This document shows, piece by piece, positions 1 through 64,000 of a DNA stretch of 64,000 nucleotides; within the stretch, counting starts at the first letter, position 1, and every line of letters begins with the position of its first letter. The notes beneath the pieces are model-generated. The model searched no databases. It was not told the DNA's origin and saw only the letters and a list, made by a program, of their open reading frames with translations. Source of the DNA: a virus (lineage: Duplodnaviria; Heunggongvirae; Uroviricota; Caudoviricetes). The position numbers and the translations under genes were made by a program. The stretch spans positions 197,424 to 261,423 of IMG/VR virus record IMGVR_UViG_3300021166_000052. One strand, 5' to 3'.

Positions 1-26
1 ACAATTATAAAGGTGGCAATCAGAAA

Positions 27-359
27 ATGTCATCAATGTTGAAGTATATGTTGGCTGAAATTCAACGCAATCCAAATAAAGATTACTCAGATGAAACCGT
101 TATAGGTGTTATGTCTAAAGTAGTGAAAGATTTTGGTGATAATAAATATGTCAATTATTCTGATGAAGTGAAGTATATCGAAGATAATTTTCTACCAAAA
201 AAAGCTACTACTGATGAAATTTTAGCATTTTTACAAACAATTGATTTTTCAACTTTGAAAAATAGATTGATGGCGGTAGGGATGGTTACGAGTCATTTTC
301 CGAAAGGTACGGTTGATGGATCGGCTGTTAAGAATTTAATAATGATGCATTATAAATAA
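27..359 (+). CDS. hypothetical protein
   Basis: Complete 110-aa ORF ending in TAA, no in-frame TAG. No motif recognised. Confidence 0.45.
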   Translation: MSSMLKYMLAEIQRNPNKDYSDETVIGVMSKVVKDFGDNKYVNYSDEVKYIEDNFLPKKATTDEILAFLQTIDFSTLKNRLMAVGMVTSHFPKGTVDGSAVKNLIMMHYK

Positions 360-371
360 AGGTATTCTTAA

Positions 372-773
372 ATGGCATTATTTAATAAAATTTATACAGA
401 TGTAATTGCATCGTTTACACCCGATGATAATCGCATCAAATCGGTTTTAAATTTTTTGATTGTGAATTTGAAAAATACTCAGCCACAGTCAAATGATATC
501 CCCGATGAAGTTGTAGTTATTGAATTGAAAAAAATTATTGTTAACCTGAAAAATGATAAAAAGGTTAATAATTTAAATTTAATCAAAACTCTTTATAATA
601 AATATTTACAAAATTATATTACTAAAGATGATATTATTTTGTATTTGGATATGAGAGAGCCAGCCTCTAATGTTAAACAAATTATTAATCAAGTAGATTC
701 GTTTTTTAATAATTGTAAATTGGATAAAACTTTATTACATAATACGGTAGCCGTATATTGTAATAATAAATAA
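372..773 (+). CDS. hypothetical protein
   Basis: 133-aa ORF 12 nt downstream of the previous stop. No motif recognised. Confidence 0.45.
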   Translation: MALFNKIYTDVIASFTPDDNRIKSVLNFLIVNLKNTQPQSNDIPDEVVVIELKKIIVNLKNDKKVNNLNLIKTLYNKYLQNYITKDDIILYLDMREPASNVKQIINQVDSFFNNCKLDKTLLHNTVAVYCNNK

Positions 774-780
774 AATATAT

Positions 781-866
781 GCCGTTGTGGTGGAACAGGA
801 AATACACGTTGGGTTTAGACCCCAATCCTTAAATGGATGCTAGTTCGATTCTAGTCAGCGGCACCA
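781..866 (+). tRNA. tRNA-Leu (anticodon UAG, class II with long variable arm)
   Basis: Hand-folded cloverleaf. Acceptor gccgttg/cagcggc with one G-U pair. Anticodon stem ttggg/cccaa, loop tttagac giving anticodon UAG. Long variable arm, T-arm gctag-ttcgatt-ctagt, discriminator A and encoded CCA. Confidence 0.8.
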
Positions 867-942
867 TATATAAGACCATTTTATAATACAATATGTTAGT
901 TTTTTTAAATTAATATATTATATTATAGACTGGTCTTTTTTT

Positions 943-2034
943 ATGAGTAAATTAATCATTAATAATCCTAAAAATAACTTTAGTGCAATCATACCACCTA
1001 CAAATAAAGATGGTAGTTATAATGGTTATTCGCGTGGGAGCATGTGGATAAATATATTAACAGGGGTATGTTATTTATGTGTTAATGATATTTTAAATGG
1101 AGCTATTTAGAATCCACTAAGCACTGCTGATATTTCAGCGTTACTACAACGTTTAGATAATTTATCAATAGATTCTACTAATTTCGATTATAGACTTGAT
1201 ATTTTAGAAAATGATTCAACTGAATATGATAATAGATTAAATATTGTAGAAAGTTATGAAAATAGGATAACTATTTTAGAAGATGATTATACTACAACTG
1301 AAAATGATATTACGAGTTTATTTAATGTGATTGAATTAGATGAAAGTATAATTTCCAATCACGATGTGCGTATTATTAGTATAGAAAATTATGATACCAC
1401 TAATACTTCACATTTAAATATATTAACACAAAATATAACGGATTTACAGGATCGGTTATTAACAGACGAAACTAATTTAAAATTAGTTAATTTATTGGAT
1501 GTAGATTTATCAACTGTCCCTATTGATAGTCAAGTATTGAAATATGATTCGACTAATAATATATAGAAAGCTGGTGAAGCTGTTAATGCAGTAGCTGGGC
1601 TGGTTGATGTAGATTTATCTATACCTGCTTTAAATGATCAAGTACTAAAATATAATTCTATTAGCGATAAATAGTCACCACAAAATGTCATGAAGAGTGG
1701 ATCTATAACATTTAATATTACAAATGATATTACTATATTAATGAATAGTGTTAGATAGTATCCATTGGAAGAAATTTAGTTAACATCTGTTCAATGTTTG
1801 GTCAGTTCTCCTCCATTAGGAAATAATATAATTTTAGATATAAAAAGGAATAACGTTTCTATATTAGAGGGAAGGATATTAACAATTACACAATCAAATA
1901 ATATTGGTAATATATTATTATTCGATAATATTAATGTATTATCAACTGATTATATTACGGTCGAAATTAAACAAATAGGATCATCAATGCCGGGAAGTGA
2001 CTTATCGGTTAGATTAAAATATAATTTATATTAA
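943..2034 (+). CDS. tail-fibre-like repeat protein (TAG-recoded, 5 in-frame TAG)
   Basis: Single frame (start mod 3 = 1) runs continuously from ATG 943 to TAA 2032-2034. It is interrupted only by TAG at 1108, 1564, 1672, 1756 and 1777. Two copies of a DxDLSxxxxDxQxLKYxS(TAG)K repeat shared with gene 23604-24131. ORF-track fragments 1327..1566 and 1798..2034 are pieces of it. Confidence 0.6.
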
Positions 2035-2045
2035 AGGGAAAATAA

Positions 2046-4085
2046 ATGTCAGTAACACTTAATACAATAGGAGCCAACTCAAGACAATTAGTAATTACAG
2101 AGGAAGTTGGCCCTACAAATATAATTACCGCAATAAATACATCATTAACTGATCTGGGATAGACGCTGCATGACACTATAGTATCAGGTTCAAAGAATTG
2201 TTATACTTGTAAAGTATATGTTGCTCCAAATAATGATACAGCAACAGGTGGACCAACTTATAAATATTTAATATTAAGATTTGATGCACCTAAACAACAG
2301 TAGTATACTAGTTGTTCTGAAAATTAGAATAATACAACCCACGTAGCAACTAATGAATGTTTTACCAATGGTAGATCAATCCCATTACCATTACAGTATG
2401 ATAATTGTACATTATATATTTTTGCATCTAATAGATATGCTGCATTTTTAGGTAATGTTAATTCTGAATAGAGTGCATAGCAAGGTGTATTTGAATTTGA
2501 ACGGGAAGCCCCTGAAGATACCGCAACACTAGGATATCCGTGTTTTGGATGGACAACCTCTTTAAATATAGGCGAACCATAGGCAGGATCATTAGCAGCC
2601 GCAACTTCTACATATGGTCCTCTTCCATATGTTTTTTCTGTTCCAAGAACACGGACAGGGAATACTGGATTTGCCGCTATAACCGAATTTACAATACATA
2701 CTGCATTTGGAATGTATCCACCTAATAATAGTATATTTACATTATATGGTGTAACAGGTGGATTAACTGCTGTTGATAATAGTCATAATGGGCATTTAGG
2801 CGCATTTAATCATGGATATCGTTAGGATGGTGGTAAAAAAATAGCAAGTTCATTAAAATTGGGAGGATTTTCTATAGCATATCCAACCGGTAGAATATAT
2901 GGATTGACTGTAATTCCACCAACTGGGGCTGTATTAGATACAGTTGTTATTCCTTATGATGTTGATAAAAACTTTTTTAGTACAGATGGAACAAATGTCA
3001 ACACATTCATTTTACCAATCTCTGGTGGTTATTCAGACACTCCCTCAGTTGTTGCAAATGGATTAATTTCAACCGCATTTATTGGCGGTCCAGCTTATAC
3101 GGTTAATAAAGTAGAATTGATTAAAGGTAGAGTTGCATACATGGCAACATCTGGTGGTATTGTAAAACTTGATCTTGGTACTGGTGTATATACTACATTA
3201 AGTACCGCATCACTTCCTATTCAAGATGTTAAATATGATGGAGGATTGTATTTATATTTCTCTACAGCATCTGGTGTAACAAGACTGACAGTTGCTGATG
3301 ATACTTTAACTACGTTAGCATGTGGGACTGGTGGAACCTCCGCATTAGAAGTAGATGATGATTTTGTTTATGCATCACATAGAACTACTAGCACAACACC
3401 TAAGTTGGATATTATTAATAATACGACGTTTACAGTAGCTAGAACCTATACATCTACATATACAATGGCTATTGCACAGTCATAGAATGCATTATGTACT
3501 GCTGATTATGATGGATATGTATATGCGGCTATGCCAATATCAGCTAGTTCAAATATCAATGATTTACGATTGTTTAAAATATTAGGATCAGATGGATCAT
3601 CAACCAATACATTACCTACACAACGAACAGTGTCAAGTACTGGCGGTTTTATGTTTTAGGATGGGTCATTAATAATTTTATGTTATTCAGCGGCAGCAGT
3701 ATCAATTAATGGAATATTACCGACTACACTAGCCGATGGTATAGTTCCTGTCAATTTTGCAGCTACATCACCTTATACTAGAACCGGTTATTTAAATTGT
3801 GTATATCCATTTAAAGGTTATTATATTATACCAATACCAACTGCAACAAAGGTTGCATCTTTTTATAATAGATTAAATCAGCTCAACACAACTGCATTTG
3901 CTACATTTGGGGCAACGAATAATTATATGACAATTTCAACTATTGGGATACCTACGGCAGGAGCTACTGATTGTTGTTCTATGATAGTGGGAGGGGCATG
4001 TAATTCATTTTATAAAATAAGCAACACCCATAATATTTATAATAATGCAGGACAGCCTACATCAAATATATTAATACCCGCATAA
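2046..4085 (+). CDS. large virion/tail structural protein (TAG-recoded, 9 in-frame TAG)
   Basis: Codon-by-codon check of frame 0 from ATG 2046 to TAA 4083-4085. The only interruptions are TAG at 2160, 2301, 2325, 2469, 2478, 2580, 2823, 3483 and 3657. Gly/Thr/Ser/Asn-rich like receptor-binding proteins. Only one TGG in 680 codons. Confidence 0.6.
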
Positions 4086-4089
4086 ACTA

Positions 4090-4560
4090 ATGGCAGAATA
4101 GACCCCCGATTTTACACCGGAAACGTTTTTTAATCACAACTATGCCTATGAATATCCAATTATGTTGGGTACATAGGCAAGTTGCGAGTTTCAAAGACAA
4201 TTGAATTTTACTATTATGCGTTTTTTTATACAATCCCAGATTATATTTAAACAAGATGTGTATAAATATCCTAACGTGATTGGTATGTGGAACAATACAA
4301 AATTTATACCAACAAATGCTTATAAGTATCCAAATTTAAAAGGATTATATACAACGTTGATATTCAATGTAAATCGGTCATTTACATAGTTGAATATAAT
4401 TAAATATGGATTAGCTATAAATTCATATACGTAGGAAATAACTCCCCCAAATGATAATTATTCTAAATGTTTAGCAACCGACTAGAGAGTTTAGAAACAA
4501 ATGTCAACTACCAACCAAACACAAACGATAACAAAATCATCGAATCAATATTAGGCATAA
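4090..4560 (+). CDS. hypothetical small protein (TAG-recoded, 7 in-frame TAG)
   Basis: ATG 4090 lies just after the upstream TAA. A single frame runs to TAA 4558-4560 with 7 TAG. Contains ORF-track fragment 4201..4389. Confidence 0.4.
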
Positions 4561-4583
4561 TAAAAATATATTGACATATACTT

Positions 4584-4626
4584 AAAAAGTGTTATATTAA
4601 CAGTATAACACTTTTTATATTTTATC
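4584..4626 (+). terminator. intrinsic terminator hairpin (13-bp stem aaaaagtgttata/tataacacttttt) followed by T-rich tract
   Basis: Perfect inverted repeat with a 7-nt loop and a downstream U-run, at the end of the late module. Confidence 0.5.
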
Positions 4627-4634
4627 ATATTTAC

Positions 4635-4663
4635 TTGCATTAAATTACTCGATAGTATATAAT
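4635..4663 (+). promoter_or_regulatory. sigma70-like promoter TTGCAT-17-TATAAT
   Basis: -35 at 4635-4640 and perfect -10 at 4658-4663 with a 17-nt spacer. Sits about 50 nt upstream of gene 4713, which has a GGAG RBS. Confidence 0.45.
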
Positions 4664-4712
4664 GACTCTTTAGTATAGAAAAGTATTATTTTAAAAACCG
4701 GAGCATATAATC

Positions 4713-5198
4713 ATGAAAACCGAAGATAAATTTTTATTACATTTACTTGAAACCGCTATACGCATTGCTGTAACTGCTCATGCTGGGGTAATGGATAAAG
4801 CGGGTGTACCGTATATATTACACCCTCTCCGTATCATGGGTGGAGCCAAGGCACTTAAAGAGAAAATAGTTGGTGTTCTTCATGATACCATCGAAGATAC
4901 TGATGAAAACAGTTTATTAAATGTAACATTTGAATATCTTAGGGAAGAAGGGTTTCCTGATGATATCATTGAGGCGCTTGATTCCGTTACCCATCGTAAA
5001 GGTGAACCTTATGCAGATTATATACAACGTGCAAAGAAAAATATAATCGGTAGAAAGGTGAAAATACTTGACTTACGTGATAATTCTGATATATTCAGAT
5101 TACATTCGGTTGAGGAAAAGCATCTTAAACAAATGAAACGATATCATGCCGCAATGCTTGAATTGCGAAAGGATGGTAAAGTTTACATAACGAGGTGA
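4713..5198 (+). CDS. small alarmone hydrolase, RelA/SpoT-type HD domain ((p)ppGpp hydrolase)
   Basis: HD-domain motifs H...HD (LHDTIEDT) typical of SpoT/Mesh1 hydrolases. 161 aa, so a single-domain protein. Confidence 0.6.
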   Translation: MKTEDKFLLHLLETAIRIAVTAHAGVMDKAGVPYILHPLRIMGGAKALKEKIVGVLHDTIEDTDENSLLNVTFEYLREEGFPDDIIEALDSVTHRKGEPYADYIQRAKKNIIGRKVKILDLRDNSDIFRLHSVEEKHLKQMKRYHAAMLELRKDGKVYITR

Positions 5199-5199
5199 C

Positions 5200-5385
5200 A
5201 TGGAAATAGCAGATATTAAAATAAATAACAGTTATAGAGTAGTCTGTGGGTTTGATGAACGTTTTATGAACGATACAGTTGTTACTGTTATGGAAATCAG
5301 AGAAAGTGATTTACCATTCGTTTATTGTTACGGCTCACGGGGTGGATCAGCTTATATTAACATAAATAATTTAAAAAAAAAATAA
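5200..5385 (+). CDS. hypothetical small protein
   Basis: 61-aa ORF immediately after gene 4713. Confidence 0.3.
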   Translation: MEIADIKINNSYRVVCGFDERFMNDTVVTVMEIRESDLPFVYCYGSRGGSAYININNLKKK

Positions 5386-5464
5386 AATTGTAATTAACAC
5401 AATTTAGTGTTATACAAAATAAAAAGTCAACGATAATCAATAACTAATTGATGGAGACTAAACA

Positions 5465-5899
5465 ATGGAAGGATTGCGATACGTTTATTTTGGTGATGTA
5501 ATTGGAAAGCCTGATCATAAGGGCGTAGCTACAATCGGATATGCATATGATCCGGTTGATAAAAAAATGAAATATTCAGTTGCCTTCTGTAATCAGAAGG
5601 ATCGGTTTTTGAAATCCGAAGCACATAAACGCATCATTGCTCGGATGGAAGGTGGTGCAGTGTTTGTTGCGGGGTTTGATATTATTGATGATGTTGCCCC
5701 AAAGTATGAAGATACTATTAAGGACATCATTGACCAGTTTCAGGATTGCTTGACCCGGCCCATCATGGTTAAAGTGAAGGATAAGAAAACCCGTAAATAT
5801 CTCAGAAAACCAAACGGTGACTTTGTGATGGAAAAGGCGTATTTCTTTTGTAAGATTCGTGTTCCAAGCTGGGCCAAAAATATTATTAAACCGCGCTGA
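5465..5899 (+). CDS. hypothetical protein
   Basis: 144-aa ORF. The antisense ORF 5576..5929 is judged spurious. Confidence 0.45.
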   Translation: MEGLRYVYFGDVIGKPDHKGVATIGYAYDPVDKKMKYSVAFCNQKDRFLKSEAHKRIIARMEGGAVFVAGFDIIDDVAPKYEDTIKDIIDQFQDCLTRPIMVKVKDKKTRKYLRKPNGDFVMEKAYFFCKIRVPSWAKNIIKPR

Positions 5900-5955
5900 T
5901 AATATTTTTTTAACTTGTAAAATATCCACTGATGTGCTATTAAGTTAGTATATCG

Positions 5956-6918
5956 GTGGATATTTTTTTATATAGAGGACAAACTATTATGAATAATAAA
6001 TATAATGTTATAATTAGGGATGTTGGTGTATGTGGAATGAGGATTCAGATCGATGATCTTCACGATGCTCATATTGAACTAATTAACATAATGTTGGAAA
6101 CTCATAAACGGCTTATTATTGTACTAGGGGTGCGGCCTATTATATTTACTGCAAAAAATGCATTAACATTTCAAATGAGAAAACAGGCATTTTTTGAAGT
6201 GTTTGGAAATTATAAACATCGTATTACTTTATTATATATAAACGATGTAAGAGATGATCACATATGGTCAAATAATTTTGATAATCTTATCAAAAACAAT
6301 ATTAAGGAAAACGAAACTGTTAGATGTTGCGGAGGGAGGGATTCATTTTTAAATTATTATCATAATAATATTTATGAAAAATGGGTCATTACTGATTTTA
6401 CTCAGTCAGAATTCATTTCTGCAACTGCTAAACGGAATGAGATTGCTAAAACTACAATATTTGATTCTTCATTTAGGCGGGGTGTTATTTATTCCGCATT
6501 AAATTTACCGGGACAATGTGTGCCTTCAATTGATGTAGCAATATATGATCATTATGGTAATATATTAATGGGGCAACGGGTCGATGAATTATCATATCGT
6601 TTTATTGGGGGATGGGTTCAACCGAGAGAAACGTTTGAAATGGCGTGTAATCGAATTGTAAAAACCAAATGTGGAATCGCTATTGATAATTTACAACCAA
6701 TACGTAGTTTTTGTAATTTTGATTGGAAATTTAAAGGTGAACGAGATGATTTGACAACCATGTTATATACTGCATATATAACAGAAGGTACACCTGAACC
6801 ACTGGGAAATCTTAAATATCTACGATGGGTTTCGATTGTTGATATACTGAATGTGGTCGATTCAGAACATTTGGAATTGGCAAAATCTATTTACGAGTTA
6901 CATAATGCATCAAACTAA
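5956..6918 (+). CDS. NMN adenylyltransferase-like / Nudix-fold bifunctional protein (NatV/NadM-like)
   Basis: N-terminal cytidylyltransferase-like segment (G.R.Q....HDAH). C-terminal Nudix-like box GGWVQPRETFEMACNRIV, which is degenerate. Size and architecture match phage NatV, and it sits adjacent to Nampt. Confidence 0.5.
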   Translation: MDIFLYRGQTIMNNKYNVIIRDVGVCGMRIQIDDLHDAHIELINIMLETHKRLIIVLGVRPIIFTAKNALTFQMRKQAFFEVFGNYKHRITLLYINDVRDDHIWSNNFDNLIKNNIKENETVRCCGGRDSFLNYYHNNIYEKWVITDFTQSEFISATAKRNEIAKTTIFDSSFRRGVIYSALNLPGQCVPSIDVAIYDHYGNILMGQRVDELSYRFIGGWVQPRETFEMACNRIVKTKCGIAIDNLQPIRSFCNFDWKFKGERDDLTTMLYTAYITEGTPEPLGNLKYLRWVSIVDILNVVDSEHLELAKSIYELHNASN

Positions 6919-7159
6919 ATTAGGATCATTAATAGAGTCATCCACTAACGTAATCATAGGATATTTTATTGGTGTATTAACACAAATGTTATTATTTCCA
7001 TATTTCGGATTACATGTAACAATTGGCCAAAACATGTTGTTGTGTTTTTTATTTACAACAGTTAGTTTAATTCGAAATTATATAATCAGAAGATGGTTTA
7101 ATAATAGGTTGCATTTGTTTTCAGAAAAGATTAATATGATGGTACATGAAGTAAAATAA
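6905..7159 (+). CDS. small membrane protein (two predicted TM helices)
   Basis: In-frame ATG 6905 overlaps the end of the previous gene. Hydrophobic helices VIIGYFIGVLTQMLLFPYF and LLCFLFTTVSLI. Confidence 0.35.
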   Translation: MHQTKLGSLIESSTNVIIGYFIGVLTQMLLFPYFGLHVTIGQNMLLCFLFTTVSLIRNYIIRRWFNNRLHLFSEKINMMVHEVK

Positions 7160-7184
7160 ACCTTAGATAAAAAAATTAAACAAG

Positions 7185-8624
7185 GTGAATACAATGGAAC
7201 AAGATATGAGAAGTTTGGTAGAAGAATTTAATGTTATGACTGCAACCGATAGCTATAAACTCGGACGCGACCGCATGTTCTCTGAAGGGACCGAAAGTGT
7301 ATCCTCTTATTTTGAAGCTAGAGATGGTGCAAAATTTCAATATAATGTATTTTGTACACTCCAATATTTGTGTATGAAATATCTCTGTGGTAAGCAAGTC
7401 ACGAAAGCTAAAATCGATTGGGCTGAATATCTTTCTGAACTTCACCTCGGTCAGAAGGGCGCATTTGATCGATCCGGTTGGGATTACATCCTTCAAAAAT
7501 ACGATGGCCGGTTGCCTATTGAAATCTGTGCAGTTGCCGAAGGAACCCCTGTTCCAACTGGTAATGTTATGATGCAGATCAGAAATACCGATCCCAAAGT
7601 ACCAGTGTTATCAAATGCGATTGAGTCGATGATTACCCATGTTTGGGCAGGAACTACCGGAGCAAGTTTATCAAGGTATATCAAACAGATGCAAAAACGA
7701 TTTCTTGATATTTGTTGCGATACCCCCGATGAAGTTCTTCCTTTTATGCTGCATGATTTTGGTTATCGAGGGTCGTCAAGCCATGAATCTGCCAGACAAG
7801 TAGGCGCTGGTCACTTGCTCAATTTTTTAGGAACTGATACAGTACCAGCGATGGAATTGCTCATTCAATATTATGGAGCGTCTATTGATAGAGCGACTTT
7901 CAATGCAGGGTTTTCTATTTTTGCAACAGAACATCTTATCATGACTCAAAAAGGTGAAGCTGGTGAATTTGATGTAGTTGAAGAATTGTTGAATAAATAT
8001 CCCACTGGCAACCTTGCGATGGTAATTGATAGTTATAACTGGAAACGTTTTATTGAAACCATGGGAACACCTCGTTTCAAAGACCGTATATTGAACCGGG
8101 ATGGTAAGATTATTTTTCGGCCAGATTCAGGAAAGCCAGTTCCCACATCATTTGGTGTATGGAAAGGGCTTGCTAATATTTTTGGGTATGATACAAATAA
8201 TAAACGATATGATGTATTGAATCCAAAGGTTAGTACAATTTGGGGCGATGGTATTGATGAAGTCGAAGGTGAATCCATCTACCAAAACTTTATTGATAAT
8301 AAAATCTCGATTGAAAACTGTCCACTTGGTATGGGTGGCAATCTACATCAGAAAATCAATCGTGATACACAAAGGAACGCCTTTAAAGGTTCGTTTGTTC
8401 AACGTAATGGTGTTGGTTATGATATCTTTAAAGACCCCATTGATGGTAGTAAAAAATCTAAAAAGGGTAGGCTTGCTTTGATTAAAGATGCGGCGGGTAA
8501 TTTCCAAACCCTTCAGGGTGTGACCGGTCCAGTTGAGGGTGATCTTCTAATCCCAGTATTCCGTAATGGTGAGATGTTGAAAACATATACCCTTAATGAA
8601 ATGAGAGCAAACGCTGCATTATAA
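7185..8624 (+). CDS. nadV: nicotinamide phosphoribosyltransferase (Nampt / NadV)
   Basis: 479 aa. N-terminal TDSYK motif and overall Nampt-like length and composition. No in-frame TAG and six TGG Trp codons. Confidence 0.75.
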   Translation: MNTMEQDMRSLVEEFNVMTATDSYKLGRDRMFSEGTESVSSYFEARDGAKFQYNVFCTLQYLCMKYLCGKQVTKAKIDWAEYLSELHLGQKGAFDRSGWDYILQKYDGRLPIEICAVAEGTPVPTGNVMMQIRNTDPKVPVLSNAIESMITHVWAGTTGASLSRYIKQMQKRFLDICCDTPDEVLPFMLHDFGYRGSSSHESARQVGAGHLLNFLGTDTVPAMELLIQYYGASIDRATFNAGFSIFATEHLIMTQKGEAGEFDVVEELLNKYPTGNLAMVIDSYNWKRFIETMGTPRFKDRILNRDGKIIFRPDSGKPVPTSFGVWKGLANIFGYDTNNKRYDVLNPKVSTIWGDGIDEVEGESIYQNFIDNKISIENCPLGMGGNLHQKINRDTQRNAFKGSFVQRNGVGYDIFKDPIDGSKKSKKGRLALIKDAAGNFQTLQGVTGPVEGDLLIPVFRNGEMLKTYTLNEMRANAAL

Positions 8625-8627
8625 TTG

Positions 8628-8686
8628 TTGACATATTGTTAATTATTAGGTATAGTCTGGGTTATTAAATTAGCTCAGACTATACC
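8628..8686 (+). promoter_or_regulatory. promoter TTGACA-17-TATAGT overlapped by an 11-bp inverted repeat (ggtatagtctg...cagactatacc)
   Basis: -35 at 8628-8633, -10 at 8651-8656. Inverted-repeat arms at 8649-8659 and 8676-8686 bracket the -10 and +1 region. Followed by an AAGGAG RBS and ATG 8708. Confidence 0.4.
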
Positions 8687-8707
8687 TATTTTAAAGGAGA
8701 TAAATAA

Positions 8708-9067
8708 ATGTTAATTAGATCAGTTGCTATTGTTTTAGGCGATAATGATTTTGGCCAGACATTTCATAATTTATTAGAAACTATTTTACGTGTTATCGTG
8801 AATGATCCTATTATTAGTGAATATAGTATAGAAAAAATTATTAAAGAGGGCCTACGCTTTCACTACATTGCTTTTCAAAATAAATATGATCCATATTATG
8901 GGAATGGAGTGGATTCATTTAAAAAACATTTTGATCATATTGAAAATTATTTATCATCAATTCGCATTTATTTTAATGATGATGCCGAGCGAGAGTTTGA
9001 AAACGGGGATCATGATGGCGGAGCATGGATTTTATGTATACAAGATGGTTCGATTACATCATTTTAA
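8708..9067 (+). CDS. hypothetical protein
   Basis: 119-aa ORF with a strong RBS. Confidence 0.45.
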   Translation: MLIRSVAIVLGDNDFGQTFHNLLETILRVIVNDPIISEYSIEKIIKEGLRFHYIAFQNKYDPYYGNGVDSFKKHFDHIENYLSSIRIYFNDDAEREFENGDHDGGAWILCIQDGSITSF

Positions 9068-9092
9068 TGAAATAATAATGAAAGTGTGAAAA

Positions 9093-9614
9093 ATGATTAC
9101 ATTAGCAACAACATGTGGTATCTTTATTATAAATAAATTCAAACAAATACTTACATGTCATCCAACGGGTCATCATCCATTGCAATTGGATATACCAAAA
9201 GGATGTTTAGATCGAGGAGAAACTGTGTCTCAATGTGTTGTTAGAGAACTGTTAGAAGAAACTGGGATTGATTATTATACATTACAGCGGCCATTAATAG
9301 ATATTAGTGCGATACATGGGACATTTATATATAAGCATAAGAAAAAACAATTATATACATTTATGTTACAACTAAATGACACAATAGATGTAACTACCTT
9401 GAAATGTACAAGTATGGTTACGAGTGTACCCATTCCATTTCCAGAAGTAGATTCTTTTGCATGGATAGAATATAACGAAAGAGAGTTGCTACATGAATCT
9501 CAGCAACGTGCCATAGAAGTAATTAATGATCAATATAATATATTTGATTTACATTCATCCAAAGATGAAAATACTCAATATATAACAATTTCTAAAAGTA
9601 ATAATTATGGTTAA
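9093..9614 (+). CDS. Nudix hydrolase
   Basis: Canonical Nudix box GCLDRGETVSQCVVRELLEETGI (G-x5-E-x7-REUxEExGU). Confidence 0.7.
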   Translation: MITLATTCGIFIINKFKQILTCHPTGHHPLQLDIPKGCLDRGETVSQCVVRELLEETGIDYYTLQRPLIDISAIHGTFIYKHKKKQLYTFMLQLNDTIDVTTLKCTSMVTSVPIPFPEVDSFAWIEYNERELLHESQQRAIEVINDQYNIFDLHSSKDENTQYITISKSNNYG

Positions 9615-9642
9615 ATAAAAAATAATAATATTTCAAATATAT

Positions 9643-9676
9643 AGCCAGCACTTAATAGTGCTGGCTATTTTTTTTG
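9643..9676 (+). terminator. rho-independent terminator (agccagcac / gtgctggct stem plus T9)
   Basis: 9-bp GC-containing stem, 6-nt loop and a T-run directly after the Nudix gene. Confidence 0.6.
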
Positions 9677-9714
9677 TAATTAATTAATAAAAGTCAATAG
9701 TATAGGGACATTTA

Positions 9715-11343
9715 ATGTTAAGATATCAGCCTAAATATAATGTTAATGTAGATTCAACTGGATCTGGGGATTCTACAACAATAAATTTAATAAACGCGGG
9801 TAATGTTTAGGTAACAAATATTACATCTGGGGGTATTGTTTCTTCTAAAACATATATTCCCAATACTGTCCCTGCTAATTATATTTTAACTGCTGCTACA
9901 ACAGATCATCAAACTGTAACAATATTTTTTATTGCAGAACCTACAACATTATAGTCTCCAACTATTACAGTAGATGGAATAACGTGTACTAATTTAACAC
10001 AATATGCAGATGATAGACGATTATTTTCAGGGTCTGTTACAATAACAGTCGCATCATCAAAAACGGTTACACTAACTTCGAATACAGGGAAAAGTACAAC
10101 TGTTCAAGTCAATCGAGCCGCAATGGCCCCAACTATAACCGATATCAGATTTATTAATGGATATCCGGGTACTCAAACCGAAGTTAAACAAAATGATACA
10201 TTGACAGTTCGTGTAACATTTGATCCAGCAGGAACTGCCCCCACCCAAATAGATGTTATGGATTATGGTATATCACAATCTAAGACAGTTTTAACATCTT
10301 CAACTGAATTATCATAGGGAACAGTTCACACCGCCACATTTACAATATCCACAAAATATGTAGGCAACACTGCCCAATTATTACCTATACAATTACGAGC
10401 AAGAAATTTATTTGGTACTGCTAGTAATTATATAATTTCCAATGTATATGGTACTACGGAAACTATACAGGTAATGAAAGGATGTGATTTAGTTCCTACT
10501 ATTACTGTTAATGCCACTACATACCCATCGGGGCAGGGAGCTTTTAAAAATACAGAATCTGGTAACATAAATGTTACTATTTCTAATTATACAGGTGTTA
10601 CATATTCTTCTCCAAATGGAAATTTTACAATTACATCTCCAACTATATATGCTGCGTCAAAAACTATAACTTGTACTCATCCCGGAACATATAATGATTC
10701 TGTAAATAATATTAGAGTTGTAGCTACTCGTTCTGCAAATGCAACTTCTACAACAGCAAATTTCATAGTAGAAGTTGCAGATATTGCGCCTACTGTGAAT
10801 GTATATCATTCTGAATCATATTTAAGATCTACTGAAGCCGGTTACACTTATACTATATATGCTACTAGTAATCAAAATCTATTATCAGCCCCATCTTTTA
10901 ATATACCAGTTTCTGGTATATAGGTTGCTGGTGCATTTACTGGTTCTAATAAAAATTAGCAGCGAACAATATCTATTAGGGATAGTGATATAAAAGGAAC
11001 GGCTCCATAGAGTGCTACTATATTACCAACTAATAAAGCTAAAATTGATGCAATAATTACTGGAAACCAAATTGTTAGGGGATTTAGATCGAGAATTTTA
11101 CCATTACCTGCTTTTGGAACCAGTTGTACGTTAGGGACCGCTGTAACAAGTATTGCAAATTTAGTATTTTCATAGAGTTTTAAAACAGCTATGGCATATT
11201 CCCCAATTGGATCAGTTGCACCAATTGTAGGTGGATAGACTATTAGTGCATTAAATAATAATCCAACAACTATTTATATTTTAGATTCTCAGGCGGCGGC
11301 TGCTTCATCAGCGGCCAGCACAATAACTATAGAGGAAACATGA
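9715..11343 (+). CDS. virion/tail structural protein (TAG-recoded, ~9 in-frame TAG)
   Basis: Single frame from ATG 9715 to TGA 11341-11343. ORF-track pieces 10123..10317 and 10474..10923 are in the same frame. Thr/Ser/Asn-rich. No TGG seen in the long fragments. Confidence 0.55.
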
Positions 11344-11400
11344 TTAATATAAATAGTAAATATAATTAATTTAATAATATATTTAATGGGTTTGTAATAA

Positions 11401-12021
11401 ATGCCAACTACCGCCGAATTAGCATTCGAACTAGAACGCCGGATCATTGTTTTCCATAACGCAACATCTTTACCAGATGATACTCAATTAGGTTATATAG
11501 GTGATCCTAATAATGTTGTTAATGGTGCAACTGCTGGTCAAACTTTATTATATAATTGTCCATCTGGAACATTTTTTTTAGATAAATCACAAAATCCACA
11601 TGATATTTATCAAAAAGTACAAGATGGAGCCGGTGGATTATAGATTAAACATAATAGTTCAACTACTACAACCGGGACAATTGAATTTACTGATACAACA
11701 GTATTAGCATCTACTGATATCGGAGGAGGTAGAGTTGTAATAGTTTTTAATAATAGTGCAACATATGCGGATAACACAACTAATTATTTTGGCCAAATGG
11801 GAATTACATTAAATGCAGCATCAATTGGTGCAAGTTTAAAAGTTAGATTAGCTGGTATTATTGATGATGTAAGTTTTAATTTTATAAATGGTCCGTTATA
11901 TTTAAGTAATAATGGATTAATTACACAAGTAGAACCGATAACCAATGCTAGTGTAGTATTAGGTTATCCAAAAGATAACAAATCATTTTTATTTGATCCT
12001 CAGACAATTATAGAAAGGTAA
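11401..12021 (+). CDS. structural protein (1 in-frame TAG at 11641)
   Basis: Fragments 11401..11643 and 11797..12021 share a frame and are joined by one TAG. Ends in TAA. Confidence 0.5.
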
Positions 12022-12026
12022 ATTAT

Positions 12027-12533
12027 ATGGCTGATAAATATTTAAAGAACAATGGCGCTTCTTATAAAGAAGTAGGATTTTTAGTAACAAGTACTGGTGC
12101 AAGTGATGCTGGTAAAGGTGTTGGGTTGAATGCACAGGGCCGTCTGGACGAATCTTTGATGCCCGTGGGTCTTGGTGCGGATACTAAACAAATCGTGGCT
12201 GGCGAGGCTCTGGGTGCTGGTAATTACGTTAATGTTTATAGTGACTCAACAGTTTTTAAAGTCCGTAAAGCGGATGGAACTATTGAAGGAAAATTTGTCG
12301 ATGGCTTTGTATTGGCAGCATTTGCAGCCGATGATTTAGCAACTGTATACTTTGAAGGAACTAATAATCAATTAACCGGACAAGTTGCAGGGGATGTATT
12401 TTTAGCAACAACCGCAGGTGCTGGTACATCTACACCACCTAGCGCATCTGGAAATGTTGTTCAGCGAGTAGGTGTTGCAATTAGTCCAACTGAAGTTAAT
12501 TTTGAACGCGGAATGCCTACTGTATTAGCATAA
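12027..12533 (+). CDS. structural protein, Gly/Ala-rich
   Basis: Complete 168-aa ORF. No TAG and no TGG. Confidence 0.5.
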   Translation: MADKYLKNNGASYKEVGFLVTSTGASDAGKGVGLNAQGRLDESLMPVGLGADTKQIVAGEALGAGNYVNVYSDSTVFKVRKADGTIEGKFVDGFVLAAFAADDLATVYFEGTNNQLTGQVAGDVFLATTAGAGTSTPPSASGNVVQRVGVAISPTEVNFERGMPTVLA

Positions 12534-12559
12534 TCTTTGTTTTTTTGGTTTAAAAAATA

Positions 12560-13285
12560 ATGGCACGTAAACGACCACTAGCAATATACAATGGTATACT
12601 TAGAGAAATTAACAAAGGAGATACACTACCGCCTGATGTTTTAACGGATACTATCTCTTTTGGTAATGGGGTTGAAATAGTACTATCACAACACGGTGAT
12701 AGTACTTCAACCACCTTCACTCTATCTCGTCCTGTTGAGAAAGTATTAGTTGCTGTTAATGGTTTATTACAAACAAATTATATTCAACCAAATGGAACAG
12801 ATCAATTAGTATTAGGATTTACACCTGCATCCGATGATTTAATTATTGCATATTGTTTTGGCGAAACTACCACAACAGGAATAGCAACACTTAATCGCGT
12901 TTTGGATACAACTACTGATGGAACTACTAGTAATTATACATTAGATACCACTGCATATAATGTGATGGTTTTTTTAGATGGTATATTACAATATGATTTT
13001 GTTCATGGAAACGATTCTGATTATTTATATTTAGGATTTGTGCCAATAGCTGATAAAAAATTACAAGTATATTCTGTAGTTGGTGGTATAAAAGGACCAA
13101 AGGGTGATAAAGGTGAACCCGGTGAAGCGGCGGATCACGGCTTATTAACAGGACTTGGTGATGATGATCATCCCCAATATTTAAATGAAAGCCGTGCTGA
13201 TGAAATTTATATCAGATTAGATAATACTGATATTGGAGTAGACACTAGTTATCATCATATTCAATCAATATCATTGGATACGTAG
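12560..13285 (+). CDS. tail fibre protein with short collagen-like Gly-X-Y segment
   Basis: GPKGDKGEPGE triplet repeat. An upstream domain repeated in gene 14985..15926. Ends at TAG 13283-13285. Reading through would run about 150 nt further to TGA, so the end is uncertain. Confidence 0.5.
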   Translation: MARKRPLAIYNGILREINKGDTLPPDVLTDTISFGNGVEIVLSQHGDSTSTTFTLSRPVEKVLVAVNGLLQTNYIQPNGTDQLVLGFTPASDDLIIAYCFGETTTTGIATLNRVLDTTTDGTTSNYTLDTTAYNVMVFLDGILQYDFVHGNDSDYLYLGFVPIADKKLQVYSVVGGIKGPKGDKGEPGEAADHGLLTGLGDDDHPQYLNESRADEIYIRLDNTDIGVDTSYHHIQSISLDT

Positions 13286-13437
13286 TATATTGAACATAAT
13301 TTAAATAAATATCCTTCCGTAGTTATAATTGATTCATCTATGGATAAGGAAGAAGTATATGGAACAATAAAACATATAGACTTAAATAGACTTAATGTCT
13401 ATTTCTCATCAAACTTTACTGGAGAGGCATACTTATC

Positions 13438-14967
13438 ATGAAATTTTTAAATAATATTAATCTAACATTAAATGAAATCCAAAATGTAAAATTACATAAT
13501 CTAGGATCGGCACCTACTGGTTATGAAGGTTTAATTTACTACGATACCGCATTAAAACGTACCGGCGTTTATATGAATAGCACCTAGAAGTATTTTGTAA
13601 CATATGATTTACTAGGTGCTGCTTCTGGTGTTGCAACCCTGAATGCAAGTTCATTAGTGGTTCAAAATCCAGCAAGTGCTGCTTCTACATCAGGCGGAGC
13701 CGCTGGAGTTATCCCAATTACCCCCGCTGGTGGTAGATTAGACGGTTCATTTATTCCGCTATTAAATAATATACCAGCACCAACTGGGGCGGTATCGTTA
13801 AATTCACAAGCTATTACTAATTTAGCTAATCCTACCAATCCTCAAGACGCTGCTACTAAAAATTATGTAGATTCTGCTGTACAGGGACTTGATACTAAAG
13901 CATCTGTTCGTGTTGCAACTACGGGTGCTATTACTTTAACAAATACTCAAACAGTTGATGGTGTTTCATTAATTGTAGGTGATAGAGTATTAGTAAAAGA
14001 TCAAGGAACAGCTTCTGCTAATGGTATTTATATAGTATCTGCTACAGCATAGACAAGAGCTACTGATGCTGATTCGTGGAATGAATTAGTTGCAGCATAT
14101 GTGTTTATTGAAGAAGGTACAACTTATGCAGACACTGGTTAGGTTTGTACCGTTGATGCTGGTGGTACACTTGGAACAACTGATGTAACATTTGCTCAGT
14201 TTTCTGCCGCCGGTACTGTAACTGCTGCCAATGTAGGGGCAGGAACTGGTACTATCTTTAGAGATAAAACAGGAAATGTAATCAATTTAAAATCTATTGC
14301 CGCTGGTTCTACTAAATTAAGTATTACTAATAATGCAGATAATATTACATTGGATGTTAATGAAGCAAACTTAGTATTTGCTAATATGACATCTTCTGGA
14401 ACATTAGCTGTTGCAAAAGGTGGTACTGGAACTACTACTTCAACTGGTACTGGTTCTGTTGTATTATCAAATTCACCTGCATTAGTTACGCCAACTTTAG
14501 GAGTAGCAACTGCTACATCTATAAATAAGGTAACTATTACTGCTCCAACATCAGGAGCTACATTAACTATTGCAGACGGTGCAACATTATCTACTGCTGG
14601 ATCATATACTTTAATGTTAACTGCTACTGGAGCAACAAATGTAACTTTTCCGACATCTGGTACATTGTTAAGCACAGCAGCAGCAGTAACAGTTGCACAG
14701 GGTGGTACAGGTTCAACTACAGCGGCTGGAGCTAAAACTAATTTAGGTTTTATGACTCGTTATTCTGCTGACATTGGTAATGGTTCATTGACTACTATTC
14801 CAGTTGTACATGGTTTGAGTACATTAGATGTTCAAATTACGGTATATGAAAAAGCTGGAAATTCTGTAGTGTATCCTGATATTATGTTAACTGATGCTAA
14901 TACTGCTTCAATTGTATTCTCAGTAGCTCCAACTGTAAATCAATATAGAGTAGTTGTAATAGGATAA
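13438..14967 (+). CDS. tail fibre protein (conserved phage tail-fibre N-terminal domain; 3 in-frame TAG)
   Basis: The segment VRVATTGAITLTNTQTVDGVSLIVGDRVLVKDQGTASANGIYIVSATA(TAG)TRATDADSW...ADTG(TAG)VCTVDAGGTLGTT..FAQFS matches a widespread phage tail-fibre domain. An AKGGTG...TNLG motif lies downstream. Frame is continuous through fragments 13657..14052 and 14350..14967. Confidence 0.65.
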
Positions 14968-14984
14968 TTAAAGGAGATTGACTA

Positions 14985-15926
14985 ATGCCTAAAATATTGG
15001 GACAGACGGAAGTAGTTGGTAGTTTAACGGCTACTTCCGTCAATGGTATTACTGGTTTAAATTCCAACGATGGTACAATTCAACCAAATGGTAGTGTAGC
15101 AGACGCTGGTATATCTAATTATGCAGCAAGGGCAGATCATGTTCATGTTGGTGGTATCGGTGGCGGTGCGTCTTATTTAAATGATTTACTTGATGTCAAC
15201 ATTAGTTCTGTTGCAGATGGAAATGTATTATTATATGATTCAGATACTACCAATTAGGTTAATGTGGTATCAAATATAGAAAGTATCGAAACTGTTTTAG
15301 ATACTACAGGAAATGGAACTACTACATTTACTTTATCTAAAGCGGTTGGTAAAGTATTAACTACAATAGATGGTATAGTTCAAAGAGATTTTACACAACC
15401 AAATGGTACAAATCAGTTAGTTTTTGGTTTTATACCAGATACAACAGAAAATGTTACAGCATATAGTTTTAATAATATATCAGTAGGCGGTGGTGGAGGA
15501 GCTAGTACATTAGATGAACTAACTAATGTTAATGCTCCATCTCCAACTGAAGACCAAATATTATCATAGGATTCTACGAGCGGCCAGTAGATTGCAAAAA
15601 CATTAGTTATTGGTGATGACACATCTGGTATAGTTTTATCAGAAATTGGAACTGCTACTATAAATTTCGGTGATTAGCCCGGTCAAAATGAAGCCACAAT
15701 TATATTAGATACATTAACTAATATAACATCTACTGCTAAAATTACAGCATAGATAACCGCTGATTCTACATCGGAAGATCATTCAGAGAGTGACCACCGA
15801 TATTTAGCATTATTTACAAAATTAGTTTGTACATCTCCGATTGCTGGTGTTGGATTTACTATATATTGTATATCAGAACATAAATTAGAAGGACATTTTA
15901 CTATCAATTAGGCATAGACTGATTAA
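14985..15926 (+). CDS. tail-fibre-like protein (7 in-frame TAG)
   Basis: Frame 0 is continuous from ATG 14985 through TAG 15255, 15567, 15588, 15675, 15750, 15909 and 15915 to TAA 15924-15926. Shares a domain with 12560..13285. Confidence 0.5.
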
Positions 15927-15939
15927 GAGGAGATGAAAC

Positions 15940-16707
15940 TTGCCACCATATAAAACATATATTAGAGAGTAGGATTGTAAGCCACCATCACATATACCAA
16001 TTAGAACAGATAATCATTAGTCTACACAAGGATTAGTTTATTGTAATATGTTTAATGAATCGTTAATGGAAAGTATTTCTGGGGTTGTTGGTGATCCAAC
16101 TGGTAATATAATAACACCAGATGGTGTAAGATTTACTGAAGATACTGATAGATTGGTATATCCACCACATATAAAACCTATGCAACTAAATCAAACTAGC
16201 ACTGTTATTGTAACTACTAAATTTGATGTTAAAAAATAGACACCAAATATGAAGTTATTAGCTGTTGATGGTAATGACATTACATTTTATAATTTAGGAA
16301 AATATATTTATTTGGATTTTTATTATGCTGGCAACGCTTCTGTTATTGCTTATAATGATAGTTATAATAAGTAGACGCAATGGATTTCTATACGGGCCGC
16401 TACTTATAAAAGTATATATATAAATTGTGAAATGGCAACGCAAGTAATGGATATGAATGGTGGGTATATTAATTCAACATCTAGTATGACATTTGGTAAT
16501 AGTGTTATAGATGATAGTAATCCATTTAAAGGTACTATTGGATATATGTTAGTTTATAATAGAACTCTTACTGAAAGAGAAATGACACTATTATAGCAAA
16601 ATCCATATCAAATGTACGAACCCGAAGTATTGTATATTGACCAAGAAAGACCATATAATTATCAAATCACTAAAACAAACCGAAGTAAAATATTTAATTT
16701 AAGTTAA
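15940..16707 (+). CDS. LamG/concanavalin-like jelly-roll protein (paralog 1; TTG start; 5 in-frame TAG)
   Basis: AAGAGGAG RBS 7 nt upstream of TTG 15940. C-terminal FKGTIGYMLVYNRTLTEREMTLL resembles the LamG fold. N-terminus parallels gene 17114 (YKxYIxE(TAG)DxKPP...H(TAG)S). Confidence 0.4.
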
Positions 16708-16718
16708 AGGGAATAAAA

Positions 16719-17114
16719 ATGGCATAGTCTAATAAAACGACCCTCACTGGAGTTGGGGCCGAATTAAGTGAGATCACAAATATTGATGCTAATTATGTAG
16801 ATGTTAATCATTATACTGAGTGGGTAACATTAAACCCCGGTGAAATTGCAGATTTAGAAATTAATGTGGTTTTTGGTGCAGGTGGAACCGATGTTTGGTA
16901 CAGAGTTGTGAAAACATTAGATGAAACTTCTGAAGCTCCACAAAATATACCATATATAGCAGGAGTATTTGCATATTCATCTAGTGGCAATTATAAAAAA
17001 TCAGTAGTAATATCTAATTGTTATAAATTTAGAATCGAATTTAGAAAAGGTGGAACCACTGCTGGTACATATACACCTTATGTATATATGAGAAAGAATG
17101 GTGTGTCTGTGTAA
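16719..17114 (+). CDS. small structural protein (1 in-frame TAG)
   Basis: ATG 16719. Fragment 16866..17114 is in the same frame. Stop TAA overlaps the next ATG (gtgTAATGg). Confidence 0.4.
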
Positions 17115-17914
17115 TGGCGGCATATAAACAATATATTAAAGAATAGGATACTAAACCTCCATCTGGTACAAAATTAAGAACCGATGGCCATTAGTCTGTT
17201 AAAAATCTAGTATATTGTAATACATTTAATGATTCATTTACAGAAAGTGTCAACGGAATAATTGGTACACCTTATGGTAATATATTAACACCAGATGGTG
17301 TTTGTTTTACAAATGATACTGATAAATTAGTATATCCAGCTAATACATTTAAAATGTTAGGTTCACTAATTGGCCCCTATACAATTTTATTTTCGTTTAG
17401 ACCACCAGATATATATCAAACAGAAGCAAATTCATATATTATTGGCAACGGATCACAAGAAATAGCTTTATTTTAGGTAGGCCCATCTACATTTAATATG
17501 GATTTTACAATGGGACTATCATCATTAAATCAATTAAATACGGCTCTACATTACGACCAATAGCAACACTGGCAATTAATACGTACATTACAGGGAACAA
17601 TATCATTTTTAAATGGTGTTATGATAGAAGCATCAGACGAACCGGAGTATGGTGATATAATAACTACAAATCCATAGATTTTTGGTAATAATAGCACAGA
17701 TACAGGGGTATTTAAAGGAACAATCGGGTATTTTTATATTTATAACACTGATTTTGTTAATTATCATACCCCGACATAGGAACTAGATTCTTTATAGAAA
17801 AATCCATACCAGATGTTTGAATCAGAAGTATTATATATTGATCAAGAAAAACCAAAAATGTATAATATAACTGAAACTAATAGATCACAAAATTCGATGT
17901 TAATTGGTTAGTAA
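17114..17914 (+). CDS. LamG/concanavalin-like jelly-roll protein (paralog 2; ~8 in-frame TAG)
   Basis: Read by eye in frame 2 from ATG 17114 to TAG-TAA at 17909-17914. N-terminal 60 aa are about 60% identical to gene 15940. C-terminal FKGTIGYFYIYN motif. Confidence 0.4.
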
Positions 17915-17957
17915 TGTTAATAAAATAAATTAATTATTAAATATAAGGTTTTGAAAA

Positions 17958-18275
17958 ATGATTCCAAAAATAGAAGATAGAGATTATAAATATCAAGGTA
18001 ACAATATTTGTAGTATTTTTGCTACTTTAAATATATATGCTGATGACAACACAACTATCGTAGATAGTGTAAAGTTACAAGCAAATTTTGATATATCTGA
18101 TGTAGATAATGTTGTTGCGTTTGCAACCGAACAATTATCATCACAAGTAATGGATTATATGTCAAAATTAGTTTATATTGATAATTTAAGAAAACAGATA
18201 TTTCCAACGTCAATAGACTTTAAAGACGCAATTAATTCTATATTAGATCCAATTCAAGCATCACTTGTTGGATAA
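17958..18275 (+). CDS. hypothetical protein
   Basis: Complete 105-aa ORF. Confidence 0.45.
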   Translation: MIPKIEDRDYKYQGNNICSIFATLNIYADDNTTIVDSVKLQANFDISDVDNVVAFATEQLSSQVMDYMSKLVYIDNLRKQIFPTSIDFKDAINSILDPIQASLVG

Positions 18276-18309
18276 TATAATAAAATAAGAAATAAATAGG
18301 AGATCAAAC

Positions 18310-19776
18310 ATGTCATTAGATACAACAATTAAAGGATCGACAACTGGAAATGGTGCAGAAGTTGATTCTGTTCATAGATTAAAAGTAAACTTAGCAACCG
18401 GTGATGTACCAGCGGAAGTGGGCGGGGTACGCAATTTTTCCGAAGTAGATCCCGGTACACGAACAGGCTCTCCTTTATTACGATCAAATGAAGTTAGTAT
18501 GGATTATCGAGCTAGAGTTGGAACTGATACTGTTCTATTTAGTGATATCTTTAATGCTGGTGCCCAAAATATTAGTTTATATAAATGTGCATTCACCACA
18601 ATGACATTAACTCAATCTGCTGGATTTTTGAATATAAATGCAGCGGGAACATCTACAGTATCTGGTAACTATGCACAATTACAAACATAGAGATATTTTC
18701 CTTTGATTGGAACATCGCCACTCGCTGTAGAATTTGTAATAATGGTTGATAGATATCCAGTTGCAAATGAAACATTTTTATGTGGTTTGGGCGTAGCGAA
18801 TGCTGCAAATGAACCAATTGATGGTGTGTAGTTTGAATATACTGATGCTGGATTGAAGGGTTGTCAAAAATATAATAGTGGCGTTACTGATAAAGTACTA
18901 TTAATGAATGCTAATGAATTAACTTTTAATACTACTAAAAAATTTGTATTAGTTGTTAGTTATGATAAAATAGAATTTTAGATCAATGATATTTTATATG
19001 GTACATTAAATAGAGATGCTGCAACTGGTATACCGTTTATTACTGGGGCATTACCATGGTTTTGTACTAAATATAATAATGCTGTAATTGGAACATCTCC
19101 AAATATGAAAGTAATGATTGCTAATGTAAATATTACTTTAATGGATATTTCCTCTAATATGACATAGAGTGGCCAGATGGCCAGTGCTGGTCTTGTTATG
19201 CAGCAGATGAATGGTGGTACTGCTGGTTCCCCACAAGTCCAATGGGCTAATACTGCATTACCTACAGCAGCAGCAGCAACAAATACTACAGCGGCATTGG
19301 GGGCATTTTTAGGAGGTATTTTCCAAATGAACGCTCCTGCAACATCCGCAACTGATATTATTATAGCTAGTTATTTAAATCCAGTCGGTGGCGTTGCACA
19401 GACTCCACGAACAATTAAATTAAGAGGAATTAAAGTAGATTGTGTTAATGCAGTTGTTGCTGTTGCCACAACAGCTACTACATTTGCAGTAGCTGTAGCA
19501 TAGGGTGGAACAACTTTAACATTAGCAGCCACTGAATCTGCAAGTTTCGCAACTGCAACTGTCAAAGCTCGTAGAATACAACCAATTGGTGTAATAACAT
19601 TCCCGATTGCATCACCGGTAGGATATGCAGCATCGCCAATTCAGTTCGATTTTGAAGCACCACTTCTTATAAGTCCGGGTGAGTATGTTCAAATAATAGC
19701 AAAACCACTAATTGGAACAGCGACATCAACTGAAGTATTTCAATGGATTATATCACCAAATTTGTATTGTGAATAA
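18310..19776 (+). CDS. large structural protein (5 in-frame TAG)
   Basis: Fragments 18310..18690 and 19177..19503 are in the same frame. Continuous to TAA 19774-19776. Ala/Thr-rich. Confidence 0.5.
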
Positions 19777-19795
19777 TATTGTGGTATATTGATAT

Positions 19796-20278
19796 ATGAA
19801 ACAAAAAATAAGTAAATCTATAATTAGAGACTTATCTGAAGCAGCATCGGTTGTACTTATAAATGATAGTACAACCGATGCTGCTTGGTATCCTATAGTA
19901 GCATCAATATCATCTGGTACTGTATCTAATATATATACAAGTTCTACTAAATTAACATTTAATCCCGCAACTGGAAATTTTAGTGCAACTCAATTTACGT
20001 CATTATCAGATAAAAAATTAAAAGAAAATATACAACCAATAGAAGATGCGCTTTATATAATAAATCAGTTAGAAGGTGTAGAATTTGATTGGAAAGATTC
20101 TAAAAATCATAGTTCTGGTTTAATAGCACAGGATGTAGAAAATATACTACCATTTTTAGTTGTTGAAACAGAAAATAAATCTATAAATTATAATGGTATT
20201 ATAGGATATTTAGTAAATGCTATCAATGAGTTACATCAAGAAGTTAATATATTAAAACAAAAACTAGAAGATAAATAA
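19796..20278 (+). CDS. short tail fibre/spike with C-terminal intramolecular chaperone autoprotease (peptidase S74) domain
   Basis: LSDKKLKENIQPIEDAL...LEGVEFDWKD...GLIAQDVENILPFLV is the classic S74 / endosialidase-chaperone signature. Confidence 0.7.
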   Translation: MKQKISKSIIRDLSEAASVVLINDSTTDAAWYPIVASISSGTVSNIYTSSTKLTFNPATGNFSATQFTSLSDKKLKENIQPIEDALYIINQLEGVEFDWKDSKNHSSGLIAQDVENILPFLVVETENKSINYNGIIGYLVNAINELHQEVNILKQKLEDK

Positions 20279-20280
20279 AG

Positions 20281-20844
20281 ATGGAAAATAGTAATTTTAT
20301 TGGTTACAATAATACTTATTATTGTAACTCTGACTTAGATTCAATTTATGTAACTGAACAATATATCATTGATAGATTTGGTGGTTTTAATTTGATGAGT
20401 TAGGGATGGAACAACGGTGGCCAACTAGGCTCAGAAAATATAGTAAATCGGTCTTCCCCAGTACAAGTGGGTAGTTTAACTAATTGGAAGTTGGTTTCAT
20501 GCGGAAGCTATTCAACATTTACATTAGCAATTAAAAATGATGGTACTTTATAGTCTTAGGGAAATAATAATGAAGGTCAATTGGGATTAAATGATACTAC
20601 CCCTTATTCTTCACCTGTACAAGTTGGAAGTTTAACTGATTGGAAGTTGGTTTCATGTGGATTATATCATACCATGGCAATTAAAACCAACGGAACGCTG
20701 TAGGCGTTTGGTTATCATGGTAATGGTGAATTAGGATTAAATGATATAATAAGTCGCTCTTCACCTACTCAAGTTGGTAGTTTAACAACTTAGAAAGATG
20801 TCTCCGCTGATTGGGGACAGACTGTGTTATTATTAAATGATTAA
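20281..20844 (+). CDS. RCC1-repeat protein (5 in-frame TAG, each at a conserved Trp position)
   Basis: Codon-checked single frame. Repeats of GTL(TAG)S(TAG)GNNNEGQLGLND..SSPVQVGSLTDWKLVSCG match the RCC1 consensus GTLWAWGxNxxGQLG. The third repeat has SLTT(TAG)KDVSA where the other repeats have SLTNWK / SLTDWK with TGG. Confidence 0.7.
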
Positions 20845-20896
20845 ATATATTTCTTGATATATATAGTTTTTATACTATACCATATGGAGATAATTA

Positions 20897-21448
20897 ATGA
20901 ACATAAACATCGGATCTGGTTATAAAAAATATAAAGATTACATAAACTTAGATGCTGATTTCAATTGTAATCCTGATATTTTATTTGATTTAGAAAATGA
21001 CATCTTCCCATTTGAAGACAGTTCTATTGATAAAGTAATAGCACATCATATTTTAGAACATATTGGAGATGGATATTTTCATGTTTTAAAAGAATTGTAT
21101 AGAATATGTAAACATGGAGCAATTATCGATATCCGCGCCCCACATCATAATCATGAAGTATTCCATAATGATCCAACCCATAAAAGACCCATCACAGTTG
21201 AAGGTATGCGTCTTTTTTCAAAAAAATATAATAAATATGAAATTGATAGAGGGGGATCTTCTTCTACACTCGGTATTATTTATAATATAGATTTTGAAAT
21301 TGTTGCATTTGATTATGTATATGATTCGTTTTATAATGAAATATTTAAAACAAACACCCAAACTCAAAATATTAGGTTATGTAGAGAGTTTATAAACACT
21401 ACATTAGAAACCCATATTATTATTACACCAATTAAGGACGTTATATAA
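20897..21448 (+). CDS. class I SAM-dependent methyltransferase
   Basis: N-terminal IGSG..Y.....N.D motif and overall Methyltransf_11-like pattern. No TAG. Confidence 0.55.
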   Translation: MNINIGSGYKKYKDYINLDADFNCNPDILFDLENDIFPFEDSSIDKVIAHHILEHIGDGYFHVLKELYRICKHGAIIDIRAPHHNHEVFHNDPTHKRPITVEGMRLFSKKYNKYEIDRGGSSSTLGIIYNIDFEIVAFDYVYDSFYNEIFKTNTQTQNIRLCREFINTTLETHIIITPIKDVI

Positions 21449-22788
21449 TGCATTTACAAACTATTATAGATTTTTTAAGTAAGGTCGATGAATTAGAAAC
21501 TGCTAAAATAATATTAACAACATTTTCTAAATATGCAAAAAATTTACAACAGTATGATGAGTTGGGTATGTTATTTGAAAAGATTAAAGACTATAATGAT
21601 TCAATAGCTATGCTAGAAAACTGTTTAAATATAGCAACATCAACAGAACAGTTATATTCAATTCGTGCAAATTTAGCAAAAGTGTATAATCATCTCAACG
21701 AACCTTATAAATCATTATTCTATTCTAACTTAAATTATGAATTAGTAAAGACGGATTATGATACTCAAATGGAACAGAGTTTTTCATACTATTTAATAGG
21801 TGATTTTAATAAATCATATCAAATACAATTAGACCTTTTGAATATTAATAATATATCAGATGAAATTCATAAAAAAATCCGTTTTAACATGGGAACATTT
21901 GAAATTGCAAATGGTGATTTTAAAAGTGGGATGAGGAATATTGTAGTCGGTGGTAAAGATATAGGAATTTGGAAATCTATAAATAGATTTTATGATAAAT
22001 GGGATGGAGGTGTAACCGATAAAACATTGTTAATATTTGCAGAAGGTGGAATCGGTGATGAAATTATTAATGTTAGATTTATGAGTGTTTTAAAAAATAA
22101 AGGTATAGATGCCATTTGGATTGGTCATAATATTGAATTGATTAATTTATTTCAAAGAAATGGATTTAATGCATGTTTAGAATCTAATATTGATCCACTA
22201 CAAGATTATGTATATTGTGAATCAATGATGTTATCAGTGTTATTAAATATAGAAGAATTTGAATTATATAACGGGTCATATTTTAAACCATCTCAACAAT
22301 ATATTGATAAGTGGAAGTTACTATTACCTGATAAATTTATTACTATTAAATGGTCAGGCAATCCATTTTATGATCATGATTTACATAGGACCGTCCCAAT
22401 TGATAGATTAATAAATACAATTAGAGAAAAAACTGATATACCCATTATTTCATTACAACTAGATGATACCGCTGGTATTCATAATGATTATATATTATAT
22501 GATATACAATCATGGGAAGATACATTAGCTATTCAATCATTAGCTAAATTAAATATTACATCTTGTACAAGTACCGCTCATACAGCATCTGCAATGGGAG
22601 TTGATTGTGTAGTTATTCCACCAATATGTACATACTTTCCATGGTTAAATTTAAATGAAAATCATACTAGTAAATGGTATGGAAAAACCACAAGAATATA
22701 TCCACAAACCAAATGGAAAGATTGGTCAGATCCACTTGAATATATTGCACAAGAATTATTATTATTAAATAAAACGGAGATTATATAA
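21448..22788 (+). CDS. putative glycosyltransferase (GT9/heptosyltransferase-like core with N-terminal helical extension)
   Basis: TLLIFAEGGIGDEIINVRF resembles the GT9 ILIIRxxxIGDVI motif. Weak. Confidence 0.35.
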   Translation: MHLQTIIDFLSKVDELETAKIILTTFSKYAKNLQQYDELGMLFEKIKDYNDSIAMLENCLNIATSTEQLYSIRANLAKVYNHLNEPYKSLFYSNLNYELVKTDYDTQMEQSFSYYLIGDFNKSYQIQLDLLNINNISDEIHKKIRFNMGTFEIANGDFKSGMRNIVVGGKDIGIWKSINRFYDKWDGGVTDKTLLIFAEGGIGDEIINVRFMSVLKNKGIDAIWIGHNIELINLFQRNGFNACLESNIDPLQDYVYCESMMLSVLLNIEEFELYNGSYFKPSQQYIDKWKLLLPDKFITIKWSGNPFYDHDLHRTVPIDRLINTIREKTDIPIISLQLDDTAGIHNDYILYDIQSWEDTLAIQSLAKLNITSCTSTAHTASAMGVDCVVIPPICTYFPWLNLNENHTSKWYGKTTRIYPQTKWKDWSDPLEYIAQELLLLNKTEII

Positions 22789-23574
22789 ATGAAAACTTTT
22801 TATTTTTTAGCGGGGTTGCCTCGATCTGGGTCAACTGTATTGGCCTCAATTTTAAATCAAAATCCGGGTATATATGTGACACCCACAAGCCCAATGTTAG
22901 ATTTATTGATAGCTAATCAAAATGCTTGGTATGATGCCCCATCGGTAAAAGCAAATCCTTTTCCAGAACAATTGACAAATATTACAAGGGCAATGATTGC
23001 TGCATCATGGCAACACCGACCCGAAAATATTATAATTGATAAAAATAGAGGATGGATGAAAAATATTGAAGCGTCTGAAATATTATTTAATAAAAAAGTT
23101 AAGATGGTTGTCACTACCAGAGATTTACCTAGTATAATGGCATCGTGGTTACGATTGATAAAAGATAACACTGACTGTTATTTTATAAGAATGCTAAAAG
23201 GTAAACATCTTAAAATTACAGATGATAGTATATTATCAGAAATGTGGTTTAATATGGTAAAAGATTGTATGGAAGGTTTAAAAAATGTTAAATTAATTGC
23301 ATCTGATAGGATACTCTTAATTGATTATGATAATTTTGTAAATAATCCATATGATATATTAAATAATATAACTACATTTTTAGAATTACCTATTTATAAT
23401 TATGACATTAATAATATTATAAATGATACTCATGATGATGATCTTACTGCGTGGGGTTTAGATGGTATGCACACAATACGGCCAATTTTACAAAAACAAT
23501 CAAATGATCCACGAATGTTATTAGGTGATCATTTATATAATAGATTTATTCATATAGAAAAACAATACAATTAA
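22789..23574 (+). CDS. sulfotransferase-family protein
   Basis: N-terminal GLPRSGSTVL matches the PAPS 5'-phosphosulfate-binding loop (PKSGTT-like) of sulfotransferases. Confidence 0.5.
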   Translation: MKTFYFLAGLPRSGSTVLASILNQNPGIYVTPTSPMLDLLIANQNAWYDAPSVKANPFPEQLTNITRAMIAASWQHRPENIIIDKNRGWMKNIEASEILFNKKVKMVVTTRDLPSIMASWLRLIKDNTDCYFIRMLKGKHLKITDDSILSEMWFNMVKDCMEGLKNVKLIASDRILLIDYDNFVNNPYDILNNITTFLELPIYNYDINNIINDTHDDDLTAWGLDGMHTIRPILQKQSNDPRMLLGDHLYNRFIHIEKQYN

Positions 23575-23603
23575 TTATATATAATTTTAATTAGGATGGT
23601 AGT

Positions 23604-24131
23604 ATGGCTGAACAACAAATTGATAAAAATGTACTTAAAAACTTACCCGATATATTACTTGATAATTTAATTGATGTGGATTCAAGTGGTGTATTAAGTG
23701 GCCAAATTTTAATTTATGATTCAACTTCAAACACTTAGAAAGCAGGAGAAAATTTAATTGATATATCATTTGAAGATATATCAAATATTGACCTAAGTGT
23801 ACCGCCCATAGATGGCCAAACGTTAATTTATGATGCTACTAGTGATAGTTAGAAACCCGGTGAAAATACATTTATATTATCATTAGATGATATTTCTGAC
23901 ATTGATTTAAGTGTCCCGCCAACTGAAGGTCAAATATTAAAATTTGATTCAACAAGTGATAATTAGAAAGCTGCTGATAATATAATTGAAATTGAATTAG
24001 ATGATATTTTAAATGTTGATTTAAGCGTTGCTCCGACAGATGGACAAATATTGATGTATGATTCAACATCAAACACATAGAAAGCCGGTGATGGTGGAGG
24101 CACTGGTATTTTAGATGGAGGTACATTTTAA
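23604..24131 (+). CDS. tail-fibre repeat protein (4 tandem ~40-aa repeats, each with one TAG)
   Basis: Four copies of DLSVPPxDGQxLxYDSTSxx(TAG)KAGE. Same repeat family as 943..2034. TAA overlaps the next ATG. Confidence 0.5.
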
Positions 24132-24343
24132 TGATTATAATTACAAAACATACACCAACCCCCGGAAAAGTTCCAACAAGTACAGATTTAGTTGTTGGTG
24201 AATTGGCAGTAAATACGAACGATAAAAAATTATTCACTAAACATACTGATAATAATATTATAGAGATTGGAGGTGGTTCCGGTGGAACTTCTGGTACATT
24301 TCCAGAAGTAGATTTATTACGAATGGCACTAGGAATAATTTAA
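24131..24343 (+). CDS. hypothetical small structural protein
   Basis: 70-aa ORF in an overlapping TAATG junction. Confidence 0.4.
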   Translation: MIIITKHTPTPGKVPTSTDLVVGELAVNTNDKKLFTKHTDNNIIEIGGGSGGTSGTFPEVDLLRMALGII

Positions 24344-24355
24344 TAGGTTAATTAA

Positions 24356-24733
24356 ATGGCAAGCAGTCCACAATATACAGCGATTCCTAAAGTAGGAATA
24401 GGAAAAATTTCAGTAGCAAATACTAGTTTAACTGGTACAGGAACACTTGTTAATGTTGTTAGTGCTGGTACAAATGGGTCAAGAGTTGATAGTGTAACAG
24501 TTAAGGCAACTACAACTACCACAAATGATATAGTACGATTATTTTTATATGATGGATCTATATATTCACTATTAACAGAAATATTAGTGTCGGCAATAAC
24601 AATAAGTTCAACTATAAAATCATTTGAAACTACCATTACATTGGGTATTGTTATTCCATCTGGTTATAGTTTATATGCATCAACTCATGTTGGACAGAGT
24701 TATAATATTCTTTCATTTGGCGGTGATTTTTAA
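24356..24733 (+). CDS. hypothetical structural protein
   Basis: 125-aa ORF. TAA overlaps the next ATG. Confidence 0.4.
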   Translation: MASSPQYTAIPKVGIGKISVANTSLTGTGTLVNVVSAGTNGSRVDSVTVKATTTTTNDIVRLFLYDGSIYSLLTEILVSAITISSTIKSFETTITLGIVIPSGYSLYASTHVGQSYNILSFGGDF

Positions 24734-26121
24734 TGAACTATGGTACATTTGGGTTTCCACTAAAACAAACTACATCGACATCATTAGCTGATTCATCATA
24801 GGCTACTGTTACATATGATTGGGTATCAGATGATAATTTTATTCCCGGTGATGTTGTTACAATGACCAAAGGATTAATAAAAAAACCGTTTTAGCCTTTA
24901 CCAGAATTATCAACTGTAACAGATACTGAATTATCTAAAATTACACATGCTGGTCAAGTGGGACTGGGCGCAGGTACTTCTATATGTAGTTTAAATAATG
25001 GTAACTATGCAACAATTGTTAATATGAGTTTTTGTATTTTCGATTATAATGATAGATTAATATCACAAGTAGCATTAGATATTTATGCGGCAGAGTATTC
25101 TGTGGTTAAACAATTAAGTGATGGTAATATATTAGCAGCGTAGTCAGCTAATGGTGCGCTTAAATTTATAATTTATAATACATCAGGGTCGGTTGTTGTT
25201 TCCGTTAAAACTATATTAGCTTCTGGTTCTCCAACTTATATAGATGCTGCTGTTTATAATGGTGGATTTTTAGTTTGTTATCGACCAGCCACCCCATATT
25301 ATCCAACTTATACTAGATATAATAATGCAGGAACTCAACAGCTTGCACCAAGAACAGTAGGAACGGCAGCTTGTACTTTTGCACATATAACAGTTTTATC
25401 AAGTGGTGATTATATATTATCATTTCTTGATACAACCGCTACTTTTGTTAAATAGCAACGGTATAATAGTTCAGATGTAGCACAGGGATCATTGACATCA
25501 TTAAATGCAATTGCTACTAGTGTGTTTGATGTTACCGCACAAAAAGATGGGGGCTTCGTGTTTGTTTAGAAAGCCACTGCTACTTATAATTTATATGTAG
25601 ATAAATATAATTCATCATTTACAAAAATAGTTACTTCATCATGGGTTTGTAAAGGAGAATCATCTGCTACCAGAGTATTAGATATAGAAGAAGCATATGG
25701 TACAAATGAAATATTGATAATATGTAGAGCAGAAACATCAGCAGGGGCTTATATAAGTAGATTAGAGCCAACTACATGTATTTTAATAAAAACCATTTAT
25801 AAAGTACAAAATGTTGGGTCGTATGCAAATATATGTGGCCTAACAAATGGTAATTATATATATACTTTCGGATTATCTGGGTCGGCTGCATTATATATAT
25901 ACAAACATGCAACTTATACTATAACTATATTAGGAATAGCAGAAAACGTTGCACCCACTGGAAATATAGTAACTGTGAGATTTCATGGAAATAATGCGAC
26001 TGATACAATCGTTCCGGCCAACGTCGATTATGGGACCGAGGCCAAACTATTTGATCATAGTTCGACAGGGGGATGTAGAGGAACGTTCATAAATAAAAAT
26101 TGTTTTTTACGAGGAATGTAA
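24733..26121 (+). CDS. structural protein (~6 in-frame TAG)
   Basis: ATG 24733. Fragments 24958..25143 and 25714..26121 are in the same frame. Confidence 0.5.
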
Positions 26122-26236
26122 TCAATTTAGTAAATATATAATAATTTAAAAAGGTTAACTAAAACATAAAAATATTGACAATATGATATATATAGTTTAA
26201 AGTATCTCTAATTAACTCAAACAAAGGAGAATTGAG

Positions 26237-27322
26237 ATGCTGAAAGTACAAAGCTATATTTTAGAAAAAGGTATCGAGTCTTTGACCACTGAGTTTGGAA
26301 TCAGTGTCAGAAAGTACGAAGAATTTGGAATTATGACACTTAATTATTCCCAAATTGATTCACCTAAACATGACGATATTGTAAAAGAGTGCCGTGCATT
26401 AATTTTAGAATTGGATGCACCTTATACTGTCGTTTCGAGAACTTATGATCGGTTTTTTAATTACGGGGAATGTCCCCTATCAGATCAGTTCAATGTAACA
26501 GATTATGTATTCTGGGAAAAACTTGACGGAAGTATTATTCCGGTATATAATCATTCAGGCGCATGGTACGCCGCAACACGTAAATTGGCTTTTGCCGAAG
26601 GAGAAAATTCACAGGGTTTTTGTTTCAACGATATGGTTAGAAATACCATTGATTTCAATGTGTTTGATGCCATTGACTCTGATTATACTGTAATTTTTGA
26701 ATTTGTATCTCCTAAAAATCGTATAGTAAAACGATACCTAGAGGATGAGGCATATCTTACCGGTGTTCGGAATAAAAGAACCGGTGAGGAACTTAATGAT
26801 CGTGAACTTATTGACTTCGCTGCGAAATATGGATTTAAAATCCCTAAATCGTACAAGTTCAAAACTCTCGATGATGCATTGGCAAGTTTGAAAGATTTTG
26901 ATCCTTTTGATGAAGGGTTTGTATGTGTCAATTATGATAATATGCACCGCATCAAAATTAAAAATCCATCATATGTAGCAATTGCTCACTTGAGGGACAA
27001 CGGTGTGATTTCTCCAAAACGAATCGCGTTGTTAGTTCTTGAACAGGATCATGAAGAATATTTAGCACATTTCAGTGAAGATGCACAATTTTTCCAACCA
27101 TTTATTGATGCCTATGAAGTAATGAGAGCGGATATTAATGATTGTGTTGAAAAGTACATGGGAATTGAAAATCAAAAAGAATTTGCGCTGTCAATTGCTG
27201 ACATCCCCGCAAAAAGTATTTTGTTTCAGATGCGAAAGGGTTTTTCTTTCGGGGAAGTCTTGAAAAAGGTTACATCTGAAGGTAAGCTAAATCTTCTTAA
27301 TAATTACATTAAGGATGAATAA
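26237..27322 (+). CDS. ATP-dependent RNA ligase, T4 Rnl1-like
   Basis: Nucleotidyltransferase motif I EKLDGS (KxDG), motif IV EGFV and motif V KIKIKN. About 360 aa like Rnl1. Confidence 0.6.
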   Translation: MLKVQSYILEKGIESLTTEFGISVRKYEEFGIMTLNYSQIDSPKHDDIVKECRALILELDAPYTVVSRTYDRFFNYGECPLSDQFNVTDYVFWEKLDGSIIPVYNHSGAWYAATRKLAFAEGENSQGFCFNDMVRNTIDFNVFDAIDSDYTVIFEFVSPKNRIVKRYLEDEAYLTGVRNKRTGEELNDRELIDFAAKYGFKIPKSYKFKTLDDALASLKDFDPFDEGFVCVNYDNMHRIKIKNPSYVAIAHLRDNGVISPKRIALLVLEQDHEEYLAHFSEDAQFFQPFIDAYEVMRADINDCVEKYMGIENQKEFALSIADIPAKSILFQMRKGFSFGEVLKKVTSEGKLNLLNNYIKDE

Positions 27323-27968
27323 TACGATTATGATAAAAAAGTGTTTAGTTGTAATGATAACGCTTTTGGTTATGACCCCGAATGCTTATGCACATAAAAA
27401 TAAAAAACATGTGCATAAGCATTCGCACAAAGTAGAAAAGTTTCACAAACCAGTAGTAAAACCAAAAGCAGTAAACGAATTGAATTATGGACGGTTGTAT
27501 AGTTGGTGTAAAGATCAAGCGCACCCCAAAGTAAATGATACCGATCTTCAACGAATTGTTGATCATGTATTAGTCAAAAAAGACCCACTTTTATTAATCA
27601 GTATGATTGATACCGAAAGTGAGTTTAGAAAAAACGCAATCTCAAAAAAACATGCAATTGGGTTGATGCAAGTTAGACCAAGTGTGTGGTTGTCAGAACT
27701 CCGAAAGGAATTCCCTCATATTAGAAATTATAATGATCTTTTAAATATTAATAATAATATCGATGCGGGAGAATATATTCTAGCAAAATATATAGAACAA
27801 ACTGGTAGTTTAAAAAAAGCTCTATATTGTTATAGCGGCGGCAGCAGTCGATATGTAAATAAAGTTTTACGAACATATTATACAGTATCGGTTGCAAGTT
27901 ATTTAGCCCAACCAATTTATCAGCAATATTTAGCTACAATAAATGTGATTGGTAAATTATTAATTTAA
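27315..27968 (+). CDS. lytic transglycosylase (SLT domain) with signal peptide, candidate endolysin
   Basis: N-terminal signal peptide. SLT catalytic motif TESEF...AIGLMQV. Confidence 0.7.
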   Translation: MNNTIMIKKCLVVMITLLVMTPNAYAHKNKKHVHKHSHKVEKFHKPVVKPKAVNELNYGRLYSWCKDQAHPKVNDTDLQRIVDHVLVKKDPLLLISMIDTESEFRKNAISKKHAIGLMQVRPSVWLSELRKEFPHIRNYNDLLNINNNIDAGEYILAKYIEQTGSLKKALYCYSGGSSRYVNKVLRTYYTVSVASYLAQPIYQQYLATINVIGKLLI

Positions 27969-27971
27969 AAT

Positions 27972-28000
27972 AAATGGGGGCCAATTGGCCCCCCATTTTT
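27972..28000. terminator. bidirectional intrinsic terminator (aaatgggggcc aatt ggcccccattt)
   Basis: Perfect GC-rich palindrome flanked by A-run and T-run, between convergent genes. Confidence 0.65.
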
Positions 28001-28524
28001 ATTTAATAATTTCAATTTCTTCGACCGGAAATCCTTGATCGTCTAAACGAGAGCGTCTAAGTGTTTTTTGTGATTTACTACCATCGGCTCTACGTTGAAG
28101 TAATTGAGCATATATACCAGTTACTTTCCTTTTAACTTTTTTAGGATAAACTTCAAATCCAGAAATATACCCTTCTTTATCCCCAGATTTAACTAGATCA
28201 CCAACTTTAAAAGTACAGTTATCTTTAATATATTTATCATTTAATCTTTTAAGTAAACTATGATATCTATATGTATCAATATTTTTATTAGTGAAATCTT
28301 CTTCAACAATAACAGTTTCTACTATTAAATTAGGATCATGTTTATTACGTAATTGATATGCTTCTTTATTATCAATTCGTACCATTGCTCTGATTTCATG
28401 TTTAATTAAATTTATTTTATTTAAGATGTCTTTACGTTCTGTATGTTTTTTAGCATTTTCTGGATTATTAATCTATTGCTTGAGAACTTTTAATGACTCT
28501 TCTAATTCATCTTTTGTCATTTTA
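27999..28524 (-). CDS. hypothetical protein, only clear minus-strand gene (1 in-frame TAG)
   Basis: On the minus strand, ATG at 28524 reads MTKDELEESLKVLKQ(TAG)INNPENAK... in frame into ORF-track entry 27999..28385. Divergent from the + strand promoter region. Confidence 0.45.
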
Positions 28525-28853
28525 ACTCCTTATAATTGTTAGTTTATATAATTAATTCATTTTAAATAAATAATTATTAATTATTTATAAAACTAATTTT
28601 GGGGATTTTTTATGTCATATATGAAAAAGTTTGCTCGATAGAATTCCACAAGTTTTCAAGTTCAAATATATCCTTACTCAACAACCAAAGAAGAACTTGG
28701 TAAAATTGTCTTTTCTGATACTTATAATTATGATTGGTATGTTAATCCATGTGTCACATGTCCCGAAGAATAGGACGTACCAACAACCATTTAGGGCACC
28801 GAAGATACGTTCAGAAAAGCTAAGTCAAAGATCGAAAGTTTCATTAAAAAAAG

Positions 28854-28882
28854 TTGACATAATACGAAATTTCATGTACATT
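28854..28882 (+). promoter_or_regulatory. sigma70-like promoter TTGACA-17-TACATT
   Basis: -35 at 28854-28859 and -10 at 28877-28882. GGAG RBS precedes ATG 28913. Confidence 0.4.
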
Positions 28883-28912
28883 GTTTATATAACTTCAACT
28901 GGAGAATAAACG

Positions 28913-30241
28913 ATGAAACAAGTAGAAATTCCTAATGATTATTTTTTGAAAATGTCCCAGAAAGATTACGGTCAGTTTGAAACTGCCCTCATTAGGGAAT
29001 TCTTTCAAAATAGCTATGATGCCCATGCAACACAAGTGGTGTTTGATTATGATACCGATTCAGGTGAATTAATCGTGTTTGATGATGGTATTGGTATGGA
29101 TTATGATACCATCACAACTAAGTTGTTAGTAATGGGTATGTCCCAGAAGGATTCCCCAACCGCAGTAGGGGCCTTCGGTCATGCTAAAATATTATTATAT
29201 TTTTCATGGGAACAATGGGAAATCAGAACTCATAATTATATAGTCAGTGGTTGTTCACATTATTATACCATTACTGAAACTGATGATTTTGTAGACGGTA
29301 CAATTTCAACAATTAAAGTTAATAATACACTGCAACAATTTAGCTATCATTTTCGTCAATTTTTTACAAAATGTGATACTAAATGTAAAGTGTTTTTGAA
29401 ATATGGAACCGATGATATGGTTGAGGTTCTTCAATCATATCAAATTGGTGATAAAATTTATTCCGATGATAGTTTTGATATCTATAAATCGGAGCATACT
29501 GGTTATTATGTAATCATCCGCCAAAATGGAGTGTTCATGTTCCAAGAATTTATTAGTGGAACAATGAAAAAACAAGCCATTGTTGAAATTAATCAAAAAC
29601 CAGAGCTACTTTTTCTTCAAAATCGAGATTATTTCAATAGTGCTATTAGTGATAAATTTAATAAAATTAAACAGGAATTTGTTAGTGATTCTATTGAATC
29701 GTTTACTGTTAATCACGATACAACTGAAACCACATTTAAACAGTATGAAATACAATCAGTGGATGAAACCAGTAATCAACTTGTAACAACTAATAAAATT
29801 GTTACCCATCAAATGGATACCGACGATGGTATTAAAGAAATAAATCGTCATAGATCAAAACGGTTGCTTCATATTGCATATGCTTACTCACAACTGATTC
29901 AAAATGATTACACTTTTGGTCGTAATATTATTTTTGGATTCACCAATGATAATAATCTTAGGGGCTTGTGGAAATATAATTCGGATTCATCAGAACATGA
30001 AATCTATATAAATTTGAAAGAAATAACTGCACATTCTCCAAATTATCGTAAGATGTCAATCATTTTACTTAATGTTATTAAACATGAAATGTCTCATGCA
30101 TATAATTATGAAGCAAATTCAAATATTCGTCACGATGAAGAATTTGTTAAAACTCTTGAACGTATGAATGATGAATATTGGGATACCACCCCATTCACAA
30201 CAAAGTTTAAAGAAATTTGGAAAAAGACCTCCAGAGGATAA
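28913..30241 (+). CDS. GHKL-family (Bergerat fold) ATPase domain protein with C-terminal HExxH motif
   Basis: N-box REFFQNSYDA, G1 box FDDGIGMD and G2-like GAFGHAKI. C-terminal IKHEMSHAY zincin-like HExxH. Confidence 0.5.
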   Translation: MKQVEIPNDYFLKMSQKDYGQFETALIREFFQNSYDAHATQVVFDYDTDSGELIVFDDGIGMDYDTITTKLLVMGMSQKDSPTAVGAFGHAKILLYFSWEQWEIRTHNYIVSGCSHYYTITETDDFVDGTISTIKVNNTLQQFSYHFRQFFTKCDTKCKVFLKYGTDDMVEVLQSYQIGDKIYSDDSFDIYKSEHTGYYVIIRQNGVFMFQEFISGTMKKQAIVEINQKPELLFLQNRDYFNSAISDKFNKIKQEFVSDSIESFTVNHDTTETTFKQYEIQSVDETSNQLVTTNKIVTHQMDTDDGIKEINRHRSKRLLHIAYAYSQLIQNDYTFGRNIIFGFTNDNNLRGLWKYNSDSSEHEIYINLKEITAHSPNYRKMSIILLNVIKHEMSHAYNYEANSNIRHDEEFVKTLERMNDEYWDTTPFTTKFKEIWKKTSRG

Positions 30242-30244
30242 TAT

Positions 30245-30598
30245 ATGATCAATAATATAACAACCATTATTATTCGAAACGATGCACTGGAATCTATCGA
30301 CCGGGATAAAGATTTTGGTAAGAATCTCGTTAACGCTATTAAATCAAATAATTTAACTAATAAACAGGTTGATATTCAGGCATCCGGTCATATAAACGCA
30401 GCTACTGTAGTTGAACAACACCCCCATACTGAAGTTCGATTGGTTGCGGTTGGTTATAATTATGGGAGTGTGTTTTGTGATACAAAAGTTAGTATTGAAC
30501 ATCACACACCTGAATCTAAAATATTGATTTTACGGGAAATTGTGAACAAATTTGGATATTTCTTGAAAAAAAGAAGTAAAACATGGGACAAATCTTGA
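30245..30598 (+). CDS. hypothetical protein
   Basis: 117-aa ORF. Confidence 0.4.
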   Translation: MINNITTIIIRNDALESIDRDKDFGKNLVNAIKSNNLTNKQVDIQASGHINAATVVEQHPHTEVRLVAVGYNYGSVFCDTKVSIEHHTPESKILILREIVNKFGYFLKKRSKTWDKS

Positions 30599-30634
30599 CA
30601 TATTAAATAATATATATTATAATTAGGAGTAAAT

Positions 30635-30838
30635 ATGGCAATTGTTAATTTAAAGTGTAAATGTATTATATGTAATACTAATCAAACAATCTTAGTACTA
30701 CAAAGTAGTATAGATGCATACAAAAGTGGAACGCTGGTTCAACATGCATTTCCATATTTAACACCAGCGGATCGTGAGATGATTATAAGTGGTGTATGTG
30801 ATATGTGTTTTGATACTATTTTACGGGATAAAGAATGA
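30635..30838 (+). CDS. small zinc-ribbon protein
   Basis: CKCIICN...CDMC Cys pairs. Confidence 0.4.
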   Translation: MAIVNLKCKCIICNTNQTILVLQSSIDAYKSGTLVQHAFPYLTPADREMIISGVCDMCFDTILRDKE

Positions 30839-31113
30839 AAAAAACAACTCAATGTAAAGGAATTTACTTGAAAGTTAAGGTAAATTCGTATATATTTGGT
30901 AATGAAAAGAATGACGGGACGATTCATCAAAATAAAGTTCTGAAACTTATTAAACGTAAATCTTGTTCAGGATGTAGCGATTGTCAAGTTATTTGGGATT
31001 ATTTACGGCAGAATCTTGATCATGACGAAACGATGCTAAATAGTTTAGAAAATAATATTATTTATAATGTCATTAAAACTGATACTGGTATACAGTTTAA
31101 TAAAATAAAATAA
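30835..31113 (+). CDS. hypothetical protein
   Basis: 92-aa ORF overlapping the upstream stop (ATGA). Confidence 0.4.
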   Translation: MKKTTQCKGIYLKVKVNSYIFGNEKNDGTIHQNKVLKLIKRKSCSGCSDCQVIWDYLRQNLDHDETMLNSLENNIIYNVIKTDTGIQFNKIK

Positions 31114-31131
31114 AGATGGAGGGAACATAAT

Positions 31132-31347
31132 ATGTCAGCAATTTACACCATATGTATATTTTTATTCATTGCTATTATTGCAAGGAACGTGTATAAATGT
31201 TTTAAACCAGTAATTGACAAAAACTCACAATTATTTGATGAACAACTACAATCATCGGTATTAGATAAAGATATCGATGTGACTGTTGTAAACAAAGATA
31301 ATAAAAAACTGGAAGATGAATTAAAAAAATTTAAACAGGAGAACTAA
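31132..31347 (+). CDS. small membrane protein
   Basis: N-terminal TM helix. Confidence 0.35.
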   Translation: MSAIYTICIFLFIAIIARNVYKCFKPVIDKNSQLFDEQLQSSVLDKDIDVTVVNKDNKKLEDELKKFKQEN

Positions 31348-31351
31348 TTGT

Positions 31352-32680
31352 ATGGATGGTACATGGGAAGAACGGCATGAAAAAATGAAGCAACAGCGAA
31401 CACAATTGGCATGGAAATTGTTGAAATTGGTAGTGTTGCCAATGATTTGTTTCCTGATTTTTATCAATATTATCAGTCATTGCATTGGTAATAATGCAGC
31501 AGGGACACGTACTGTTGTACAATATGTAAACGGGTCAATGTTTGTAAAATTTGATCCGGGTTGGTATATGAAGTGGTTCGGTAAAACGACAGTCTATAAA
31601 GATGTATTGACGTTTGATTTTGACCGTGATCAAAATTCATCACAAGCAACGATTGACCAGAAAGGTATCAGTGTTCGATATGGTCAAGATGGCGGTACTG
31701 GTCATGTATATGGTATTGCTCGGTTTATTCTTCCTGCTGATGAACCATCGATGATTTTGATTCATCGAGAATTTATGTCGTTTGAAGGTATTGCCTATAA
31801 ACTGGTGAAATCTGTTACGGAAGAATCAATGAACCTAACTGCTAGTTTGATGTCATCGGAGGATGCATATGCAACGAAACGAGCAACGTTCACTGATATG
31901 ACTCGCCGCCAGATTGCCAATGGACCATTTATTACTGATCAAAAATCAGTTGAACATAAAGATGAAATTACAGGAAAAACGACGACAGGTGTTATTTCAG
32001 TAATTAAAAATGACCCGTCAACCAATCTTCCAATGCATTCAAATTCGGATTTGAAAAAATATAATATCACGCTTACTAGCATTCAGTTGGGTGATCCTGA
32101 TTTTGAGGGTAAAACACTGGAACAGATCGCCGCCAAACGGGAAGCGACCAATGCTATTATTACCGCCAAAGCCAATGCAGAACGCGCAAAACAAGACGCT
32201 ATTACCGCAGAGGAACAGGGCCTAGCTAATGTAAAAAAAGCTCAATATGAAAAAGAAGTATTAAAACGACAGGCAACTGTTGACGCTGAAAAAGAGAAAG
32301 AGGTTGCTACCATCAAAGCTCAACAGGCGGTCGAAGTTGCTAGACAGTCAAAGCTGGAAGCAACTGAACGGAAGTTGGGGGCGGTTGAATATAAACAAGA
32401 GCAGGTATTAAAAGGTGAAGGTGATGGTGCATATAAGCGGCTGGTAATGGAAGCCGATGGCGCATTGGCACAAAAACTTGATGCAATTGTTAAAATCAAT
32501 ACCGCATATGCCCATGAATTTGGAAAACAAAAATGGGTTCCAGAAATCCAATTCAATGGTACTGGCGCAACAGGTCAACAGTCAGCGGCTTCTGATTTTA
32601 TGAGTATCTTAACGGCTAAAACTGCCAGAGATATAGGGGTTGATATGGGAGTGGGAACCCATTCTGGTTCAAAAAAATAA
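31352..32680 (+). CDS. SPFH/band-7 (flotillin-like) membrane protein with C-terminal coiled coil
   Basis: N-terminal TM helix. SPFH-like core. Long Ala/Glu/Lys/Gln-rich heptad region. Confidence 0.45.
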   Translation: MDGTWEERHEKMKQQRTQLAWKLLKLVVLPMICFLIFINIISHCIGNNAAGTRTVVQYVNGSMFVKFDPGWYMKWFGKTTVYKDVLTFDFDRDQNSSQATIDQKGISVRYGQDGGTGHVYGIARFILPADEPSMILIHREFMSFEGIAYKLVKSVTEESMNLTASLMSSEDAYATKRATFTDMTRRQIANGPFITDQKSVEHKDEITGKTTTGVISVIKNDPSTNLPMHSNSDLKKYNITLTSIQLGDPDFEGKTLEQIAAKREATNAIITAKANAERAKQDAITAEEQGLANVKKAQYEKEVLKRQATVDAEKEKEVATIKAQQAVEVARQSKLEATERKLGAVEYKQEQVLKGEGDGAYKRLVMEADGALAQKLDAIVKINTAYAHEFGKQKWVPEIQFNGTGATGQQSAASDFMSILTAKTARDIGVDMGVGTHSGSKK

Positions 32681-32699
32681 AATATATTATTAACGAGGG

Positions 32700-32727
32700 G
32701 GGAGTGATAACCACTCCCTTTTTTTTT
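32700..32727 (+). terminator. intrinsic terminator (gggagtg / cactccc plus T9)
   Basis: Stem-loop followed by a T-run after the SPFH gene. Confidence 0.55.
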
Positions 32728-32753
32728 AAAATAATAACCAAAGAGAGGAAAAT

Positions 32754-34529
32754 ATGTATAAACGATGGCTTGCTACTTTTTTGTTAGCTGTTTATTTTAT
32801 TACATTTGGAACCAATGTATTTGCTGCTGTTTCGGTACGAGTGTCATCTGTACCAAGTGTAAGGGTATCGGCCCCATCATCCGCGCCAAGAGTATCCAGT
32901 TCCAGTGTATCAAAGCCAACATCAACATCAGCAACAAAATCATTTACACCATCTACGGTAGTTACCAGTTCAGGTGCATCAGTTGCTAAAGTTGGATTTG
33001 CGGGGCCTAAAAATAATACATTCGCATTTTCAGAAAGTGCCCCTAAACCAACCACATCAATTGGTACAAAAAACGCTTATGCTCAAAAGGTTTCCCCAAA
33101 TACACCTGTAAAACAGGGATTTATGGGAACATCTATGTTCGATAAAAAGTCGGCAGTTGATATGAAAATATCAAGAGCAAACGAATCTAAAAAAGCGTTA
33201 ACTGCCGAAACAACTAAATATAAACAACAGGTTTCAACACCGTATACATTTAATAAATCAAGTCCTGTTTTTACAACCAGATCTAATACCCCGCCCCCAG
33301 CAGGTGGTTATCGTGTTTGGAAAACTCATAGGGAACATTATTATCAACAACGGAATTGGACACCGCCTACTTTTATTTATATTGGACAACCATATTATGG
33401 ACATTATCACAGTCAATATATGTGGTCAAATTTGGATAATATAAATGATGAAGAACAAATGCGTCTGGCATACCACCATATGCAAACCGAAGAATTTCAA
33501 AAATGGCGGGAAGATGTTAAAAAGGCAGGAGTTGAAAACCCTGAAGTTTTAGCTAAATTGAATGCGATGGATGCGAAATTATCGGCTATTACAGAACCTA
33601 AAAACCCGGATTATGTATCTACTAAAATACCAGCAGTGGTAATGTATTCAGATGAAGCATTGGAACAGATGCCGAAGGATGCAATTCCAACGGTTTATGA
33701 TTCTGGTAGTAAGGGTGGTGTATATCATCGATACTGTCAGTTTATTACAAACGCAAGTAAAGATGTACTTGATATTAAAGAAAACATGGAGCCCGATTTG
33801 TATAACAAAGTTCAGCGTTATATGAGAGGCGAAAGTGATATGTTTTCTGGGCCGGTTGATGGAATCAGTTTATTAACAAAATATAATACTGATGAATTTA
33901 AAAAAATGACATTCACCACGATCCCAATGTATAAAGAAGTCATTGTTATGATTTCTAGTAAAAAAGGACCGGTTGATGAAATGTCAGATTTAAATGAAAC
34001 AAATAATATTATTACCAGTATTAAGAATAGTGGTACTGATATTATGTGGAAAAATTTTGTTGACAGTGATAAGAAAAACAAGTATAATAAAGTGAATGTA
34101 GTCAATATGTCATTCGAAAATCCTGATAACGAAAATGGCGTGTTTGGTTACTTGGAAAAACATCCAAACACGGTTATTGTATTTCAGGGAGGTTTGAATT
34201 CTGATTTCCTAAAAGCTGCTGATGCACAAGCTGCTAAATATAATCTGCGGCTGATTAATATGGACGCTGATTTTATTGGGGATATTCAAAATACTGCAAC
34301 AAAAGAACCGTTGTATAGTGAAGTGACGATCCCTTCTGATAAATTTAAGAATCTTCAACATGGCTTTTTATTTAATCATTCAATTGATGCATATGTAATT
34401 GATTCAGTATTGGTGATTAGCAATAAATGGAAAGATGCCAATGGTGAAGATGTGGTAGATGAATTGGTAGCCAATTCTATTATCATTCAGGATAAAGTTG
34501 AGTCCTATGTTAATGGATATGAACTTTAA
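32754..34529 (+). CDS. secreted protein with Ser/Thr/Pro-rich low-complexity N-terminal region
   Basis: Signal peptide MYKRWLATFLLAVYFITFGTNVFA. S/T/P/V-rich linker. Confidence 0.5.
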   Translation: MYKRWLATFLLAVYFITFGTNVFAAVSVRVSSVPSVRVSAPSSAPRVSSSSVSKPTSTSATKSFTPSTVVTSSGASVAKVGFAGPKNNTFAFSESAPKPTTSIGTKNAYAQKVSPNTPVKQGFMGTSMFDKKSAVDMKISRANESKKALTAETTKYKQQVSTPYTFNKSSPVFTTRSNTPPPAGGYRVWKTHREHYYQQRNWTPPTFIYIGQPYYGHYHSQYMWSNLDNINDEEQMRLAYHHMQTEEFQKWREDVKKAGVENPEVLAKLNAMDAKLSAITEPKNPDYVSTKIPAVVMYSDEALEQMPKDAIPTVYDSGSKGGVYHRYCQFITNASKDVLDIKENMEPDLYNKVQRYMRGESDMFSGPVDGISLLTKYNTDEFKKMTFTTIPMYKEVIVMISSKKGPVDEMSDLNETNNIITSIKNSGTDIMWKNFVDSDKKNKYNKVNVVNMSFENPDNENGVFGYLEKHPNTVIVFQGGLNSDFLKAADAQAAKYNLRLINMDADFIGDIQNTATKEPLYSEVTIPSDKFKNLQHGFLFNHSIDAYVIDSVLVISNKWKDANGEDVVDELVANSIIIQDKVESYVNGYEL

Positions 34530-34540
34530 CAACAGGAGAT

Positions 34541-35302
34541 GTGATGTTAGATACTTTTAAAAAGAAGGTTGCTCAAGCGTTTTTTAAAACTGAACAAGTT
34601 GAAAAAACTCATGGACAGCAGCTAATAATGAACCCACTCGAAATGAAAGTTGGTAGTGTTTTTGAAATTAAAACAAATAATGATAGGATTTATAAATCAT
34701 TATTTAAAAAACAATCGGAATATAATGTTGTTGCGATTGGTGTAGCTAAATTGACCGAATTTGTAACGGCATATAGATTTTATGATTCGGTTAAAAATTC
34801 AGCAATAGCGGGTGTTGCTGATAGTTTTCTTCAAATATTGGTTAGTTCAAGAGGTAATGAACAGACCGTATTGGAGCGCCGGATGTTTCAGTTGAAAGCC
34901 GAAGATTTTCCTAAAAGCACCCTTGCTTGGAATAATTGGGTGGGCATGGAAGGAAGTATCATCGGTAAATTTGACGCATCATTTGAAGACCGGGCCTTCG
35001 AAAGATTAGAAGGTTGGTCAAGTACTGATGGTGAATGGTCCCCTGCCAAACATTATGTTGAACAGGTTGTAGAAAAAGTAGACGCATCGGTTATTACAGT
35101 TGTCACACACGATGCAATGTTGTATGGTAGATGGCTCAATGAGCAAAACCAAGTTGCTGAGTATATATTATATACAAGCGATTCGGTTAAAATAAATACA
35201 AAATCTAATGTATATCTTACTGCATCATTTGATGTGATTGAAGCAGTTGGAACATATGTTGGAATTGATGTAACTGAAAACGATATCGTTGTAAAGTTCT
35301 AA
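34541..35302 (+). CDS. hypothetical protein
   Basis: 253-aa ORF. Confidence 0.45.
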   Translation: MMLDTFKKKVAQAFFKTEQVEKTHGQQLIMNPLEMKVGSVFEIKTNNDRIYKSLFKKQSEYNVVAIGVAKLTEFVTAYRFYDSVKNSAIAGVADSFLQILVSSRGNEQTVLERRMFQLKAEDFPKSTLAWNNWVGMEGSIIGKFDASFEDRAFERLEGWSSTDGEWSPAKHYVEQVVEKVDASVITVVTHDAMLYGRWLNEQNQVAEYILYTSDSVKINTKSNVYLTASFDVIEAVGTYVGIDVTENDIVVKF

Positions 35303-35331
35303 ACCCAAACTAATCTTAAAGGAGATACATC

Positions 35332-36108
35332 ATGGGTAAGTTGGCACAGTTTTTTGGTAATTATGCAGTTGTAAAGAAAAATCAGGCATTCACCGGTATC
35401 ATTTCATCAATCGTTAATTTCGATCTTGATGGTGCGTCAGAAGCTGATTTGATGTCATATGAACAGAATTTGGATAAGTTGACGGTGATGGCCGCTGAAG
35501 CAAAGGATAATTTGAAAGTCCAACGGGACGAAGCGACCGCCATTGTTGAAGAATATAATACCAAGTTGGCCGGTATCAATATTCTGAAAGAGGATTATGC
35601 AACCGAAACCAATGAAACTGAAAAAGCAGACATTGAGCAGACCATTCGGGATGAAGTTACTGCCCTTCGTGCCCTTGAACCCGAAGTTGCTCGGGAAAAA
35701 CAGGAAGCCCTCGATGCGGAAGTTGATTATAATGAATTGAAGGAATTGGCCACCGCTTCCCGTGATGCATTGATTGGGGCGCGTAAGGCTATTGAAAATT
35801 CCCGTAAAAGTGTTGAACGGAGTGAACGGGCAATCGAACGGGAAAAAATCCGTGTTGATCGTGCCGCCGCCCTGAAGGGTCTGACTGACCGGGTGAGTAA
35901 TGTATCAGTCGCTCTTGAATCAATGAATAAACAGGCCAAGGAAAATCAGATTCAGGCCGATGCCCTTCGGATGAAAGCGGATCTTCTTGGTGGTGATAAA
36001 GAAAAGAAAAGTGATCGTATGAAAGATGCAATGGCTCGGGCCACTGGTAAAGGGTCAGTCGCTACTGAAAACATCGATGACCTTTTGGGTGGATTGAAGC
36101 CCATGTAA
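35332..36108 (+). CDS. coiled-coil protein, possibly PspA/IM30-like
   Basis: All-alpha, charged heptad-rich, about 250 aa. Resemblance is by composition and length only. Confidence 0.3.
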   Translation: MGKLAQFFGNYAVVKKNQAFTGIISSIVNFDLDGASEADLMSYEQNLDKLTVMAAEAKDNLKVQRDEATAIVEEYNTKLAGINILKEDYATETNETEKADIEQTIRDEVTALRALEPEVAREKQEALDAEVDYNELKELATASRDALIGARKAIENSRKSVERSERAIEREKIRVDRAAALKGLTDRVSNVSVALESMNKQAKENQIQADALRMKADLLGGDKEKKSDRMKDAMARATGKGSVATENIDDLLGGLKPM

Positions 36109-36130
36109 TTGGTTCCACCTGCTTGTATAT

Positions 36131-36160
36131 AAAAGGCCCCCATAATGGGGGCCTTTTTTT
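36131..36160 (+). terminator. intrinsic terminator (ggccccc ataat gggggcc plus T8)
   Basis: Perfect 7-bp GC stem and T-run. Confidence 0.65.
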
Positions 36161-36219
36161 TGTTGATTTATTTATAGTTATGTAGTATAAGTATAAATAA
36201 CTAATTTGGAGGCTCTATT

Positions 36220-37050
36220 ATGAATACAAAAAAATGTAATCAATGTATAGATTTTATTGGGACATATAAATATTGTCCAATGTGTGGTTTATATATTGGT
36301 GAAAATGATTATCATAAAACACAGGAACCCATTATTACAAATGAGGGGGGTGGTGATAATAAACAAAAAGAAACTCACCCTGCCTATGCACAGTTATCAT
36401 TTTCTCGTATTAACTCTTCGAAAAATGATAATAATACATTATATGGATCTGCAATTCGCCATCAAACTATTATCAGTATGAAAGTTTATAAATCTGAAAA
36501 ATATTATTCAAATTATACTGAAAATTATTTTGGATATGGTGTACCATATATTGAAGTGGAAATGTCACAAGCTCAGTTTTCTGAAGCCATTACTTCTATG
36601 AATATTGGATCGGGTGTCCCTGTAACACTGCGTTCTATCCGGGGAGAAGTTATTCCTCATTGTACAGAACTTACTATTCAAGAAAAAACCCAACGTGATT
36701 TAACTAATGTTTTAAAAACATTTGCTAATAGTTTAGTGTCATATAAACAAACTATTAATAGTATTTTGGATAAAAAAGGCCCCCTAACACAAACCGAAAA
36801 AACAAATATTAAAGGTGTATATTCTCAATTGTTTACAGAGATATCTAGTAATATCCCTTTTCTCAATGAATGTATGCAGGAAGCACTTGATAAAAATACT
36901 GCTGCTGCTAAAGCTGATGTAGAGGCTTTCTTTTTACATGCAATTACAAAGTTGGGTATGGATGCCATTCAAAATAATACTGATGTATTAAATGAACTAA
37001 CTCAAGATATGGATTTACGATTAATTAGTAATAACGATAACGAAAGGTAA
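36220..37050 (+). CDS. zinc-ribbon-containing protein
   Basis: N-terminal CNQC...CPMCG. Confidence 0.45.
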   Translation: MNTKKCNQCIDFIGTYKYCPMCGLYIGENDYHKTQEPIITNEGGGDNKQKETHPAYAQLSFSRINSSKNDNNTLYGSAIRHQTIISMKVYKSEKYYSNYTENYFGYGVPYIEVEMSQAQFSEAITSMNIGSGVPVTLRSIRGEVIPHCTELTIQEKTQRDLTNVLKTFANSLVSYKQTINSILDKKGPLTQTEKTNIKGVYSQLFTEISSNIPFLNECMQEALDKNTAAAKADVEAFFLHAITKLGMDAIQNNTDVLNELTQDMDLRLISNNDNER

Positions 37051-37057
37051 TAATTTA

Positions 37058-37414
37058 ATGCAAACATCATATTTTGCAAAATATCGTGGTGATAAAGGTT
37101 GTAATATTGCAGCATGGCCCATAAAAGGATTTACTGGTATGCTATATCCTAAACTCTATCCATATTGGAGTTTTTTTAGTGCATATAAAGACACCATGAG
37201 TCAAACACCAGAAAATTTTCTTCAAGCACAAGAAGCATATACTAAAGAATATTATAGAATGGTATTGGATAGACTTGACCCTAAACAAGTTTATAATGAG
37301 TTGAAGGGATATGTATTATTATGCTATGAGAAACCCGGAGATTTTTGTCATAGGAGGTTGGTTGCTGATTGGATCGAAAAATCTATCGGCATTGAAGTAC
37401 CAGAAATAGTTTAG
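37058..37414 (+). CDS. hypothetical protein
   Basis: 118-aa ORF. Confidence 0.4.
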   Translation: MQTSYFAKYRGDKGCNIAAWPIKGFTGMLYPKLYPYWSFFSAYKDTMSQTPENFLQAQEAYTKEYYRMVLDRLDPKQVYNELKGYVLLCYEKPGDFCHRRLVADWIEKSIGIEVPEIV

Positions 37415-37434
37415 CCAGTGAAAGGGAAGAAAAA

Positions 37435-37923
37435 ATGAGTAAAATGGTTTTTGTTATTAATAATATTTTTACATTTTCATGTGATCATTGTGGGTATATC
37501 GCTCGGTTTAATGTTAATAAAAAAATTATTAATACTCAGCTTGTTTGTAGAAATTGTTTGACCCGTCATGATATTCAACTATGTTTCCGTAAATATGCAC
37601 GAAAAGAATGTAGTATAGATGGTTATATTACAATCAATCAATCTCCTGTGAAATATATAATCAATATTGAAAATATATCATTGCATGGTTATAAGTTTAA
37701 ATTTTTTAATAATAATAGAATAACTATAGATGACGTAGTTATGATTAATTATCAATTACCCAACGAAAAAAAAGACGTTATTATTACAGAAGAGATAAAA
37801 ATTGTGCATCAAGATACCGATACACATTATTATGGATCAGTTGTAACCAATCCAGTTGATTATTCACATAATATAAAAGAAAAAGGATTCTGGTTAATGG
37901 GTGTAAATGTAGATGGTTTGTAA
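37435..37923 (+). CDS. Cys-rich hypothetical protein
   Basis: CDHCGY...CRNC. Confidence 0.4.
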   Translation: MSKMVFVINNIFTFSCDHCGYIARFNVNKKIINTQLVCRNCLTRHDIQLCFRKYARKECSIDGYITINQSPVKYIINIENISLHGYKFKFFNNNRITIDDVVMINYQLPNEKKDVIITEEIKIVHQDTDTHYYGSVVTNPVDYSHNIKEKGFWLMGVNVDGL

Positions 37924-38057
37924 AATATGTAATAATACATTAAAATATTCAAAAGAATACGACGCATATTATTGTACTGAATGTAATGAATGGGTAGAGT
38001 CAACTTGTATTGATCCGACCTGTGAATTTTGTATCAATCGACCGGAGAAACCAATAA

Positions 38058-38567
38058 ATGAATAAAGCTGATTTTCAACGATTACCTATAGGTTATAAAT
38101 ATTGTATGGATTGTTTTGGATTTACACCCCATACTAAAATAAATCAAAATGGTAACGATGTTTTTATATGTGATGTTTGTACTAATGAAATTGTTTGGTA
38201 CAATAATCCATGTGATTTATGTGGATATATTTTTGGAACTGAAGAAATATATGAACCCGATTATCACGAAGAAATTATTCATGGGGAAGGGTGCCATCTT
38301 AATACTAATCTTTTTGATTATACATTGCGTAGTTTTGTTGATAGTTTATCATATGAAGATCGGTTTAAATTATCTAATAAAATTAGATATGAAGAATCCA
38401 TTGAATGTGGTTGTAAATCGGTTGTAATCTTTCATAATAATCACAGAGTTGCATATCGGTCATGGTCAGTTTATTCGATGGATTGCATGAATGCAACGGA
38501 GTGGGAAGTTACAATGAAATGTCCTATTTGCGGTGAGTTATCAATATTTAGTGATGGTAGTTGTTAA
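38058..38567 (+). CDS. Cys-rich (multi zinc-ribbon) protein
   Basis: Multiple CxxC pairs. Confidence 0.4.
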   Translation: MNKADFQRLPIGYKYCMDCFGFTPHTKINQNGNDVFICDVCTNEIVWYNNPCDLCGYIFGTEEIYEPDYHEEIIHGEGCHLNTNLFDYTLRSFVDSLSYEDRFKLSNKIRYEESIECGCKSVVIFHNNHRVAYRSWSVYSMDCMNATEWEVTMKCPICGELSIFSDGSC

Positions 38568-38620
38568 ATATCAACAAAAAAATAAAGGTAAAACAATTGA
38601 AAAAAATTATAATTTAGACA

Positions 38621-39055
38621 TTGGGTTTGTTGGGATTATGTGTTAATGCAAACGCCACAATATCAACTAATACTCAATGTGGTTATGTATGTAATGTCGA
38701 AACAACCTATCAAGAAATCAGAACACTTGTTTATAAAAAAGTTATACATAATGATGATAAATCATTTGAGGATATGATTAACTCTCTACCACCCCCATCA
38801 GCGGGGCCGGGAAGTAAATTTCTTCAAAATAACATACCCAAACATAATGAATTACATGATTGTAAAAATTATCAAGATTGGGATAAATTATCACAAGAAA
38901 TAGCTAGTGGTGTTGACAACGGTTATAAAATGATTAATAATAAACTATTCACTAATTCTGGGAAAAGATATTTAAGGTGTAATGATCCTGATAATGTATT
39001 TTCAAAATATATTCAAAAATATCCCGATCTAGTCGATAAACGACCAGAAAAGTAG
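38621..39055 (+). CDS. hypothetical protein
   Basis: 144-aa ORF. Confidence 0.35.
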   Translation: MGLLGLCVNANATISTNTQCGYVCNVETTYQEIRTLVYKKVIHNDDKSFEDMINSLPPPSAGPGSKFLQNNIPKHNELHDCKNYQDWDKLSQEIASGVDNGYKMINNKLFTNSGKRYLRCNDPDNVFSKYIQKYPDLVDKRPEK

Positions 39056-39261
39056 GAAGAGTTTATACCAATATTACAAATAAGTTGGGTTGCTATTGAA
39101 AAGTAGGTATGTTATTATATATGTACACCACGCGATCATCCTTCCCATTGTGTTCCTCCTCCAACCCAACCTGTACCAGAGGGATCTACTATGATACTTT
39201 TTGGAATCGGTATATTGGGTTTGCTTGGTATATATAAATCTAAAAAATAATAGAGTATAAA

Positions 39262-39726
39262 ATGAATGAAATAACTGGTAATATTATAGATTTGGCCGAA
39301 CAAGGGCATTTTAATGCTATAATTCATGGTTGTAATTGTTTTGGAAATATGGGCGCTGGCCTCGCTAAAGAAATAAAACAACGATACCACTGTGCATATA
39401 AAGTGGATTATAGAACAATTAAGGGCGACAAATCTAAGTTGGGTACATATTCTTCAGTTTTAACAACGTCTAATGTCAACCCCGATTATAAATTTTATAT
39501 AATTAATGCATATACCCAATTCAGATATGGTGGTAGAACTATCAATGCAGACTATAGGGCCATCCGTAAGGTTATGAGGGCCGTGGCTGAAGATTTTAAA
39601 GAATGTGTACTAGGTATCCCATTGATTGGTGCTGGCCTCGCTGGGGGCGATTGGAGCCTAATTAAGGGTATTATAGAAGAAGAGTTGGTAAATAATAATT
39701 ATACTATTGTACATTTTAAAAAATAA
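39262..39726 (+). CDS. macro-domain protein (ADP-ribose binding/processing)
   Basis: FNAIIHGCNCFGNMGAGLAKEI and later GIPLIGAGLAGG resemble macro-domain Gly-rich loops. Confidence 0.5.
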   Translation: MNEITGNIIDLAEQGHFNAIIHGCNCFGNMGAGLAKEIKQRYHCAYKVDYRTIKGDKSKLGTYSSVLTTSNVNPDYKFYIINAYTQFRYGGRTINADYRAIRKVMRAVAEDFKECVLGIPLIGAGLAGGDWSLIKGIIEEELVNNNYTIVHFKK

Positions 39727-39728
39727 TC

Positions 39729-40256
39729 ATGAATGATAAAAAAATTACATTCAATGCAATTGATTTTGAAGCAAGTACGGGTCTTCGAACATCAGCATGT
39801 GCGGTTGCTATAGTTCGAGTTGAACAGGCTGAAATAAAAGAAGTATGGAGTACTTTAATTAAACCACCTAATAATTACTATTCACAAATGTGCATTGATG
39901 TGCATGGGTTGACACCTCAATGTACTATCAATGCACAGCCTTTTCATAAAATTTATCCAGAAATTATCAAACGTATTGATGGAATGCCTATTGTGGCCCA
40001 TAACGCTCGATATGACAAAAGTGTATTTGATGCATGTAGAAGTGCTATGTTTGCGTCTGATACATTAAATATGACCGAAAAGTGGTATTGTACATATAAA
40101 TTATATAAATCAATCCGAGAAGATAAATCTGAAGGATTGAAATTAAATAATTTATGTGATAAGTATGGAATCTCTCTTAATCATCATGATGCAACATCAG
40201 ATGCACTTGCATGTGCCCATCTATTTATTCATTATCTAAGAAATCATATCAAATGA
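39729..40256 (+). CDS. DnaQ-like (DEDDh) 3'-5' exonuclease
   Basis: Exo I DFEAS, Exo II HNARYD and Exo III HHDATSDA. Confidence 0.65.
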   Translation: MNDKKITFNAIDFEASTGLRTSACAVAIVRVEQAEIKEVWSTLIKPPNNYYSQMCIDVHGLTPQCTINAQPFHKIYPEIIKRIDGMPIVAHNARYDKSVFDACRSAMFASDTLNMTEKWYCTYKLYKSIREDKSEGLKLNNLCDKYGISLNHHDATSDALACAHLFIHYLRNHIK

Positions 40257-40675
40257 ACAGTAATTTTATACAACCATATATATACCTAAAACCATGTCCT
40301 TTTTGTGGAGAAGTGTATGATATATCATTAAAGATTGTTAAAGAAAATGGACAACCAGTATTACAAAATAATGAATATATTTGGTTTGTTGAGTGTCTAC
40401 CTTGTGATGCTGCGACCGGTTGGTATTCCATAGATAATCACAATCAACCAAATAAATCTGGGAAGGATTTGGCAGTAGATGCATGGAATCGGAGAAAATT
40501 TCCAGATTTTGATCAAACTACATGTGAAGAAATAATAATATATGCATCGACCATCGAAGAGTTAATAAATAAAATAAAAATATTAAAAATCGAAACAATT
40601 TTATCCATAAATTATGATATAAATAATCATAATAAAATAAAATGTACGATTATTCATGAGTTTAAATTAGGATAA
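40253..40675 (+). CDS. small zinc-ribbon protein
   Basis: ATG 40253 overlaps the upstream TGA (ATGA). CPFCGE...CLPCDA. Confidence 0.4.
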   Translation: MNSNFIQPYIYLKPCPFCGEVYDISLKIVKENGQPVLQNNEYIWFVECLPCDAATGWYSIDNHNQPNKSGKDLAVDAWNRRKFPDFDQTTCEEIIIYASTIEELINKIKILKIETILSINYDINNHNKIKCTIIHEFKLG

Positions 40676-41013
40676 TGTTCTATATGAAGTTTTATAGGTT
40701 TCAGTATAATAACTCTATAAATGATATAGAGTTAAAAGAATATCGTTTATATAAAGAAACCCCTAAAGGATATTGGATCATTCCTTTTTGGTTAGATAAA
40801 TATTCTTTTCGGTATGAAGATGATGCTAGTTTATTTAAAAAATTCATTTTAAAATCATCTAGGAAGAGGTTTGCATATCCTACTAGAGAAGAAGCATTAG
40901 AAAATTACATTAAACGAACTGAACGGTATGTTAAAATATTAAACGCACGACTTATAGATGCTAACATTGGTTTACGCCTCGCTAATAAATATACTATAAA
41001 TAAACAAAAATAA
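40675..41013 (+). CDS. hypothetical protein
   Basis: 112-aa ORF. Confidence 0.4.
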   Translation: MFYMKFYRFQYNNSINDIELKEYRLYKETPKGYWIIPFWLDKYSFRYEDDASLFKKFILKSSRKRFAYPTREEALENYIKRTERYVKILNARLIDANIGLRLANKYTINKQK

Positions 41014-41030
41014 TAATAGGAGTCATGTAA

Positions 41031-41954
41031 ATGGTAGATTTAAATAAAATTGATTTATTGGATAAAAAAAATAATAATATAAAATTATCACCTGCTCAAA
41101 TTAAAAAAATTTATGATTCATTTGTAACGGATAATCCTATTTTGATTAATATGACGATTGCAAAAAATAATGGTATGGTAAAATATTACACGGGAAAATT
41201 GTGCAAACAGGGTCATATTACGTGTCGATATACTTCAAATCGTAGATGTGTAAAATGTGATTCTAATAATCCCGTCCTAACACAATACAAACCTATAGTA
41301 GATACAAAACATATTATATTAGATCGAATATCACAACTAAAAAAAACAAAAAAACCTAACAAAATTATAGAATTTAAAAATTATATTATTATAATCGCTA
41401 AAAGTAAATCAAAAAATCCTCATTTAATTAAAGTAGATAAAGATGATTATTATGGACTGTTACAATATTATTCATGGCATATAACTGCCCATGGGTATGC
41501 ACAAACCTCCAGTATTAGTCCAACTGGTAATTGTATTAATATCAAGATGCATCAAATGGTTTTGTTAACAAGGGGAATTGATCACCGAGATTTTAATAAA
41601 TTGAATAATTGTAAATCTAATTTACGTCCAGCTAATGCTATATTAAATAATATAAACCATCAAATTGTTGGCACATATAGAGGTGCATCCTTAACTAAAG
41701 CTGGTACATATAAGGCTTATATTGGATTCTTAGGTAAAAAATTTAGTATTGGCACATTTCCTAAAAAAATAATGGCGGCAAATGCATATGATATTATTCA
41801 TAGTTATATACATGGACCAGATACGGTTCTAAATGTGAACTCTTTTGAAAATTTTGAAGAAGAACTTAATCAATTAACACAACAGGAAGTTGATTTAATT
41901 TATACAAAAACTAATAATTTTATTAAAAATAAACTTTCCCAATTAGTAGGATGA
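41031..41954 (+). CDS. HNH homing endonuclease with AP2 DNA-binding domain
   Basis: HNH core WHITAHGYA...IDHRDFNKLNNCKSNLR. AP2-like GTYRGASLTKAGTYKAYIGFLGKKFSIGTF. Confidence 0.65.
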   Translation: MVDLNKIDLLDKKNNNIKLSPAQIKKIYDSFVTDNPILINMTIAKNNGMVKYYTGKLCKQGHITCRYTSNRRCVKCDSNNPVLTQYKPIVDTKHIILDRISQLKKTKKPNKIIEFKNYIIIIAKSKSKNPHLIKVDKDDYYGLLQYYSWHITAHGYAQTSSISPTGNCINIKMHQMVLLTRGIDHRDFNKLNNCKSNLRPANAILNNINHQIVGTYRGASLTKAGTYKAYIGFLGKKFSIGTFPKKIMAANAYDIIHSYIHGPDTVLNVNSFENFEEELNQLTQQEVDLIYTKTNNFIKNKLSQLVG

Positions 41955-42907
41955 TGTATATGAAATATGAAATGTATACTAATAAAGATGGGTCTATATC
42001 TAAATATGTACATAATGATGGATCTGAAACATCTATTAAAACATGGCCCGAAGGAGTAGAAACATGCGGTGGCTCTGGTAGAAATAAGTTTAATGTATTT
42101 GCGTCATGTAGTGTTGGATGTGCAATCAATTGTGAATTTTGCTTCTTAACAAGTAAAAAGTTTCCTTATAAATTTCTCGATTGCATTGAAATTGCTCAAA
42201 ACGTTGTAACTGCAATTAAAAGTGAATTGATTAGACGACCAGAATTAAAAGATATTCCATTTAATTTAAGCTGGATGGGAATGGGCGACGGTTGGCCAAT
42301 TTTAGATCATATTACTAAAGCAACGTATTTTATTATGAAAGAAATTGCGCCACTTGTATCATCTATTGAAGGAGTTGATATTGCAACGACATTACCAAGC
42401 ATTAGATATAATGATATAAATTTTTTGGATGCAATTGATAGTACATTGCGTAAAACTGGTAAATTAACACCCAAACCAGATACCAGAACAAATGTTAGAA
42501 TTTTTTATAGTTTACATAGTATGTTTAATAATATGAGAACCAAACTTATTCCACATACAATTAATGTTAATTGCGCGTTACCTTATTTAGAAGAAATTTC
42601 TAAACATTATAATGTAATATATCATTATTTATTATTAAATAATTTTAATGATTTTGGGGATTATATTACTGAGCTTGTTAGTTATTTTCATAAGAGAGAT
42701 TCCCAATTACGAATTTTACGTTATAATACATGCCCAAATTCAATATTTACTGAATCTGATAATTTTAACAATGTAATTGATATTTTAAATTATAATCTTA
42801 AAGATAAAGTTAAAATTCAATTATCACCGGGTAGCGAAATATCGGCGGCGTGTGGTATGTTTCTAATGAAAGAATCTTATAATTATCAAGGAACGTTAAA
42901 TGTCTGA
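41951..42907 (+). CDS. radical SAM enzyme (Cx3CxFC, RlmN/Cfr-like core)
   Basis: SCSVGCAINCEFCFLTS matches the CxxxCxFC(S/A)T pattern. Confidence 0.55.
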   Translation: MMYMKYEMYTNKDGSISKYVHNDGSETSIKTWPEGVETCGGSGRNKFNVFASCSVGCAINCEFCFLTSKKFPYKFLDCIEIAQNVVTAIKSELIRRPELKDIPFNLSWMGMGDGWPILDHITKATYFIMKEIAPLVSSIEGVDIATTLPSIRYNDINFLDAIDSTLRKTGKLTPKPDTRTNVRIFYSLHSMFNNMRTKLIPHTINVNCALPYLEEISKHYNVIYHYLLLNNFNDFGDYITELVSYFHKRDSQLRILRYNTCPNSIFTESDNFNNVIDILNYNLKDKVKIQLSPGSEISAACGMFLMKESYNYQGTLNV

Positions 42908-43085
42908 TTTAATTGATGATGATGATATATTAGATCCATTCGATGTAGCCTTTAATGATTGGTATAATAGTGAAGAAACGCAGAGAAGGTTCCATTGTGG
43001 ACATTACGATGACCGCCAAATGATAATGGCGGGGGCGTACTGGGCCAAAGCCTTTTTGAACAAAAATAAAACGTTATTAACGTAA
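42900..43085 (+). CDS. small acidic protein
   Basis: 61-aa ORF overlapping the upstream stop. Confidence 0.35.
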   Translation: MSDLIDDDDILDPFDVAFNDWYNSEETQRRFHCGHYDDRQMIMAGAYWAKAFLNKNKTLLT

Positions 43086-43093
43086 TATAATTA

Positions 43094-43152
43094 TTGACAA
43101 CAAAGCCACCATTTAGTATTAAGTATATATAAACTTAACTAATGGTGGCTTT
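43094..43152 (+). promoter_or_regulatory. TTGACA-17-TATTAA promoter plus 12-bp inverted repeat (aaagccaccatt ... aatggtggcttt) covering the first ATG of the next gene
   Basis: -35 at 43094-43099. Inverted-repeat arms at 43103-43114 and 43141-43152. The second arm contains ATG 43142 and is followed by TTTT. Confidence 0.35.
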
Positions 43153-43966
43153 TATGTTAAATGAAAAATGTAATCGTACTTTTGCTAACGGTATCGTATA
43201 CTTAATGGAAACCGAGGATGGTTATCCCATTGAAGTGACCGATACATTTTTACCATATTATACCAAAGATGCAGTTGGTCCCCACCAAAATAAACTTTCA
43301 TCCACGGATTTAGGAAGCAGGAATGAGCGGTGGATGGTGGGTGTTTCCACAATGTCCGGTTGTCCCGTAAGATGTAAATTTTGTGCAACTGGTAAATTAA
43401 ATAAGGTTCGCAATCTTACTTGGCAGGAGATTTGTGATCAAGTCCTTTTTGTTATTTATAAGAATCGGGACAGTGAAGGAAATGTAATTTTCAATCCCGT
43501 TGAAGCGAAAGAATTTAAGATTAACTATACTCGAATGGGCGAACCCTTTTTGAACATTGAAAATGTTCGCAAAGCCATTGAGTGGTTGGATGATAGGTTT
43601 CCCGCTATAAGAATTCATCATTATGTTTCAACAATTGGTATTACGGGCGCTGATTATTCATGGATTAAAGATAATGTAACATTACAATTTTCAGTGCATT
43701 CATTTACTGAATCATATCGTAACTGGTTAATCCCATATAAAAATAAAATTTCACTGGAAGAAATGGGAAAAGTTCGAACTAGTAGTAATCTTAAAACAAC
43801 TATTAATTTAACTTTAACTAGACCTGAAGATTTTGATATCGTTGCATTAAAAAACTATTTTAATAAAGAGCATTTTTTTATTAAATTGAGTCCAATTAAT
43901 ACAAATACCATCTCAGAAAAAAATAATATTGTAGATGGTGTTATTCATACGGAGAATATTAAATGA
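43142..43966 (+). CDS. radical SAM enzyme, RlmN/Cfr-family-like
   Basis: GCPVRCKFCATGKLNKVRNLTWQEI closely parallels RlmN [25 protein letters not shown]. True start may be ATG 43154. Confidence 0.6.
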   Translation: MVAFMLNEKCNRTFANGIVYLMETEDGYPIEVTDTFLPYYTKDAVGPHQNKLSSTDLGSRNERWMVGVSTMSGCPVRCKFCATGKLNKVRNLTWQEICDQVLFVIYKNRDSEGNVIFNPVEAKEFKINYTRMGEPFLNIENVRKAIEWLDDRFPAIRIHHYVSTIGITGADYSWIKDNVTLQFSVHSFTESYRNWLIPYKNKISLEEMGKVRTSSNLKTTINLTLTRPEDFDIVALKNYFNKEHFFIKLSPINTNTISEKNNIVDGVIHTENIK

Positions 43967-44157
43967 TACAAGTTGTATTATTGGTTTGCATAGCAGTTAT
44001 AGCTGGAATTTTTTTGGTTAGTTTACTTGACTTTATGTTATATATATCGTCGTGCTTATTTAATAGTTTAAGTTGTTGTATTGTCAAAAAACAAAAAAAC
44101 CATTATATATTAGGCATAAACAAAACTACCAATGAATGGGAAATTAAATATTTTTAA
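43963..44157 (+). CDS. small membrane protein
   Basis: Hydrophobic 64-aa ORF. Confidence 0.35.
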   Translation: MIQVVLLVCIAVIAGIFLVSLLDFMLYISSCLFNSLSCCIVKKQKNHYILGINKTTNEWEIKYF

Positions 44158-44171
44158 ATTGGAGATATACA

Positions 44172-44444
44172 ATGGCACCTACTAAAAAAAATAAAGAAGT
44201 TGAAATTATTTCTAAATTACGATTACGTTTTGCAAGTAGTAAAGAATTTGTAGAAGCTATTTTTGATATGTATGATGGGGGTATGATTTCAAGAGAATCT
44301 TTAATTGATGTCATCTGTTCAAATTTAACAGATGCTCCGTCAATTAGTAAAGTAATTAAATCAGAAACCCCGGCTGTAACAACTAAACCCACAATAACTA
44401 GCGACCCATGTAGAGGTAGTAGTTCTAGGAGTTCATGTTCATAG
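44172..44444 (+). CDS. hypothetical small protein
   Basis: 90-aa ORF with Ser/Thr-rich C-terminus. Confidence 0.35.
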   Translation: MAPTKKNKEVEIISKLRLRFASSKEFVEAIFDMYDGGMISRESLIDVICSNLTDAPSISKVIKSETPAVTTKPTITSDPCRGSSSRSSCS

Positions 44445-44641
44445 TGAAAATATTGAAAAATGTTATATCATTTCGTGAACGATATATATTACATTCATAT
44501 AATCTATACGGTAATATAAAAGTTTTTAATAGGATTCAATATTGTAGATGGTACTGGCCCATCAATTTAATATCTTGGATATTGAACCGTATATTTAATT
44601 ATAATTGTAATATATATCAAAAAAACATATAATAATGGGGG

Positions 44642-45532
44642 TTGTATAATTATATCATGAGTGATTTTATTGATAAAATAAAATTTAAAAATAGTGATTG
44701 TAGTTTAAATCAACAACCACCCCAAATTATTAATGAACGGTATGTTAATTTGTATGTTAAAATTGCAGACACTTGTAATGCTAACTGTCCATTTTGCGTT
44801 TATCATAATAAATTCCCCAATTTTATCTTTGATTTTAAAAAATTTAAATATATAATTAACACTTTACTACGAAATGATATTGAAATTCATAAAATTTCGT
44901 TTACAGGTGGAGAACCGACAACTAATAGAAGCGGTTTACATGATGTAATAAAATTTTTAGGACATCTTCCTATTAAACCATTTATAGTGGTCAATACCAA
45001 TGGGTTCCGTTTGGATTGGTTAACTACTTTAGATGGTATTGATAGTATAGCATTATCACGTCATGCAGTTTCTGATAATGATCAATATCAAATAATGAAC
45101 ACCAAAACGTGCCCAACTGCGAGTAATATACAATTTCATGCAAGTGATAAAATTCACTTGACATGTAACCTTATTAATGGTTATATTGATAGTGTATATA
45201 AGGTTGAGGAATATTTGGAATTCTGTCAATCTATTGGTATTTATGATGTCGGGTTCGTTAGTTTGATGAAAGTAAATCACTATTGCGAACAACATCACTT
45301 GGATTTTGATGATATTAAAATTGAAACATCCGGGAGGGTAGCATGTAACAGAGAATGGAATTGCACCGATATATGCAAATGTAAAAATTATTTATATTTA
45401 CCCACCAAAGGCACCAGATTAGTGAAGTTCTATTCACGATATCGATGTAAGGATAATGTTGACATGGGTAGCACATTGGTATATGATGGAACTTCACTAA
45501 GAACAAATTTTTCTTCAGACGTTTTAATATGA
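44642..45532 (+). CDS. radical SAM enzyme with Cys-rich C-terminal (SPASM/twitch-like) extension
   Basis: CNANCPFC near the N-terminus. C-terminal CNREWNCTDICKCKNY. Confidence 0.55.
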   Translation: MYNYIMSDFIDKIKFKNSDCSLNQQPPQIINERYVNLYVKIADTCNANCPFCVYHNKFPNFIFDFKKFKYIINTLLRNDIEIHKISFTGGEPTTNRSGLHDVIKFLGHLPIKPFIVVNTNGFRLDWLTTLDGIDSIALSRHAVSDNDQYQIMNTKTCPTASNIQFHASDKIHLTCNLINGYIDSVYKVEEYLEFCQSIGIYDVGFVSLMKVNHYCEQHHLDFDDIKIETSGRVACNREWNCTDICKCKNYLYLPTKGTRLVKFYSRYRCKDNVDMGSTLVYDGTSLRTNFSSDVLI

Positions 45533-45762
45533 AAGTAATACGAAAAAAATTAAATGATCTATTTGAACAGAATTGGTGTCCGCGTTGTGGAAAGATAACA
45601 CCAATGCAGGGTATTGCATATTTACCCGGTATTTTACGTAAACAATGTAAAATTTGTAAAGGTAGTATAGTTGCAAATTTTCTTGATAGTGAATCAGATA
45701 TGATCACTATTCCCGACGATTTAATAATTCCAACAGAAGGTGATAACAATGACACAGACTAA
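45529..45762 (+). CDS. zinc-ribbon protein
   Basis: CPRCGK...CKICKG. Confidence 0.4.
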   Translation: MKVIRKKLNDLFEQNWCPRCGKITPMQGIAYLPGILRKQCKICKGSIVANFLDSESDMITIPDDLIIPTEGDNNDTD

Positions 45763-45907
45763 ACAAGAATATGTAAATGACGTTGTTGAAGATTTGATCA
45801 AAGCTGAACTTGAAGAAGCTGGCTATGACTATGCAATTGCAATTGCTACCAATGCTGAAATTGCAGCAGGGGCAGCATGTGGACAACTAGCCATTATTGG
45901 TGAATAA
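45749..45907 (+). CDS. 52-aa peptide MTQTKQEYVNDVVEDLIKAELEEAGYDYAIAIATNAEIAAGAACGQLAIIGE, candidate modified-peptide precursor
   Basis: Unannotated short ORF directly downstream of three radical SAM genes. Acidic helical N-terminal part and Gly/Ala/Cys-containing C-terminal part. Confidence 0.25.
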   Translation: MTQTKQEYVNDVVEDLIKAELEEAGYDYAIAIATNAEIAAGAACGQLAIIGE

Positions 45908-46020
45908 CCACGTTATGTTTGAGTTTATATTAATATTACTAGACAAAATTATTAATTGGATTAGTAATATTATTGAATTTTTACCAATATTAACAGTATT
46001 ATTTTAATTGGAGATATCTA

Positions 46021-46641
46021 ATGAATAAAACGATCATTACATTTGTGGTCATTTGTCTGTTTACATTTATTTTTAGCATTGATGATGTATTTGCTAGAAA
46101 TGATTCTAATGATATTATTATAACTACTAATGATCTCATTAATATGTCCCCTGATGCCCGTAATAAGTTGTTGGAAGAAATGAAAAAAGTAGATCCGGCC
46201 CTTAGAAAAGATGCATTGAAACTAATTGGTGATATGGATGTAGCTGGATTTAAAGGTAAAGCGGAAGCCATTGCCGATACGATGGTGTTATTTTGTGATA
46301 AATTGGGGATGAAAGTTAATGAATTTGTAACTACTCCAGTTGGTTTTATGGCAACGTTTGGTATCATTTATAAACTGGGTGTATTTGGGAGTGTTTGGTC
46401 ATTTATTAAAGGTAGTTTATGTATTATTTTTTTTAGTGTAGTATTATTTAATCTTAATACAAAAACTATAAAACTAATTAAGAAATATGACGGCCAAGGT
46501 GAAGTTTTTGAGATTAATGAAGTTTTAATTCCTAAACTTACTGCTATATCAGGTAATATTAATGATGAATATACTGCATATTCAGTAGTAGGTTCAATAA
46601 TTTGTGTAATTGTTATTATCCTAGCATTTATTAATATGTGA
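46021..46641 (+). CDS. membrane-anchored/secreted protein
   Basis: Signal peptide and hydrophobic C-terminal segments. Confidence 0.45.
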   Translation: MNKTIITFVVICLFTFIFSIDDVFARNDSNDIIITTNDLINMSPDARNKLLEEMKKVDPALRKDALKLIGDMDVAGFKGKAEAIADTMVLFCDKLGMKVNEFVTTPVGFMATFGIIYKLGVFGSVWSFIKGSLCIIFFSVVLFNLNTKTIKLIKKYDGQGEVFEINEVLIPKLTAISGNINDEYTAYSVVGSIICVIVIILAFINM

Positions 46642-46985
46642 GAATTAAAATGATTACTATTAAAAAGAATATATGGACCCTAGTCCAAATCGATCACTGT
46701 AATAAACGTATTAACATTTTTGATACATGGCTTGATATTGCAATTTCAGTTTTGCCAATATATAAACATGGAATATATATGTATTTGGCACTGAGTTTAG
46801 ATATCATTAGAAATGTATATCAATGTCAACCACTATCAATATATTCTATTATCAATTTGATGTTAATTATATTTATTGGAATATACAACGTATATCATTA
46901 CGATGATTTGGTATTTTTTCATAAAATACCAGTTGAAGTAGATATACGGGCATCTAAAACAGGACCAGAATATATAATTCATTAA
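46638..46985 (+). CDS. membrane protein
   Basis: Multiple hydrophobic helices. Confidence 0.4.
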   Translation: MRIKMITIKKNIWTLVQIDHCNKRINIFDTWLDIAISVLPIYKHGIYMYLALSLDIIRNVYQCQPLSIYSIINLMLIIFIGIYNVYHYDDLVFFHKIPVEVDIRASKTGPEYIIH

Positions 46986-46992
46986 TCTTGAT

Positions 46993-47343
46993 ATGGAAAC
47001 AAAAATATTTACAATAATGGCCCCCTCAAAAATAATGAGGAGATTGGAGCGTTTTTTTGCATTATTAAATTGGTATAGCAATAATAACGAATCTACAATA
47101 TGCGCTATGTCTCTCGATGCAAAAGGTAGCGAATGTATAAGAGTTGAAAATATATTTAATAATCAATTACAACATGAAGTAAAGGCGATTAGTTTATGTA
47201 ATTTTGATATAAATATTGCATATGATGATTCATATTCAGGTGGGGAATTACTAAACGAACAAAATCATTATCACACTCGACCAGTTGCTACATTATATAA
47301 AAATAATGAAATTATTTATATTTCAGATATAAAGGAATTTTAA
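46993..47343 (+). CDS. hypothetical protein
   Basis: 116-aa ORF. Confidence 0.4.
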   Translation: METKIFTIMAPSKIMRRLERFFALLNWYSNNNESTICAMSLDAKGSECIRVENIFNNQLQHEVKAISLCNFDINIAYDDSYSGGELLNEQNHYHTRPVATLYKNNEIIYISDIKEF

Positions 47344-48015
47344 ATGATTATATCGACAGCTTTTCAAGATGAATTATTAACGAATTCATGGGAACGATGT
47401 TGGGGATATATCGCATTAAATAAAAATGATATGTTACGAGATATGATTATTTGGAAGTACTCTGATCCACGTAGGCATTATCATAATATTAGTCATTTAA
47501 TTGGGTGCGTTCAAGAGTTTAAGGCTAATTATGAATTAGCAATTGATCCCTTTTTAGTTGAGTTGGCAATATGGATTCATGATATTGAAAATGATATCAA
47601 TTCAAAAACCAATGAATTTGATAGTTTTATGTTTTTTATGGATCATATAGGATCAACCGAAGTTGAGCAATTTGGATTGAGTAAAATTCCGCTTAGAAAA
47701 TTGGTATTGAGCACAAAGCATAACTTATCTATCACAGAAAGTTCACCGGACCAAAATCTTATATGTGATATTGATTTAGTGACACTGGGCGCAGATGATT
47801 TTACTTTTGATAATTATTGTCGTAAAATTCGTAAAGAATATAGTACTATACCCGATGATATATATTATCCAGAGCGTTTAAAAATATTATTATTATTTTT
47901 AAATAAAGATAATATATATAGAACTAAACAATTTAGAAAAAAATATGAAAGCAAAGCCAGAGAAAACTTGACAAAAGAAGTTAATCGGATTAGTATGATA
48001 ATCAATAACCTATAA
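47344..48015 (+). CDS. HD-domain phosphohydrolase
   Basis: H...H (YHNISH) and HD (IWIHDIEND) motifs. Confidence 0.45.
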   Translation: MIISTAFQDELLTNSWERCWGYIALNKNDMLRDMIIWKYSDPRRHYHNISHLIGCVQEFKANYELAIDPFLVELAIWIHDIENDINSKTNEFDSFMFFMDHIGSTEVEQFGLSKIPLRKLVLSTKHNLSITESSPDQNLICDIDLVTLGADDFTFDNYCRKIRKEYSTIPDDIYYPERLKILLLFLNKDNIYRTKQFRKKYESKARENLTKEVNRISMIINNL

Positions 48016-48020
48016 CTTAA

Positions 48021-48257
48021 ATGGGTGGTATCATGGCATTTATAAAAATTGAATTGGATCGATGTGTTGATATTACTAGAAATATTAAATGCCCGTATGT
48101 CACTGAAAAATTGACAAAAGGTTATGGTTATGCAGTTGATTATATGTGTAGATTAAATGATAATAAAATTGTATCGGGTTATGTTGAATGGGATAGAGAT
48201 GTAAACCCCGTTCCAGATTGGTGCCCATTGTTAATTAAGGATAATATTAATGACTGA
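48021..48257 (+). CDS. hypothetical protein
   Basis: 78-aa ORF. Confidence 0.4.
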   Translation: MGGIMAFIKIELDRCVDITRNIKCPYVTEKLTKGYGYAVDYMCRLNDNKIVSGYVEWDRDVNPVPDWCPLLIKDNIND

Positions 48258-49269
48258 TTTTAAAATAACTTACGAGCGAGACATTGAACATTGTACTGTC
48301 TCACCTTATATTAAATTTGTGACTATATCAGATGTATATAATGCAATCAATTCTGATATGTTAGATTGTGTAAAATTTGATGAAATAGGGTGGCAAGCTG
48401 TGTCAGCTAGGGGTACACGAAAGGTTGGTGATCGTGTATTATTTATCCCAGCCGAGTCAGTATTACCATTCGAGTTGGGTGAGTTACTTGATGTGACAAA
48501 ATATCTTTCTAAGGGAAGAGTTCGAGTCACATCGTTACGTGGCAACCGTTCAGAGGGTATTATTGTTGAAGAGGATGTTATTGGTCCTTATATTCCATAT
48601 ATTATGAAATGGGAAGATTTACCATCTATTTCAATGTGTGGTCAGCAACTAGCAGCGGCTGAAATAAGCCCATATATACATAGATTTTATAAAATGCCCA
48701 ACATTTTAAATGAACCAAAGACATTTGATGTGGGAGAAACTATACATTATAGTGAGAAAATTCATGGAACTAATTGGAGAGTTGGTATTTTACCACATCC
48801 TGTTACAGAAGAGTTAATGTTATATACGGGTAGTCATGATGTGGTATTGCAATTAACCGGTGAGAATGTATATGTCAGAGCCGCTACTGCTGTACAAGAA
48901 AATTTACCAGAAGGAATATTATTTTTTGGTGAAATTTTTGGCAGGGGTATTCAACATTTAAATTATGGCACTGTATTTGGGTATAGATTTTTTGCAGCTA
49001 CCAGAAGAGGTGAATATTTACCAATTGATGAATTTACTCAAATTTGTAAATTACATAATTTACCATATGTAGAGTTGAGTAAAATTATATTCACAGGTGA
49101 CATTGAACCAATTCGTCAATTATCAGAGGGCCAATCTGAATATGCAGACCATATCAAAGAAGGTATTGTTATGGTTTCTGATAAATACCCCGAACGGATG
49201 GCAAAATGTATCAGTTTTGTCTATTTGGAAAATAAGAATGGAAAACGAAAACGAACTGAACGACATTAA
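48250..49269 (+). CDS. ATP-dependent RNA ligase, T4 Rnl2-like
   Basis: Motif I EKIHGTN identical to T4 Rnl2. Motif III FFGEIFG, motif IV EGIVMV and motif V K..K. Confidence 0.7.
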   Translation: MTDFKITYERDIEHCTVSPYIKFVTISDVYNAINSDMLDCVKFDEIGWQAVSARGTRKVGDRVLFIPAESVLPFELGELLDVTKYLSKGRVRVTSLRGNRSEGIIVEEDVIGPYIPYIMKWEDLPSISMCGQQLAAAEISPYIHRFYKMPNILNEPKTFDVGETIHYSEKIHGTNWRVGILPHPVTEELMLYTGSHDVVLQLTGENVYVRAATAVQENLPEGILFFGEIFGRGIQHLNYGTVFGYRFFAATRRGEYLPIDEFTQICKLHNLPYVELSKIIFTGDIEPIRQLSEGQSEYADHIKEGIVMVSDKYPERMAKCISFVYLENKNGKRKRTERH

Positions 49270-49497
49270 TGATACTACCAATCACCAACATTATAATATA
49301 GTATTGGTGATTGGTAGGGGTGCTATGCAATCAACCATTCAACAATTACAACAAATTGCAAATCAAGATAATACCTTTCTTATAATGGATATACTTGACC
49401 AATCGATACCTCCTACTATTTTAAATGATATCCCAAAAATAGGGCAACCAGTACATCCGTGGCAAAATTATTATAAAAACCCCTCTAAAAGGAAATA

Positions 49498-49782
49498 TTG
49501 ATGGTTGGTTGGTATAGATATGCATCGGGTACATCTGGTGCTATTATTGTATATAATCAATGTACTACATCGGGTGGTACATTGGTATATCCAACAGATG
49601 TTAGTGAATATCATAAACAACACAGACGCACTATTGCCGATATTAAGCCTTGTAAAATGAAACGGCCCAAAATTGCACAACCAATCAATCCATGGAGTCC
49701 TCATTTTAATTTTAAAAATAAAATTAAATATTTGAATAAAAAACGAACATACTATGGATGTTGTCACATTAGTTTAAAATAA
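49498..49782 (+). CDS. hypothetical protein
   Basis: 94-aa ORF. Confidence 0.35.
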   Translation: MMVGWYRYASGTSGAIIVYNQCTTSGGTLVYPTDVSEYHKQHRRTIADIKPCKMKRPKIAQPINPWSPHFNFKNKIKYLNKKRTYYGCCHISLK

Positions 49783-49805
49783 TTATTATATAACGGGGTG
49801 TATAA

Positions 49806-50207
49806 TTGAAAAGATTTTGTTGCCAATGTGAAAATCATATTATTATAAATGATGCTGATCCAAAAGACATTGAAACTGTTAATGATGTAGCAGTTTTATG
49901 TAAATTAGTAGAAAATGATTATATTTTACCAAACTCCCGATTTCCATCAGAAAGATCGGAATATAGAGCCGTTACAGTTGCATGTAGTCCTGACAATATT
50001 AAGGAAGCGTTGCCATTAGAATGGTGTCCCATCCCCGAAGAAGAATTTAAACAAATCGAAATACCTACATTAAAAAAACAACGAAAAAAAAGAGAAACTA
50101 AACAAAATACGTCATTTTCAAATATACCAGACGTTGTAAAAAAAGTAGAAAAAGCTGTAATCCCTATTATACATGAGGAAATTAAAATTGGACGAGTCGT
50201 TGGATAA
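49806..50207 (+). CDS. hypothetical protein
   Basis: 133-aa ORF with a non-ATG start in the track. Confidence 0.35.
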   Translation: MKRFCCQCENHIIINDADPKDIETVNDVAVLCKLVENDYILPNSRFPSERSEYRAVTVACSPDNIKEALPLEWCPIPEEEFKQIEIPTLKKQRKKRETKQNTSFSNIPDVVKKVEKAVIPIIHEEIKIGRVVG

Positions 50208-50335
50208 AAAATATTGGTATTTAACTACATTTGAAGAATGTCCCGTTTGCGGTAAAAATGAAACTTATAAAGAACGACAATATACCAAAAAACCGGACGA
50301 TCCTAACTTGAGAATAAAATATCTTTATATGAATT

Positions 50336-50725
50336 GTGATTGTATTTATAACATGTGAGGAAATTATGAGCGAAACAGTAATTTATAGAGGCAAGTTACA
50401 AAAATTGGATGTAACTGATAAAGAACAATTTTCATTGGATATGTTAAGTACATATAACATTCCAAGGAATACATTTTGGGATACTGCATATGAACAATTA
50501 CGTGAAGATTTGTATGATGAATTTATAATTTTAAAAGATAATACTATATATAAAGTATTATCTAAGTCAGATAATGAAATTGATGATGATATATTTGAGT
50601 TGACTTCAAATGAAGATGGTACATTCAATTATTTGGTAATGTATTATAATGGTGGATGTGGTTTTAGTGAAGCTATCGAATATGCAGTTACTGAATATAA
50701 TGAAACTAAGGAGATTGATAAATGA
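50336..50725 (+). CDS. hypothetical acidic protein
   Basis: 129-aa ORF. Confidence 0.4.
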   Translation: MIVFITCEEIMSETVIYRGKLQKLDVTDKEQFSLDMLSTYNIPRNTFWDTAYEQLREDLYDEFIILKDNTIYKVLSKSDNEIDDDIFELTSNEDGTFNYLVMYYNGGCGFSEAIEYAVTEYNETKEIDK

Positions 50726-50943
50726 CAAGGGGAGAATTACTTGATTTATTAACCGTATATGCAAAAGATTATCATATTAACGCGGCAGAAACAATTGCCC
50801 GTAATGATCATATGAATAATTTAAAAGGTGTCCCAGTTCATACTGATGTAATTGACGCAGTTTTGGTGGATTTTATTAATTATATCGGTGTGAAAAATTG
50901 TATCGATTATGCACTTTACACATCTGATTTAACTAAAAAATAA
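50722..50943 (+). CDS. hypothetical protein
   Basis: 73-aa ORF. Confidence 0.4.
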   Translation: MTRGELLDLLTVYAKDYHINAAETIARNDHMNNLKGVPVHTDVIDAVLVDFINYIGVKNCIDYALYTSDLTKK

Positions 50944-51014
50944 CCGCTGATATAATTAATATCATATAACAACGTATATACGGAGTTAATTAAAATTAAA
51001 ATAGGTAATAATTT

Positions 51015-51752
51015 ATGCAAACCATTAAATACCGATAGACCCCCGATACACCCGATTTTAGAGATTATTCATATTCAATTAAATCAGTAACAATTCCCGA
51101 TAGAGTAGATTTACGATCATTATGTTCTCCCATTGAAGATCAATCATCATTGGGTAGTTGTACGGGCCAAGCTATCGTCGGCGCATTAGAAATTTTAGAA
51201 AATAAAAATAAATCTAATTTTGTTGATTTATCAAGATTGTTTGTATATTACAACGAACGAATGTTGGAACGGACCATTTTGATAGACGCTGGTGCAACAC
51301 TTCGAAGTGGTATTAAAACCATGGCAATTTATGGTGTTTGTAATGAAACGCTATAGCCGTATGATATTTTAAAATTTAAGCGCAAACCTACCACCAAATG
51401 TTATAAAGACGCTACACAAAGAAAAATTACATCATATTATCGTTTAAATACTTTAAATGATAAATTAAATTGTTTAGCATCTGGATACCCATTTGTATTT
51501 GGGTTTATGGTGTATGATTCGTTTGAAACTGAAGAAGTTACATCGACCGGTTATATGAGTATGCCTAATATTACCGATAAAGCATTGGGGGGCCATGCGG
51601 TTTGCGCGGTTGGATATGATAAATTAAAAAAATTATTTATTATAAGAAATTCATAGGGTAAAAACTGGGGCGACTGTGGCTATTTCTATATGCCATTTGA
51701 TTATGTCACAAATAATAATTTATCGGATGATTATTAGCAAATTGTAAAATGA
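51015..51752 (+). CDS. papain-family (C1) cysteine peptidase (4 in-frame TAG)
   Basis: Codon-checked frame 0 from ATG 51015 to TGA 51750-51752. VDLRS / IEDQSSLGSCTGQAIVGALE matches VDWR...QGSCGSCWAF, the catalytic Cys region. GGHAVCAVGYD matches the catalytic His. IIRNS(TAG)GKNWGDCGY matches IKNSWGxxWGxxGY. TAG codons at 51036, 51354, 51654 and 51735. Confidence 0.7.
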
Positions 51753-51832
51753 AAAGGTAATAAATTACTTGATATTGAGTTAATTATGGGGTATATATAC
51801 TTATTCAATTAACTCAATATTAAGGATTTTTT

Positions 51833-52918
51833 ATGAAAATAGTTATAACTGGTGGTATTGGATCGGGTAAATCTACAATTGCTAAATTTGTTAGAGATAA
51901 TCTATTACCATCATTTGATTTTATTAGTGTTGATGACATTGTTGCAAATATTTATTCATTGGAAGACATTCGTGATAAATTGATATCAACTTTTAACACA
52001 TGTGATAAAAAAACTATCAGTAAATTGGTATTTAATGATTCTATATTATTAAATAAACTCTATAATATTTTGAATCCTACTATATTTCATCAACTTCAAA
52101 GTTTTATTTCACTATCCAATAACATTATTATTGAATTTCCTTTATATTTTCAATTTGGTGATTCTTTTAAAGATGACATTGATTATGTATTACATGTCAA
52201 ATGTAATAATACTGCTCGTAAACAGAGAGTTATATCACGTGATAATATAACAGAAGATATGTTCAATAAAATTGATGCATGTCAATGGTATAAAACCGAA
52301 ACAACTGATAATATCATACCAATTTATAACGATGATATTAATACCGCTTATAATCATGTAATATTAGCTATCAATGCTATCAAGAAAAAAATAAAATATA
52401 ATAAAAAAGGTATAGTATCAGGATCATTCGATCCTATTACACATGGACATCTTCATATTATTAAAACTGCGATTACTATTGTTGATCAAGTTTATGTAGT
52501 GGTCGGACGAAATTACGAAAAAAAACATTACTTTGATATATGGGAACGGATCAATCTAGTACGACAATCAATTGACGAACACTTTACAGCAATTGAAAAG
52601 GAGAAAATTGTATTTGATATTCTCGAAGAAAATGAATTACTTGTTACATTTGCTAAAACCAATGACATAGGTTTTATTTTTAGAGGACTACGTGATTTTA
52701 TCGATTTGGGTTATGAAACTAAATTAAATTTGGTTCAAAAAAAGATTGCACCGACGATTGAAACGGTTTATCTTTTTACCCCTAGAGATAAAATTGAAAT
52801 CAGTAGTTCTATGATTAAAAGCAATTTAAGTTTACATGAATGGGAACTGGTTGTAAAAGATTATATACCAACTTGTGTTTTCAATGCATTAAAGGATAAA
52901 AGAAATCATGGTAAATAA
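51833..52918 (+). CDS. bifunctional P-loop kinase (dephospho-CoA kinase CoaE-like) / nucleotidyltransferase (PPAT CoaD-like, HxGH family)
   Basis: N-terminal KIVITGGIGSGKSTIA is the CoaE signature. C-terminal GIVSGSFDPITHGHLHIIK is the PPAT/NMNAT (T/H)xGH motif. Confidence 0.55.
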   Translation: MKIVITGGIGSGKSTIAKFVRDNLLPSFDFISVDDIVANIYSLEDIRDKLISTFNTCDKKTISKLVFNDSILLNKLYNILNPTIFHQLQSFISLSNNIIIEFPLYFQFGDSFKDDIDYVLHVKCNNTARKQRVISRDNITEDMFNKIDACQWYKTETTDNIIPIYNDDINTAYNHVILAINAIKKKIKYNKKGIVSGSFDPITHGHLHIIKTAITIVDQVYVVVGRNYEKKHYFDIWERINLVRQSIDEHFTAIEKEKIVFDILEENELLVTFAKTNDIGFIFRGLRDFIDLGYETKLNLVQKKIAPTIETVYLFTPRDKIEISSSMIKSNLSLHEWELVVKDYIPTCVFNALKDKRNHGK

Positions 52919-53108
52919 ATATTGTCATATATGTGGAACGTTAGTGGCTAAAGTGGTTGCTGGGAGTACAATGAAGAAAAATACAATTATGATATGTTCC
53001 GATTGTAATCATTTGAAATATAATAAATCATATGATAAAGATGATTTGGAAGGCCCTAAAAGTGATAAAATTTTTAGTGATCTCTTCGATAACTTATTTA
53101 AACGATAA
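52908..53108 (+). CDS. small zinc-ribbon protein
   Basis: CHICG...CSDCNH. Confidence 0.4.
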   Translation: MVNKYCHICGTLVAKVVAGSTMKKNTIMICSDCNHLKYNKSYDKDDLEGPKSDKIFSDLFDNLFKR

Positions 53109-53116
53109 CATTATAT

Positions 53117-53596
53117 ATGATATTATCTGATATTGTAGATATAATTCATATTCATTGTGATGGTGGATGTAGTGTTCATACAACCAAAATTGGTGGATAT
53201 GGTATTGTATTAAGATGCGGTGCTAGGGAAAAGCATATATGGGGGTTTGCTGAAAATACAACCAATAATCAAATGGAATTAATGGGTGCAATAACCGGAC
53301 TACAGGCTGTTATTAAAAAAGATATTGAAACACTTGTAACAACCGATTCAAAATATGTAGTTGAAGGTATTAACTCATGGGTTGATAAGTGGTATCTCAA
53401 TGATTGGAGAACCGCGAAAAAAAAACCTGTAAAAAATTGCGAGCTATGGCAAATATTATACAATGAAAAGGAAAAATTTCAAAATATAACATTTGAGCAT
53501 TGTTATGGTCATAAAGATAATAAATATAATAATATAGCAGATTCATTAGCAACTAAAGCAATATCAACCAAAACAAATGGTTCCATATTATGTTAA
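53117..53596 (+). CDS. rnhA: ribonuclease HI
   Basis: HCDGGC, TNNQMELMGAI, TDSKYV and HKDNKYNNIADSLA match the RNase H catalytic D-E-D-D/H motifs. Confidence 0.7.
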   Translation: MILSDIVDIIHIHCDGGCSVHTTKIGGYGIVLRCGAREKHIWGFAENTTNNQMELMGAITGLQAVIKKDIETLVTTDSKYVVEGINSWVDKWYLNDWRTAKKKPVKNCELWQILYNEKEKFQNITFEHCYGHKDNKYNNIADSLATKAISTKTNGSILC

Positions 53597-53958
53597 TTTC
53601 CGTTAAAAAATTACTTACTCAAATTGTAAGCCCAGTTGAATGCCCACCGTGGGAATATAGTGATTTTACGAAGGAAGATGTAATACTTGCTTATAAAAAT
53701 AAAGAATTTGCTGATAGTTATTTAGGTGTACAGTTACGTGATACACAATTTAATATCAAACGAATTGCATATTTTATTAAACGGATGCCAATAGATCCTA
53801 TTCAAATTGATGTGGGAGTTCCATGTGTAGGATACTATCCAGATAATATCATAATGGATGGGTGGCATCGAATATATGCGGCTATTATACGAAAAGATAA
53901 GTTTATACATGCTGAAATATCAGGTCAAGTTGACTATATACAACATTTATTTAAATAA
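53590..53958 (+). CDS. ParB/sulfiredoxin-like nuclease domain protein
   Basis: IIMDGWHRIYAA resembles the ParB N-terminal domain DGxHR motif. Confidence 0.35.
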   Translation: MLISVKKLLTQIVSPVECPPWEYSDFTKEDVILAYKNKEFADSYLGVQLRDTQFNIKRIAYFIKRMPIDPIQIDVGVPCVGYYPDNIIMDGWHRIYAAIIRKDKFIHAEISGQVDYIQHLFK

Positions 53959-53967
53959 TGAGATACT

Positions 53968-54474
53968 ATGAATAATACAATTGGTTTGTTTGGAACATGT
54001 GGAAAATCTATTTGGCGTGATGAATTTATTAAATATTATAATAACCTCAATATACCATTTTTCAATCCCCAAGTACCTGATGGTATGTGGTATCCAAGTA
54101 TGGTTGAGGATGAAAATAAACATCTGGTAAATGATGCTATTATATTATTTCCAGTAACAAATGAAACGACAGGAATAGGAAGTTTGGCCGAAATTGGGTT
54201 TTCTATTTTAGCCTCAATCAAACGTAATCCAGATAGATATTTTATTATTTTAATTGATGATAATTGTATTGATTCATCAGCCACTGAAAATCAAATAAAA
54301 GAATCTATACGAACACGGGCATTAGTAAAATCAAAAGTTAAACAATTTCAACTAGATAACAGTGGTGTATATTTAGTTGACACCATTGATGATATGCTGG
54401 CGTTGAGTTTAAGTCTTTACGATATTGTTAAAACTTTTAATCATTTACATAATAGATTTCATAAAGTTAACTAA
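53968..54474 (+). CDS. possible nucleoside 2-deoxyribosyltransferase-like (Rcl/DNPH1 fold) protein
   Basis: AIILFPVTNETTGIGSLAEIGFSIL resembles the NDT catalytic-Glu region. Weak. Confidence 0.3.
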   Translation: MNNTIGLFGTCGKSIWRDEFIKYYNNLNIPFFNPQVPDGMWYPSMVEDENKHLVNDAIILFPVTNETTGIGSLAEIGFSILASIKRNPDRYFIILIDDNCIDSSATENQIKESIRTRALVKSKVKQFQLDNSGVYLVDTIDDMLALSLSLYDIVKTFNHLHNRFHKVN

Positions 54475-54752
54475 TGGATAATTTACTATATAATAAATCA
54501 AAATTAAAAGAATATATTATATATTCATGGGAAGATGTTAGTTTAGCGGCCAATCGCTTATATCAATTGATAGGTCATAGTAATATGAGCAATGCAATTG
54601 ATGATATTTATGATGGTAATTTACCGCGTTTAATTGAATACATCTTCATTAAATGTTTTTTATATAATATAAATCGAGAGGATAACGATATTCAAATTTT
54701 AATAAATGCATATAAACAATTGCATCACATGGGATATATCGGGAAAAAATAA
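54474..54752 (+). CDS. hypothetical protein
   Basis: 92-aa ORF with ATGA overlap. Confidence 0.4.
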   Translation: MDNLLYNKSKLKEYIIYSWEDVSLAANRLYQLIGHSNMSNAIDDIYDGNLPRLIEYIFIKCFLYNINREDNDIQILINAYKQLHHMGYIGKK

Positions 54753-54826
54753 ATATATCAAGTTTTATCATTGACAGGCCCCTATAATTTGTGTATAGTA
54801 AACGAAATACTTAACAGGAGCTATTC

Positions 54827-55306
54827 ATGATCCAACAAATTATTGATTATATAGATAGTGGTAAATCAATTGTTATTGAGTGTACTAAAAGAATTAGCAA
54901 TTGTGAAAGTTTTCTGGAAGTTAATATGAGGGGCCGCATCGTTTCATATCAGCTTCAACATGATGATATCTATAAATTAACAATTGACGTAAGTGAATTT
55001 GAAGATTACAATATTCCTTTAATGTCTAATGATTATTTTGATAAAGAAGGAAATCCAATACTTAATGCAATTGAAGCCGGTTATTATCCAGTTAATAAAA
55101 AAGAAATTATTTATATTGATAAAGTTGATGCATCAGACGGTGGTGGTTATTTTAATGTAATAACAGACTGTACTTTATTTAATAAATGGAAAAATAGTAA
55201 ATCTGATTTATCATATGTATGCTGGTTAGAAGAATTGGCAGCGTTATCGATACAATATGAAACTAAAATACAATTTCTTGTTGACAAGTTACAAATGATG
55301 TTGTAA
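54827..55306 (+). CDS. hypothetical protein
   Basis: 159-aa ORF. Confidence 0.4.
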   Translation: MIQQIIDYIDSGKSIVIECTKRISNCESFLEVNMRGRIVSYQLQHDDIYKLTIDVSEFEDYNIPLMSNDYFDKEGNPILNAIEAGYYPVNKKEIIYIDKVDASDGGGYFNVITDCTLFNKWKNSKSDLSYVCWLEELAALSIQYETKIQFLVDKLQMML

Positions 55307-55403
55307 CATAACAACTAGCAGTAATTGATTACATACGAGTTTTCCAATCAAAGGAAAAAGGTTAATACCCTTTTATAAAAAACATCAATTACGATTTTTT
55401 ATT

Positions 55404-55850
55404 ATGAAAATATCACAAGTTTATAATTACATTAATAAATATGGCCAGCTTGATGTTGAGGGCTACCATTGGTTGTCAATAGCACGTATTATTTGTGAAA
55501 AGAAAGAGTATGTTGGTATTTGGTGTGATGATTATAAACAGAAATATTATCCCCCACCTGATATCCAAACAGAAACAACGTTCGATAGATGTGTCAGGGC
55601 AACTTTTGTTATTAATAATAATGATGTTATTATGAAAATTATTATTTATAATGGTGATTCATATAATGGAAGAAGGACAGATAAGCGTTGTATATTTGAA
55701 GTCCCAATTAAATCAGTCTTTACTAATTTAAAATTATTAATTGTTGATTATATAAAAGTTATCGCAACCGATGTGTGCGTGGAAGAAGATCAACGGGCAT
55801 TCAATATACGTGTCAACGCTCACATGGAAAAAATTTTAAATGAGTTATAA
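55404..55850 (+). CDS. hypothetical protein
   Basis: 148-aa ORF. Confidence 0.4.
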   Translation: MKISQVYNYINKYGQLDVEGYHWLSIARIICEKKEYVGIWCDDYKQKYYPPPDIQTETTFDRCVRATFVINNNDVIMKIIIYNGDSYNGRRTDKRCIFEVPIKSVFTNLKLLIVDYIKVIATDVCVEEDQRAFNIRVNAHMEKILNEL

Positions 55851-56128
55851 GGGGTCAGTATTCGCTTACATCTAGGGATGGAGGTAGTAACTGAATAAAC
55901 AGTATCAACAATAACGCAATTGATCGTTGAAGAGTTGTTGTATGTTTTTGTAAATCGTTTAAGCAAAATTTGATTTCGAGAAAATGATGTATAAAACGAT
56001 TTATAGATAATGTGTAGGATATCGAGGCCCATGATCGATCTCGAAATAAGTTATGGGATAGAGAAAGTATAACATTATAAATACATGATGCTGATTCCTT
56101 TTTTATTTTTTTCAATGGATGACTATTA

Positions 56129-56395
56129 ATGAAATCATCAACTAAACAATACGCTTTATTTAAACGGGATAATGATGGTAAACTTTGGGCAATGTATGAT
56201 CAAAGTACATGTTCAATGGGCTGGTCAAGTAACATGGCAAATTTATGGGACAGTCCGCCCCTTCACTATTTCGATCCGGCTGAAGGTCATTTTATCATAA
56301 AAGTAACTCGAAAATATCCTGATATTGAGTTTACTGGTAAAGTTATGAGAGGTCGTGAACGTAATAAACATTGGATAAGGAAAACTAATGATTGA
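56129..56395 (+). CDS. hypothetical protein
   Basis: 88-aa ORF. Confidence 0.4.
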   Translation: MKSSTKQYALFKRDNDGKLWAMYDQSTCSMGWSSNMANLWDSPPLHYFDPAEGHFIIKVTRKYPDIEFTGKVMRGRERNKHWIRKTND

Positions 56396-56954
56396 TGAAA
56401 CTAATATAACAAATTATCATTTAACATATGATGAATTACAAGAATATATTATATTTTGGATATTAGCGGCGGGAAAACGAGGTGATAGAGCCGCAAAAAT
56501 TGTCAATGATTGGATTTTAAATATTAAAAAAACTGAACATATATTTGATACATTTAAAAAATATACATTAACGGAGTTGATTGAATTGTGTAGACAATCC
56601 GGCACTGGTTGCCAATCAATTAAAGGTAGATCAATTCATTCAATTATCCATTCTAATTTAGATTTAACAACATGTACACCTGATGATTTAGAAAAAATTT
56701 ATGGAATAGGTATGAAAACATCTAGGTGTTTTATTATTCATTCACGTGAAAATGCGGCATACGCAGGGTTGGATGTTCATATATTAAAATTTTTGTCTCG
56801 ATTAGATTTGAATATCCCTATTCCAAAATCAACGCCGCCCAGAAAAATATATTTACAATTGGAGCAAATTGTATTACGGTTAGCAAATGAATTCAATATG
56901 ACACCTGCTGCATTCGATTTGATGATATGGAACACTTATAAATCGGAGACATAA
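56388..56954 (+). CDS. helix-hairpin-helix (HhH-GPD-like) DNA glycosylase-family protein
   Basis: LEKIYGIGMKTSRCFIIHS resembles the HhH motif LxxLPGVGxKTA. Confidence 0.4.
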   Translation: MIDETNITNYHLTYDELQEYIIFWILAAGKRGDRAAKIVNDWILNIKKTEHIFDTFKKYTLTELIELCRQSGTGCQSIKGRSIHSIIHSNLDLTTCTPDDLEKIYGIGMKTSRCFIIHSRENAAYAGLDVHILKFLSRLDLNIPIPKSTPPRKIYLQLEQIVLRLANEFNMTPAAFDLMIWNTYKSET

Positions 56955-56955
56955 T

Positions 56956-57150
56956 ATGACAATAATTTTATGGATATTTGCAACAGTTGGATTTATTATT
57001 GTAACTGCTATAATTGGTTGTTATTTCATAAATAAAATAAATCCACCCGCTCATTATAGCTGCGGTGCTGATGGTGATTGGGAACGTTATTGTGATAAAT
57101 GTAAAGGAATTTATGATCCTAAAACAGATCGGCCCATTAAAAAAATATGA
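56956..57150 (+). CDS. small membrane protein
   Basis: N-terminal TM helix. Confidence 0.35.
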   Translation: MTIILWIFATVGFIIVTAIIGCYFINKINPPAHYSCGADGDWERYCDKCKGIYDPKTDRPIKKI

Positions 57151-57301
57151 ATAAAAAACCCACCTTAGAGGATGTAATTAGATGTTATATAATTGGGTTG
57201 TATGATATATTAGTGGCGGCGGATGCCCTCGTACATTGGCACTATTTTAAAGATATTGAATCTGCTAAAGTTTTTTTAGAACAGATGCATGTAATTAAAA
57301 A

Positions 57302-57532
57302 ATGAATAAATATATTCAAAAATTTGTGAGAGATACGCTTAAACGTGATCTATTTTGGTGTACTCCTGAACAACAAATGATTTTTAAACGGATGTATGCA
57401 TTTAAAAATATTGAATGGTGTATACATAAAGTAGTTGACAACATGCCTAGTGATAAGTTAGATTGGGCAATGCAACAAGTTAAACAAACACTTATAAAAA
57501 ACGAAAAAGTGAGACAAAACACCTGTTTATAA
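57302..57532 (+). CDS. hypothetical protein
   Basis: 76-aa ORF. Confidence 0.35.
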   Translation: MNKYIQKFVRDTLKRDLFWCTPEQQMIFKRMYAFKNIEWCIHKVVDNMPSDKLDWAMQQVKQTLIKNEKVRQNTCL

Positions 57533-57534
57533 TG

Positions 57535-57674
57535 GGGGCGCTTGCGCTAGGAAGGCACTGATTGTGGATAACTGAAACGAAAAGCAATCATAGTAAAGGT
57601 AACTCTGTACGTTCAGACGGATGACCCAATGGGTGAAAATCCCACACCCCCATACCAATTTATAGGATTATATT
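57535..57674 (+). ncRNA. GC-enriched structured intergenic element (candidate cis-regulatory RNA / small RNA)
   Basis: 140-nt non-coding gap much more GC-rich than its surroundings. Long-range GGGGG...CCCCC pairing encloses local hairpins (gcgcttgcgc, acccaatgggt, gggtgaaaatccc). Confidence 0.3.
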
Positions 57675-58448
57675 ATGAGAATTTTTAGTGAATTTAATGA
57701 TTATTACGATCATATTGGGTTTTACGCAAAAGAAGACCGGGTATGGGAACGTCATACAAAAACGTTCGATTTAAATACTGAATTATATAAAGATAGAATT
57801 CATACTGGTCTAACAATTGATACTGAAGAAACGCTTGTTAAATTATTAAAAACGCTTCCAACAATTTCAACTGCTCATAAAGTTTATAAATATAGTAATA
57901 GACATTCTGATTTTGTGACATTTTTTGGATTTTGTGGAACCTTACAAATATTTATTATTCATGATTCTGGCCCTGCTTTTATAGCATTCACTGATTTTAA
58001 TGAATATGTTGAATATTTTACAACTAAAAGACCTAATGAAAAATTGATTATTGACAAAGATAATTATTTTTGGGGTAAACCTTTTAATAAAAAATACCTA
58101 AATGATTTAAGAAATCAATTTTGTAATAAAGGTCAATTTGAACAGGTTTTTGTTGAATTAAATACTCCTATATTTTTATTACGCGATAAACGATTAGGAT
58201 ATTATACTTCTAAAGGATATGATAATCATTTGATTGTCAATCCTAATTTACAAGAATACAAAATACAATCAATTATTCATCCCTATCAAGCCCATCAAGA
58301 AATTGATATGTATTTAAATAATGTGTTGACAGTTCGAGAAAATCCTGATATAAAGAGATCAGATGAACTGATACGAGATTCTAAGGGGATGGACAAATTC
58401 AGCTTTAGACAAACATGTGCGAAGCCAAGAAAATTAAAGAAAAAATAA
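57675..58448 (+). CDS. hypothetical protein
   Basis: 257-aa ORF. Confidence 0.45.
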   Translation: MRIFSEFNDYYDHIGFYAKEDRVWERHTKTFDLNTELYKDRIHTGLTIDTEETLVKLLKTLPTISTAHKVYKYSNRHSDFVTFFGFCGTLQIFIIHDSGPAFIAFTDFNEYVEYFTTKRPNEKLIIDKDNYFWGKPFNKKYLNDLRNQFCNKGQFEQVFVELNTPIFLLRDKRLGYYTSKGYDNHLIVNPNLQEYKIQSIIHPYQAHQEIDMYLNNVLTVRENPDIKRSDELIRDSKGMDKFSFRQTCAKPRKLKKK

Positions 58449-58720
58449 ATTTACAATTTTAAAAGGCAACCATACGGTGAGCCTTTGGAGAAGATGAATA
58501 GAAAAATACCATTGATATAAATTTCCCTCTAAAGGAAAATTATACTGGAAACTAACTTAGGTGCTATCAGTAAAACTTATGAAAAATTGTTCACTTGTTA
58601 CTGATAATAAATAGGGCGCTTGTTTATTGTTTATTGTATATTGACTTTTGAGTTTTGTTTTTTATCTTTGGGTGATTTATTCATCTTCTTTTTTATCATT
58701 TACTATATGGAGTTTTTATT

Positions 58721-59293
58721 ATGTCAGATTTTAAAATTACACTTAAAAAGGCACATGCATTACAATTGGAATTGGATACAATCGCAGCCTCAATCAATGT
58801 CCCTGTTAATGTTGAGATTGCGCCATTTCAAATTGATGATGTTGAAAATCTTTTAACAACGTCGTTTGAATCGCTATTTAATAAAATTGAACATCGGAAT
58901 TTACTTATTACAACCAGATTTAAATTACGTGATTTGATTGATATTGCTAATCACAAATGTGGAATTTCTAGTAAATTAACAATATTATCATCTTTACAGA
59001 AACGTATTAGCGTATATGAAGATATTATTAAAAATTCATTACGTGATATAACCGATGTCAATGCACTTAGAAATAAACTAAGTGGTATGTCTAAATCAGA
59101 ACATTATGCATTCGATTCATTTCGTGTACATATTGTTGATGAATTGAACGTTGGTCGTTTTAAAGATTTGTTAATTAAATTGAAACGTGAAAAATCCATC
59201 ATCAAAGATGAAGTTGATGGTGCAAATTTAACTACATTTATTACCATACCAGTTGATATTGAACAGGTACTGGTGAATGAAAACCTAATTTAA
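58721..59293 (+). CDS. hypothetical protein
   Basis: 190-aa ORF. Confidence 0.45.
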   Translation: MSDFKITLKKAHALQLELDTIAASINVPVNVEIAPFQIDDVENLLTTSFESLFNKIEHRNLLITTRFKLRDLIDIANHKCGISSKLTILSSLQKRISVYEDIIKNSLRDITDVNALRNKLSGMSKSEHYAFDSFRVHIVDELNVGRFKDLLIKLKREKSIIKDEVDGANLTTFITIPVDIEQVLVNENLI

Positions 59294-59294
59294 A

Positions 59295-59927
59295 ATGAAG
59301 TACTTTAAATATCCAAGAACGCCACATCTACCGTTTTCATTAGGAGCAACTGATGATGATAAAATGTTGTCATCAGTTGCTCATTTTGAGGGGAAAACAG
59401 TTGTAATTACTGAAAAACTAGATGGTGAAAATACAACAATAGCGTATAATAAAATACACGCTAGGTCACTGGATTCAAGTGATCATGTATCTCGTCATTG
59501 GGTAAAAGCGGCATTTGGTTGGGTATCTAAATGTATCCCATCTGATTATAAAATTTGTGGCGAAAATGTATTTGCAGAACATTCCATTCCATATGTTAAT
59601 TTAGAAAGTTATTTTTATGGATTTTCGGTATGGAATAAATTTAAATGTTTATCATGGGATGATACATTAGCATTTTTTAATCAATATAATATTATTTCTG
59701 TTCCTATTCTTTATGTGGGTATATGGGATGAATCTATATGTAAAAATTTAATTAAGAAAAACACAGAAAAGGGTTTAATGGAAGGTTTGGTAGTTAGAAC
59801 AATTGATGAAATTCATTTAAATGAATTTTCTATGAACTTCGCCAAATGGGTTCGAAAGGACCATGTTACAACTGATGAACATTGGATGAATCGTCCAGTT
59901 ATTAAAAATAAACTCAAGGAATGTTAA
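59295..59927 (+). CDS. third RNA ligase-family nucleotidyltransferase
   Basis: Motif I TEKLDGEN (KxDG), motif III GENVFAEH, motif IV EGLVVRT and motif V K.VRK. N-terminal KYPRTPHLP. Confidence 0.55.
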   Translation: MKYFKYPRTPHLPFSLGATDDDKMLSSVAHFEGKTVVITEKLDGENTTIAYNKIHARSLDSSDHVSRHWVKAAFGWVSKCIPSDYKICGENVFAEHSIPYVNLESYFYGFSVWNKFKCLSWDDTLAFFNQYNIISVPILYVGIWDESICKNLIKKNTEKGLMEGLVVRTIDEIHLNEFSMNFAKWVRKDHVTTDEHWMNRPVIKNKLKEC

Positions 59928-59930
59928 CTA

Positions 59931-60095
59931 ATGAAAGAATCAATTAATTTAACTATAGAAGAGAAACATTTAGTTGTTGATTTGGTTTATAAGTTAACAA
60001 CAGTAGATGTTACTAAAGTTATAATTGATGAAAATGATAAACATATGTTGAGAAACGTTCTACTGAAGGTTGTTAATACAATCCATGAAAACTAA
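59931..60095 (+). CDS. 54-aa hypothetical protein
   Basis: Short ORF not in the track. Overlaps the start of the next gene. Confidence 0.25.
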   Translation: MKESINLTIEEKHLVVDLVYKLTTVDVTKVIIDENDKHMLRNVLLKVVNTIHEN

Positions 60096-60822
60096 TAACG
60101 AAGCGACTGACAAAGATGTACTTGATCCAAGCTATCCTCTTATGATTAAATTAAAAGAGCGGTGTCCGGGTACATATTCACATTCTAAAAATGTGGCAGA
60201 TATACTAGAAGCTCTATCAATGGAACTTCAACTGGATAGTAAAAATTTAAAAATTGCTGGATTTTATCATGATATCGGGAAAACTCGTTGTCCAGAAATG
60301 TTTTCAGAAAACCAACCAGAAACAGAAAATATTCATGATAATCTTGATCCTCATATATCATATTTATTAATTACAGGACATGTTGCAAATACGACGCAGA
60401 TGTTGTATGATGATCCTAATATTGATGATAAAGTAGTACAGTGGTGTTCACAGCATCATGGTAGTTCATTGGCCGGTTATTTCTTTCAAAAAAGTGGAAG
60501 TGATAATGAAGATGAATACCGTTATAAAACACGTACACCACAGTCACTAGAAGCCGCCCTGTTAATGATTTGTGATCACCTTGAAGCTAGGTTGCGGTCA
60601 GAACGAAAGAGCCGTAAAATCACAACTAAGGATCAAGTTGAACAACTAGTTGAAACCGTACTTGATAGTTTAATGAATGATGATCAATTGGATGAAGTAT
60701 CATTACCCCGGTTGAAAATTCTTCGGCAAATTAAAAGAATACTAAAAAATGAATTGTATAGTAAATTTGAAGACCATAAACGTATAGATTATGGTGAAGT
60801 TGCTGCTAATGACAAATCGTGA
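60085..60822 (+). CDS. HD-domain phosphohydrolase
   Basis: HS...VA and HDIGK motifs. Probable start at ATG 60085 (MKTNNEATDKD). Confidence 0.6.
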   Translation: MKTNNEATDKDVLDPSYPLMIKLKERCPGTYSHSKNVADILEALSMELQLDSKNLKIAGFYHDIGKTRCPEMFSENQPETENIHDNLDPHISYLLITGHVANTTQMLYDDPNIDDKVVQWCSQHHGSSLAGYFFQKSGSDNEDEYRYKTRTPQSLEAALLMICDHLEARLRSERKSRKITTKDQVEQLVETVLDSLMNDDQLDEVSLPRLKILRQIKRILKNELYSKFEDHKRIDYGEVAANDKS

Positions 60823-60973
60823 AGCATATGAACAGATGATAGGAGAGTTGTTAAGTAAAGATTTTTTTAAACTTCTTAACATTAAACCAGATGATGAATA
60901 TGATTCGCGTATAAAATATAATAAAAAAATTTTTAATGTGGATACAATGTCTATCCCGTTTAAAAAAGATTAA
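60791..60973 (+). CDS. hypothetical small protein
   Basis: 60-aa ORF. Confidence 0.3.
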   Translation: MVKLLLMTNREAYEQMIGELLSKDFFKLLNIKPDDEYDSRIKYNKKIFNVDTMSIPFKKD

Positions 60974-61164
60974 CCATTAAATACCCCCAACAAATCAATC
61001 ATGGGCACATGATTAGAAAAGTGACGTTTCGAGTACGTAAAATGGCAACCACTAAGTAATGGAAATGGGTATATACGACTACCGCACGGGCCTTAGTAAA
61101 TAGTGCAAAACGACTTGGATATGTAGTTCTTTCAAGTAATGGTTATTTTCATGGAGTTAATATA

Positions 61165-61455
61165 ATGGATAGTGTTATTAAACAATATTTATATGCGTTA
61201 TTTAATATTATTATTGAATTTGTTATAACCAATAAAAAAATACTTGGTTATGCTGGTTATGTACACTATGTACATTATATAAATGAACAGGATATTTATC
61301 GATTTCATTTATCATCTATATCAACTGCATTTATTAATCAAATCATTAGCAATGATAATATTAAAGATGTATTAAAAATGGTCGATGATGATGATGTTGA
61401 GTATTTTAAATTTGACAACAAGACTCTCTGGTTTACATTAAAATTAAAAAAATAA
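61165..61455 (+). CDS. hypothetical protein
   Basis: 96-aa ORF. Confidence 0.4.
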   Translation: MDSVIKQYLYALFNIIIEFVITNKKILGYAGYVHYVHYINEQDIYRFHLSSISTAFINQIISNDNIKDVLKMVDDDDVEYFKFDNKTLWFTLKLKK

Positions 61456-61571
61456 AAATAATAGTTGTCATTTTTCATCTAATACGCTATAATTTTTTTA
61501 ATATAATGGATATGGTTACGATAATGTAAGTTATTGATTTTATTAAAAATTAAAATGAGGTTGGTTTAACT

Positions 61572-61871
61572 ATGCAAGAATTGATGGATGCTACCAATTT
61601 TGTTGGACTGGCCATAACCGCGCTTAATGGTAAAAATTATTACGAAGATGAATTTATACTTATTACACGGAAAAAATCTGATAATATTACAATCTCCATA
61701 AAACCAGAAGTTATTTTTGATGTTCAATTATATGAAATTTATCCTGTAACAATTATTAAAGATGGTAGAATTGTTTTTCATCAAAAAGAACATATTTATT
61801 TAACAAACCATTTAAAAATTTTGTGCGGAATTGGATTAAAAACACATTGTATATTTAATGAGGTTAATTGA
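61572..61871 (+). CDS. hypothetical protein
   Basis: 99-aa ORF. Confidence 0.4.
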   Translation: MQELMDATNFVGLAITALNGKNYYEDEFILITRKKSDNITISIKPEVIFDVQLYEIYPVTIIKDGRIVFHQKEHIYLTNHLKILCGIGLKTHCIFNEVN

Positions 61872-61874
61872 TTT

Positions 61875-62141
61875 ATGGAAAATAATATTACACCGGGAAA
61901 ATGGTCCGTATATAAACTCGATAAACGGTTAGTTGTTGATGATAATGATTTAGTAATTGCTGATGTTAGGACCGCATTAGATACCGCCGACGCAATGGCA
62001 ATTTCGCTTGTTCCTGATATGGTAAAAATAGTACAAAAATTGAAAGATTATTATTTACTTAATTCAGATGATAGTAGAGCAATTTTATTTGAATTAGTTA
62101 CAAAATCACATAAAATTGCTCAAAAAATACAATCATATTAA
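61875..62141 (+). CDS. hypothetical protein
   Basis: 88-aa ORF. Confidence 0.4.
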   Translation: MENNITPGKWSVYKLDKRLVVDDNDLVIADVRTALDTADAMAISLVPDMVKIVQKLKDYYLLNSDDSRAILFELVTKSHKIAQKIQSY

Positions 62142-62154
62142 TTTAAAATAATTA

Positions 62155-62242
62155 GGTGGGTTGGCGGAGTCTGGTCTATCGCGCTTGTTTGCTAAACAAG
62201 TGAACGCAAGTTCCACTAGTTCGAATCTAGTACCCATCGCCA
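62155..62242 (+). tRNA. tRNA-Ser (anticodon GCU, class II)
   Basis: Acceptor ggtgggt/acccatc. Anticodon stem cttgt/acaag with loop ttgctaa gives GCU. Variable-arm hairpin gaac-gcaa-gttc. T-arm actag-ttcgaat-ctagt. Discriminator G and encoded CCA. Confidence 0.75.
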
Positions 62243-62255
62243 TTGAATAAAAAAT

Positions 62256-62324
62256 GCCTTCACCGGGGGAACCGGCTCAGTGACTACGAATCATTCATGG
62301 AACGTTCGACTCGTTCTGGAGGCT
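62256..62324 (+). tRNA. atypical tRNA-like element, possibly tRNA-Arg (anticodon ACG), non-canonical D-arm, no encoded CCA
   Basis: Acceptor gccttca/tggaggc. Anticodon stem agtga/tcatt with loop ctacgaa gives ACG. 4-nt variable loop. T-arm gaacg-ttcgact-cgttc. D region ccgggggaaccggct does not fold canonically. Confidence 0.4.
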
Positions 62325-62335
62325 CGATTTTAATA

Positions 62336-62364
62336 TTGACATATTTAGTAGTATTTAGTATATT
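62336..62364 (+). promoter_or_regulatory. sigma70-like promoter TTGACA-17-TATATT
   Basis: -35 at 62336-62341 and -10 at 62359-62364. AAGGAG RBS before ATG 62399. Confidence 0.4.
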
Positions 62365-62398
62365 CATAGAACGAACATTAAATTAAGGAGATATTATA

Positions 62399-63448
62399 AT
62401 GTTTATTTCTACTAATAAGTTTGGTACTGCTAATATTTATGAAGAGTCTGATATATTAAATAAAAAAATATATATTTATAACTGTGCTTGTTTAACAATT
62501 CATACCGAAACTTTGGGATGGGCTAATAAACATAAGAATTGCATTGTTAATAATCCGGTTGACGCTGATGTTATCATTGTATTGGGATGTCAAGTAACGG
62601 ACTTAGCCATTCATAATGATATTCAAACCCTCCTCGCTTTTCAATTTAAATATGGTTGTGAAGATAAACTTATATTGTTTGGTGGTTGTATCGGCCAACG
62701 ATTTGATATTTTTCCAACTGTTTTTAATCGCATCGATTTATTATATTCAAATTATCAACCAGTTACTGATGATTCATTAATAACGTGGCAACATCCATTC
62801 TGGATAAAACAATCAGAAACTAATTCATTTTTACGAACTGATAAAAAAGATTTCAAATATATTAGAGTTGGAAAAGGTTGTCATGGTAGATGTCAATATT
62901 GTACCATTCGTATTACTCGTAAAGATCCGGTTACATTAGATTTAAATAAATTACTTCCTCAGTTCGAAGAGTGTGCAGGGTCTAATAAAATAATCATACC
63001 GGTTGCTGACACGCTTACAATTCCTCAAATTGAACACCTATATGGAATTGCTATTCAATATAAAATAAAATTTGCATTAAGGAATATAGAACCTAGTAAT
63101 GCAGTTGCTACTAGTGATACCTTATTAAAATTTTCAGAAAGTGGACTACTTGATACAATTCATATACCAATTCAATCAACAAATAAGGATTCATTACGCC
63201 AAATGAACCGAAGTATTAATGATACGTTTGAATCAATTGAATTGATTAAAAATATTAAATCAAATGGGGTATATACTGCAACTAATGTAATTATTAACTA
63301 TAATGATCAATCAAGTGGATATAATACCATTAAAGAAATTTTTGATCATGTTGCATGGAACCCCTATTGGAATGGGAAATGGGATATCGTTACCGCCGCT
63401 AGACGGATGACCCAATATATCCCATTTTATCAAATTTCAATTAACTAA
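62399..63448 (+). CDS. radical SAM methylthiotransferase-like (MiaB/RimO-family core, no TRAM domain)
   Basis: N-terminal MTTase-like Cys triad region (YNCAC, VLGCQVTD). Radical SAM CHGRCQYC. Confidence 0.5.
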   Translation: MFISTNKFGTANIYEESDILNKKIYIYNCACLTIHTETLGWANKHKNCIVNNPVDADVIIVLGCQVTDLAIHNDIQTLLAFQFKYGCEDKLILFGGCIGQRFDIFPTVFNRIDLLYSNYQPVTDDSLITWQHPFWIKQSETNSFLRTDKKDFKYIRVGKGCHGRCQYCTIRITRKDPVTLDLNKLLPQFEECAGSNKIIIPVADTLTIPQIEHLYGIAIQYKIKFALRNIEPSNAVATSDTLLKFSESGLLDTIHIPIQSTNKDSLRQMNRSINDTFESIELIKNIKSNGVYTATNVIINYNDQSSGYNTIKEIFDHVAWNPYWNGKWDIVTAARRMTQYIPFYQISIN

Positions 63449-63778
63449 TTGGTGATTTATATGAAAAATAATGATATACACAATGATTATGATGATAAAA
63501 TTATTCGTGATTTTCTATCACAAGAATATGAATCAAATTATAAAAACTGTGATCAAATTGGTAATATTGAATATTTACAAAATCAAATTGATAAATTAAC
63601 TCGACAACTTGTATATGCTAAAAAATCTCAAGCTGCATTAGAATTGATTCATAGTCGTGGGTGGGAAATATTCGATTGTTCTGATGAAATTATTGATTAC
63701 ACTTCTAGTAATTGGTTCCCTTTTGTTGGGACTATTGATGAATGGCAGCAATTTAAAAAAAATCTAATTGAAGATTGA
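63449..63778 (+). CDS. hypothetical protein
   Basis: 109-aa ORF. Confidence 0.4.
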   Translation: MVIYMKNNDIHNDYDDKIIRDFLSQEYESNYKNCDQIGNIEYLQNQIDKLTRQLVYAKKSQAALELIHSRGWEIFDCSDEIIDYTSSNWFPFVGTIDEWQQFKKNLIED

Positions 63779-63818
63779 TATGATACCTCATTATAAAGAT
63801 TGGGAATTATTGGTTATA

Positions 63819-64000
63819 ATGGATTGGCGATTGAAACCTTACATCGCCCCCGATCTCCAATGTTTAAAATGCCGAGGAACAGGAAACCGCTCAAGTATGG
63901 GATATGGTCCAACATATAAAGATATACCATGTCAACCTTGTGGGGGAACTGGGAGAGTTGCTAATCTTCAATTGGAACCGAAACCACCTCTACCTACAGA
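63819..64000 (+). CDS. hypothetical zinc-ribbon protein (3' partial, runs off window)
   Basis: ATG 63819. CLKCRGTG...CQPCGGTG. No stop before the window end. Confidence 0.35.
   Translation, partial: MDWRLKPYIAPDLQCLKCRGTGNRSSMGYGPTYKDIPCQPCGGTGRVANLQLEPKPPLPT

Follow-up and report, generated by a model that had tools for sequence, protein, structure and literature searches.

An RCC1-repeat gene in a tail-fibre module

The stretch of DNA analysed here, referred to as the window, comprises 64,000 nucleotides (positions 197,424 to 261,423) of the IMG/VR record IMGVR_UViG_3300021166_000052, assigned to the Caudoviricetes. Among its structural genes lies a short reading frame that encodes approximately three RCC1 repeats, preceded by an N-terminal extension of about 35 residues. 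The frame contains five in-frame TAG codons (codons 41, 91, 93, 141 and 171) and four TGG codons (43, 69, 121 and 178). Its translation consists of RCC1-type repeats, reading …DGTL-TAG-S-TAG-GNNNEGQLGLND…SSPVQVGSLTDWKLVSCG…, and a peptide suited to reading the TAG positions is GTLWSWGNNNEGQLGLNDTTPYSSPVQVGSLTDWK. An earlier note on this DNA had listed four of the five TAGs correctly and had left out the fifth, which lies in the context LMS(TAG)GW. The positions of the gene, of its TAG codons and of the other features of the window are collected in Table 1.

Table 1. Location of genes, TAG codons, TAG-containing blocks and tRNAs in the window
Feature	Position	Strand	Remarks
tRNA-Leu (anticodon UAG, reads CUA)	781-866	+	spot conserved in clade relatives
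Second TAG-rich block	943-4560	+	three genes; 21 TAG, 3 TGG
Main TAG-recoded structural block	9715-20844	+	tail sheath, fibre-like proteins, RCC1 gene
Tail sheath gene	9715-11343	+	phrog_15433, E=2e-65; 8 TAG, 0 TGG
Gene with tail-fibre C-terminal intramolecular-chaperone (S74-type) domain	19796-20278	+	PHROG tail-fibre and baseplate families, E down to 3e-38; TAG-free
RCC1-repeat protein gene	20281-20844	+	ATG at 20281, TAA at 20842-20844; 564 nt, 187 sense codons
TAG codon 41	20401-20403	+	LMS-TAG-GW; Trp in 85/93 aligned homologs
TAG codons 91 and 93	20551-20553, 20557-20559	+	GTL-TAG-S-TAG-GNNNEGQLG; Trp in 116/120 and 114/120 homologs
TAG codon 141	20701-20703	+	GTL-TAG-AFG; Trp in 115/120 homologs
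TAG codon 171	20791-20793	+	SLTT-TAG-KDVSA; Trp in 102/103 homologs
Methyltransferase, TPR-containing and sulfotransferase genes	20897-23574	+	TAG-free; 3' of the RCC1 gene; syntenic with L002
Third TAG-containing block	23604-26121	+	includes a repeat protein in which LxYDSTSxx-TAG-K occurs four times
Papain-family cysteine protease gene	51015-51752	+	4 in-frame TAG
tRNA-Ser (anticodon GCU)	62155-62242	+	no amber decoder

When X was placed at the TAG sites, the protein matched PF00415 (RCC1) in three stretches with 94 bits (cut-off 21.7, E=8e-27) and PF13540 (RCC1_2) with 38 bits (cut-off 22, E=1e-9). The earlier note had made its RCC1 assignment depend on a significant match to one of these two families; since the masked protein scored above the curated cut-offs of both, the assignment stands. 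The RCC1-like domain PF25390 scored 93 bits, under its cut-off of 150.

The RCC1 gene starts 2 nt past the stop of the upstream S74-domain gene. This gene order recurs in a syntenic relative that uses the standard code (L002, an ENA contig of 126 kb with a GC content of 32%), in which the S74-domain gene is followed by a gene for an RCC1 protein of 188 residues (P0054) and then by methyltransferase, TPR and sulfotransferase genes. P0054 and the window protein are 52% identical in a multiple alignment, and at three of the five TAG positions P0054 has Trp. The conserved position after the S74-domain gene makes a tail-associated role of the RCC1 protein plausible.

For the structural comparison, we used an AlphaFold model of the ortholog P0054 from L002, not of the window protein. 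The model is confident (pLDDT 87); it fits three of the seven blades of the UVR8 and RCC1 propellers and spans only about 0.4 of their chains; its alignment to UVR8 covers 164 columns with an rmsd of 1.6 Å, 37% identity and TM-scores of 0.78 (query) and 0.41 (target). The window protein shares the repeat motifs GTLWxWGxNxxGQLG and SSPVQVGxLxxWxxV with the RCC1/UVR8 propellers (PF00415), but it differs from them in its location within a phage tail-fibre module and in its size, since about three repeats in 187 residues, a length kept in the syntenic ortholog, fall short of the seven of a closed beta-propeller. Judging from the model, the protein is a three-blade RCC1 fragment that has been conserved as such, rather than a whole propeller. 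An RCC1 beta-propeller beside tail-fibre genes, possibly with a host-binding or structural role, had been proposed for this locus; the tail-fibre neighbour is indeed conserved in L002, while the full propeller gives way to about three blades. With only about three blades, the protein could form a closed propeller only by oligomerising or by joining a partner.

TAG codons in the RCC1, sheath and protease genes

Using the masked RCC1 protein, we collected homologs and aligned the best 120 hits pairwise, anchored on the query. Trp was found opposite all five TAGs in 91-99% of the homologs aligned among these hits. Nine of the 150 covered columns have Trp as the plurality residue, and at these the query has TAG five times, TGG twice, Met once and Phe once; five random positions would all fall into these nine columns with P=2e-7. 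At each of the five Gln-majority columns, the query uses an ordinary Gln codon (CAA/CAG) and never TAG, and Tyr or Phe accounts for at most 3% at the TAG-site columns among close homologs.

The repeats themselves provide a further comparison. The repeat position of TAG codon 171 is written TGG at 20485-20487 (SLTNWK) and at 20641-20643 (SLTDWK), and the DNA of the three units at this position reads agtttaactaatTGGaag, agtttaactgatTGGaag and agtttaacaactTAGaaa. These results agree with three claims of the earlier note, namely that the TAG positions are the conserved RCC1 tryptophans, that one repeat position is TGG in the first two units and TAG in the third, and that the gene can serve as an internal control for TAG as Trp.

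We also scored the protein against the Pfam RCC1 profile with different residues placed at the TAG sites, obtaining 118.7 bits for W, 116.6 for F, 110.9 for Y, 103.1 for L, 94 for X and 89.5 for Q. This profile alignment, the check put forward in the earlier note, separates W clearly from Q and barely from F and Y, so that by itself it would rule out Gln but not Phe. As far as the alignments tell, the discrimination of Trp really comes from the close homologs and orthologs, not from the generic profile. Combined over 13 TAG sites of the RCC1 and sheath genes, the log-odds were +58.4 bits for W, +1.8 for F, -6.6 for Y and -50.6 for Q.

In the tail sheath, the TAGs lie in Trp-majority or aromatic columns of an alignment of 55 homologs, two of the sites being Phe- or Tyr-majority. 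In the closer sheath homologs, Trp is invariant at positions 201 and 403 and nearly invariant at 432 and 487. The papain-family protease was compared with its closest solved homolog, PDB 3ois (E=1e-49), and three of its four TAGs pair with Trp; among these is the NSWG Trp of the papain family, which is also present in cathepsin K. Scores against PF00112 were 62.3 bits with W at the TAGs, 59.6 with Y and 54.0 with Q.

TAG usage across the window and among related genomes

Reading TAG as sense raised the coverage of the window by ORFs of at least 100 residues from 0.776 under the standard code to 0.90. The structural module contains 72 TAG and 19 TGG codons, compared with 9 TAG and 142 TGG in all other plus-strand genes (Fisher 3e-33). 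Accordingly distributed is the Trp encoded by TGG, which makes up 1.14% of residues in the other genes versus 0.34% in the structural genes; the contents of Tyr, Phe and Gln are similar in both. Most in-frame TAGs lie in the three blocks of Table 1, with some in a few other genes such as the protease. Up to nine TAGs occur in one gene, and the bases flanking in-frame TAG resemble those flanking TGG, with no special or read-through context.

As terminators, TAA is used 67 times and TGA 23 times in the window, and at most about four genes possibly end in TAG. In about four genes, TAG lies within the last eight codons (for example 37058-37438 and 44172-44447), and these TAGs could be real stops in standard-code early genes. 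In AT-rich relatives with the standard code, TAG makes up 15 of 171 stops. The genes for PolB, NAMPT, NUDIX and RNA ligase are free of TAG both in the window and in its relatives. The recoded stop is found mainly in structural genes, and the early genes can be read with the standard code, which is the distribution of a late-gene recoding, the timing of expression being presumed.

The recoding occurs throughout a clade of at least nine genomes, including that of the window, one of which (L072) is only probably recoded. The sheath match P0121 (74.5% identical by BLASTP) is a fragment whose ORF stops exactly at the position of the window sheath TAG codon 415, and the contig that carries it (L003/L060, from Logan SRR23971560) is itself TAG-recoded. 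At the eight sheath TAG sites of the window, the L003 sheath has TAG at four and TGG at four. Nine window TAGs could be aligned to L003 orthologs (71% identical), where they correspond to TGG in five cases, to TAG in four and to nothing else. A second recoded relative, L004 (JGI Ga0256913, 65 kb, GC 28%), encodes a protein of 2,529 residues with 19 TAG and 3 TGG; opposite the window TAGs, its orthologs have TAG six times, TGG twice and Tyr once. TAG positions are conserved between genomes that are 49-71% identical.

Further recoded genomes were found using the PolB of the clade as an entry point. With TAG as sense, ORF coverage rose from 0.69 to 0.93 in IMGVR_UViG_3300033153_009093 (180 kb, GC 23%), from 0.75 to 0.93 in Ga0451374_82261 (166 kb, GC 27%), from 0.85 to 0.95 in JAOZRH010000001.1 of GCA_029931905.1 (197 kb, GC 29%), from 0.79 to 0.95 in ERZ925377 k127_1187071 (103 kb, GC 20%) and from 0.80 to 0.91 in Ga0495726_49145 (69 kb, GC 27%); in the probably recoded ERZ23495603 scaffold_557 (28 kb, GC 29%), it rose from 0.69 to 0.80. 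All readable PolB relatives, down to about 47% identity, look recoded. The 55 loci found by their sheath in JGI and IMG/VR (sheath identity of at most 49%) use the standard code, except for L004 and possibly L030, which may be TGA-recoded. Within the clade, genomes richer in AT appear to have a larger share of TAG. Even the nearest deposited phages are only remotely related, with about 33% sheath identity to phiKZ-like jumbo phages and about 25% PolB identity to T4-like phages. One clade contig had been binned into a Neomarinimicrobiota MAG, which hints that the setting of the clade may be marine.

By absolute counts, the non-TAG partners of TAG in the most AT-rich subclade include Tyr as often as Trp. 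This high count follows from the abundance of Tyr, which outnumbers Trp 16-fold in these genomes, and from the one-step mutation of TAG to TAT or TAC. Per residue, in the same alignments, 9-14% of TGG-encoded Trp pairs with TAG, compared with about 1% of Tyr and 0.2-0.5% of Phe, so that pairing of TAG with TGG-encoded Trp is about ten times as frequent as with Tyr. Of the non-self partners of TAG, 23% are Trp, where a true Tyr codon would give about 1%.

The sheath, the protease, the interchange between relatives and the depletion of TGG all agree with TAG as Trp and carry this reading beyond the RCC1 gene, where it had been proposed. At the level of sequence, the interchange of TAG and TGG between relatives together with the reciprocal depletion of TGG is a stronger proof than the RCC1 control.

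Decoding, competing explanations and known codes

We searched for tRNAs with ARAGORN in default, permissive, intron and organellar modes, and with Rfam at E<=1. Neither the 64-kb window nor the fetched parts of the clade genomes, an estimated few hundred kb in total, yielded a tRNA with a CUA anticodon, and 41 kb of the 180-kb genome IMGVR_UViG_3300033153_009093 contained no tRNA of any kind. The tRNA-Leu of the window was ruled out as an amber decoder by base-pairing, as its UAG anticodon reads CUA, and a possible small tRNA-Arg (ACG) in the window likewise has an anticodon other than CUA. The tRNAs of the fetched clade loci comprise Leu(UAG), Leu(UAA), Gln(UUG), Phe, Tyr, Ser, Pro, Ile and Arg, and they cluster near a conserved pair of methyltransferase and YqeY-like genes; a scan centred on YqeY revealed an array of eight tRNAs in L074, none with a CUA anticodon. 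TrpRS and release-factor motifs or domains were found neither among the window proteins nor in the fetched clade sequence, and the window showed no recognisable RF gene or obvious RF1 inhibitor. Because only parts of each clade genome were readable, a suppressor tRNA encoded elsewhere is the simplest expectation.

Other RNA elements were considered as well. In one clade member, a tRNA-Ser is directly adjoined by an HDV-like (theta-type) ribozyme. The element at 62256-62325 of the window was rejected as a theta ribozyme, since it did not align to the ribozyme of L072, matched no HDV family and folds into a tRNA-like cloverleaf. GC-rich intergenic islands, examined as hidden RNAs, proved to be short ORFs.

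Several other explanations of the in-frame TAGs were weighed. A different aromatic residue, Tyr or Phe, or an ambiguous mixture of aromatics would account for the two Phe- or Tyr-majority sheath sites, for the frequency of Tyr as a TAG partner in the AT-rich subclade and for the RCC1 profile, which puts F and Y only 2 and 8 bits under W. We nevertheless regard it as very unlikely, because neither residue exceeds 3% at the TAG columns of the close RCC1 homologs, because the combined log-odds of both (+1.8 and -6.6 bits) lie far from the +58.4 bits of Trp, and because the pairing of TAG with Trp is about tenfold that with Tyr per residue; in addition, TGG alone is depleted in TAG-rich genes, and Tyr and Phe codons are not. 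Less probable still is a standard code that is kept by editing the mRNA from A to I (UAG to UIG, read as UGG), or that only seems broken because a modified G was miscalled as A. UAG-to-UGG editing is the classic amber/W site of the hepatitis delta virus, and the missing amber tRNA in the sequence examined would fit such a route. On the other hand, the approximately 80 sites in 64 kb would require near-complete editing, TGG and TAG stand together in the same genes and even in the same repeat family, and the bases before and after TAG offer no shared context for an enzyme. Nothing among the annotated proteins of the window stood out as a deaminase, and the pattern occurs in nine assemblies from different projects and assemblers.

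The weight is lower again for a non-canonical residue at the Trp positions, either pyrrolysine or a Trp analogue: the free interchange of TAG and TGG between close relatives argues for one and the same residue. Neither a credible Pyl-type tRNA, the ARAGORN hits being sub-threshold and inside coding regions, nor pyl domains among the annotated proteins were found in the window, even though UAG is the pyrrolysine codon of some archaea and bacteria (PMC12626013) and the decoder was not found in the sequence examined. We give almost no credence to TAG as Gln, as in the code 15 of crAss-like and Lak phages, with its placement at Trp sites a coincidence. Gln is penalised by 50.6 bits over the 13 sites and scores 89.5 versus 118.7 bits for Trp in the RCC1 profile, the Gln-majority RCC1 columns use CAA/CAG, Gln never stands opposite a window TAG in the recoded relatives L003 and L004, and TAG-rich genes are depleted in TGG without a lowered Gln content. 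These observations outweigh the facts that code 15 is the only phage TAG reassignment reported in the literature surveyed, that some clade members have tRNA-Gln(UUG) genes and that, according to a passage of PMC2965240 citing Yaniv 1974, E. coli tRNA-Trp with its anticodon changed from CCA to CUA is charged with Gln, not Trp. Just as negligible is the view that the interrupted genes are pseudogenes or the TAGs errors of assembly or sequencing. One G-to-A transition is enough to turn TGG into TAG, and AT-rich genomes favour it, yet the stops are TAG only and fall nearly all into essential virion genes such as the sheath, with no frameshifts, no in-frame TAA or TGA and conservation that runs on past the TAGs. 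Moreover, TAG positions are shared by the diverged genomes described above, and TAG read-through alone restores coverage to about 0.9.

The reading that we prefer, with a probability of about 0.88, is that TAG serves as a Trp sense codon in the structural, presumably late, genes and in a few others, and that the RCC1 gene is probably full-length and functional, its five TAGs representing the Trp residues of the repeats. TAG as Trp is strongly supported on sequence grounds by the Trp positions, the interchange with TGG, the replacement of TGG in the structural module, the near-absence of TAG as a terminator and the sharing of these features throughout the clade.

Under TAG-to-Trp decoding, early infection would proceed with the standard code of the host, as the TAG-free replication and metabolic genes suggest. 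Later, TAG would be decoded by a Trp-charged tRNA with a CUA anticodon, either the product of a gene in another part of the genome or made from a host tRNA, and RF1 would probably be outcompeted or inactivated simultaneously. The TAG-laden structural genes could then be translated only after this switch; the confinement of TAG to virion genes suggests such a gating of late genes, as proposed for code-15 phages. Up to 9 TAGs per gene in the window and 19 in a relative point to near-complete reassignment, not to leaky read-through. Genes with 8-19 TAGs would need efficient decoding, which suggests a cognate Trp-charged CUA tRNA together with relief from RF1.

Since a Trp-tRNA(CUA) is glutaminylated in E. 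coli, the insertion of Trp at TAG needs an additional solution. The identity switch to Gln is probably why phages usually arrive at TAG-to-Gln, and it makes TAG-to-Trp unexpected. Because of this mischarging, and because no suppressor was found in the clade sequence examined, decoding may take an unusual route: a tRNA with a re-engineered Trp identity, a host tRNA-Trp modified by the phage or a variant TrpRS may be involved. The solution could be linked to the hot-spot of methyltransferase, YqeY-like and tRNA genes and to the many RNA-repair genes.

Among phages with a code unlike that of their host, only TAG-to-Gln and TGA-to-Trp have been observed, which was explained by natural side-reactions of GlnRS and TrpRS, and just 35-40% of the recoded phages were found to carry suppressor tRNAs (Borges et al., bioRxiv 10.1101/2021.08.26.457843). 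TAG-to-Gln (code 15) and TGA-to-Trp (code 4) are known from crAss-like, Lak, Jade, Agate and other gut phages (bioRxiv 10.1101/2021.08.26.457843; PMC9523058; PMC11210395); the phage-recoding literature also includes TGA-to-Gly with code-25 hosts. The window resembles the recoded gut phages in its mosaic genome, with replication and metabolic genes compatible with the standard code and structural genes full of one recoded stop, in a coding density that is reduced under code 11 and recovers once the stop is read through, and in the existence of standard-code relatives. The theta-type ribozyme abutting a tRNA in one clade member is a further likeness, as a theta ribozyme beside a tRNA has been described for recoded gut phages (PMC10879173). 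Unlike in those phages, TAG stands for Trp here, and neither TAG-to-Gln nor TGA-to-Trp fits the window, given the log-odds of -50.6 bits for Gln and +58.4 bits for Trp and the 23 genes terminated by TGA. A second difference is that no suppressor tRNA, RF2 or aaRS was found in the window or the fetched clade sequence, and the clade is unrelated to the crAss and Lak phages.

Of the features of a UAG-to-Trp code, TAG at conserved Trp columns, the TAG/TGG interchange and the depletion of TGG were found, and a tRNA-Trp with a CUA anticodon was not found in the window or the fetched parts of clade genomes. In the searchable literature, beyond which reports may exist, we found no TAG-to-Trp in phages, and the only precedent is the plastid of the Balanophoraceae, whose code is NCBI table 32. 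In Balanophora and Thonningia, plastid UAG is read as Trp (PMC10268348; bioRxiv 10.64898/2026.01.09.698701) through the permanent loss of plastid RF1 and the import of a nuclear tRNA-Trp(CUA), attributed to codon capture under AT pressure. These plastids share with the phages a very AT-rich genome, the replacement of TGG by TAG and TAA as the main terminator. They differ in being organelles of parasitic plants, whereas the phage TAG usage is split by gene class, suggesting a conditional switch, and the window phage still stops at TGA.

Taken together, it is likely that the window belongs to an unrecognised clade of large (about 65 to >200 kb), very AT-rich (20-37% GC) tailed phages that reassign UAG to Trp in their virion genes, which would be the first such case in a virus or any bacterial system, possibly with an unusual way of decoding. 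The data support UAG-to-Trp as a new form of phage stop-codon recoding, for which we infer the decoding mechanism. Such a clade breaks the rule that phages use only TAG-to-Gln and TGA-to-Trp, a rule ascribed to the promiscuity of GlnRS and TrpRS. It would imply a bacterial route to a Trp-charging, amber-reading tRNA, which is of interest for the evolution of the genetic code and for orthogonal parts for amber suppression with Trp. Routine gene callers have no TAG-to-Trp code for phages; code 11 fragments the clade genomes and code 15 renders each TAG as Gln, so that structural and receptor-binding proteins are mis-annotated in public data. The standard-code and recoded relatives, with their share of TAG set against AT content, form a natural series in which the spread of a codon reassignment may be followed.

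tRNA-linked genes and RNA elements

The boundary between TAG-free and TAG-rich genes is the site of a hot-spot conserved across the clade. It is made up of a class-I SAM methyltransferase, one or two YqeY/GatB-tail-like genes and either a tRNA-Leu(UAG) or a tRNA array; in L068, a locus of one relative, the methyltransferase gave a GidB/RsmG-like match.

In L072, from the genome that is only probably recoded, an HDV-like ribozyme scoring above the RF02682 gathering score adjoins the 3' end of a tRNA-Ser(UGA). This layout corresponds to the theta-ribozyme arrangement, known so far mainly from gut phages (PMC10879173).

Towards the end of the window, a short GC-rich element may be a small tRNA-Arg, because it folds like a tRNA: its cloverleaf has UUCGA in the T-loop and ACG as the anticodon; neither ARAGORN with default settings nor the Rfam tRNA model detected it. 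Directly 3' of the tRNA genes lies a gene for a MiaB/RimO-like protein. Enzymes of the MiaB type methylthiolate A37 of tRNAs reading codons that start with U, an activity that could be relevant to UAG decoding. The set of RNA-repair and tRNA-handling genes is uncommonly large, with three RNA-ligase-family genes and one HD phosphohydrolase in the window, and Thg1-like, PTH2 and RlaP genes in its relatives.

Coordinates of the features discussed
Feature	Location	Strand	Remarks
Methyltransferase, YqeY/GatB-tail-like, tRNA hot-spot	window 27-866	+	includes tRNA-Leu(UAG)
Same hot-spot, relatives	L061 11194-12398; L063 14747-15590; L068 12189-13200; L072 10076-12414		
HDV-like ribozyme	L072 14779-14849	+	Rfam RF02682, 46.1 bits
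GC-rich element	window 62256-62325	+	70 nt, 57% GC; 13 nt 3' of tRNA-Ser(GCU)
MiaB/RimO-like radical-SAM protein gene	window 62399-63448	+	UPF0004 N-terminal domain (23.5 bits), Radical_SAM
RNA-repair/tRNA-handling genes	window 26237-27322, 48250-49269, 59295-59927, 60085-60822; L060 5345-5764; L061 3607-5007		
NUDIX, NAMPT, NUDIX cassette (NAD salvage)	window 5989-9614	+	directly 5' of sheath gene
Repeated fibre motif with TAG	window 23604-24131, 943-2034, 14985-15926	+	(V/I)LxYDSxxxx-TAG-K(A/P)GE
Non-structural genes with a single TAG near the 3' end	window 37058-37438, 44172-44447	+	TAG in last 8 codons

Other recoding candidates and a possible host

A distant relative by its tail sheath, L030 (IMGVR_UViG_3300020048_000168, 1419-21231), may be a TGA-recoded phage, judging from its ORF coverage, which rises from 0.74 to 0.90 when TGA is read as sense and to 0.80 when TAG is. 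A TAG-recoded phage contig of 197 kb (JAOZRH010000001.1; L066/L070) is deposited as part of a MAG labelled Candidatus Neomarinimicrobiota bacterium (GMC6.concoct.244), reflecting either mis-binning or a hint of the host.

TAG in window genes

The NAD salvage cassette is kept in the recoded Logan contig from SRR23971560 (L003) and was also found in the recoded JGI contig Ga0256913 (L004), free of TAG in both. In the two non-structural genes, TAG may still serve as terminator, so its decoding would add short C-terminal extensions. The fibre motif occurs in at least eight copies over three genes, with TAG at the aromatic position of every copy; these constitute an additional internal repeat set in which TAG is fixed at one position.

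Follow-up and report, generated by a model that had tools for sequence, protein, structure and literature searches.

Phage RNA ligases supply the sealing half of counter-measures against host defenses that cut tRNA or other RNA, and they are also a source of enzymes for molecular biology. Jumbo phages encode combinations of RtcB, Rnl1, and Rnl2-type ligases, with three paralogs in XacN1 (Iyer et al. 2021; PMC7824862), and such sets have been interpreted as non-redundant repair enzymes in work that also described fusions of HNH domains to ligases and attributed the use of HD-like phosphatases to some jumbo phages (PMC7824862). A bacterial system of a different kind is found in Runella slithyformis, where a ligase ORF overlaps the gene for HD-Pnk (Munir & Shuman; PMC6097658); the ligase undergoes self-adenylylation but did not seal the standard substrates tested, and HD-Pnk strips 2′,3′-cyclic, 3′, and 2′ phosphates, according to work cited there (PMC6097658). 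The Rnl5 ligases seal nicks with an RNA 3′-OH strand, and loss of one of them, DraRnl, makes Deinococcus radiation-sensitive, according to two reports (PMC5397189, PMC4408790).

The DNA analyzed here, a 64-kb stretch that we call the window, is 23% of a ~276-kb contig of an uncultured jumbo phage for which a megablast search of the phage collection returned no near-identical phage; exact 48-mers likewise had no match in viral or metagenomic contigs. Three intact plus-strand ORFs in the window, designated Lig1, Lig2, and Lig3, encode ATP-dependent RNA ligase homologs from three different families, with all catalytic motifs kept. A reading made from the sequence alone had proposed three distinct RNA ligase homologs, and Pfam, PHROG, and NCBIfam matches bear this out: all three proteins exceed, far beyond chance, the Pfam gathering scores for RNA ligases (28.3 bits for RNA_lig_T4_1 and 27 bits for RNA_ligase, PF09414). 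The motifs on which that reading relied are present, namely WEKLDGS, EGFV, and KIKIKN (also written RIKIKN) in Lig1, EKIHGTN in Lig2, and EKLDGEN and EGLVVRT in Lig3. The motif I lysines are K95, K170, and K41, and the motif IV EG pairs lie at positions 226, 304, and 163 of Lig1, Lig2, and Lig3, respectively; the catalytic lysine and glutamate are invariant across relatives. Profile comparison assigned Lig1 to Rnl1, Lig2 to Rnl5, and Lig3 to a family associated with HD-Pnk, and none of the three looks like a DNA ligase or a capping enzyme, with no DNA-ligase Pfam match to any of them. The best explanation, and probably the correct one, is that the three ligases seal RNA breaks, mainly in tRNA, inflicted by host ribonuclease defenses, while two neighboring HD-domain proteins are second-messenger enzymes and a CoaE-like gene makes coenzyme A. 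Three catalytically intact ATP-dependent ligases joining 3′-OH and 5′-PO4 ends would perform the sealing step of RNA break repair, with separate ligases matching separate break geometries.

Lig1 (26237 to 27322, plus strand; 361 aa) is an Rnl1-family ATP-dependent RNA ligase, and its initial description as Rnl1-like was right. It scores 65.1 bits against Pfam RNA_lig_T4_1 (E = 1.1e-17), aligns over residues 14 to 346 with phrog_562 (E = 4e-50), and matches the T4 Rnl1 structures 2c5u and 5tt6 at E = 3e-16 over residues 31 to 321, part of the C-terminal domain included. Its TIGR02308 score of 83.3 bits, for an alignment reaching residue 320, is under the 242-bit equivalog cutoff, and since the Pfam cutoff is passed, Lig1 is a divergent member of the Rnl1 family and not an equivalog; its closest phage relatives are ~36% identical. 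K95 in EKLDGS, and the FEFVSP, EGFVCV, and KIKIKN segments, align with T4 residues K99, E159, E227-G228, and K240/K242, respectively. Lig1 would be suited to single-stranded anticodon-loop breaks.

The Lig1 gene sits at the edge of a TAG-recoded structural block, beside tail-fiber-like ORFs and an SLT lysozyme, a neighborhood that would also suit the other activity known for T4 gp63. Together with the annotation of phrog_562 as "RNA ligase and tail fiber protein attachment catalyst," it is what suggests that some of the ligases might act outside counter-defense repair, Lig1 as a gp63-like tail-fiber attachment factor and Lig2 in sealing RNA-terminated nicks during replication or DNA repair. 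We consider this distinctly improbable. Lig1 keeps all of the ligase catalytic residues, which to our knowledge are not needed for the tail-fiber activity of T4 gp63, and their conservation speaks for selection on ligation. Genes for Pnk and tRNA repair also accompany the nearest annotated relatives of Lig1; Vibrio phage D69 has its Rnl1 homolog near Pnk, a Thg1-like gene, a nucleotidyltransferase, and a phosphoesterase.

Lig2 (48250 to 49269, plus strand; 339 aa) had been called Rnl2-like. Its motif I, EKIHGTN, is indeed present, a heptapeptide that we take to be identical to motif I of T4 Rnl2. The architecture is that of an Rnl5-type (DRB0094/NgrRnl-like) ligase, an OB-like module at the N terminus followed by the nucleotidyltransferase at the C terminus, with no further domain. 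PF09414 matches residues 165 to 312 (45.0 bits, E = 1.7e-11), behind residues 26 to 105, which give a weak match to the OB domain PHA02142, and a match of the protein to PF21189 is under threshold; with the nucleotidyltransferase in that position and without an Rnl2-type C-terminal domain, assignment to Rnl2 was rejected. TIGR02306 aligns along most of the protein (residues 28 to 312 on profile positions 10 to 319 of 341; E = 1e-16), with a score of 60.6 bits that is under the 151-bit cutoff. A search of the PDB with the single sequence found no match, and a profile search was needed: the Lig2 family profile matches NgrRnl (5cot) over its full length (residues 22 to 329 on NgrRnl 12 to 338; E = 1.4e-10) and T4 Rnl2 over the nucleotidyltransferase part only (E = 1e-5). 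Homologs of Lig2 are named "RNA ligase (TIGR02306 family)," many of them have a PF21189 annotation, and a homolog at the E = 1e-5 level turns up in only 5 of the 50,697 phage records deposited.

The sealing of RNA 3′-OH nicks by Rnl5 and the radiation sensitivity that follows DraRnl loss would be compatible with work for Lig2 in replication or DNA repair, as would the RNase H and DEDD exonuclease encoded in the same block, although nothing in the window points directly to work in replication. In the repair reading that we prefer, Lig2 would instead act on nicks in duplex RNA. As a separate matter, Lig1 and Lig2 are both under their NCBIfam equivalog cutoffs, which counts against that reading.

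Upstream of Lig2 lie two further plus-strand ORFs. One, of 78 aa (48021 to 48257), matches phrog_29585 (4.6e-8) and is conserved in relatives, its homologs being located between HD1 and Rnl5 in the related phage locus L011 and at other positions in L012 and L013. The other, HD1 (47344 to 48015; 223 aa), is an HD-superfamily phosphohydrolase with a YHNxxH…HD motif, a match to phrog_19425 "phosphohydrolase" (1e-24), and the H…HD…H…D ligands kept. No Pfam match was found for HD1, and single-sequence and profile searches of the PDB returned nothing; an AlphaFold2 (AF2) model was needed, whose nearest structural neighbors are class I cyclic-nucleotide phosphodiesterases. Candidate roles for HD1 are those of a cyclic-nucleotide phosphodiesterase and of an RNA 2′,3′-cyclic phosphodiesterase.

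The sequence-only reading was correct in recognizing two HD-domain phosphohydrolases, HD1 and a second protein, HD2, near Lig3. It had also suggested that they could be healing enzymes, perhaps with a contribution from the CoaE-like kinase, in which case HD1-Lig2 and Lig3-HD2 might each be a self-contained heal-and-seal cassette. Healing of RNA ends by HD domains has a precedent in HD-Pnk of Runella, noted above, and the HD-like phosphatases attributed to some jumbo phages point the same way. Each HD gene also has a same-strand ligase gene <250 nt away; adjacency of HD1 and Rnl5 is kept in L011 and L013, HD1 is 3.3 kb from the Lig3 homolog in L012, and the HD1 homolog of Rhodococcus phage Trina lies within a cluster of tRNA genes, close to a nucleotidyltransferase, a metallophosphoesterase, and Pnk. 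We nevertheless judge the cassettes unlikely. The HD1-Rnl5 pair is absent in L001, L003, and L006, and where it is kept it sits within a ~15-kb colinear block common to related phages, so that the pairing is not independent evidence. HD genes beside Lig2 or Lig3 homologs are not conserved in L001 to L010. The structural likeness of HD1 is to class I phosphodiesterases, and a relationship of either HD protein to HD-Pnk was discarded after BLASTP and hhalign, which show similarity to the HD-Pnk HD domain in the HD motif only.

HD2 (60070 to 60822, plus strand; 250 aa; first ATG at 60085 in the same frame) is a soluble PgpH-type HD/HDIG domain that matches Pfam HD (1e-14), TIGR00277 HDIG, and, over residues 19 to 230, the HD domain of Listeria PgpH (4s1b; E = 4e-30). 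Its TYSHS, FYHDIGK, GH, QHHG, and CD segments align with all of the PgpH His/Asp metal ligands, and from sequence HD2 is probably a cyclic-dinucleotide phosphodiesterase. Homologs occur in only eight records of the phage collection, most of them Listeria or Enterococcus, and no HD2 was found near Lig3 homologs in seven phage loci (L004, L009, L012, L099/XacN1, L100/CcrSC, and L101/LR756508.1, with L005 searched by Pfam only). Full-length homology to the PgpH HD domain and this absence around other phage Lig3 homologs both argue against a Lig3-HD2 cassette. It is more likely that the two HD proteins are nucleotide second-messenger phosphodiesterases than that they heal RNA ends, and HD1, HD2, and the alarmone hydrolase encoded at 4713 to 5198 could together make up a counter-signaling set. 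An HD gene beside a ligase therefore need not encode a healing enzyme; those in the window look like a separate anti-defense theme.

The postulated cassettes would each lack a 5′-kinase. The CoaE-like P-loop noted earlier does exist at the start of an ORF at 51833 to 52918 (plus strand); the suggested contribution to repair falls away, because this domain is a dephospho-CoA kinase fused at its C terminus to phosphopantetheine adenylyltransferase (PPAT), as matches to Pfam CoaE and CTP_transf_like also indicate. Both NCBIfam equivalog cutoffs are passed (TIGR01510 coaD, 135.3 bits against 103.3; TIGR00152 CoaE, 68.4 bits against 65.55), and the same fusion is found in L013. The scores and the fusion exclude an RNA 5′-kinase and point to coenzyme A synthesis. 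Among long ORFs of the window, the CoaE domain has the only Walker A motif, the other match being in a 54-codon minus-strand stretch. A scan of ~88 ORFs over the 64 kb detected no polynucleotide kinase, no HAD-, 2H-, or calcineurin-type phosphatase, and no RtcB, RlaP, or HD-Pnk, and the T4-type arrangement, in which a 5′-OH kinase and a 2′,3′-phosphoesterase are encoded with the ligase, does not occur within the window. A complete heal-and-seal pathway is thus not demonstrated for this phage. Because the contig is 276 kb long, a Pnk or HD-Pnk may lie outside the window, and the healing kinase and phosphatase serving the ligases, if the phage has them, would be encoded in another part of the genome.

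Lig3 (59295 to 59927, plus strand; 210 aa) is a stand-alone ligase nucleotidyltransferase, assigned to the HD-Pnk-associated family by PF09414 (100.6 bits, E = 1.4e-28), by its AF2 model, and by its relatives. It has the marks of that family: a nucleotidyltransferase of ~210 aa, a KYPRTxHL N terminus, and the invariant residues, which in an alignment of relatives 50 to 67% identical to Lig3 (alignment A1) are K41 of motif I, E90, E163 and G164 of motif IV, and K184 of motif V. Searches of the PDB with the single sequence and with a profile gave no match, and the AF2 model (pLDDT 92) was needed; its best matches are the nucleotidyltransferase domains of Rnl5, Rnl3, Rnl2, and REL1, with RNA ligases at E of ~1e-5 versus DNA ligases at 4e-3 or weaker. 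Lig3 is 47 to 54% identical to 80 bacterial family members. In the loci of these, HD-Pnk is fused to the ligase in 52 and adjacent in 24, together 76 of 80, and in Flocculibacter a Lig3-type gene is found in an island with two RtcB, RtcA, RlaP, and a PrfH-like gene (Pfam RF-1). The family is widespread and highly conserved, with members from a low-GC phage and Streptomyces still ~50% identical, and the bacterial fusions to HD-Pnk offer a clear handle on what a Lig3-type ligase joins. From gene order, rather than from comparison of the sequences, we infer that this family is that of the Runella ligase. As that presumed homolog failed to seal standard substrates, we take it as an assumption that Lig3 acts as an RNA ligase.

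An HD-Pnk partner for Lig3 was sought with an HD-Pnk profile in all frames of the window, and nothing was found. The gene is preceded by a plus-strand ORF of 190 aa (58721 to 59293) that ends 1 nt before Lig3 and is a possible partner; it has no Pfam or PHROG match and no Walker A motif, and a homolog (E = 4e-25) is again just upstream of the Lig3 homolog in the related contig L012. Conceivably, Lig3 has become detached from its canonical healing partner and works with the 190-aa protein or the HD proteins on a non-standard RNA end, with HD1 as an RNA 2′,3′-cyclic phosphodiesterase of class I-phosphodiesterase fold and the whole set protecting phage tRNAs, among them a TAG suppressor for late genes. 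This combined scenario is highly doubtful; it fits the failure of the presumed Runella homolog to seal ordinary 3′-OH/5′-PO4 substrates, and if it were true, HD1 would represent a novel type of healing enzyme.

The dependence of late translation on a suppressor tRNA had been raised at the outset, and part of that context is real: TAG is a sense codon in structural genes of the window. The suppressor itself is missing there, with none detected in the 64 kb by ARAGORN or Rfam, and no in-frame TAG is present in any of the three ligase genes. The two tRNA genes found by ARAGORN, both on the plus strand and both possible substrates of the ligases as a class, encode tRNA-Leu(UAG) (781 to 866; Rfam tRNA, 50 bits) and tRNA-Ser(GCU) (62155 to 62242; Rfam tRNA, 51 bits). 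The former is an ordinary sense tRNA that reads CUA and was ruled out as the suppressor. With no suppressor tRNA in the window, a link from TAG recoding to tRNA protection stays speculation. In the preferred reading, damage by host ribonucleases would be what the three ligases counter in the infected cell.

Compared with T4 Rnl1 (RnlA/gp63), Lig1 keeps the equivalents of R54, F77, K99, D101, G102, E159, E227, G228, K240, and K242, but K75 is replaced by R, identity to the T4 enzyme is low, and the Lig1 gene lies among structural and lysis genes, not among repair genes. Whereas T4 repairs tRNA anticodon breaks with Rnl1 and Pnkp, no Pnkp was found in the window. Lig2 has the module order and about the length of the Rnl5 enzymes, Deinococcus DraRnl and Naegleria NgrRnl, from which it differs in being phage-borne and divergent in score. 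With T4 Rnl2 and kinetoplastid REL1 it shares the PF09414 nucleotidyltransferase fold; in Rnl2 this domain is N-terminal and a helical C-terminal domain follows, an order that differs from that of Lig2, and Lig3 lacks any second domain. The arrangement of bacterial Lig3-type genes matches the published description of a Runella ligase ORF overlapping HD-Pnk, but phage Lig3, with no HD-Pnk in the window, has the 190-aa ORF and a PgpH-type HD protein as neighbors. HD2 covers the whole crystallized HD domain of the c-di-AMP phosphodiesterase PgpH (Listeria Lmo1466), yet it is phage-encoded and without the extracellular and seven-transmembrane parts, the alignment being confined to the soluble HD domain.

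Among jumbo phages, Lig3 homologs are found in XacN1, SCTP-2, RsoM2USA, CcrSC, and Atu_ph07, and HNH-fused Lig3-type versions of 341 aa exist. Several non-redundant ATP-dependent RNA ligases per genome are likewise encoded by large phages such as XacN1 and BcepSaruman/BcepSauron (Iyer et al. 2021), and since multi-ligase jumbo phages had already been described (PMC7824862), it was an overstatement to call the toolkit unusually elaborate. Multiple RNA ligases are a known feature of giant phages, of which the window adds a new example, with a divergent Rnl1, an Rnl5 of a kind rarely carried by phages, and a minimal ligase. It differs from the described sets in that the phage also recodes TAG and in that the trio of Rnl1, Rnl5, and HD-Pnk-type ligase is found in only one deposited record, the huge phage LR756508.1, which has homologs of all three ligases and a Pnk-like gene between those of Lig3 and Rnl5.

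The sequence-only reading had proposed three RNA ligase homologs, and this held: three ORFs, all on the + strand, contain the motifs quoted for them, and profile comparison placed each in an RNA ligase family, above the Pfam gathering threshold. As had also been proposed, Lig1 (26237-27322) is, judged from its sequence, a divergent Rnl1 homolog, matching Pfam RNA_lig_T4_1 at 1e-17, phrog_562 at 4e-50, and the crystal structures of T4 Rnl1 at E 3e-16, in an alignment that spans residues 31-321 and pairs the catalytic residues. It scored 83 bits against TIGR02308, the cutoff of which is 242, and its best phage relatives are ~36% identical. The gene for one of these, from Vibrio phage D69, lies amid genes for polynucleotide kinase (Pnk), a Thg1-like protein, a nucleotidyltransferase, and a phosphoesterase, whereas Lig1 is flanked by a TAG-recoded structural-type ORF on one side and an SLT lysozyme on the other.

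Lig2 (48250-49269) had been read as Rnl2-like, and a heptapeptide resembling that of T4 Rnl2 is indeed present; in Lig2, however, an OB-like module comes first and the nucleotidyltransferase follows it as the C-terminal domain (residues 165-312). The alignment to TIGR02306 (DRB0094 family) spans residues 28-312, and a family profile built from 21 relatives of Lig2 matched Naegleria Rnl5 over its full length (E 1.4e-10) and T4 Rnl2 in the nucleotidyltransferase part only (1e-5). Domain order, the TIGR02306 alignment, and the full-length Rnl5 match together identify Lig2, by sequence, as Rnl5-type rather than Rnl2. Relatives of Lig2 are common in large-phage metagenomic contigs and occur in only five deposited phage records. 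On one metagenomic contig (L009, 2009-4065), an Rnl5-type gene adjoins a Lig3 homolog, and a GIY-YIG/NUMOD3 homing endonuclease gene inserted in it apparently separates an OB-fold ORF from a ligase ORF. The window encodes a sulfotransferase (22789-23574), and in relative L003 one is also found near the Rnl5 homolog.

Lig3 (59295-59927) is a 210-aa nucleotidyltransferase domain with no second domain; its relatives are 50-67% identical with invariant motif residues, and some carry an N-terminal HNH domain. An AF2 model (pLDDT 92) matched the nucleotidyltransferase domains of Rnl5, Rnl3, Rnl2, and REL1 at E ~1e-5 and DNA ligases at 4e-3 or weaker, which argues against a DNA ligase. Within the phage collection, Lig3 homologs are almost confined to jumbo and huge phages (XacN1, SCTP-2, RsoM2USA, CcrSC, Atu_ph07, and LR7565xx records). 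At least 590 relatives were found in species-representative genomes, and the best 80 loci were taken for genomic context. HD-Pnk, a bacterial end-healing enzyme with HD and Pnk domains, is fused to the ligase in 52 of these 80 as a single Lig-HD-Pnk polypeptide of ~560-590 aa, is encoded separately in 24, usually ≤30 nt away, and was not found in four. The fusions (among L020-L098, e.g., L020 2953-4722) are mostly from Actinobacteria, with the ligase as the N-terminal domain, and are candidate single-chain heal-and-seal enzymes. In Brevibacillus, a P-loop kinase/HD protein is encoded 15 nt upstream of the Lig3-type ligase, and in Flocculibacter, an HD/AAA_33 protein gene overlaps the ligase stop codon, in an island with two RtcB genes, RtcA, RlaP, and a PrfH-like gene (Pfam RF-1). 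These loci match the arrangement of a Runella slithyformis cluster in which the ligase ORF overlaps HD-Pnk; in published assays that ligase formed enzyme-AMP and left standard 3'-OH/5'-PO4 substrates unsealed (PMC6097658). From gene order, we infer that Lig3 and the Runella ligase belong to one family. This HD-Pnk-type ligase family is the most useful lead.

Two HD-superfamily proteins had been suggested as healing enzymes, and neither resembles the HD domain of HD-Pnk beyond the HD motif. HD2 (60070-60822), downstream of Lig3, matched, over its full length, the HD domain of the c-di-AMP phosphodiesterase PgpH from Listeria (E 4e-30) with all metal ligands kept, making it a candidate soluble PgpH-type enzyme degrading c-di-AMP or cyclic oligonucleotides. 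This domain type is rare in the phage collection (eight records, several short and Listeria/Enterococcus-derived), and HD2 was not found beside Lig3 homologs in the other phage loci examined. HD1 (47344-48015) is, on current evidence, a class I-phosphodiesterase-like HD protein; healing is one possible role, because a homolog in Rhodococcus phage Trina is encoded among clustered tRNAs, close to Pnk. Relatives L011 and L013 share the order HD1, small ORF, Rnl5, but as part of a longer colinear block that extends from Macro/RNase T through RNase H (53117-53596 in the window), and the order is missing from L001, L003, and L006. Two radical SAM genes (43142-43966 and 44642-45532) are also kept in L011 and L013, and L013 retains Macro and RNase T from the consecutive Macro domain, RNase T/DEDD exonuclease, and Lar-like restriction alleviation genes at 39262-40675.

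The CoaE-like kinase domain suggested as a possible contributor to repair proved to belong to a dephospho-CoA kinase fused N-terminally to PPAT (51833-52918), which is assigned to coenzyme A synthesis because both equivalog cutoffs are passed; the two activities are the last two steps of that pathway. Deposited phage records cover at most 45% of the fusion; PPAT alone occurs in some jumbo phages, and metagenomic relative L013 has the same fusion (14126-15205). Among long ORFs of the window, only 51833-52918 has a Walker A motif, and no HD-Pnk profile match was found in six frames. The window alone cannot establish a full repair pathway.

The source is an uncultured jumbo phage, of whose 276,095-bp contig the window (G+C ~31%, nearly all genes on the + strand) covers ~23%; Lig2, Lig3, and HD1 are each 100% identical to a database entry from that single JGI contig. 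The phage collection search found no close DNA-level relative among deposited phages. TAG appears to be recoded as sense in the structural genes, because long ORFs then tile 943-26121 almost gaplessly and match tail-fiber and virion PHROGs across TAG positions. ORF 51015-51752 has a peptidase match spanning TAG positions, and TAG also appears sense in 38561-39250; Lig1, Lig2, and Lig3 contain no in-frame TAG. The window's only two tRNAs, tRNA-Leu(UAG) and tRNA-Ser(GCU), are non-suppressors, and it has no CUA-anticodon tRNA. A third radical SAM protein (62399-63448), with a UPF0004 domain (MiaB/RimO-type methylthiotransferase), is encoded 157 nt downstream of tRNA-Ser(GCU). A small alarmone hydrolase (4713-5198; (p)ppApp hydrolase structure 7smg, E 2.5e-34; phrog_990, 2e-48; no Pfam match) likely counters alarmone-based toxins or signaling. 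An NAD+ salvage-type cluster encodes a NUDIX-containing 320-aa protein (5956-6918), a nicotinamide phosphoribosyltransferase (NAMPT_N + NAPRTase; 7185-8624), and a second NUDIX hydrolase (9093-9614). Uncommon in phages are HATPase_c_3 + SprT-like (28913-30241), SPFH/Band 7 (31352-32680), DUF2491 (34541-35302), and DUF488 family (37058-37414) proteins; 56388-56954 gave a fragment match to an Ogg-HhH-type DNA glycosylase.

Iyer et al. (PMC7824862) described HNH-ligase fusions and three ligase paralogs in XacN1, read as non-redundant repair ligases working with Pnk and phosphoesterases, and included HD-family phosphodiesterases and alarmone hydrolases among counter-nucleotide enzymes. The deposited huge phage LR756508.1 has homologs of Lig1, Lig2, and Lig3, and its Lig3 and Rnl5 homologs flank a Pnk-like gene. 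An RNA-repair reading of the three ligases is reasonable, and such a three-ligase set is already known in kind.

Follow-up and report, generated by a model that had tools for sequence, protein, structure and literature searches.

Why would a tailed phage carry three radical SAM enzymes in a row, interleaved with short open reading frames (ORFs), and what would such a block act on? The window, i.e. the whole stretch of 64,000 nucleotides of viral DNA analysed here, had been described in a first-pass annotation as holding three CxxxCxxC proteins, separated by an acidic, a membrane, a Ser/Thr-rich and a zinc-ribbon ORF and closed by a terminal peptide. The three proteins (A, C and G) and all the short ORFs are indeed present on the + strand, and the 52-aa translation of the terminal ORF is identical to the sequence quoted at that time. 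The features are as follows.

41031..41954, + strand: HNH homing-endonuclease-like ORF, a neighbour outside the system (PHROG phrog_99 HNH endonuclease, E 1.4e-13)
41951..42907, + strand: gene A, unsplit divergent RlmN/Cfr-like radical SAM enzyme (318 aa; motif CAINCEFC)
42900..43085, + strand: gene B, acidic protein (61 aa; conserved motif 'FHCG.Y')
43142..43966, + strand: gene C, putative large subunit of a split RlmN/Cfr-like enzyme (274 aa; motif GCPVRCKFCATG)
43963..44157, + strand: ORF D, hydrophobic (64 aa; overlaps the stop codon of C, ATGA)
44172..44444, + strand: gene E, Ser/Thr-rich, putative small partner and candidate substrate of G (90 aa; ends in DPCRGSSSRSSCS)
44435..44632, + strand: ORF F, in the E–G spacer (65 aa)
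44642..45532, + strand: gene G, MoaA-like twitch-domain radical SAM enzyme (296 aa with a TTG start, 291 aa with the ATG at 44657; motif CNANCPFC; Cys-rich C-terminus)
45529..45762, + strand: ORF H, zinc ribbon between G and I (77 aa; CxxC…CxxC)
45749..45907, + strand: gene I, microprotein, putative small subunit of the split enzyme (52 aa)
48250..49269, + strand: RNA ligase of the DRB0094/Rnl type (Pfam RNA_ligase E 1.7e-11; NCBIfam TIGR02306 E 1.1e-16)

Homologues of A, C, E, G and I occur in conserved order on other phage contigs, so that their arrangement is not due to chance. The region is best explained as two modules, C with I and E with G, accompanied by the paralogue A, an explanation that, taken as a whole, is reasonably probable.

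RlmN is the methyl synthase that produces m2A2503 in 23S rRNA and m2A37 in tRNA, and Cfr produces m8A2503; both are class-A radical SAM methylases. In RlmN, Cys355 is first methylated by SAM, and its S-CH2 radical then attacks an sp2 carbon of adenine. The first-pass annotation had called two of the three enzymes RlmN/Cfr-like, and this is borne out, since A and C match the RlmN and Cfr models and the predicted fold of C agrees. The profile classification that it recommended, now run, places both in these families far under the thresholds: curated RlmN/Cfr cut-offs range from 290 to 633 bits, A, C and the concatenated C+I reach about 70–80, and neither A nor C attains an NCBIfam RlmN or Cfr cut-off. 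The same exercise assigns G to Radical_SAM without SPASM, and both C and G exceed the Pfam Radical_SAM cut-off.

Gene A scores 69.9 bits against TIGR00048 (cut-off 290) and 36–37 bits against the Cfr models. Its residues 34–304 align with RlmN 86–342, AACG included (phmmer against PDB sequences); its cluster motif is C54/C58/C61, and the C-terminal 'EISAACGMF' corresponds to the loop of RlmN C355. In the A family (96 members, each of 300–350 aa) the three cluster cysteines and C298 are invariant, and conservation drops to 30% for the cysteine close to the C118 position. A is a complete yet divergent RlmN/Cfr-like enzyme, a separate and unsplit paralogue.

Gene C, in turn, consists of a radical SAM core with an N-terminal beta extension. 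Its match to TIGR00048 (71.4 bits; cut-off 290) is confined to profile positions 101–244, and the NCBIfam RlmN and Cfr models cover only its residues 60–210. In profile alignment with E. coli RlmN (hhalign, E 6e-14), residues 113–315 are covered and the match ends at 315; C stops before the C-terminal strand and the loop with the methyl-carrying cysteine (C355 in E. coli RlmN). The AlphaFold2 model (pLDDT 89.6) has significant PDB matches (E<1e-3) to RlmN and Cfr only, with TM scores of 0.57–0.64. Homologues of C number 2216, of which the 120 listed measure 261–285 aa, and the cluster cysteines C74/C78/C81 are the sole invariant cysteines of the family.

The segment missing from C is found in the terminal microprotein I (…GYDYAIAIATNAEIAAGAACGQLA…). 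I corresponds to RlmN residues ∼329–359, i.e. a helix, the last beta strand and the Cys355 loop, and its single invariant cysteine, C44 in AACGQLA, matches Cys355. The I family aligns with RlmN 332–359 at E 2e-4 (hhalign), with AACGQLA identical. Similarly, the profile of C matches columns 42–268 of the unsplit A family (E 3e-17) and that of I columns 274–314 at its C-terminus (E 4e-5), where the C profile stops just upstream. Taken alone, I is modestly supported as a homologue of the RlmN and A-family C-termini (E 2e-4 and 4e-5), and RlmN was not among the PDB sequences that an HMM of I recovered. In these alignments, C followed by I covers RlmN, and likewise the unsplit A family, from end to end: the concatenated families are colinear with RlmN 113–359 (hhalign, E 1e-16), and the score rises from 98.7 for C alone to 118.3 for C+I. 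Concatenated C+I of Kehishuvirus covers TIGR00048 positions 102–345 of 355 and the Cfr models almost end to end; the window's own C+I reaches profile position 265 only in the NCBIfam alignment.

This colinearity bears directly on the earlier proposal that I is a RiPP (ribosomally synthesized and post-translationally modified peptide) precursor, with an acidic helical leader, a Gly/Ala/Cys core and the three radical SAM enzymes as its maturases. The small size of I, its acidic N-terminus and its terminal place in a radical SAM cluster fit that proposal; its match to the C-termini of RlmN and the A family, supplying exactly what C misses, speaks against it. Moreover, the putative core is near-invariant (13 columns are identical in an alignment of 13 sequences) and the N-terminal part varies instead, and I pairs with C alone in many phages and is fused to enzymes in others. 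A role of I as precursor peptide is therefore very unlikely.

Could C be a truncated RlmN-like gene in decay and I a functionless leftover? RlmN segments are missing from C, and degraded copies exist in a few loci: one I lacks the cysteine (L063), and truncated C matches occur without I in L060, L067, L068 and L070. Against decay stand the uniform length of the 120 listed among the 2216 C homologues and the state of I, which begins with an ATG 5 nt 3' of the Shine-Dalgarno sequence GAAGGTGA and overlaps the stop codon of H. Over 48 distinct DNA versions of the I core, pairwise differences at the first, second and third codon positions average 3.3, 1.8 and 13.7, with 12325 synonymous and 4386 non-synonymous codon differences; I is under strong purifying selection. 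With the pair conserved, in addition, in phages of Bacteroidota, Firmicutes and Proteobacteria, decay is disfavoured and can be given hardly any weight.

The coupling of the two genes is tight. I accompanies C in 69 of 75 related loci, and stays with it even where the phage has no further radical SAM gene. Adjacent C and I are found in the cultured phages Kehishuvirus tikkala (a Bacteroides phage), Moorella phage MTATph1 and Pectobacterium phage Wc4, and conservation of the two-piece enzyme extends to many crAss-like phages of the gut and to giant phages. C and I are separated in several lineages by intervening genes: E, G, a second radical SAM gene or a methyltransferase gene. Homologues of I form 78 clusters (at 50% identity), mostly free-standing, of 42–131 aa. 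No C–I fusion occurs among these clusters, and none of the 120 C homologues listed of the 2216 is long enough to be one. I has its own Met, occurs in all three relative frames and is preceded by TAA or TGA stop codons; it is therefore not a product of read-through or frameshifting. Elsewhere it comes directly after G, without H, or is fused to G (L004, P0150 and P0157), and in one case (P0351) to a methyltransferase. No published description of a two-piece RlmN-like enzyme was found.

The best reading of these comparisons is that C and I together make up a class-A radical SAM methyl synthase of RlmN/Cfr type that has split in two and probably acts on RNA adenine. C (274 aa) would furnish the radical SAM core, and I (52 aa), as a separate C-terminal strand and loop, would dock on it in trans, completing the fold and bringing in the cysteine. 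The substrate would be C2 or C8 of an adenine in host or phage RNA, at tRNA position 37 or at an rRNA site, as suggested by the family and by nearby genes of RNA repair and tRNA modification. Compared with RlmN and Cfr, the radical SAM core with its N-terminal beta extension is shared by A and C, and the 'AACG(Q/M)(L/F)' methyl-carrier loop is present in cis in A and in trans in I. The differences are that A, C and I are phage-encoded, that the cysteine loop of C is a separate gene product of 39–68 aa, that the N-terminal helical domain is missing, and that Cys118 is replaced by Gly in C and unconserved in A. As A and C also score below the cut-offs, their substrate, and even the type of reaction, may differ from those of RlmN and Cfr.

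The loss of C118 deserves attention, as this resolving cysteine is described as indispensable for resolution of the RlmN–RNA crosslink (PMC9692996). With an invariant Gly there, the enzyme–substrate adduct of C·I would be resolved in some other way, or never; in the latter case the I peptide would remain joined to its substrate. I could then be a consumed co-substrate rather than a subunit, each turnover joining it via Cys-S-CH2- to C2 or C8 of an adenine in RNA or DNA, and the system would attach a peptide to nucleic acid as a tag or a block. There is a precedent in the RlmN C118A variant, which traps a protein–RNA crosslink (PMC9692996), and entries 5hr6 and 5hr7 are among the PDB matches; besides the three cluster cysteines of C and that of I, no cysteine is conserved in either protein. 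A detached loop would, moreover, allow the core to turn over while the peptide is spent, and I is separately translated, strongly conserved and preceded by a good Shine-Dalgarno sequence. Fusions of I to G or to a methyltransferase, however, would attach an entire enzyme to the nucleic acid, and are better accounted for by a reusable subunit or carrier. C118 may serve as a general base, a role that another residue could take over (PMC9692996), and the unsplit A family, also without a conserved C118, would by the same logic inactivate itself. Consumption of I is thus considered unlikely, and a reusable subunit remains the preferred reading.

RNA-related genes surround the block. The RNA ligase at 48250..49269 lies 2.3 kb downstream, and the window contains two RNA ligases, an RNase T and a MiaB/RimO-like radical SAM gene adjoining a tRNA-Ser. 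Within the 5–8 kb retrieved either side of the C/G module, RNA ligases or RtcB were also found in L002, L004/L087, L006, L064, L077/L096, L083 and L108, and in no fewer than six other lineages RtcB or Rnl is encoded close to the module. This neighbourhood is circumstantial, since nucleic-acid genes cluster in large phages and crAss-like loci are without these ligases. Of the two readings offered in the first-pass annotation, RiPP maturation and C-methylation of RNA adenine, the latter is the better.

Gene G belongs to another branch of radical SAM enzymes. It matches Pfam Radical_SAM with 38.9 bits and the NCBIfam MoaA model with 41.6 bits (cut-off 284); the viperin and HxsC models match weakly as well. 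Its AlphaFold2 model (pLDDT 96) is closest in the PDB to MoaA (2fb2; Foldseek TM 0.67 along the full length, 18% identity), followed by GDGT-MAS, viperins, BlsE and SkfB. The C-terminal tail, announced as Cys-rich and SPASM/twitch-like, is Cys-rich and of the MoaA twitch type; the SPASM part of that description falls, as there is no Pfam SPASM match and MoaA is the best structural match. In the 291-aa form, C40/C44/C47 are the cluster cysteines, and the further invariant C15, C170, C240 and C242 are candidate ligands of an auxiliary cluster; the family counts 124 members, the G–I fusions P0150 and P0157 among them. MoaA (GTP 3',8-cyclase), a twitch-domain enzyme as are those of SkfB and BtrN type, has the cysteine pattern CX2CX13C. 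G superposes on MoaA over its full length, but differs in its extra cysteines, C15, C170 and the CxC at 240/242. Its constant pairing with an E-type small protein makes a peptide or protein a more likely partner than free GTP.

E-type ORFs lie directly upstream of G in 21 loci. Their N-terminal part is helical and conserved, and the tail, rich in Gly and Ser, is variable; its last residue is Cys in 19 of the 21, and its second-to-last is Cys in the other two (the window and one close relative); a second Cys stands 8–13 residues before in 17. Sequence homologues of E are weak (L083, L002 and L004). E, not I, is the candidate RiPP-like item of the cluster, and the RiPP-like layout once proposed, which fails for I, is partly rescued by E upstream of G with its Cys-bearing tail. 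G would act on E, probably at this tail. In radical SAM RiPP pairs (PqqE/PqqA, MftC/MftA, SkfB/SkfA, ranthipeptides and sactipeptides) a precursor likewise precedes its maturase, with a conserved N-terminal part and a hypervariable, Cys-containing C-terminal tail, and MftA and PqqA are modified near the C-terminus. G differs in having no SPASM domain, and the E–G pair in being carried by phages and linked, in some cases by fusion, to an RlmN-like system; no RRE domain, protease or exporter was identified with it.

Gene order and the G–I fusions suggest that E–G is linked to C–I, and the fusions suggest that G works physically beside the C·I enzyme. Do C, E, G and I then form a single pathway, with the cysteine tail of E as the site where a modified peptide, or else a small molecule borne on a scaffold, is made, and with C·I methylating the E-borne product instead of nucleic acid? 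The C–E–G–I order is kept in many large-phage contigs, E is built like a leader with a variable tail, the core of G resembles peptide modifiers (HxsC, TrsS and YydG in NCBIfam; SkfB and SuiB by Foldseek), and the fusions tie both modules together. Yet C+I stands alone in crAss-like, Moorella and Pectobacterium phages, and E–G occurs without C and I in L081, L094, L102, L103 and L105, so that the two modules are separable. In addition, class-A methyl synthases are known solely for sp2 carbons of adenine (PMC9692996), and E tails have no conserved aromatic or sp2 target. One joint pathway is consequently held to be quite improbable.

Conservation of the small ORFs in related phages, put forward earlier as a touchstone, is seen for E and I, limited to one syntenic contig for B, and absent among the fetched loci for D, F and H. 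B has a homologue after A in L083 (52% identity, E 4e-10), is not found beside A in L084 or L085, and matches no Pfam, NCBIfam or PHROG family. For D, no homologue turned up in the fetched loci; it could be restricted to this lineage, or be no gene at all. F has neither a homologue in related loci nor a Pfam, NCBIfam or PHROG match; E abuts G elsewhere without such a spacer ORF, and F is probably not a gene. H has no homologue in the fetched loci, and its Pfam zinc-ribbon matches are weak.

Finally, the ORF directly upstream of A does match PHROG HNH endonuclease families, as announced. Its interpretation as a sign of mobile cargo does not hold: in the closest syntenic contig (L083) the block is the same but this ORF is missing, so the HNH gene gives no evidence for block mobility and is, on this comparison, a lineage-specific insertion. 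Phage 'genes in pieces' are known, such as ribonucleotide reductase or topoisomerase subunits split by homing-endonuclease insertion. C and I likewise appear as one ancestral enzyme in two reassembling polypeptides, sometimes with genes between them. They differ in that the split is ancient and fixed in phages of at least three bacterial phyla, that the genes in between appear to be functional partners rather than endonucleases, and that the small piece is a microprotein of 4–6 kDa bearing the putative catalytic residue.

Every plausible gene in the block at 41951-45907 lies on the + strand. Three radical SAM ORFs (A, C and G) are interspersed with small ORFs, in the following order.

41951-42907, +: A, radical SAM enzyme, 318 aa
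42900-43085, +: B, small ORF, 61 aa
43142-43966, +: C, radical SAM enzyme, 274 aa
43963-44157, +: D, small ORF, 64 aa
44172-44444, +: E, small ORF, 90 aa
44435-44632, +: F, small ORF with no relatives
44642-45532, +: G, radical SAM enzyme, 296 aa from a TTG start (291 aa in the database version P0121, from an ATG at 44657)
45529-45762, +: H, small ORF, 77 aa
45749-45907, +: I, terminal small ORF, 52 aa

The peptide sequence and each of the three CxxxCxxC motifs are exactly those of the first-pass annotation. Its observation holds, and the interpretation attached to it is borne out in part. Since F has no relatives, it is probably spurious as a gene. The window is AT-rich (G+C ∼30%) and belongs to a 276-kb metagenomic contig with phage features; a scan for promoters and terminators gave no enrichment relative to shuffled sequence. 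The HNH endonuclease ORF directly upstream of the block had been taken as a sign of mobile cargo, a reading that loses its footing in the syntenic contig L083, where this gene is missing from the position.

Radical methylation by way of a methylcysteine held on the protein is classically illustrated by RlmN and Cfr, the latter an antibiotic-resistance enzyme of clinical importance. The best NCBIfam matches of A and C are RlmN/Cfr models, at scores against TIGR00048 (69.9 bits for A, 71.4 bits for C) below equivalog level; curated cut-offs are 290 bits for TIGR00048, 468-550 bits for the Cfr models and 290-633 bits over the range compared. A, with the cluster motif CAINCEFC invariant in its family, aligns to Escherichia coli RlmN 86-342, including the C-terminal ‘…G.EI.AACG…’ loop with the methyl-carrier cysteine Cys355. 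This residue is thus kept in cis, as C298 in ‘AACG’; it is invariant in the A family together with the three cluster cysteines, and C258 is present in 84%. The position aligned with the resolving cysteine Cys118 is occupied by Phe, and a cysteine near it (‘ASCSVGC’, two residues downstream) is found in only 30% of the family. In Cfr, the counterparts of RlmN Cys355 and Cys118 are C338 and C105. The N-terminal helical (HhH-like) accessory domain is missing from A, the alignment starting at RlmN residue 86.

A small acidic protein with a conserved ‘FHCG.Y…AYWA’ motif and one cysteine follows A both in the window (B, 42900-43085) and in L083 (3744-3932). B was considered as a source of a resolving cysteine in trans for A and was dropped: ‘FHCG’ is conserved, but B is found beside A in the closest lineage alone. 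L083, the contig most syntenic with the window, further encodes between A and C a PurA/PurZ-like adenylosuccinate synthetase homologue (4137-5132; PF00709, E 1.5e-28) that has no counterpart in the window. PurZ enzymes make 2-aminoadenine genomes, and it is conceivable that this neighbour is tied to purine C2 chemistry.

C has the appearance of an RlmN/Cfr-like core that ends too early. Its AF2 model (pLDDT 89.6) begins with beta strands and gives nine PDB matches at E<=1e-3, all of them RlmN or Cfr (TM 0.57-0.64), the next match having E = 0.04. Alignments begin at RlmN residue 95-113, so that the N-terminal helical (HhH-like) domain is absent, and extend to about 256 with phmmer or 315 with hhalign; the chain stops near RlmN residue 315-330 and has no C-terminal cysteine. 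This is not a local truncation, because C has homologues in 2216 database clusters, and the 120 among the matches listed all measure 261-285 aa. In these 120 sequences the only invariant cysteines are those of the cluster motif CPVRCKFC. Where RlmN has Cys118, seven residues ahead of the first cluster cysteine, C has an invariant Gly (motif RWM.GVS.MSGCP), which is found even in the distant homologues from Moorella and Pectobacterium. The family corresponds to phrog_24834, of function listed as unknown in PHROGs, and its members are labelled hypothetical in GenBank records.

The missing end of C appears to be encoded by I. The first-pass annotation had proposed I as a precursor peptide of the RiPP type, and it aligns instead with the C-termini of RlmN and of the A family. 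In the crAss-like Kehishuvirus ‘tikkala’, a C homologue of 262 aa is followed, two bases on and in another frame, by a 43-aa ORF (MEKEIKEQLEKEGYDYGVAIATEAEIKAQAACGQLASILENQE) clearly homologous to I of the window. As the motif is too short for HMMER filters, hhalign was used for I; an HMM of the I alignment searched against PDB sequences had yielded chance matches only and none to RlmN. With hhalign, the I family aligns to RlmN 332-359, covering a helix, the last beta strand and DIDAACGQLA. The C family alone is colinear with RlmN 113-315, and the concatenated C and I families with 113-359, the score rising from 98.7 to 118.3 and E falling from 6e-14 to 1e-16. The A family provides an independent yardstick: the C profile occupies columns 42-268 (E 3e-17) and I columns 274-314 (E 4e-5), so that the two tile it with zero overlap. 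Concatenated C+I of Kehishuvirus matches TIGR00048 over positions 102-345 of 355 (81.2 bits) and is aligned with three Cfr models almost to their ends. A weakness is that the concatenation from the window extends only partially against NCBIfam, to profile position 265 (73.5 bits).

I is present in 69 of the 75 loci fetched around C homologues. It starts at a Met of its own after TAA or TGA stops, and all three frames relative to C are represented; in the window, a Shine-Dalgarno sequence (GAAGGTGA) lies 5 nt upstream of the ATG. Read-through, frameshifting and intron splicing are therefore excluded as links between C and I. An Rfam scan of the window found two tRNAs only and no intron. Searched exhaustively with phmmer, 1.84 billion representative proteins yielded 78 clusters (50% identity) of I homologues at E<=1e-3. 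Nearly all stand alone, measure 42-131 aa and carry the motif C-terminally, and no C-I fusion (∼300 aa) occurs among the 78. I has one invariant cysteine. Its 23-codon core occurs in 48 distinct DNA versions, which differ pairwise by 3.3, 1.8 and 13.7 on average at the first, second and third codon positions, with 12325 synonymous against 4386 non-synonymous codon differences; the set was picked by protein motif, which inflates the contrast, although third-position saturation is still real. This pattern argues for I being a genuine protein. From homology and pairing, I is very probably the Cys355 loop, encoded in trans, of a fissioned RlmN/Cfr-like enzyme that is widespread in phages and devoid of the resolving cysteine. 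The full mechanistic statement for C+I is held with less assurance, as rather probable.

The arrangement of the pair varies. The order C-E-G-I recurs in many large-phage contigs (L002, L016, L077, L083, L086-L101 and the window), and C+I by itself, the minimal unit, occurs in Kehishuvirus, in Moorella phage MTATph1 and in Pectobacterium phage Wc4, where a 92-aa ORF separates the two. G carries I as a C-terminal fusion in L004/L087, P0150 and P0157. In the commonest crAss-like group (e.g. L013), a different radical SAM gene and a class-I methyltransferase gene lie between C and I, and both occur in L098-L101 as well.

L013:8780-9547: second radical SAM gene, 255 aa, with the unusual CX11CX2C cluster motif (CNMNESTGVNGNCYFC)
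L013:9522-9968: class-I methyltransferase, 148 aa (Methyltransf_11, 28.3 bits, above cut-off)

P0351 is a natural methyltransferase-I fusion. The 175-aa protein P0348 of the representative library joins an RNase-inhibitor domain of the Barstar family (Pfam Barstar, E 8.5e-10) to an I-type C-terminus, which may hint at a setting of RNase conflict or be a gene-calling artefact. Taken across these loci, I looks like a portable module, repeatedly placed beside or fused with enzymes that use SAM. Two loci depart from these arrangements. L063 has a damaged I homologue (∼10979-11095), 3.3 kb from C, in which the CGQL segment is lost (…AGAASIITEE). L015 is identical to L013 until halfway through the second radical SAM gene; from ∼9260 onward it diverges totally, and it shows no I within 8 kb.

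In RlmN, C355 carries the methyl group and forms a protein-RNA crosslink, and C118 may act as general base (PMC9692996). Because the C118 position is Gly in C and poorly kept in A, the phage enzymes would resolve the adduct differently, or never. The second option leads to a radical proposal: lacking a resolving cysteine, C would never cleave the S-CH2 radical adduct and would spend I as a cysteine-bearing co-substrate, grafting a 4-6 kDa peptide onto adenine C2 or C8 of RNA or DNA. If true, this would be enzymatic peptide-nucleic-acid conjugation at specific adenines of host or phage RNA (tRNA, rRNA) or DNA, by which translation or the genome would be hijacked or shielded. Such grafting is improbable; the recurrence of I beside or fused to SAM-using enzymes fits a docking subunit or a methyl carrier better than a disposable tag. 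In a milder version, I might act as a ‘methyl carrier protein’ that is used repeatedly, is loaded by the linked class-I methyltransferase and serves more than one radical SAM partner.

All known class-A enzymes act on adenine C2 or C8 in RNA. The genes around the block bear on the target of the split C+I enzyme.

26237-27322: RNA ligase, T4 Rnl1-like
39262-39726, 39729-40256 and 40250-40675: just upstream of the block, a macro domain, an RNase T-like exonuclease and a Lar-like restriction-alleviation protein
48250-49269: RNA ligase, DRB0094-type
62399-63448, +: fourth radical SAM gene, with a UPF0004 N-terminal domain and MiaB/RimO methylthiotransferase architecture

The fourth radical SAM gene directly follows a tRNA-Ser(gct) gene (62155-62242); MiaB targets C2 of tRNA A37, which is also the methylation site of RlmN. 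With 5-8 kb fetched on each side, RtcB or Rnl ligases were found near the module in six or more other lineages; the crAss-like loci have no RNA-ligase neighbours. The RNA ligases of the window and of these lineages prove nothing, yet the nearby RNA genes favour an RNA substrate, e.g. tRNA position 37 or an rRNA site, with the modification perhaps set in anticodon-nuclease conflicts. Overall, the chances that C+I acts on RNA are about even; a DNA adenine or a peptide-borne substrate is possible. The two RNA ligases, the macro domain and the RNase T-like and Lar-like proteins form an RNA-repair/anti-defence neighbourhood around the radical SAM block. Elsewhere in the window, a NUDIX protein, a nicotinamide phosphoribosyltransferase (NAMPT) and a CoaE + cytidylyltransferase fusion (5956-6918, 7185-8624 and 51833-52918) make up an NAD/CoA salvage set of the kind used by phages against NAD-depleting defences.

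In function, the split C+I enzyme would come closest to RlmN/Cfr. In every characterised RlmN/Cfr member, both key cysteines reside in one polypeptide, whereas here the methyl-carrier cysteine is on a separate microprotein. C fails in the cis C355, in C118, in the N-terminal domain and in the curated scores, and is therefore filed as a variant rather than as a member of RlmN/Cfr. No split or phage-specific RlmN-like enzyme was found described in a literature search of incomplete coverage, and radical SAM is unmentioned in a comparative review of jumbo phages (PMC7824862). Among the phages of the C/I family are crAss-like ones abundant in the human gut and cultured phages of Bacteroides, Moorella, Pectobacterium, Yersinia and Vibrio. 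The split would represent a natural dissection of the RlmN/Cfr mechanism, fixed in a very large phage family, and raises the questions of the route of adduct resolution, of whether the peptide is reused or spent and of what these phages modify. It also offers a function for a widespread unannotated microprotein and for PHROG families listed as unknown.

The third enzyme, G, is by sequence a generic MoaA/NifB/PqqE-type radical SAM protein. The SPASM motif comprises seven cysteines at the C-terminus and binds two auxiliary clusters. Its earlier attribution to G does not hold: G gives no SPASM (TIGR04085 / PF13186) hit at E<=0.1, and the invariant cysteines outside the SAM cluster number only four (C15, C170, C240 and C242). 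The best match of the AF2 model of G (pLDDT 96) is the twitch enzyme MoaA (2fb2; TM 0.67, 18% identity), followed by GDGT-MAS, viperins, BlsE, SkfB, NifB and SuiB. As the MoaA match runs over the full length and is accompanied by the four extra cysteines, which could hold an auxiliary cluster, the model points to a twitch-type enzyme. Despite the similar fold, G is unlike MoaA at equivalog level (NCBIfam moaA, 41.6 bits, cut-off 284), and the viperin model gives 36 bits (cut-off 180). Among PADLOC defence models, matches are weak and confined to the viperin type, falling on the radical SAM cores of G and of the crAss-like phages' second radical SAM gene; for G, pVip scores 41 bits on the radical SAM core only and does not reach the family threshold.

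An E-type ORF lies directly upstream in every true G relative examined. In the 21 E-type proteins, the N-terminal helical part is alignable and the tail is variable and Gly/Ser-rich. Cysteine is the last residue in 19 (…DPCGHGGGYRGNPC, …SPCGSSYGRRSSC, …DPCGRSSSSSISRC, …GSCGNHQSSSSNGRC) and the second-to-last in E of the window and of its close relative L083; a second cysteine is located 8-13 residues upstream in 17 of the 21. E-G thus shows, in 21 loci, the gene order and sequence pattern of a precursor/maturase pair, in keeping with a radical SAM enzyme encoded just after its peptide substrate or partner; no RRE (precursor-recognition) domain, protease, exporter or modified product was identified for it. 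The RiPP idea therefore fits E, with its variable Cys-bearing tail beside G, rather than I. E-G, in which a MoaA-like radical SAM enzyme repeatedly neighbours a small protein with a terminal or penultimate cysteine, is a second recurrent module, apparently undescribed too. E-G pairs also stand without C and I in L081, L094, L102, L103 and L105. The pair in L081 (409-2770), a contig binned as Desulfosporosinus, represents another context of the G family and adjoins an R2K-type ATP-grasp ligase (PF14243/PF18299) and a secreted-looking protein rich in Gly, His, Ala and Ser.

Follow-up and report, generated by a model that had tools for sequence, protein, structure and literature searches.

Conserved tryptophan positions of a papain-like peptidase gene are occupied by in-frame TAG codons in a jumbo phage

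The gene of a papain-like cysteine peptidase in an AT-rich jumbo phage was found to carry four in-frame TAG codons, all of them at positions where the homologues of the enzyme have Trp. We hold it, with very high confidence, that this gene is intact, that TAG stands for Trp in it, and that the recoding is specific to one class of the phage's genes. The window analysed here is a stretch of 64,000 nucleotides from a parent contig of 276 kb, and all of its genes but one are on the plus strand. One protein of the window (446 aa) is 100% identical to a JGI protein from a contig of 276,095 bp. The best explanation overall, which we consider likely, is a phage with two coding regimes and a recoded peptidase in the TAG class. 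About three quarters of the genes would then be compatible with the standard code, many of them with strong sigma70-type promoters, and a second class of mostly virion proteins, with the peptidase as a member, would write approximately 80% of its Trp codons as TAG.

The peptidase gene and its four TAG codons

The initial annotation had placed a papain-like C1 peptidase with four TAG codons at 51015-51752, and its coordinates, strand and quoted motifs proved to be exact. The features of the gene are as follows.

51015 to 51752, plus strand: coding sequence of a xylellain-type short C1A (papain family) cysteine peptidase, 245 sense codons with TAG read as Trp, TGA stop at 51750-51752
51036 to 51038, plus strand: in-frame TAG, codon 8 (KYR-TAG-TPD); W in 118 of 120 homologues, Y in xylellain
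51141 to 51143, plus strand: codon of Gln43, the oxyanion-hole Gln of the catalytic set
51159 to 51161, plus strand: codon (TGT) of the catalytic Cys49, with Gln43 six residues ahead, as in papain
51354 to 51356, plus strand: in-frame TAG, codon 114 (NETL-TAG-PYD), where the YPY/WPY motif has its aromatic residue; W in 116 of 120 homologues, W in xylellain, Y in chymopapain
51594 to 51596, plus strand: codon of His194 (GGHAV), of the catalytic set
51648 to 51650, plus strand: codon of Asn212, of the catalytic set
51654 to 51656, plus strand: in-frame TAG, codon 214, the Trp of the Asn-Ser-Trp-Gly motif (equivalent of papain Trp177); W in 120 of 120 homologues, NSWG aligned in xylellain and chymopapain
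51735 to 51737, plus strand: in-frame TAG, codon 241 (DDY-TAG-QIVK), not a stop; W in 120 of 120 homologues, DDFWVI in xylellain

The check proposed with that annotation, a comparison with the Pfam peptidase family with the TAG codons masked, gave a match to PF00112 (Peptidase_C1) over residues 27-227, with 53.9 bits against a cutoff of 20.7 (E=3.4e-14). The protein also matched phrog_16701, annotated as 'peptidase' (E=3e-23), and the nearest solved structure was xylellain of Xylella fastidiosa (3OIS, E=1.2e-54), for which residues 6-243 of the query were aligned with residues 33-286 of the chain. A search of 5.8 billion proteins returned 7,387 homologues at E<=1e-10, and the best 120 of these, which are 53-68% identical to the peptidase, were aligned with it using MAFFT. 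Gln43, Cys49 (in a GSC context), His194 and Asn212 have the spacing of papain, and every one of them falls in a column conserved in at least 95% of the sequences. When TAG is translated as Trp, the peptidase agrees with the alignment at 77 of the 77 columns that are conserved to this degree.

Exactly five columns of the family are conserved as Trp, and the phage gene has TAG at four of them and TGG at one. At all four TAG sites Trp was present in 116 to 120 of the 120 homologues, so that neither a gap nor a non-Trp column was found at any of them. The Trp of the NSWG motif, which had been described as invariant, is indeed so in this alignment, and the motif is present in the phage protein only if the TAG of codon 214 is read as Trp. 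The second site singled out previously, at the aromatic position of an E..YPY-like motif, was likewise borne out, as this position is Y in chymopapain and W in xylellain and in the subfamily. Xylellain itself has W at three of the four TAG sites and Y at the first. Beyond the TAG of codon 241 the homologues continue for 4-5 residues (W-x-I-x-K) and end where the phage gene meets its TGA; this coincidence of the C-termini indicates that TGA is the true stop. The reading frame contains no frameshift, no in-frame TAA and no internal TGA.

Taken together, the conserved columns and the alignment of the TAG sites with Trp show that the gene is intact, is under purifying selection and needs Trp at UAG; the production of this protease, and of many of the virion proteins, depends on UAG being read as Trp. 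From the same alignments, the active form of the enzyme is predicted to require Trp at all four TAG codons, including the NSWG Trp that adjoins the catalytic Asn. A signal peptide was not found in the peptidase, which for this reason probably acts inside the cell. The role in lysis or maturation that was suggested initially is hypothetical.

The nearest homologues among the best 120 of the 7,387 (67-68% identity) are encoded by other AT-rich phage contigs (L001-L003), all of which use TGG for every Trp. As the closest homologues use TGG throughout, the changes from TGG to TAG must have arisen in the lineage of this phage. Only one or two genes were common to the window and to these three contigs, phage NCTB (L005) or contig L004, and no synteny was observed with any of them. 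A protein annotated as an endolysin in Alicyclobacillus phage MMB025 has at its N-terminus a 30%-identical peptidase domain, which is a weak hint only.

TAG codons across the window and in other protein families

Fifteen genes of the window, mostly of virion type, contain at least two in-frame TAG codons each, with 82 TAG in total. The 76 other genes have no in-frame TAG in 13,705 codons, and carry 161 TGG. TGG makes up 0.42% of the codons in the TAG genes and 1.17% in the TAG-free genes, an approximately three-fold difference, and Gln codons are equally frequent in the two classes. The share of Trp codons written as TAG in the peptidase (4 of 5, or 80%) is similar to that in the TAG-containing, mostly virion, genes (82 of 103). 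Out-of-frame TAG (1.6-1.9%) is similar in both classes and out-of-frame TGG is not depleted. The effect is thus confined to the reading frame, which excludes a cause at the level of the DNA or of the sequencing. Under the standard code, open reading frames covered 0.77 of the window, and this value became 0.90 when TAG was taken as a sense codon and 0.82 when TGA was; on the plus strand, the bases in open reading frames rose from 46,950 to 57,672 with TAG as sense. Within the window TAG hardly or never serves as a terminator, and TGA ends about a quarter of the genes. No conserved sequence context was detected around the 82 TAG codons, and no signal for editing or readthrough was found there.

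The location of the TAG-containing genes other than the peptidase is given below.

943 to 26121, plus strand: block with most of the TAG genes (tail-sheath-like, fibre/decoration, LamG and RCC1-like), with TAG-free metabolic islands interspersed
38561 to 39250, plus strand: gene of a secreted protein with a PEP-CTERM tail and 3 in-frame TAG, outside the virion block, overlapping a TAG-free upstream gene

The products of the TAG-rich genes are of virion type, namely the tail-sheath-like, fibre/decoration, LamG and RCC1 proteins; annotated relatives of the tail-sheath-like protein were found only in phiKZ-like, PaBG, Noxifer and NCTB jumbo phages, at approximately 30-35% identity. The TAG-free genes encode functions in NAD salvage, NUDIX hydrolases, a CoaE-CoaD fusion, RNase H, three RNA ligases and radical-SAM proteins. 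Also free of TAG are the gene of a secreted SLT transglycosylase (27315-27968), a likely lysis enzyme, and those of an RlmN/Cfr-like protein (41951-42907) and a MiaB/RimO-like protein (62399-63448), whose matches are below the family cutoffs. A Gram-negative bacterium with a PEP-CTERM/exosortase system is suggested as the host.

A distance of 25 kb separates the peptidase from the last of the TAG-rich virion genes, and the genes around it are TAG-free and encode enzymes. This position bears out the earlier statement that recoded codons are not confined to the structural modules. The surroundings had also been described as an otherwise TAG-free region, and this holds for the open reading frames from 46021 to 57532, all of which lack TAG except the peptidase. 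It does not hold for the non-structural part as a whole, which contains the gene at 38561-39250 with its three TAG, five open reading frames with a single TAG (37058-37438, 44172-44447, 45810-46007, 57621-58448 and 60749-60973) and one at 44408-44632 with four TAG within its first seven codons. The overlap of 38561-39250 with a TAG-free gene indicates that TAG use does not strictly follow operons. The lone recoded peptidase among TAG-free neighbours shows that the choice of codon follows gene class and not position in the genome.

The identity of the residue at TAG sites was examined in further protein families. In the RCC1-like protein at 20281-20844, all five TAG sites corresponded to W in a 60%-identical relative that uses the standard code (L006), and W was found at these sites in 15-17 of 15-18 local alignments with this relative; as the UVR8 and RCC1 structures show, the canonical WG of RCC1 repeats is among these sites. 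In the protein at 18310-19776, all five TAG sites were W in 16 of 16 IMG/VR relatives with 48-64% identity, and in the protein at 14985-15926 three of the four aligned sites were mostly W. The residues at the TAG sites of these last two proteins comprised W 93 times, F three times, Y twice, T twice and one gap, with Gln in none. The tail-sheath-like protein (9715-11343) was compared with a 33%-identical jumbo-phage homologue, in which six TAG sites were covered, five of them being F or Y and one G. For the four families with close homologues, counting the peptidase (18 TAG sites, 4+5+9), approximately 97% of the aligned residues were W and Gln was never found. With TAG aligned to Trp in several families, its reading as Trp belongs to the genome as a whole and is not peculiar to a single gene, and the peptidase had rightly been put forward as an independent family in support of it, with its own Trp columns now accompanied by those of three further families.

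No recoding was detected among the relatives that were retrieved for the proteins of the window. Contig L010 was considered as a second recoded phage, its coverage by open reading frames being suggestive, and was rejected, as the TAG codons at the ends of its open reading frames are real stops. A DNA probe for NSWG containing TAG matched 10 times in metagenomes, 5 times in the species genomes (185,579 genomes) and nowhere in IMG/VR. All nine of the matches that encode a C1 peptidase were cases of single-site nonsense or pseudogenes with TGG as their remaining Trp codons, and several of these nine single-TAG genes, from metagenomes and MAGs, have frameshifts or have lost residues. A probe for the double TAG of the RCC1-like gene gave no match in IMG/VR.

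Other readings of the TAG codons have to be weighed against these data. The nine sporadic genes, with a single TAG at the same NSWG Trp codon, lend something to the view that the peptidase is a decaying pseudogene with accumulated nonsense mutations, but they keep TGG at their other Trp codons, whereas here all four stops are TGG to TAG changes at conserved Trp positions, with a probability of approximately 2.6e-7 if four single-base nonsense hits had been random. In addition, TAA, TGA and frameshifts are absent, the catalytic set is complete, none of the 77 conserved columns is lost, and the in-frame TAG codons, of which 82 were counted in the window, behave in the same way in 14 other genes; the chance of a pseudogene is negligible in our judgement. 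The usual phage code 15, in which TAG is Gln, is the sole TAG reassignment described for phages and the one assumed by annotation pipelines. It is nevertheless extremely improbable here, given that Gln was found at none of the 18 TAG sites in four families with Trp as approximately 97% of the aligned residues, that Gln codons are equally frequent in both gene classes while TGG is depleted three-fold, and that Gln in NSWG would disrupt a conserved active-site residue.

A host that itself reads UAG as Trp, with a phage that mirrors the code of its host and has no temporal gating, would be in line with the near absence of TAG as a terminator in the window. If the host decoded TAG, however, there would be no reason for the partition that leaves 76 genes with 161 TGG and no in-frame TAG, and the TAG-free genes carry sigma70 promoters of the host type. 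To our knowledge no bacterium in which UAG is Trp has been described, and the probes of the 185,579 species genomes gave only single-site pseudogenes, which leaves this reading very unlikely. Nothing specific favours an artefact of sequencing or assembly, or a modified base that is read as A in TGG contexts. Such a cause would have to act on frame 1 of some genes only, with out-of-frame TGG not depleted and out-of-frame TAG similar, and is given practically no weight.

Expression and decoding of the TAG-containing genes

The peptidase gene is separated from its neighbours by spacers of 71 nt upstream and 80 nt downstream, in which the following features were observed.

50929 to 50961, plus strand: promoter-like element upstream of the peptidase, with a weak -35 (TTAACT), a 16-nt spacer and a perfect extended -10 (TGaTATAAT, 50948-50956)
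50951 to 50961, plus strand: motif TATAATTAATA, overlapping the extended -10 of the peptidase and also located 30-40 nt 5' of TAG-rich transcription units
51768 to 51832, plus strand: terminator-like inverted repeat of 18 bp, with its arms at 51768-51785 and 51807-51824, and then a U6 run; immediately 3' of the peptidase stop

RNA folding predicted a hairpin of -25.2 kcal/mol after the peptidase (z=-6.4), and none of 200 shuffled sequences was as stable. The peptidase is predicted to be a separate transcription unit with its own -10-type element and terminator-like hairpin. The core of the upstream motif, AATTAAT[AT], is found 30-62 nt 5' of the peptidase and of the TAG-rich units at 943, 9715, 11401, 17958/18310 and 23604. 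The association of the motif with TAG-rich units (Fisher p ~0.02) was obtained with small numbers and a motif that was picked post hoc. With one mismatch allowed, this candidate late-promoter motif had 102 matches against 84 expected, which is noise, and the motif is a lead only when matched exactly. The strong sigma70-like promoters of the window (TTGACA-16/18-TATAAT with at least 10 of 12 matches), 16 in number, all precede TAG-free genes, and the peptidase has no such promoter according to the prediction. A late class of promoters with a -10 element only would fit these data, and early transcription of the peptidase is also possible. Composition at the third codon position failed to separate the peptidase from either gene class.

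The UAG codons are proposed to be decoded by a dedicated Trp-accepting tRNA with the anticodon CUA, encoded elsewhere in the genome, possibly with the assistance of a phage TrpRS or of interference with RF1. If this tRNA became available only after early gene expression, the peptidase would be made only late, as was suggested initially, and with a TAG as early as codon 8 not so much as a truncated product would be expected ahead of the late phase. There is a precedent for the gating of late genes by recoded stops (Borges et al., bioRxiv 10.1101/2021.08.26.457843). For this phage, a tRNA-based late gating of the TAG genes is moderately favoured. In its favour are the virion-like TAG share of 80%, the missing strong sigma70-type promoter and the TAG at codon 8. 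Against it stand the missing suppressor tRNA in the window, the perfect extended -10 that the host RNA polymerase might use early, the TAG-free SLT transglycosylase gene (27315-27968) and the overlap of 38561-39250 with a TAG-free gene.

The only tRNA genes found in the 64-kb window with ARAGORN and Rfam were those of tRNA-Leu(UAG) and tRNA-Ser(GCU), and these 64 kb of the 276-kb parent contig contain neither a tRNA with the anticodon CUA nor a gene for TrpRS or a release factor. In E. coli, the su+7 tRNA (tRNA-Trp with CCA changed to CUA) is charged mainly with Gln, U35 being an identity element of GlnRS. As a tRNA-Trp(CUA) is mischarged in this way, a simple suppressor would not be trivially sufficient, and the phage must rely on a tRNA that escapes GlnRS, on a TrpRS of its own or on some other device. 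The tolerance of synthetases for suppressor anticodons has been argued to be the reason why phages show only TAG to Gln and TGA to Trp (Borges et al., bioRxiv 10.1101/2021.08.26.457843).

The missing suppressor tRNA might also indicate that no such gene exists, the transcripts being edited instead (A-to-I, with UAG changed to UIG and read as UGG), or the tRNA-Trp or ribosome of the host being reprogrammed. The window encodes the RlmN/Cfr-like and MiaB/RimO-like proteins and three RNA ligases, and editing of this kind, by which UAG becomes UIG and is read as Trp, has a precedent in the amber/W site of hepatitis delta virus. The 82 sites have no common sequence context, however, there is no deaminase among the annotated proteins of the window, the matches of the RNA-modifying enzymes are below the family cutoffs, and the tRNA search covered 64 of the 276 kb, so that this alternative to a suppressor tRNA is regarded as quite unlikely. 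A doubtful possibility is the specific proposal that an ordinary suppressor tRNA gene does not exist and that the phage reprograms host decoding to read UAG as Trp late. For this, the host tRNA-Trp could be edited from CCA to CUA once it is charged, or the RlmN/Cfr-like and MiaB/RimO-like radical-SAM enzymes could modify tRNA or rRNA; it is speculative to regard these enzymes and the three RNA ligases as decoding accessories. If true, such reprogramming of the host would be a mechanistically new way of switching the genetic code. A less extreme version, a natural tRNA-Trp(CUA)/TrpRS pair that works in bacteria without mischarging by Gln, is possible. Whichever solution is implied, one that evades the mischarging of tRNA-Trp(CUA) with Gln is of direct interest for genetic-code expansion.

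Comparison with known recoded systems

The recoding of phages has so far been described only as TAG to Gln, TGA to Trp and TGA to Gly, and the reading of TAG as Trp breaks the rule of synthetase tolerance. The phages with code 15, which include Lak megaphages and crAss-like phages (Borges et al. 2021/2022; Peters et al. 2022, PMC9523058), share with the phage studied here a concentration of in-frame TAG in structural or late genes, early genes that fit the standard code, an avoidance of TAG as a stop, a gain in coding density once TAG counts as sense, and a proposed role in timing the translation of late genes. The present phage differs from them in having Trp instead of Gln at TAG, in the absence of a Sup-CUA tRNA and of RF2 from the 64 kb, and in its lineage, that of a jumbo phage which is AT-rich and whose tail sheath is distantly phiKZ/PaBG-like. 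As the choice of codon follows gene class, in-frame TAG may serve as a marker of late expression in uncultured phages. Annotation with Prodigal-gv or Pharokka-gv (code 15) would fragment such genes or put Gln at Trp positions, including the Trp of the active site.

In the phages with code 4, in which TGA is read as Trp (Agate, Jade; Borges et al.), a stop codon likewise encodes Trp in late or lysis genes, and in some of these phages a code-change operon encodes TrpRS together with a release factor (Borges et al.). In contrast to code 4, TGA is a working stop here, ending the peptidase at the normal C-terminus of the family, and little is gained in open reading frames when TGA is taken as sense. 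The simplest tRNA that reads UAG and derives from tRNA-Trp is su+7 of E. coli, which is mischarged with Gln, whereas the alignments obtained here show Trp.

The change of UAG to Trp is shared with the plastid code of the Balanophoraceae (NCBI table 32), whose very AT-rich genome, as here, favours a drift from TGG to TAG. With UAG as Trp and UAA and UGA as stops, the code found in the phage has the assignment of table 32; this concerns the assignment only, table 32 being defined for a plastid lineage. The reassignment in Balanophora plastids has been called exceptionally rare, and a tRNA-Trp(CUA) serves there after the loss of RF1. In the Balanophoraceae plastid the reassignment is fixed genome-wide and RF1 is lost, whereas in the phage it is an overlay on a class of genes, in a host that presumably terminates at UAG. 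In the literature searched, in which not all journals are covered, no precedent for UAG/TAG to Trp was found in phages, the only case being that of the Balanophora plastids.

The enzyme itself is similar to xylellain (3OIS) over its full length; the two enzymes share a short N-terminal segment and their catalytic residues, and both lack a signal peptide. The transfer of xylellain-type short C1A peptidases into Caudoviricetes is already known (PMC10380794). The xylellain-type homologues in other phages use TGG for every Trp, whereas this peptidase uses TAG for four. The peptidase is an ordinary member of the xylellain type, and what appears to be new, within the literature searched, is the assignment of UAG to Trp in a phage.

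Predicted promoter elements of the two gene classes

Strong sigma70-type promoters were defined as TTGACA and a TATAAT-like hexamer separated by 16-18 nt, with at least 10 of 12 positions matching. Sixteen were found across the window (for example at 8628, 26175, 30595, 54771 and 62336), and all of them were located upstream of TAG-free genes, with none upstream of TAG-containing genes. A different motif, AATTAAT[AT] or TATAATTAAT, precedes both the C1 peptidase gene and TAG-rich transcription units, lying 30-62 nt 5' of their starts at the following sites:

907-915
9677-9689
11361-11371
17927-17935
23569-23577
50951-50961

The motif was rarer overall than expected (19 matches versus 39), and is a candidate late-promoter element.

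Departures from the distribution of TAG codons

The TAG-rich block contains a TAG-free module (20897-23574) encoding a methyltransferase-like protein, a TPR-like protein of 446 aa and a sulfotransferase-like protein. As this module is shared, at 57-63% identity, with the 159-kb phage contig L006, which uses the standard code, it was probably exchanged horizontally, and probably represents a surface-modification cassette.

Beyond the virion block, a second TAG-containing gene is 38561-39250 (3 TAG and 2 TGG codons), which overlaps by 7 nt with an upstream gene that is itself TAG-free, indicating that TAG use does not strictly follow operon boundaries. In its product, a PEP-CTERM sorting tail (TIGR02595 at 17.8 bits, cutoff 16) accompanies a Sec signal peptide; the tail suggests a Gram-negative host bearing an exosortase. 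A few ORFs that otherwise lack TAG have a single one close to their start or end (37412, 44442, 45810-46007 and 57663), and these could be genuine TAG terminators or reflect mis-set starts.

RNA-related and auxiliary genes

Further genes of the window include the following:

41951-42907, RlmN/Cfr-like radical-SAM RNA methyltransferase, TAG-free (TIGR00048, E=1.8e-19, under the curated cutoff)
62399-63448, MiaB/RimO-family methylthiotransferase-like protein, TAG-free (TIGR00089, E=3e-17, under the curated cutoff)
26237-27322, 48250-49269 and 59295-59927, three RNA ligases, one of them T4 Rnl1-like
60070-60822, HD-domain protein
5956-9614 and 51833-52918, auxiliary metabolism genes: nicotinamide phosphoribosyltransferase (7185-8624), two NUDIX proteins and, immediately 3' of the peptidase, a dephospho-CoA kinase/phosphopantetheine adenylyltransferase fusion
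27999-28385, minus strand, the sole convincing minus-strand gene

Enzymes of the RlmN/Cfr and MiaB/RimO types modify tRNA position 37, rRNA or ribosomal protein S12, and the two enzymes predicted here could therefore affect decoding. The MiaB/RimO-like gene adjoins a tRNA-Ser(GCU) gene (62155-62242). The RNA repair set, comprising the ligases and the HD-domain protein, is unusually rich for 64 kb. The minus-strand gene occupies a 662-nt gap in which both GC and AT skew flip.

C1 peptidases in other genomes and lysis-type genes

Nine C1 peptidase genes from unrelated metagenomes or MAGs (L025-L027, L029, L030, L034, L036, L037 and L039) have a lone TAG at the NSWG tryptophan, their remaining Trp codons being TGG. 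Several of these genes also have frameshifts or have lost catalytic residues. The lone TAGs are a background of ordinary nonsense decay.

A secreted SLT-domain lytic transglycosylase (27315-27968), likely a lysis or cell-wall enzyme, is TAG-free with 2 TGG codons; recoding is not universal among lysis-type genes. In Alicyclobacillus phage MMB025 (L023), a 753-aa protein annotated as an endolysin (47982-50243) sits in the lysis position, and its N-terminus is a C1 domain (30% identical), a hint that phage lysis proteins can make use of such domains.
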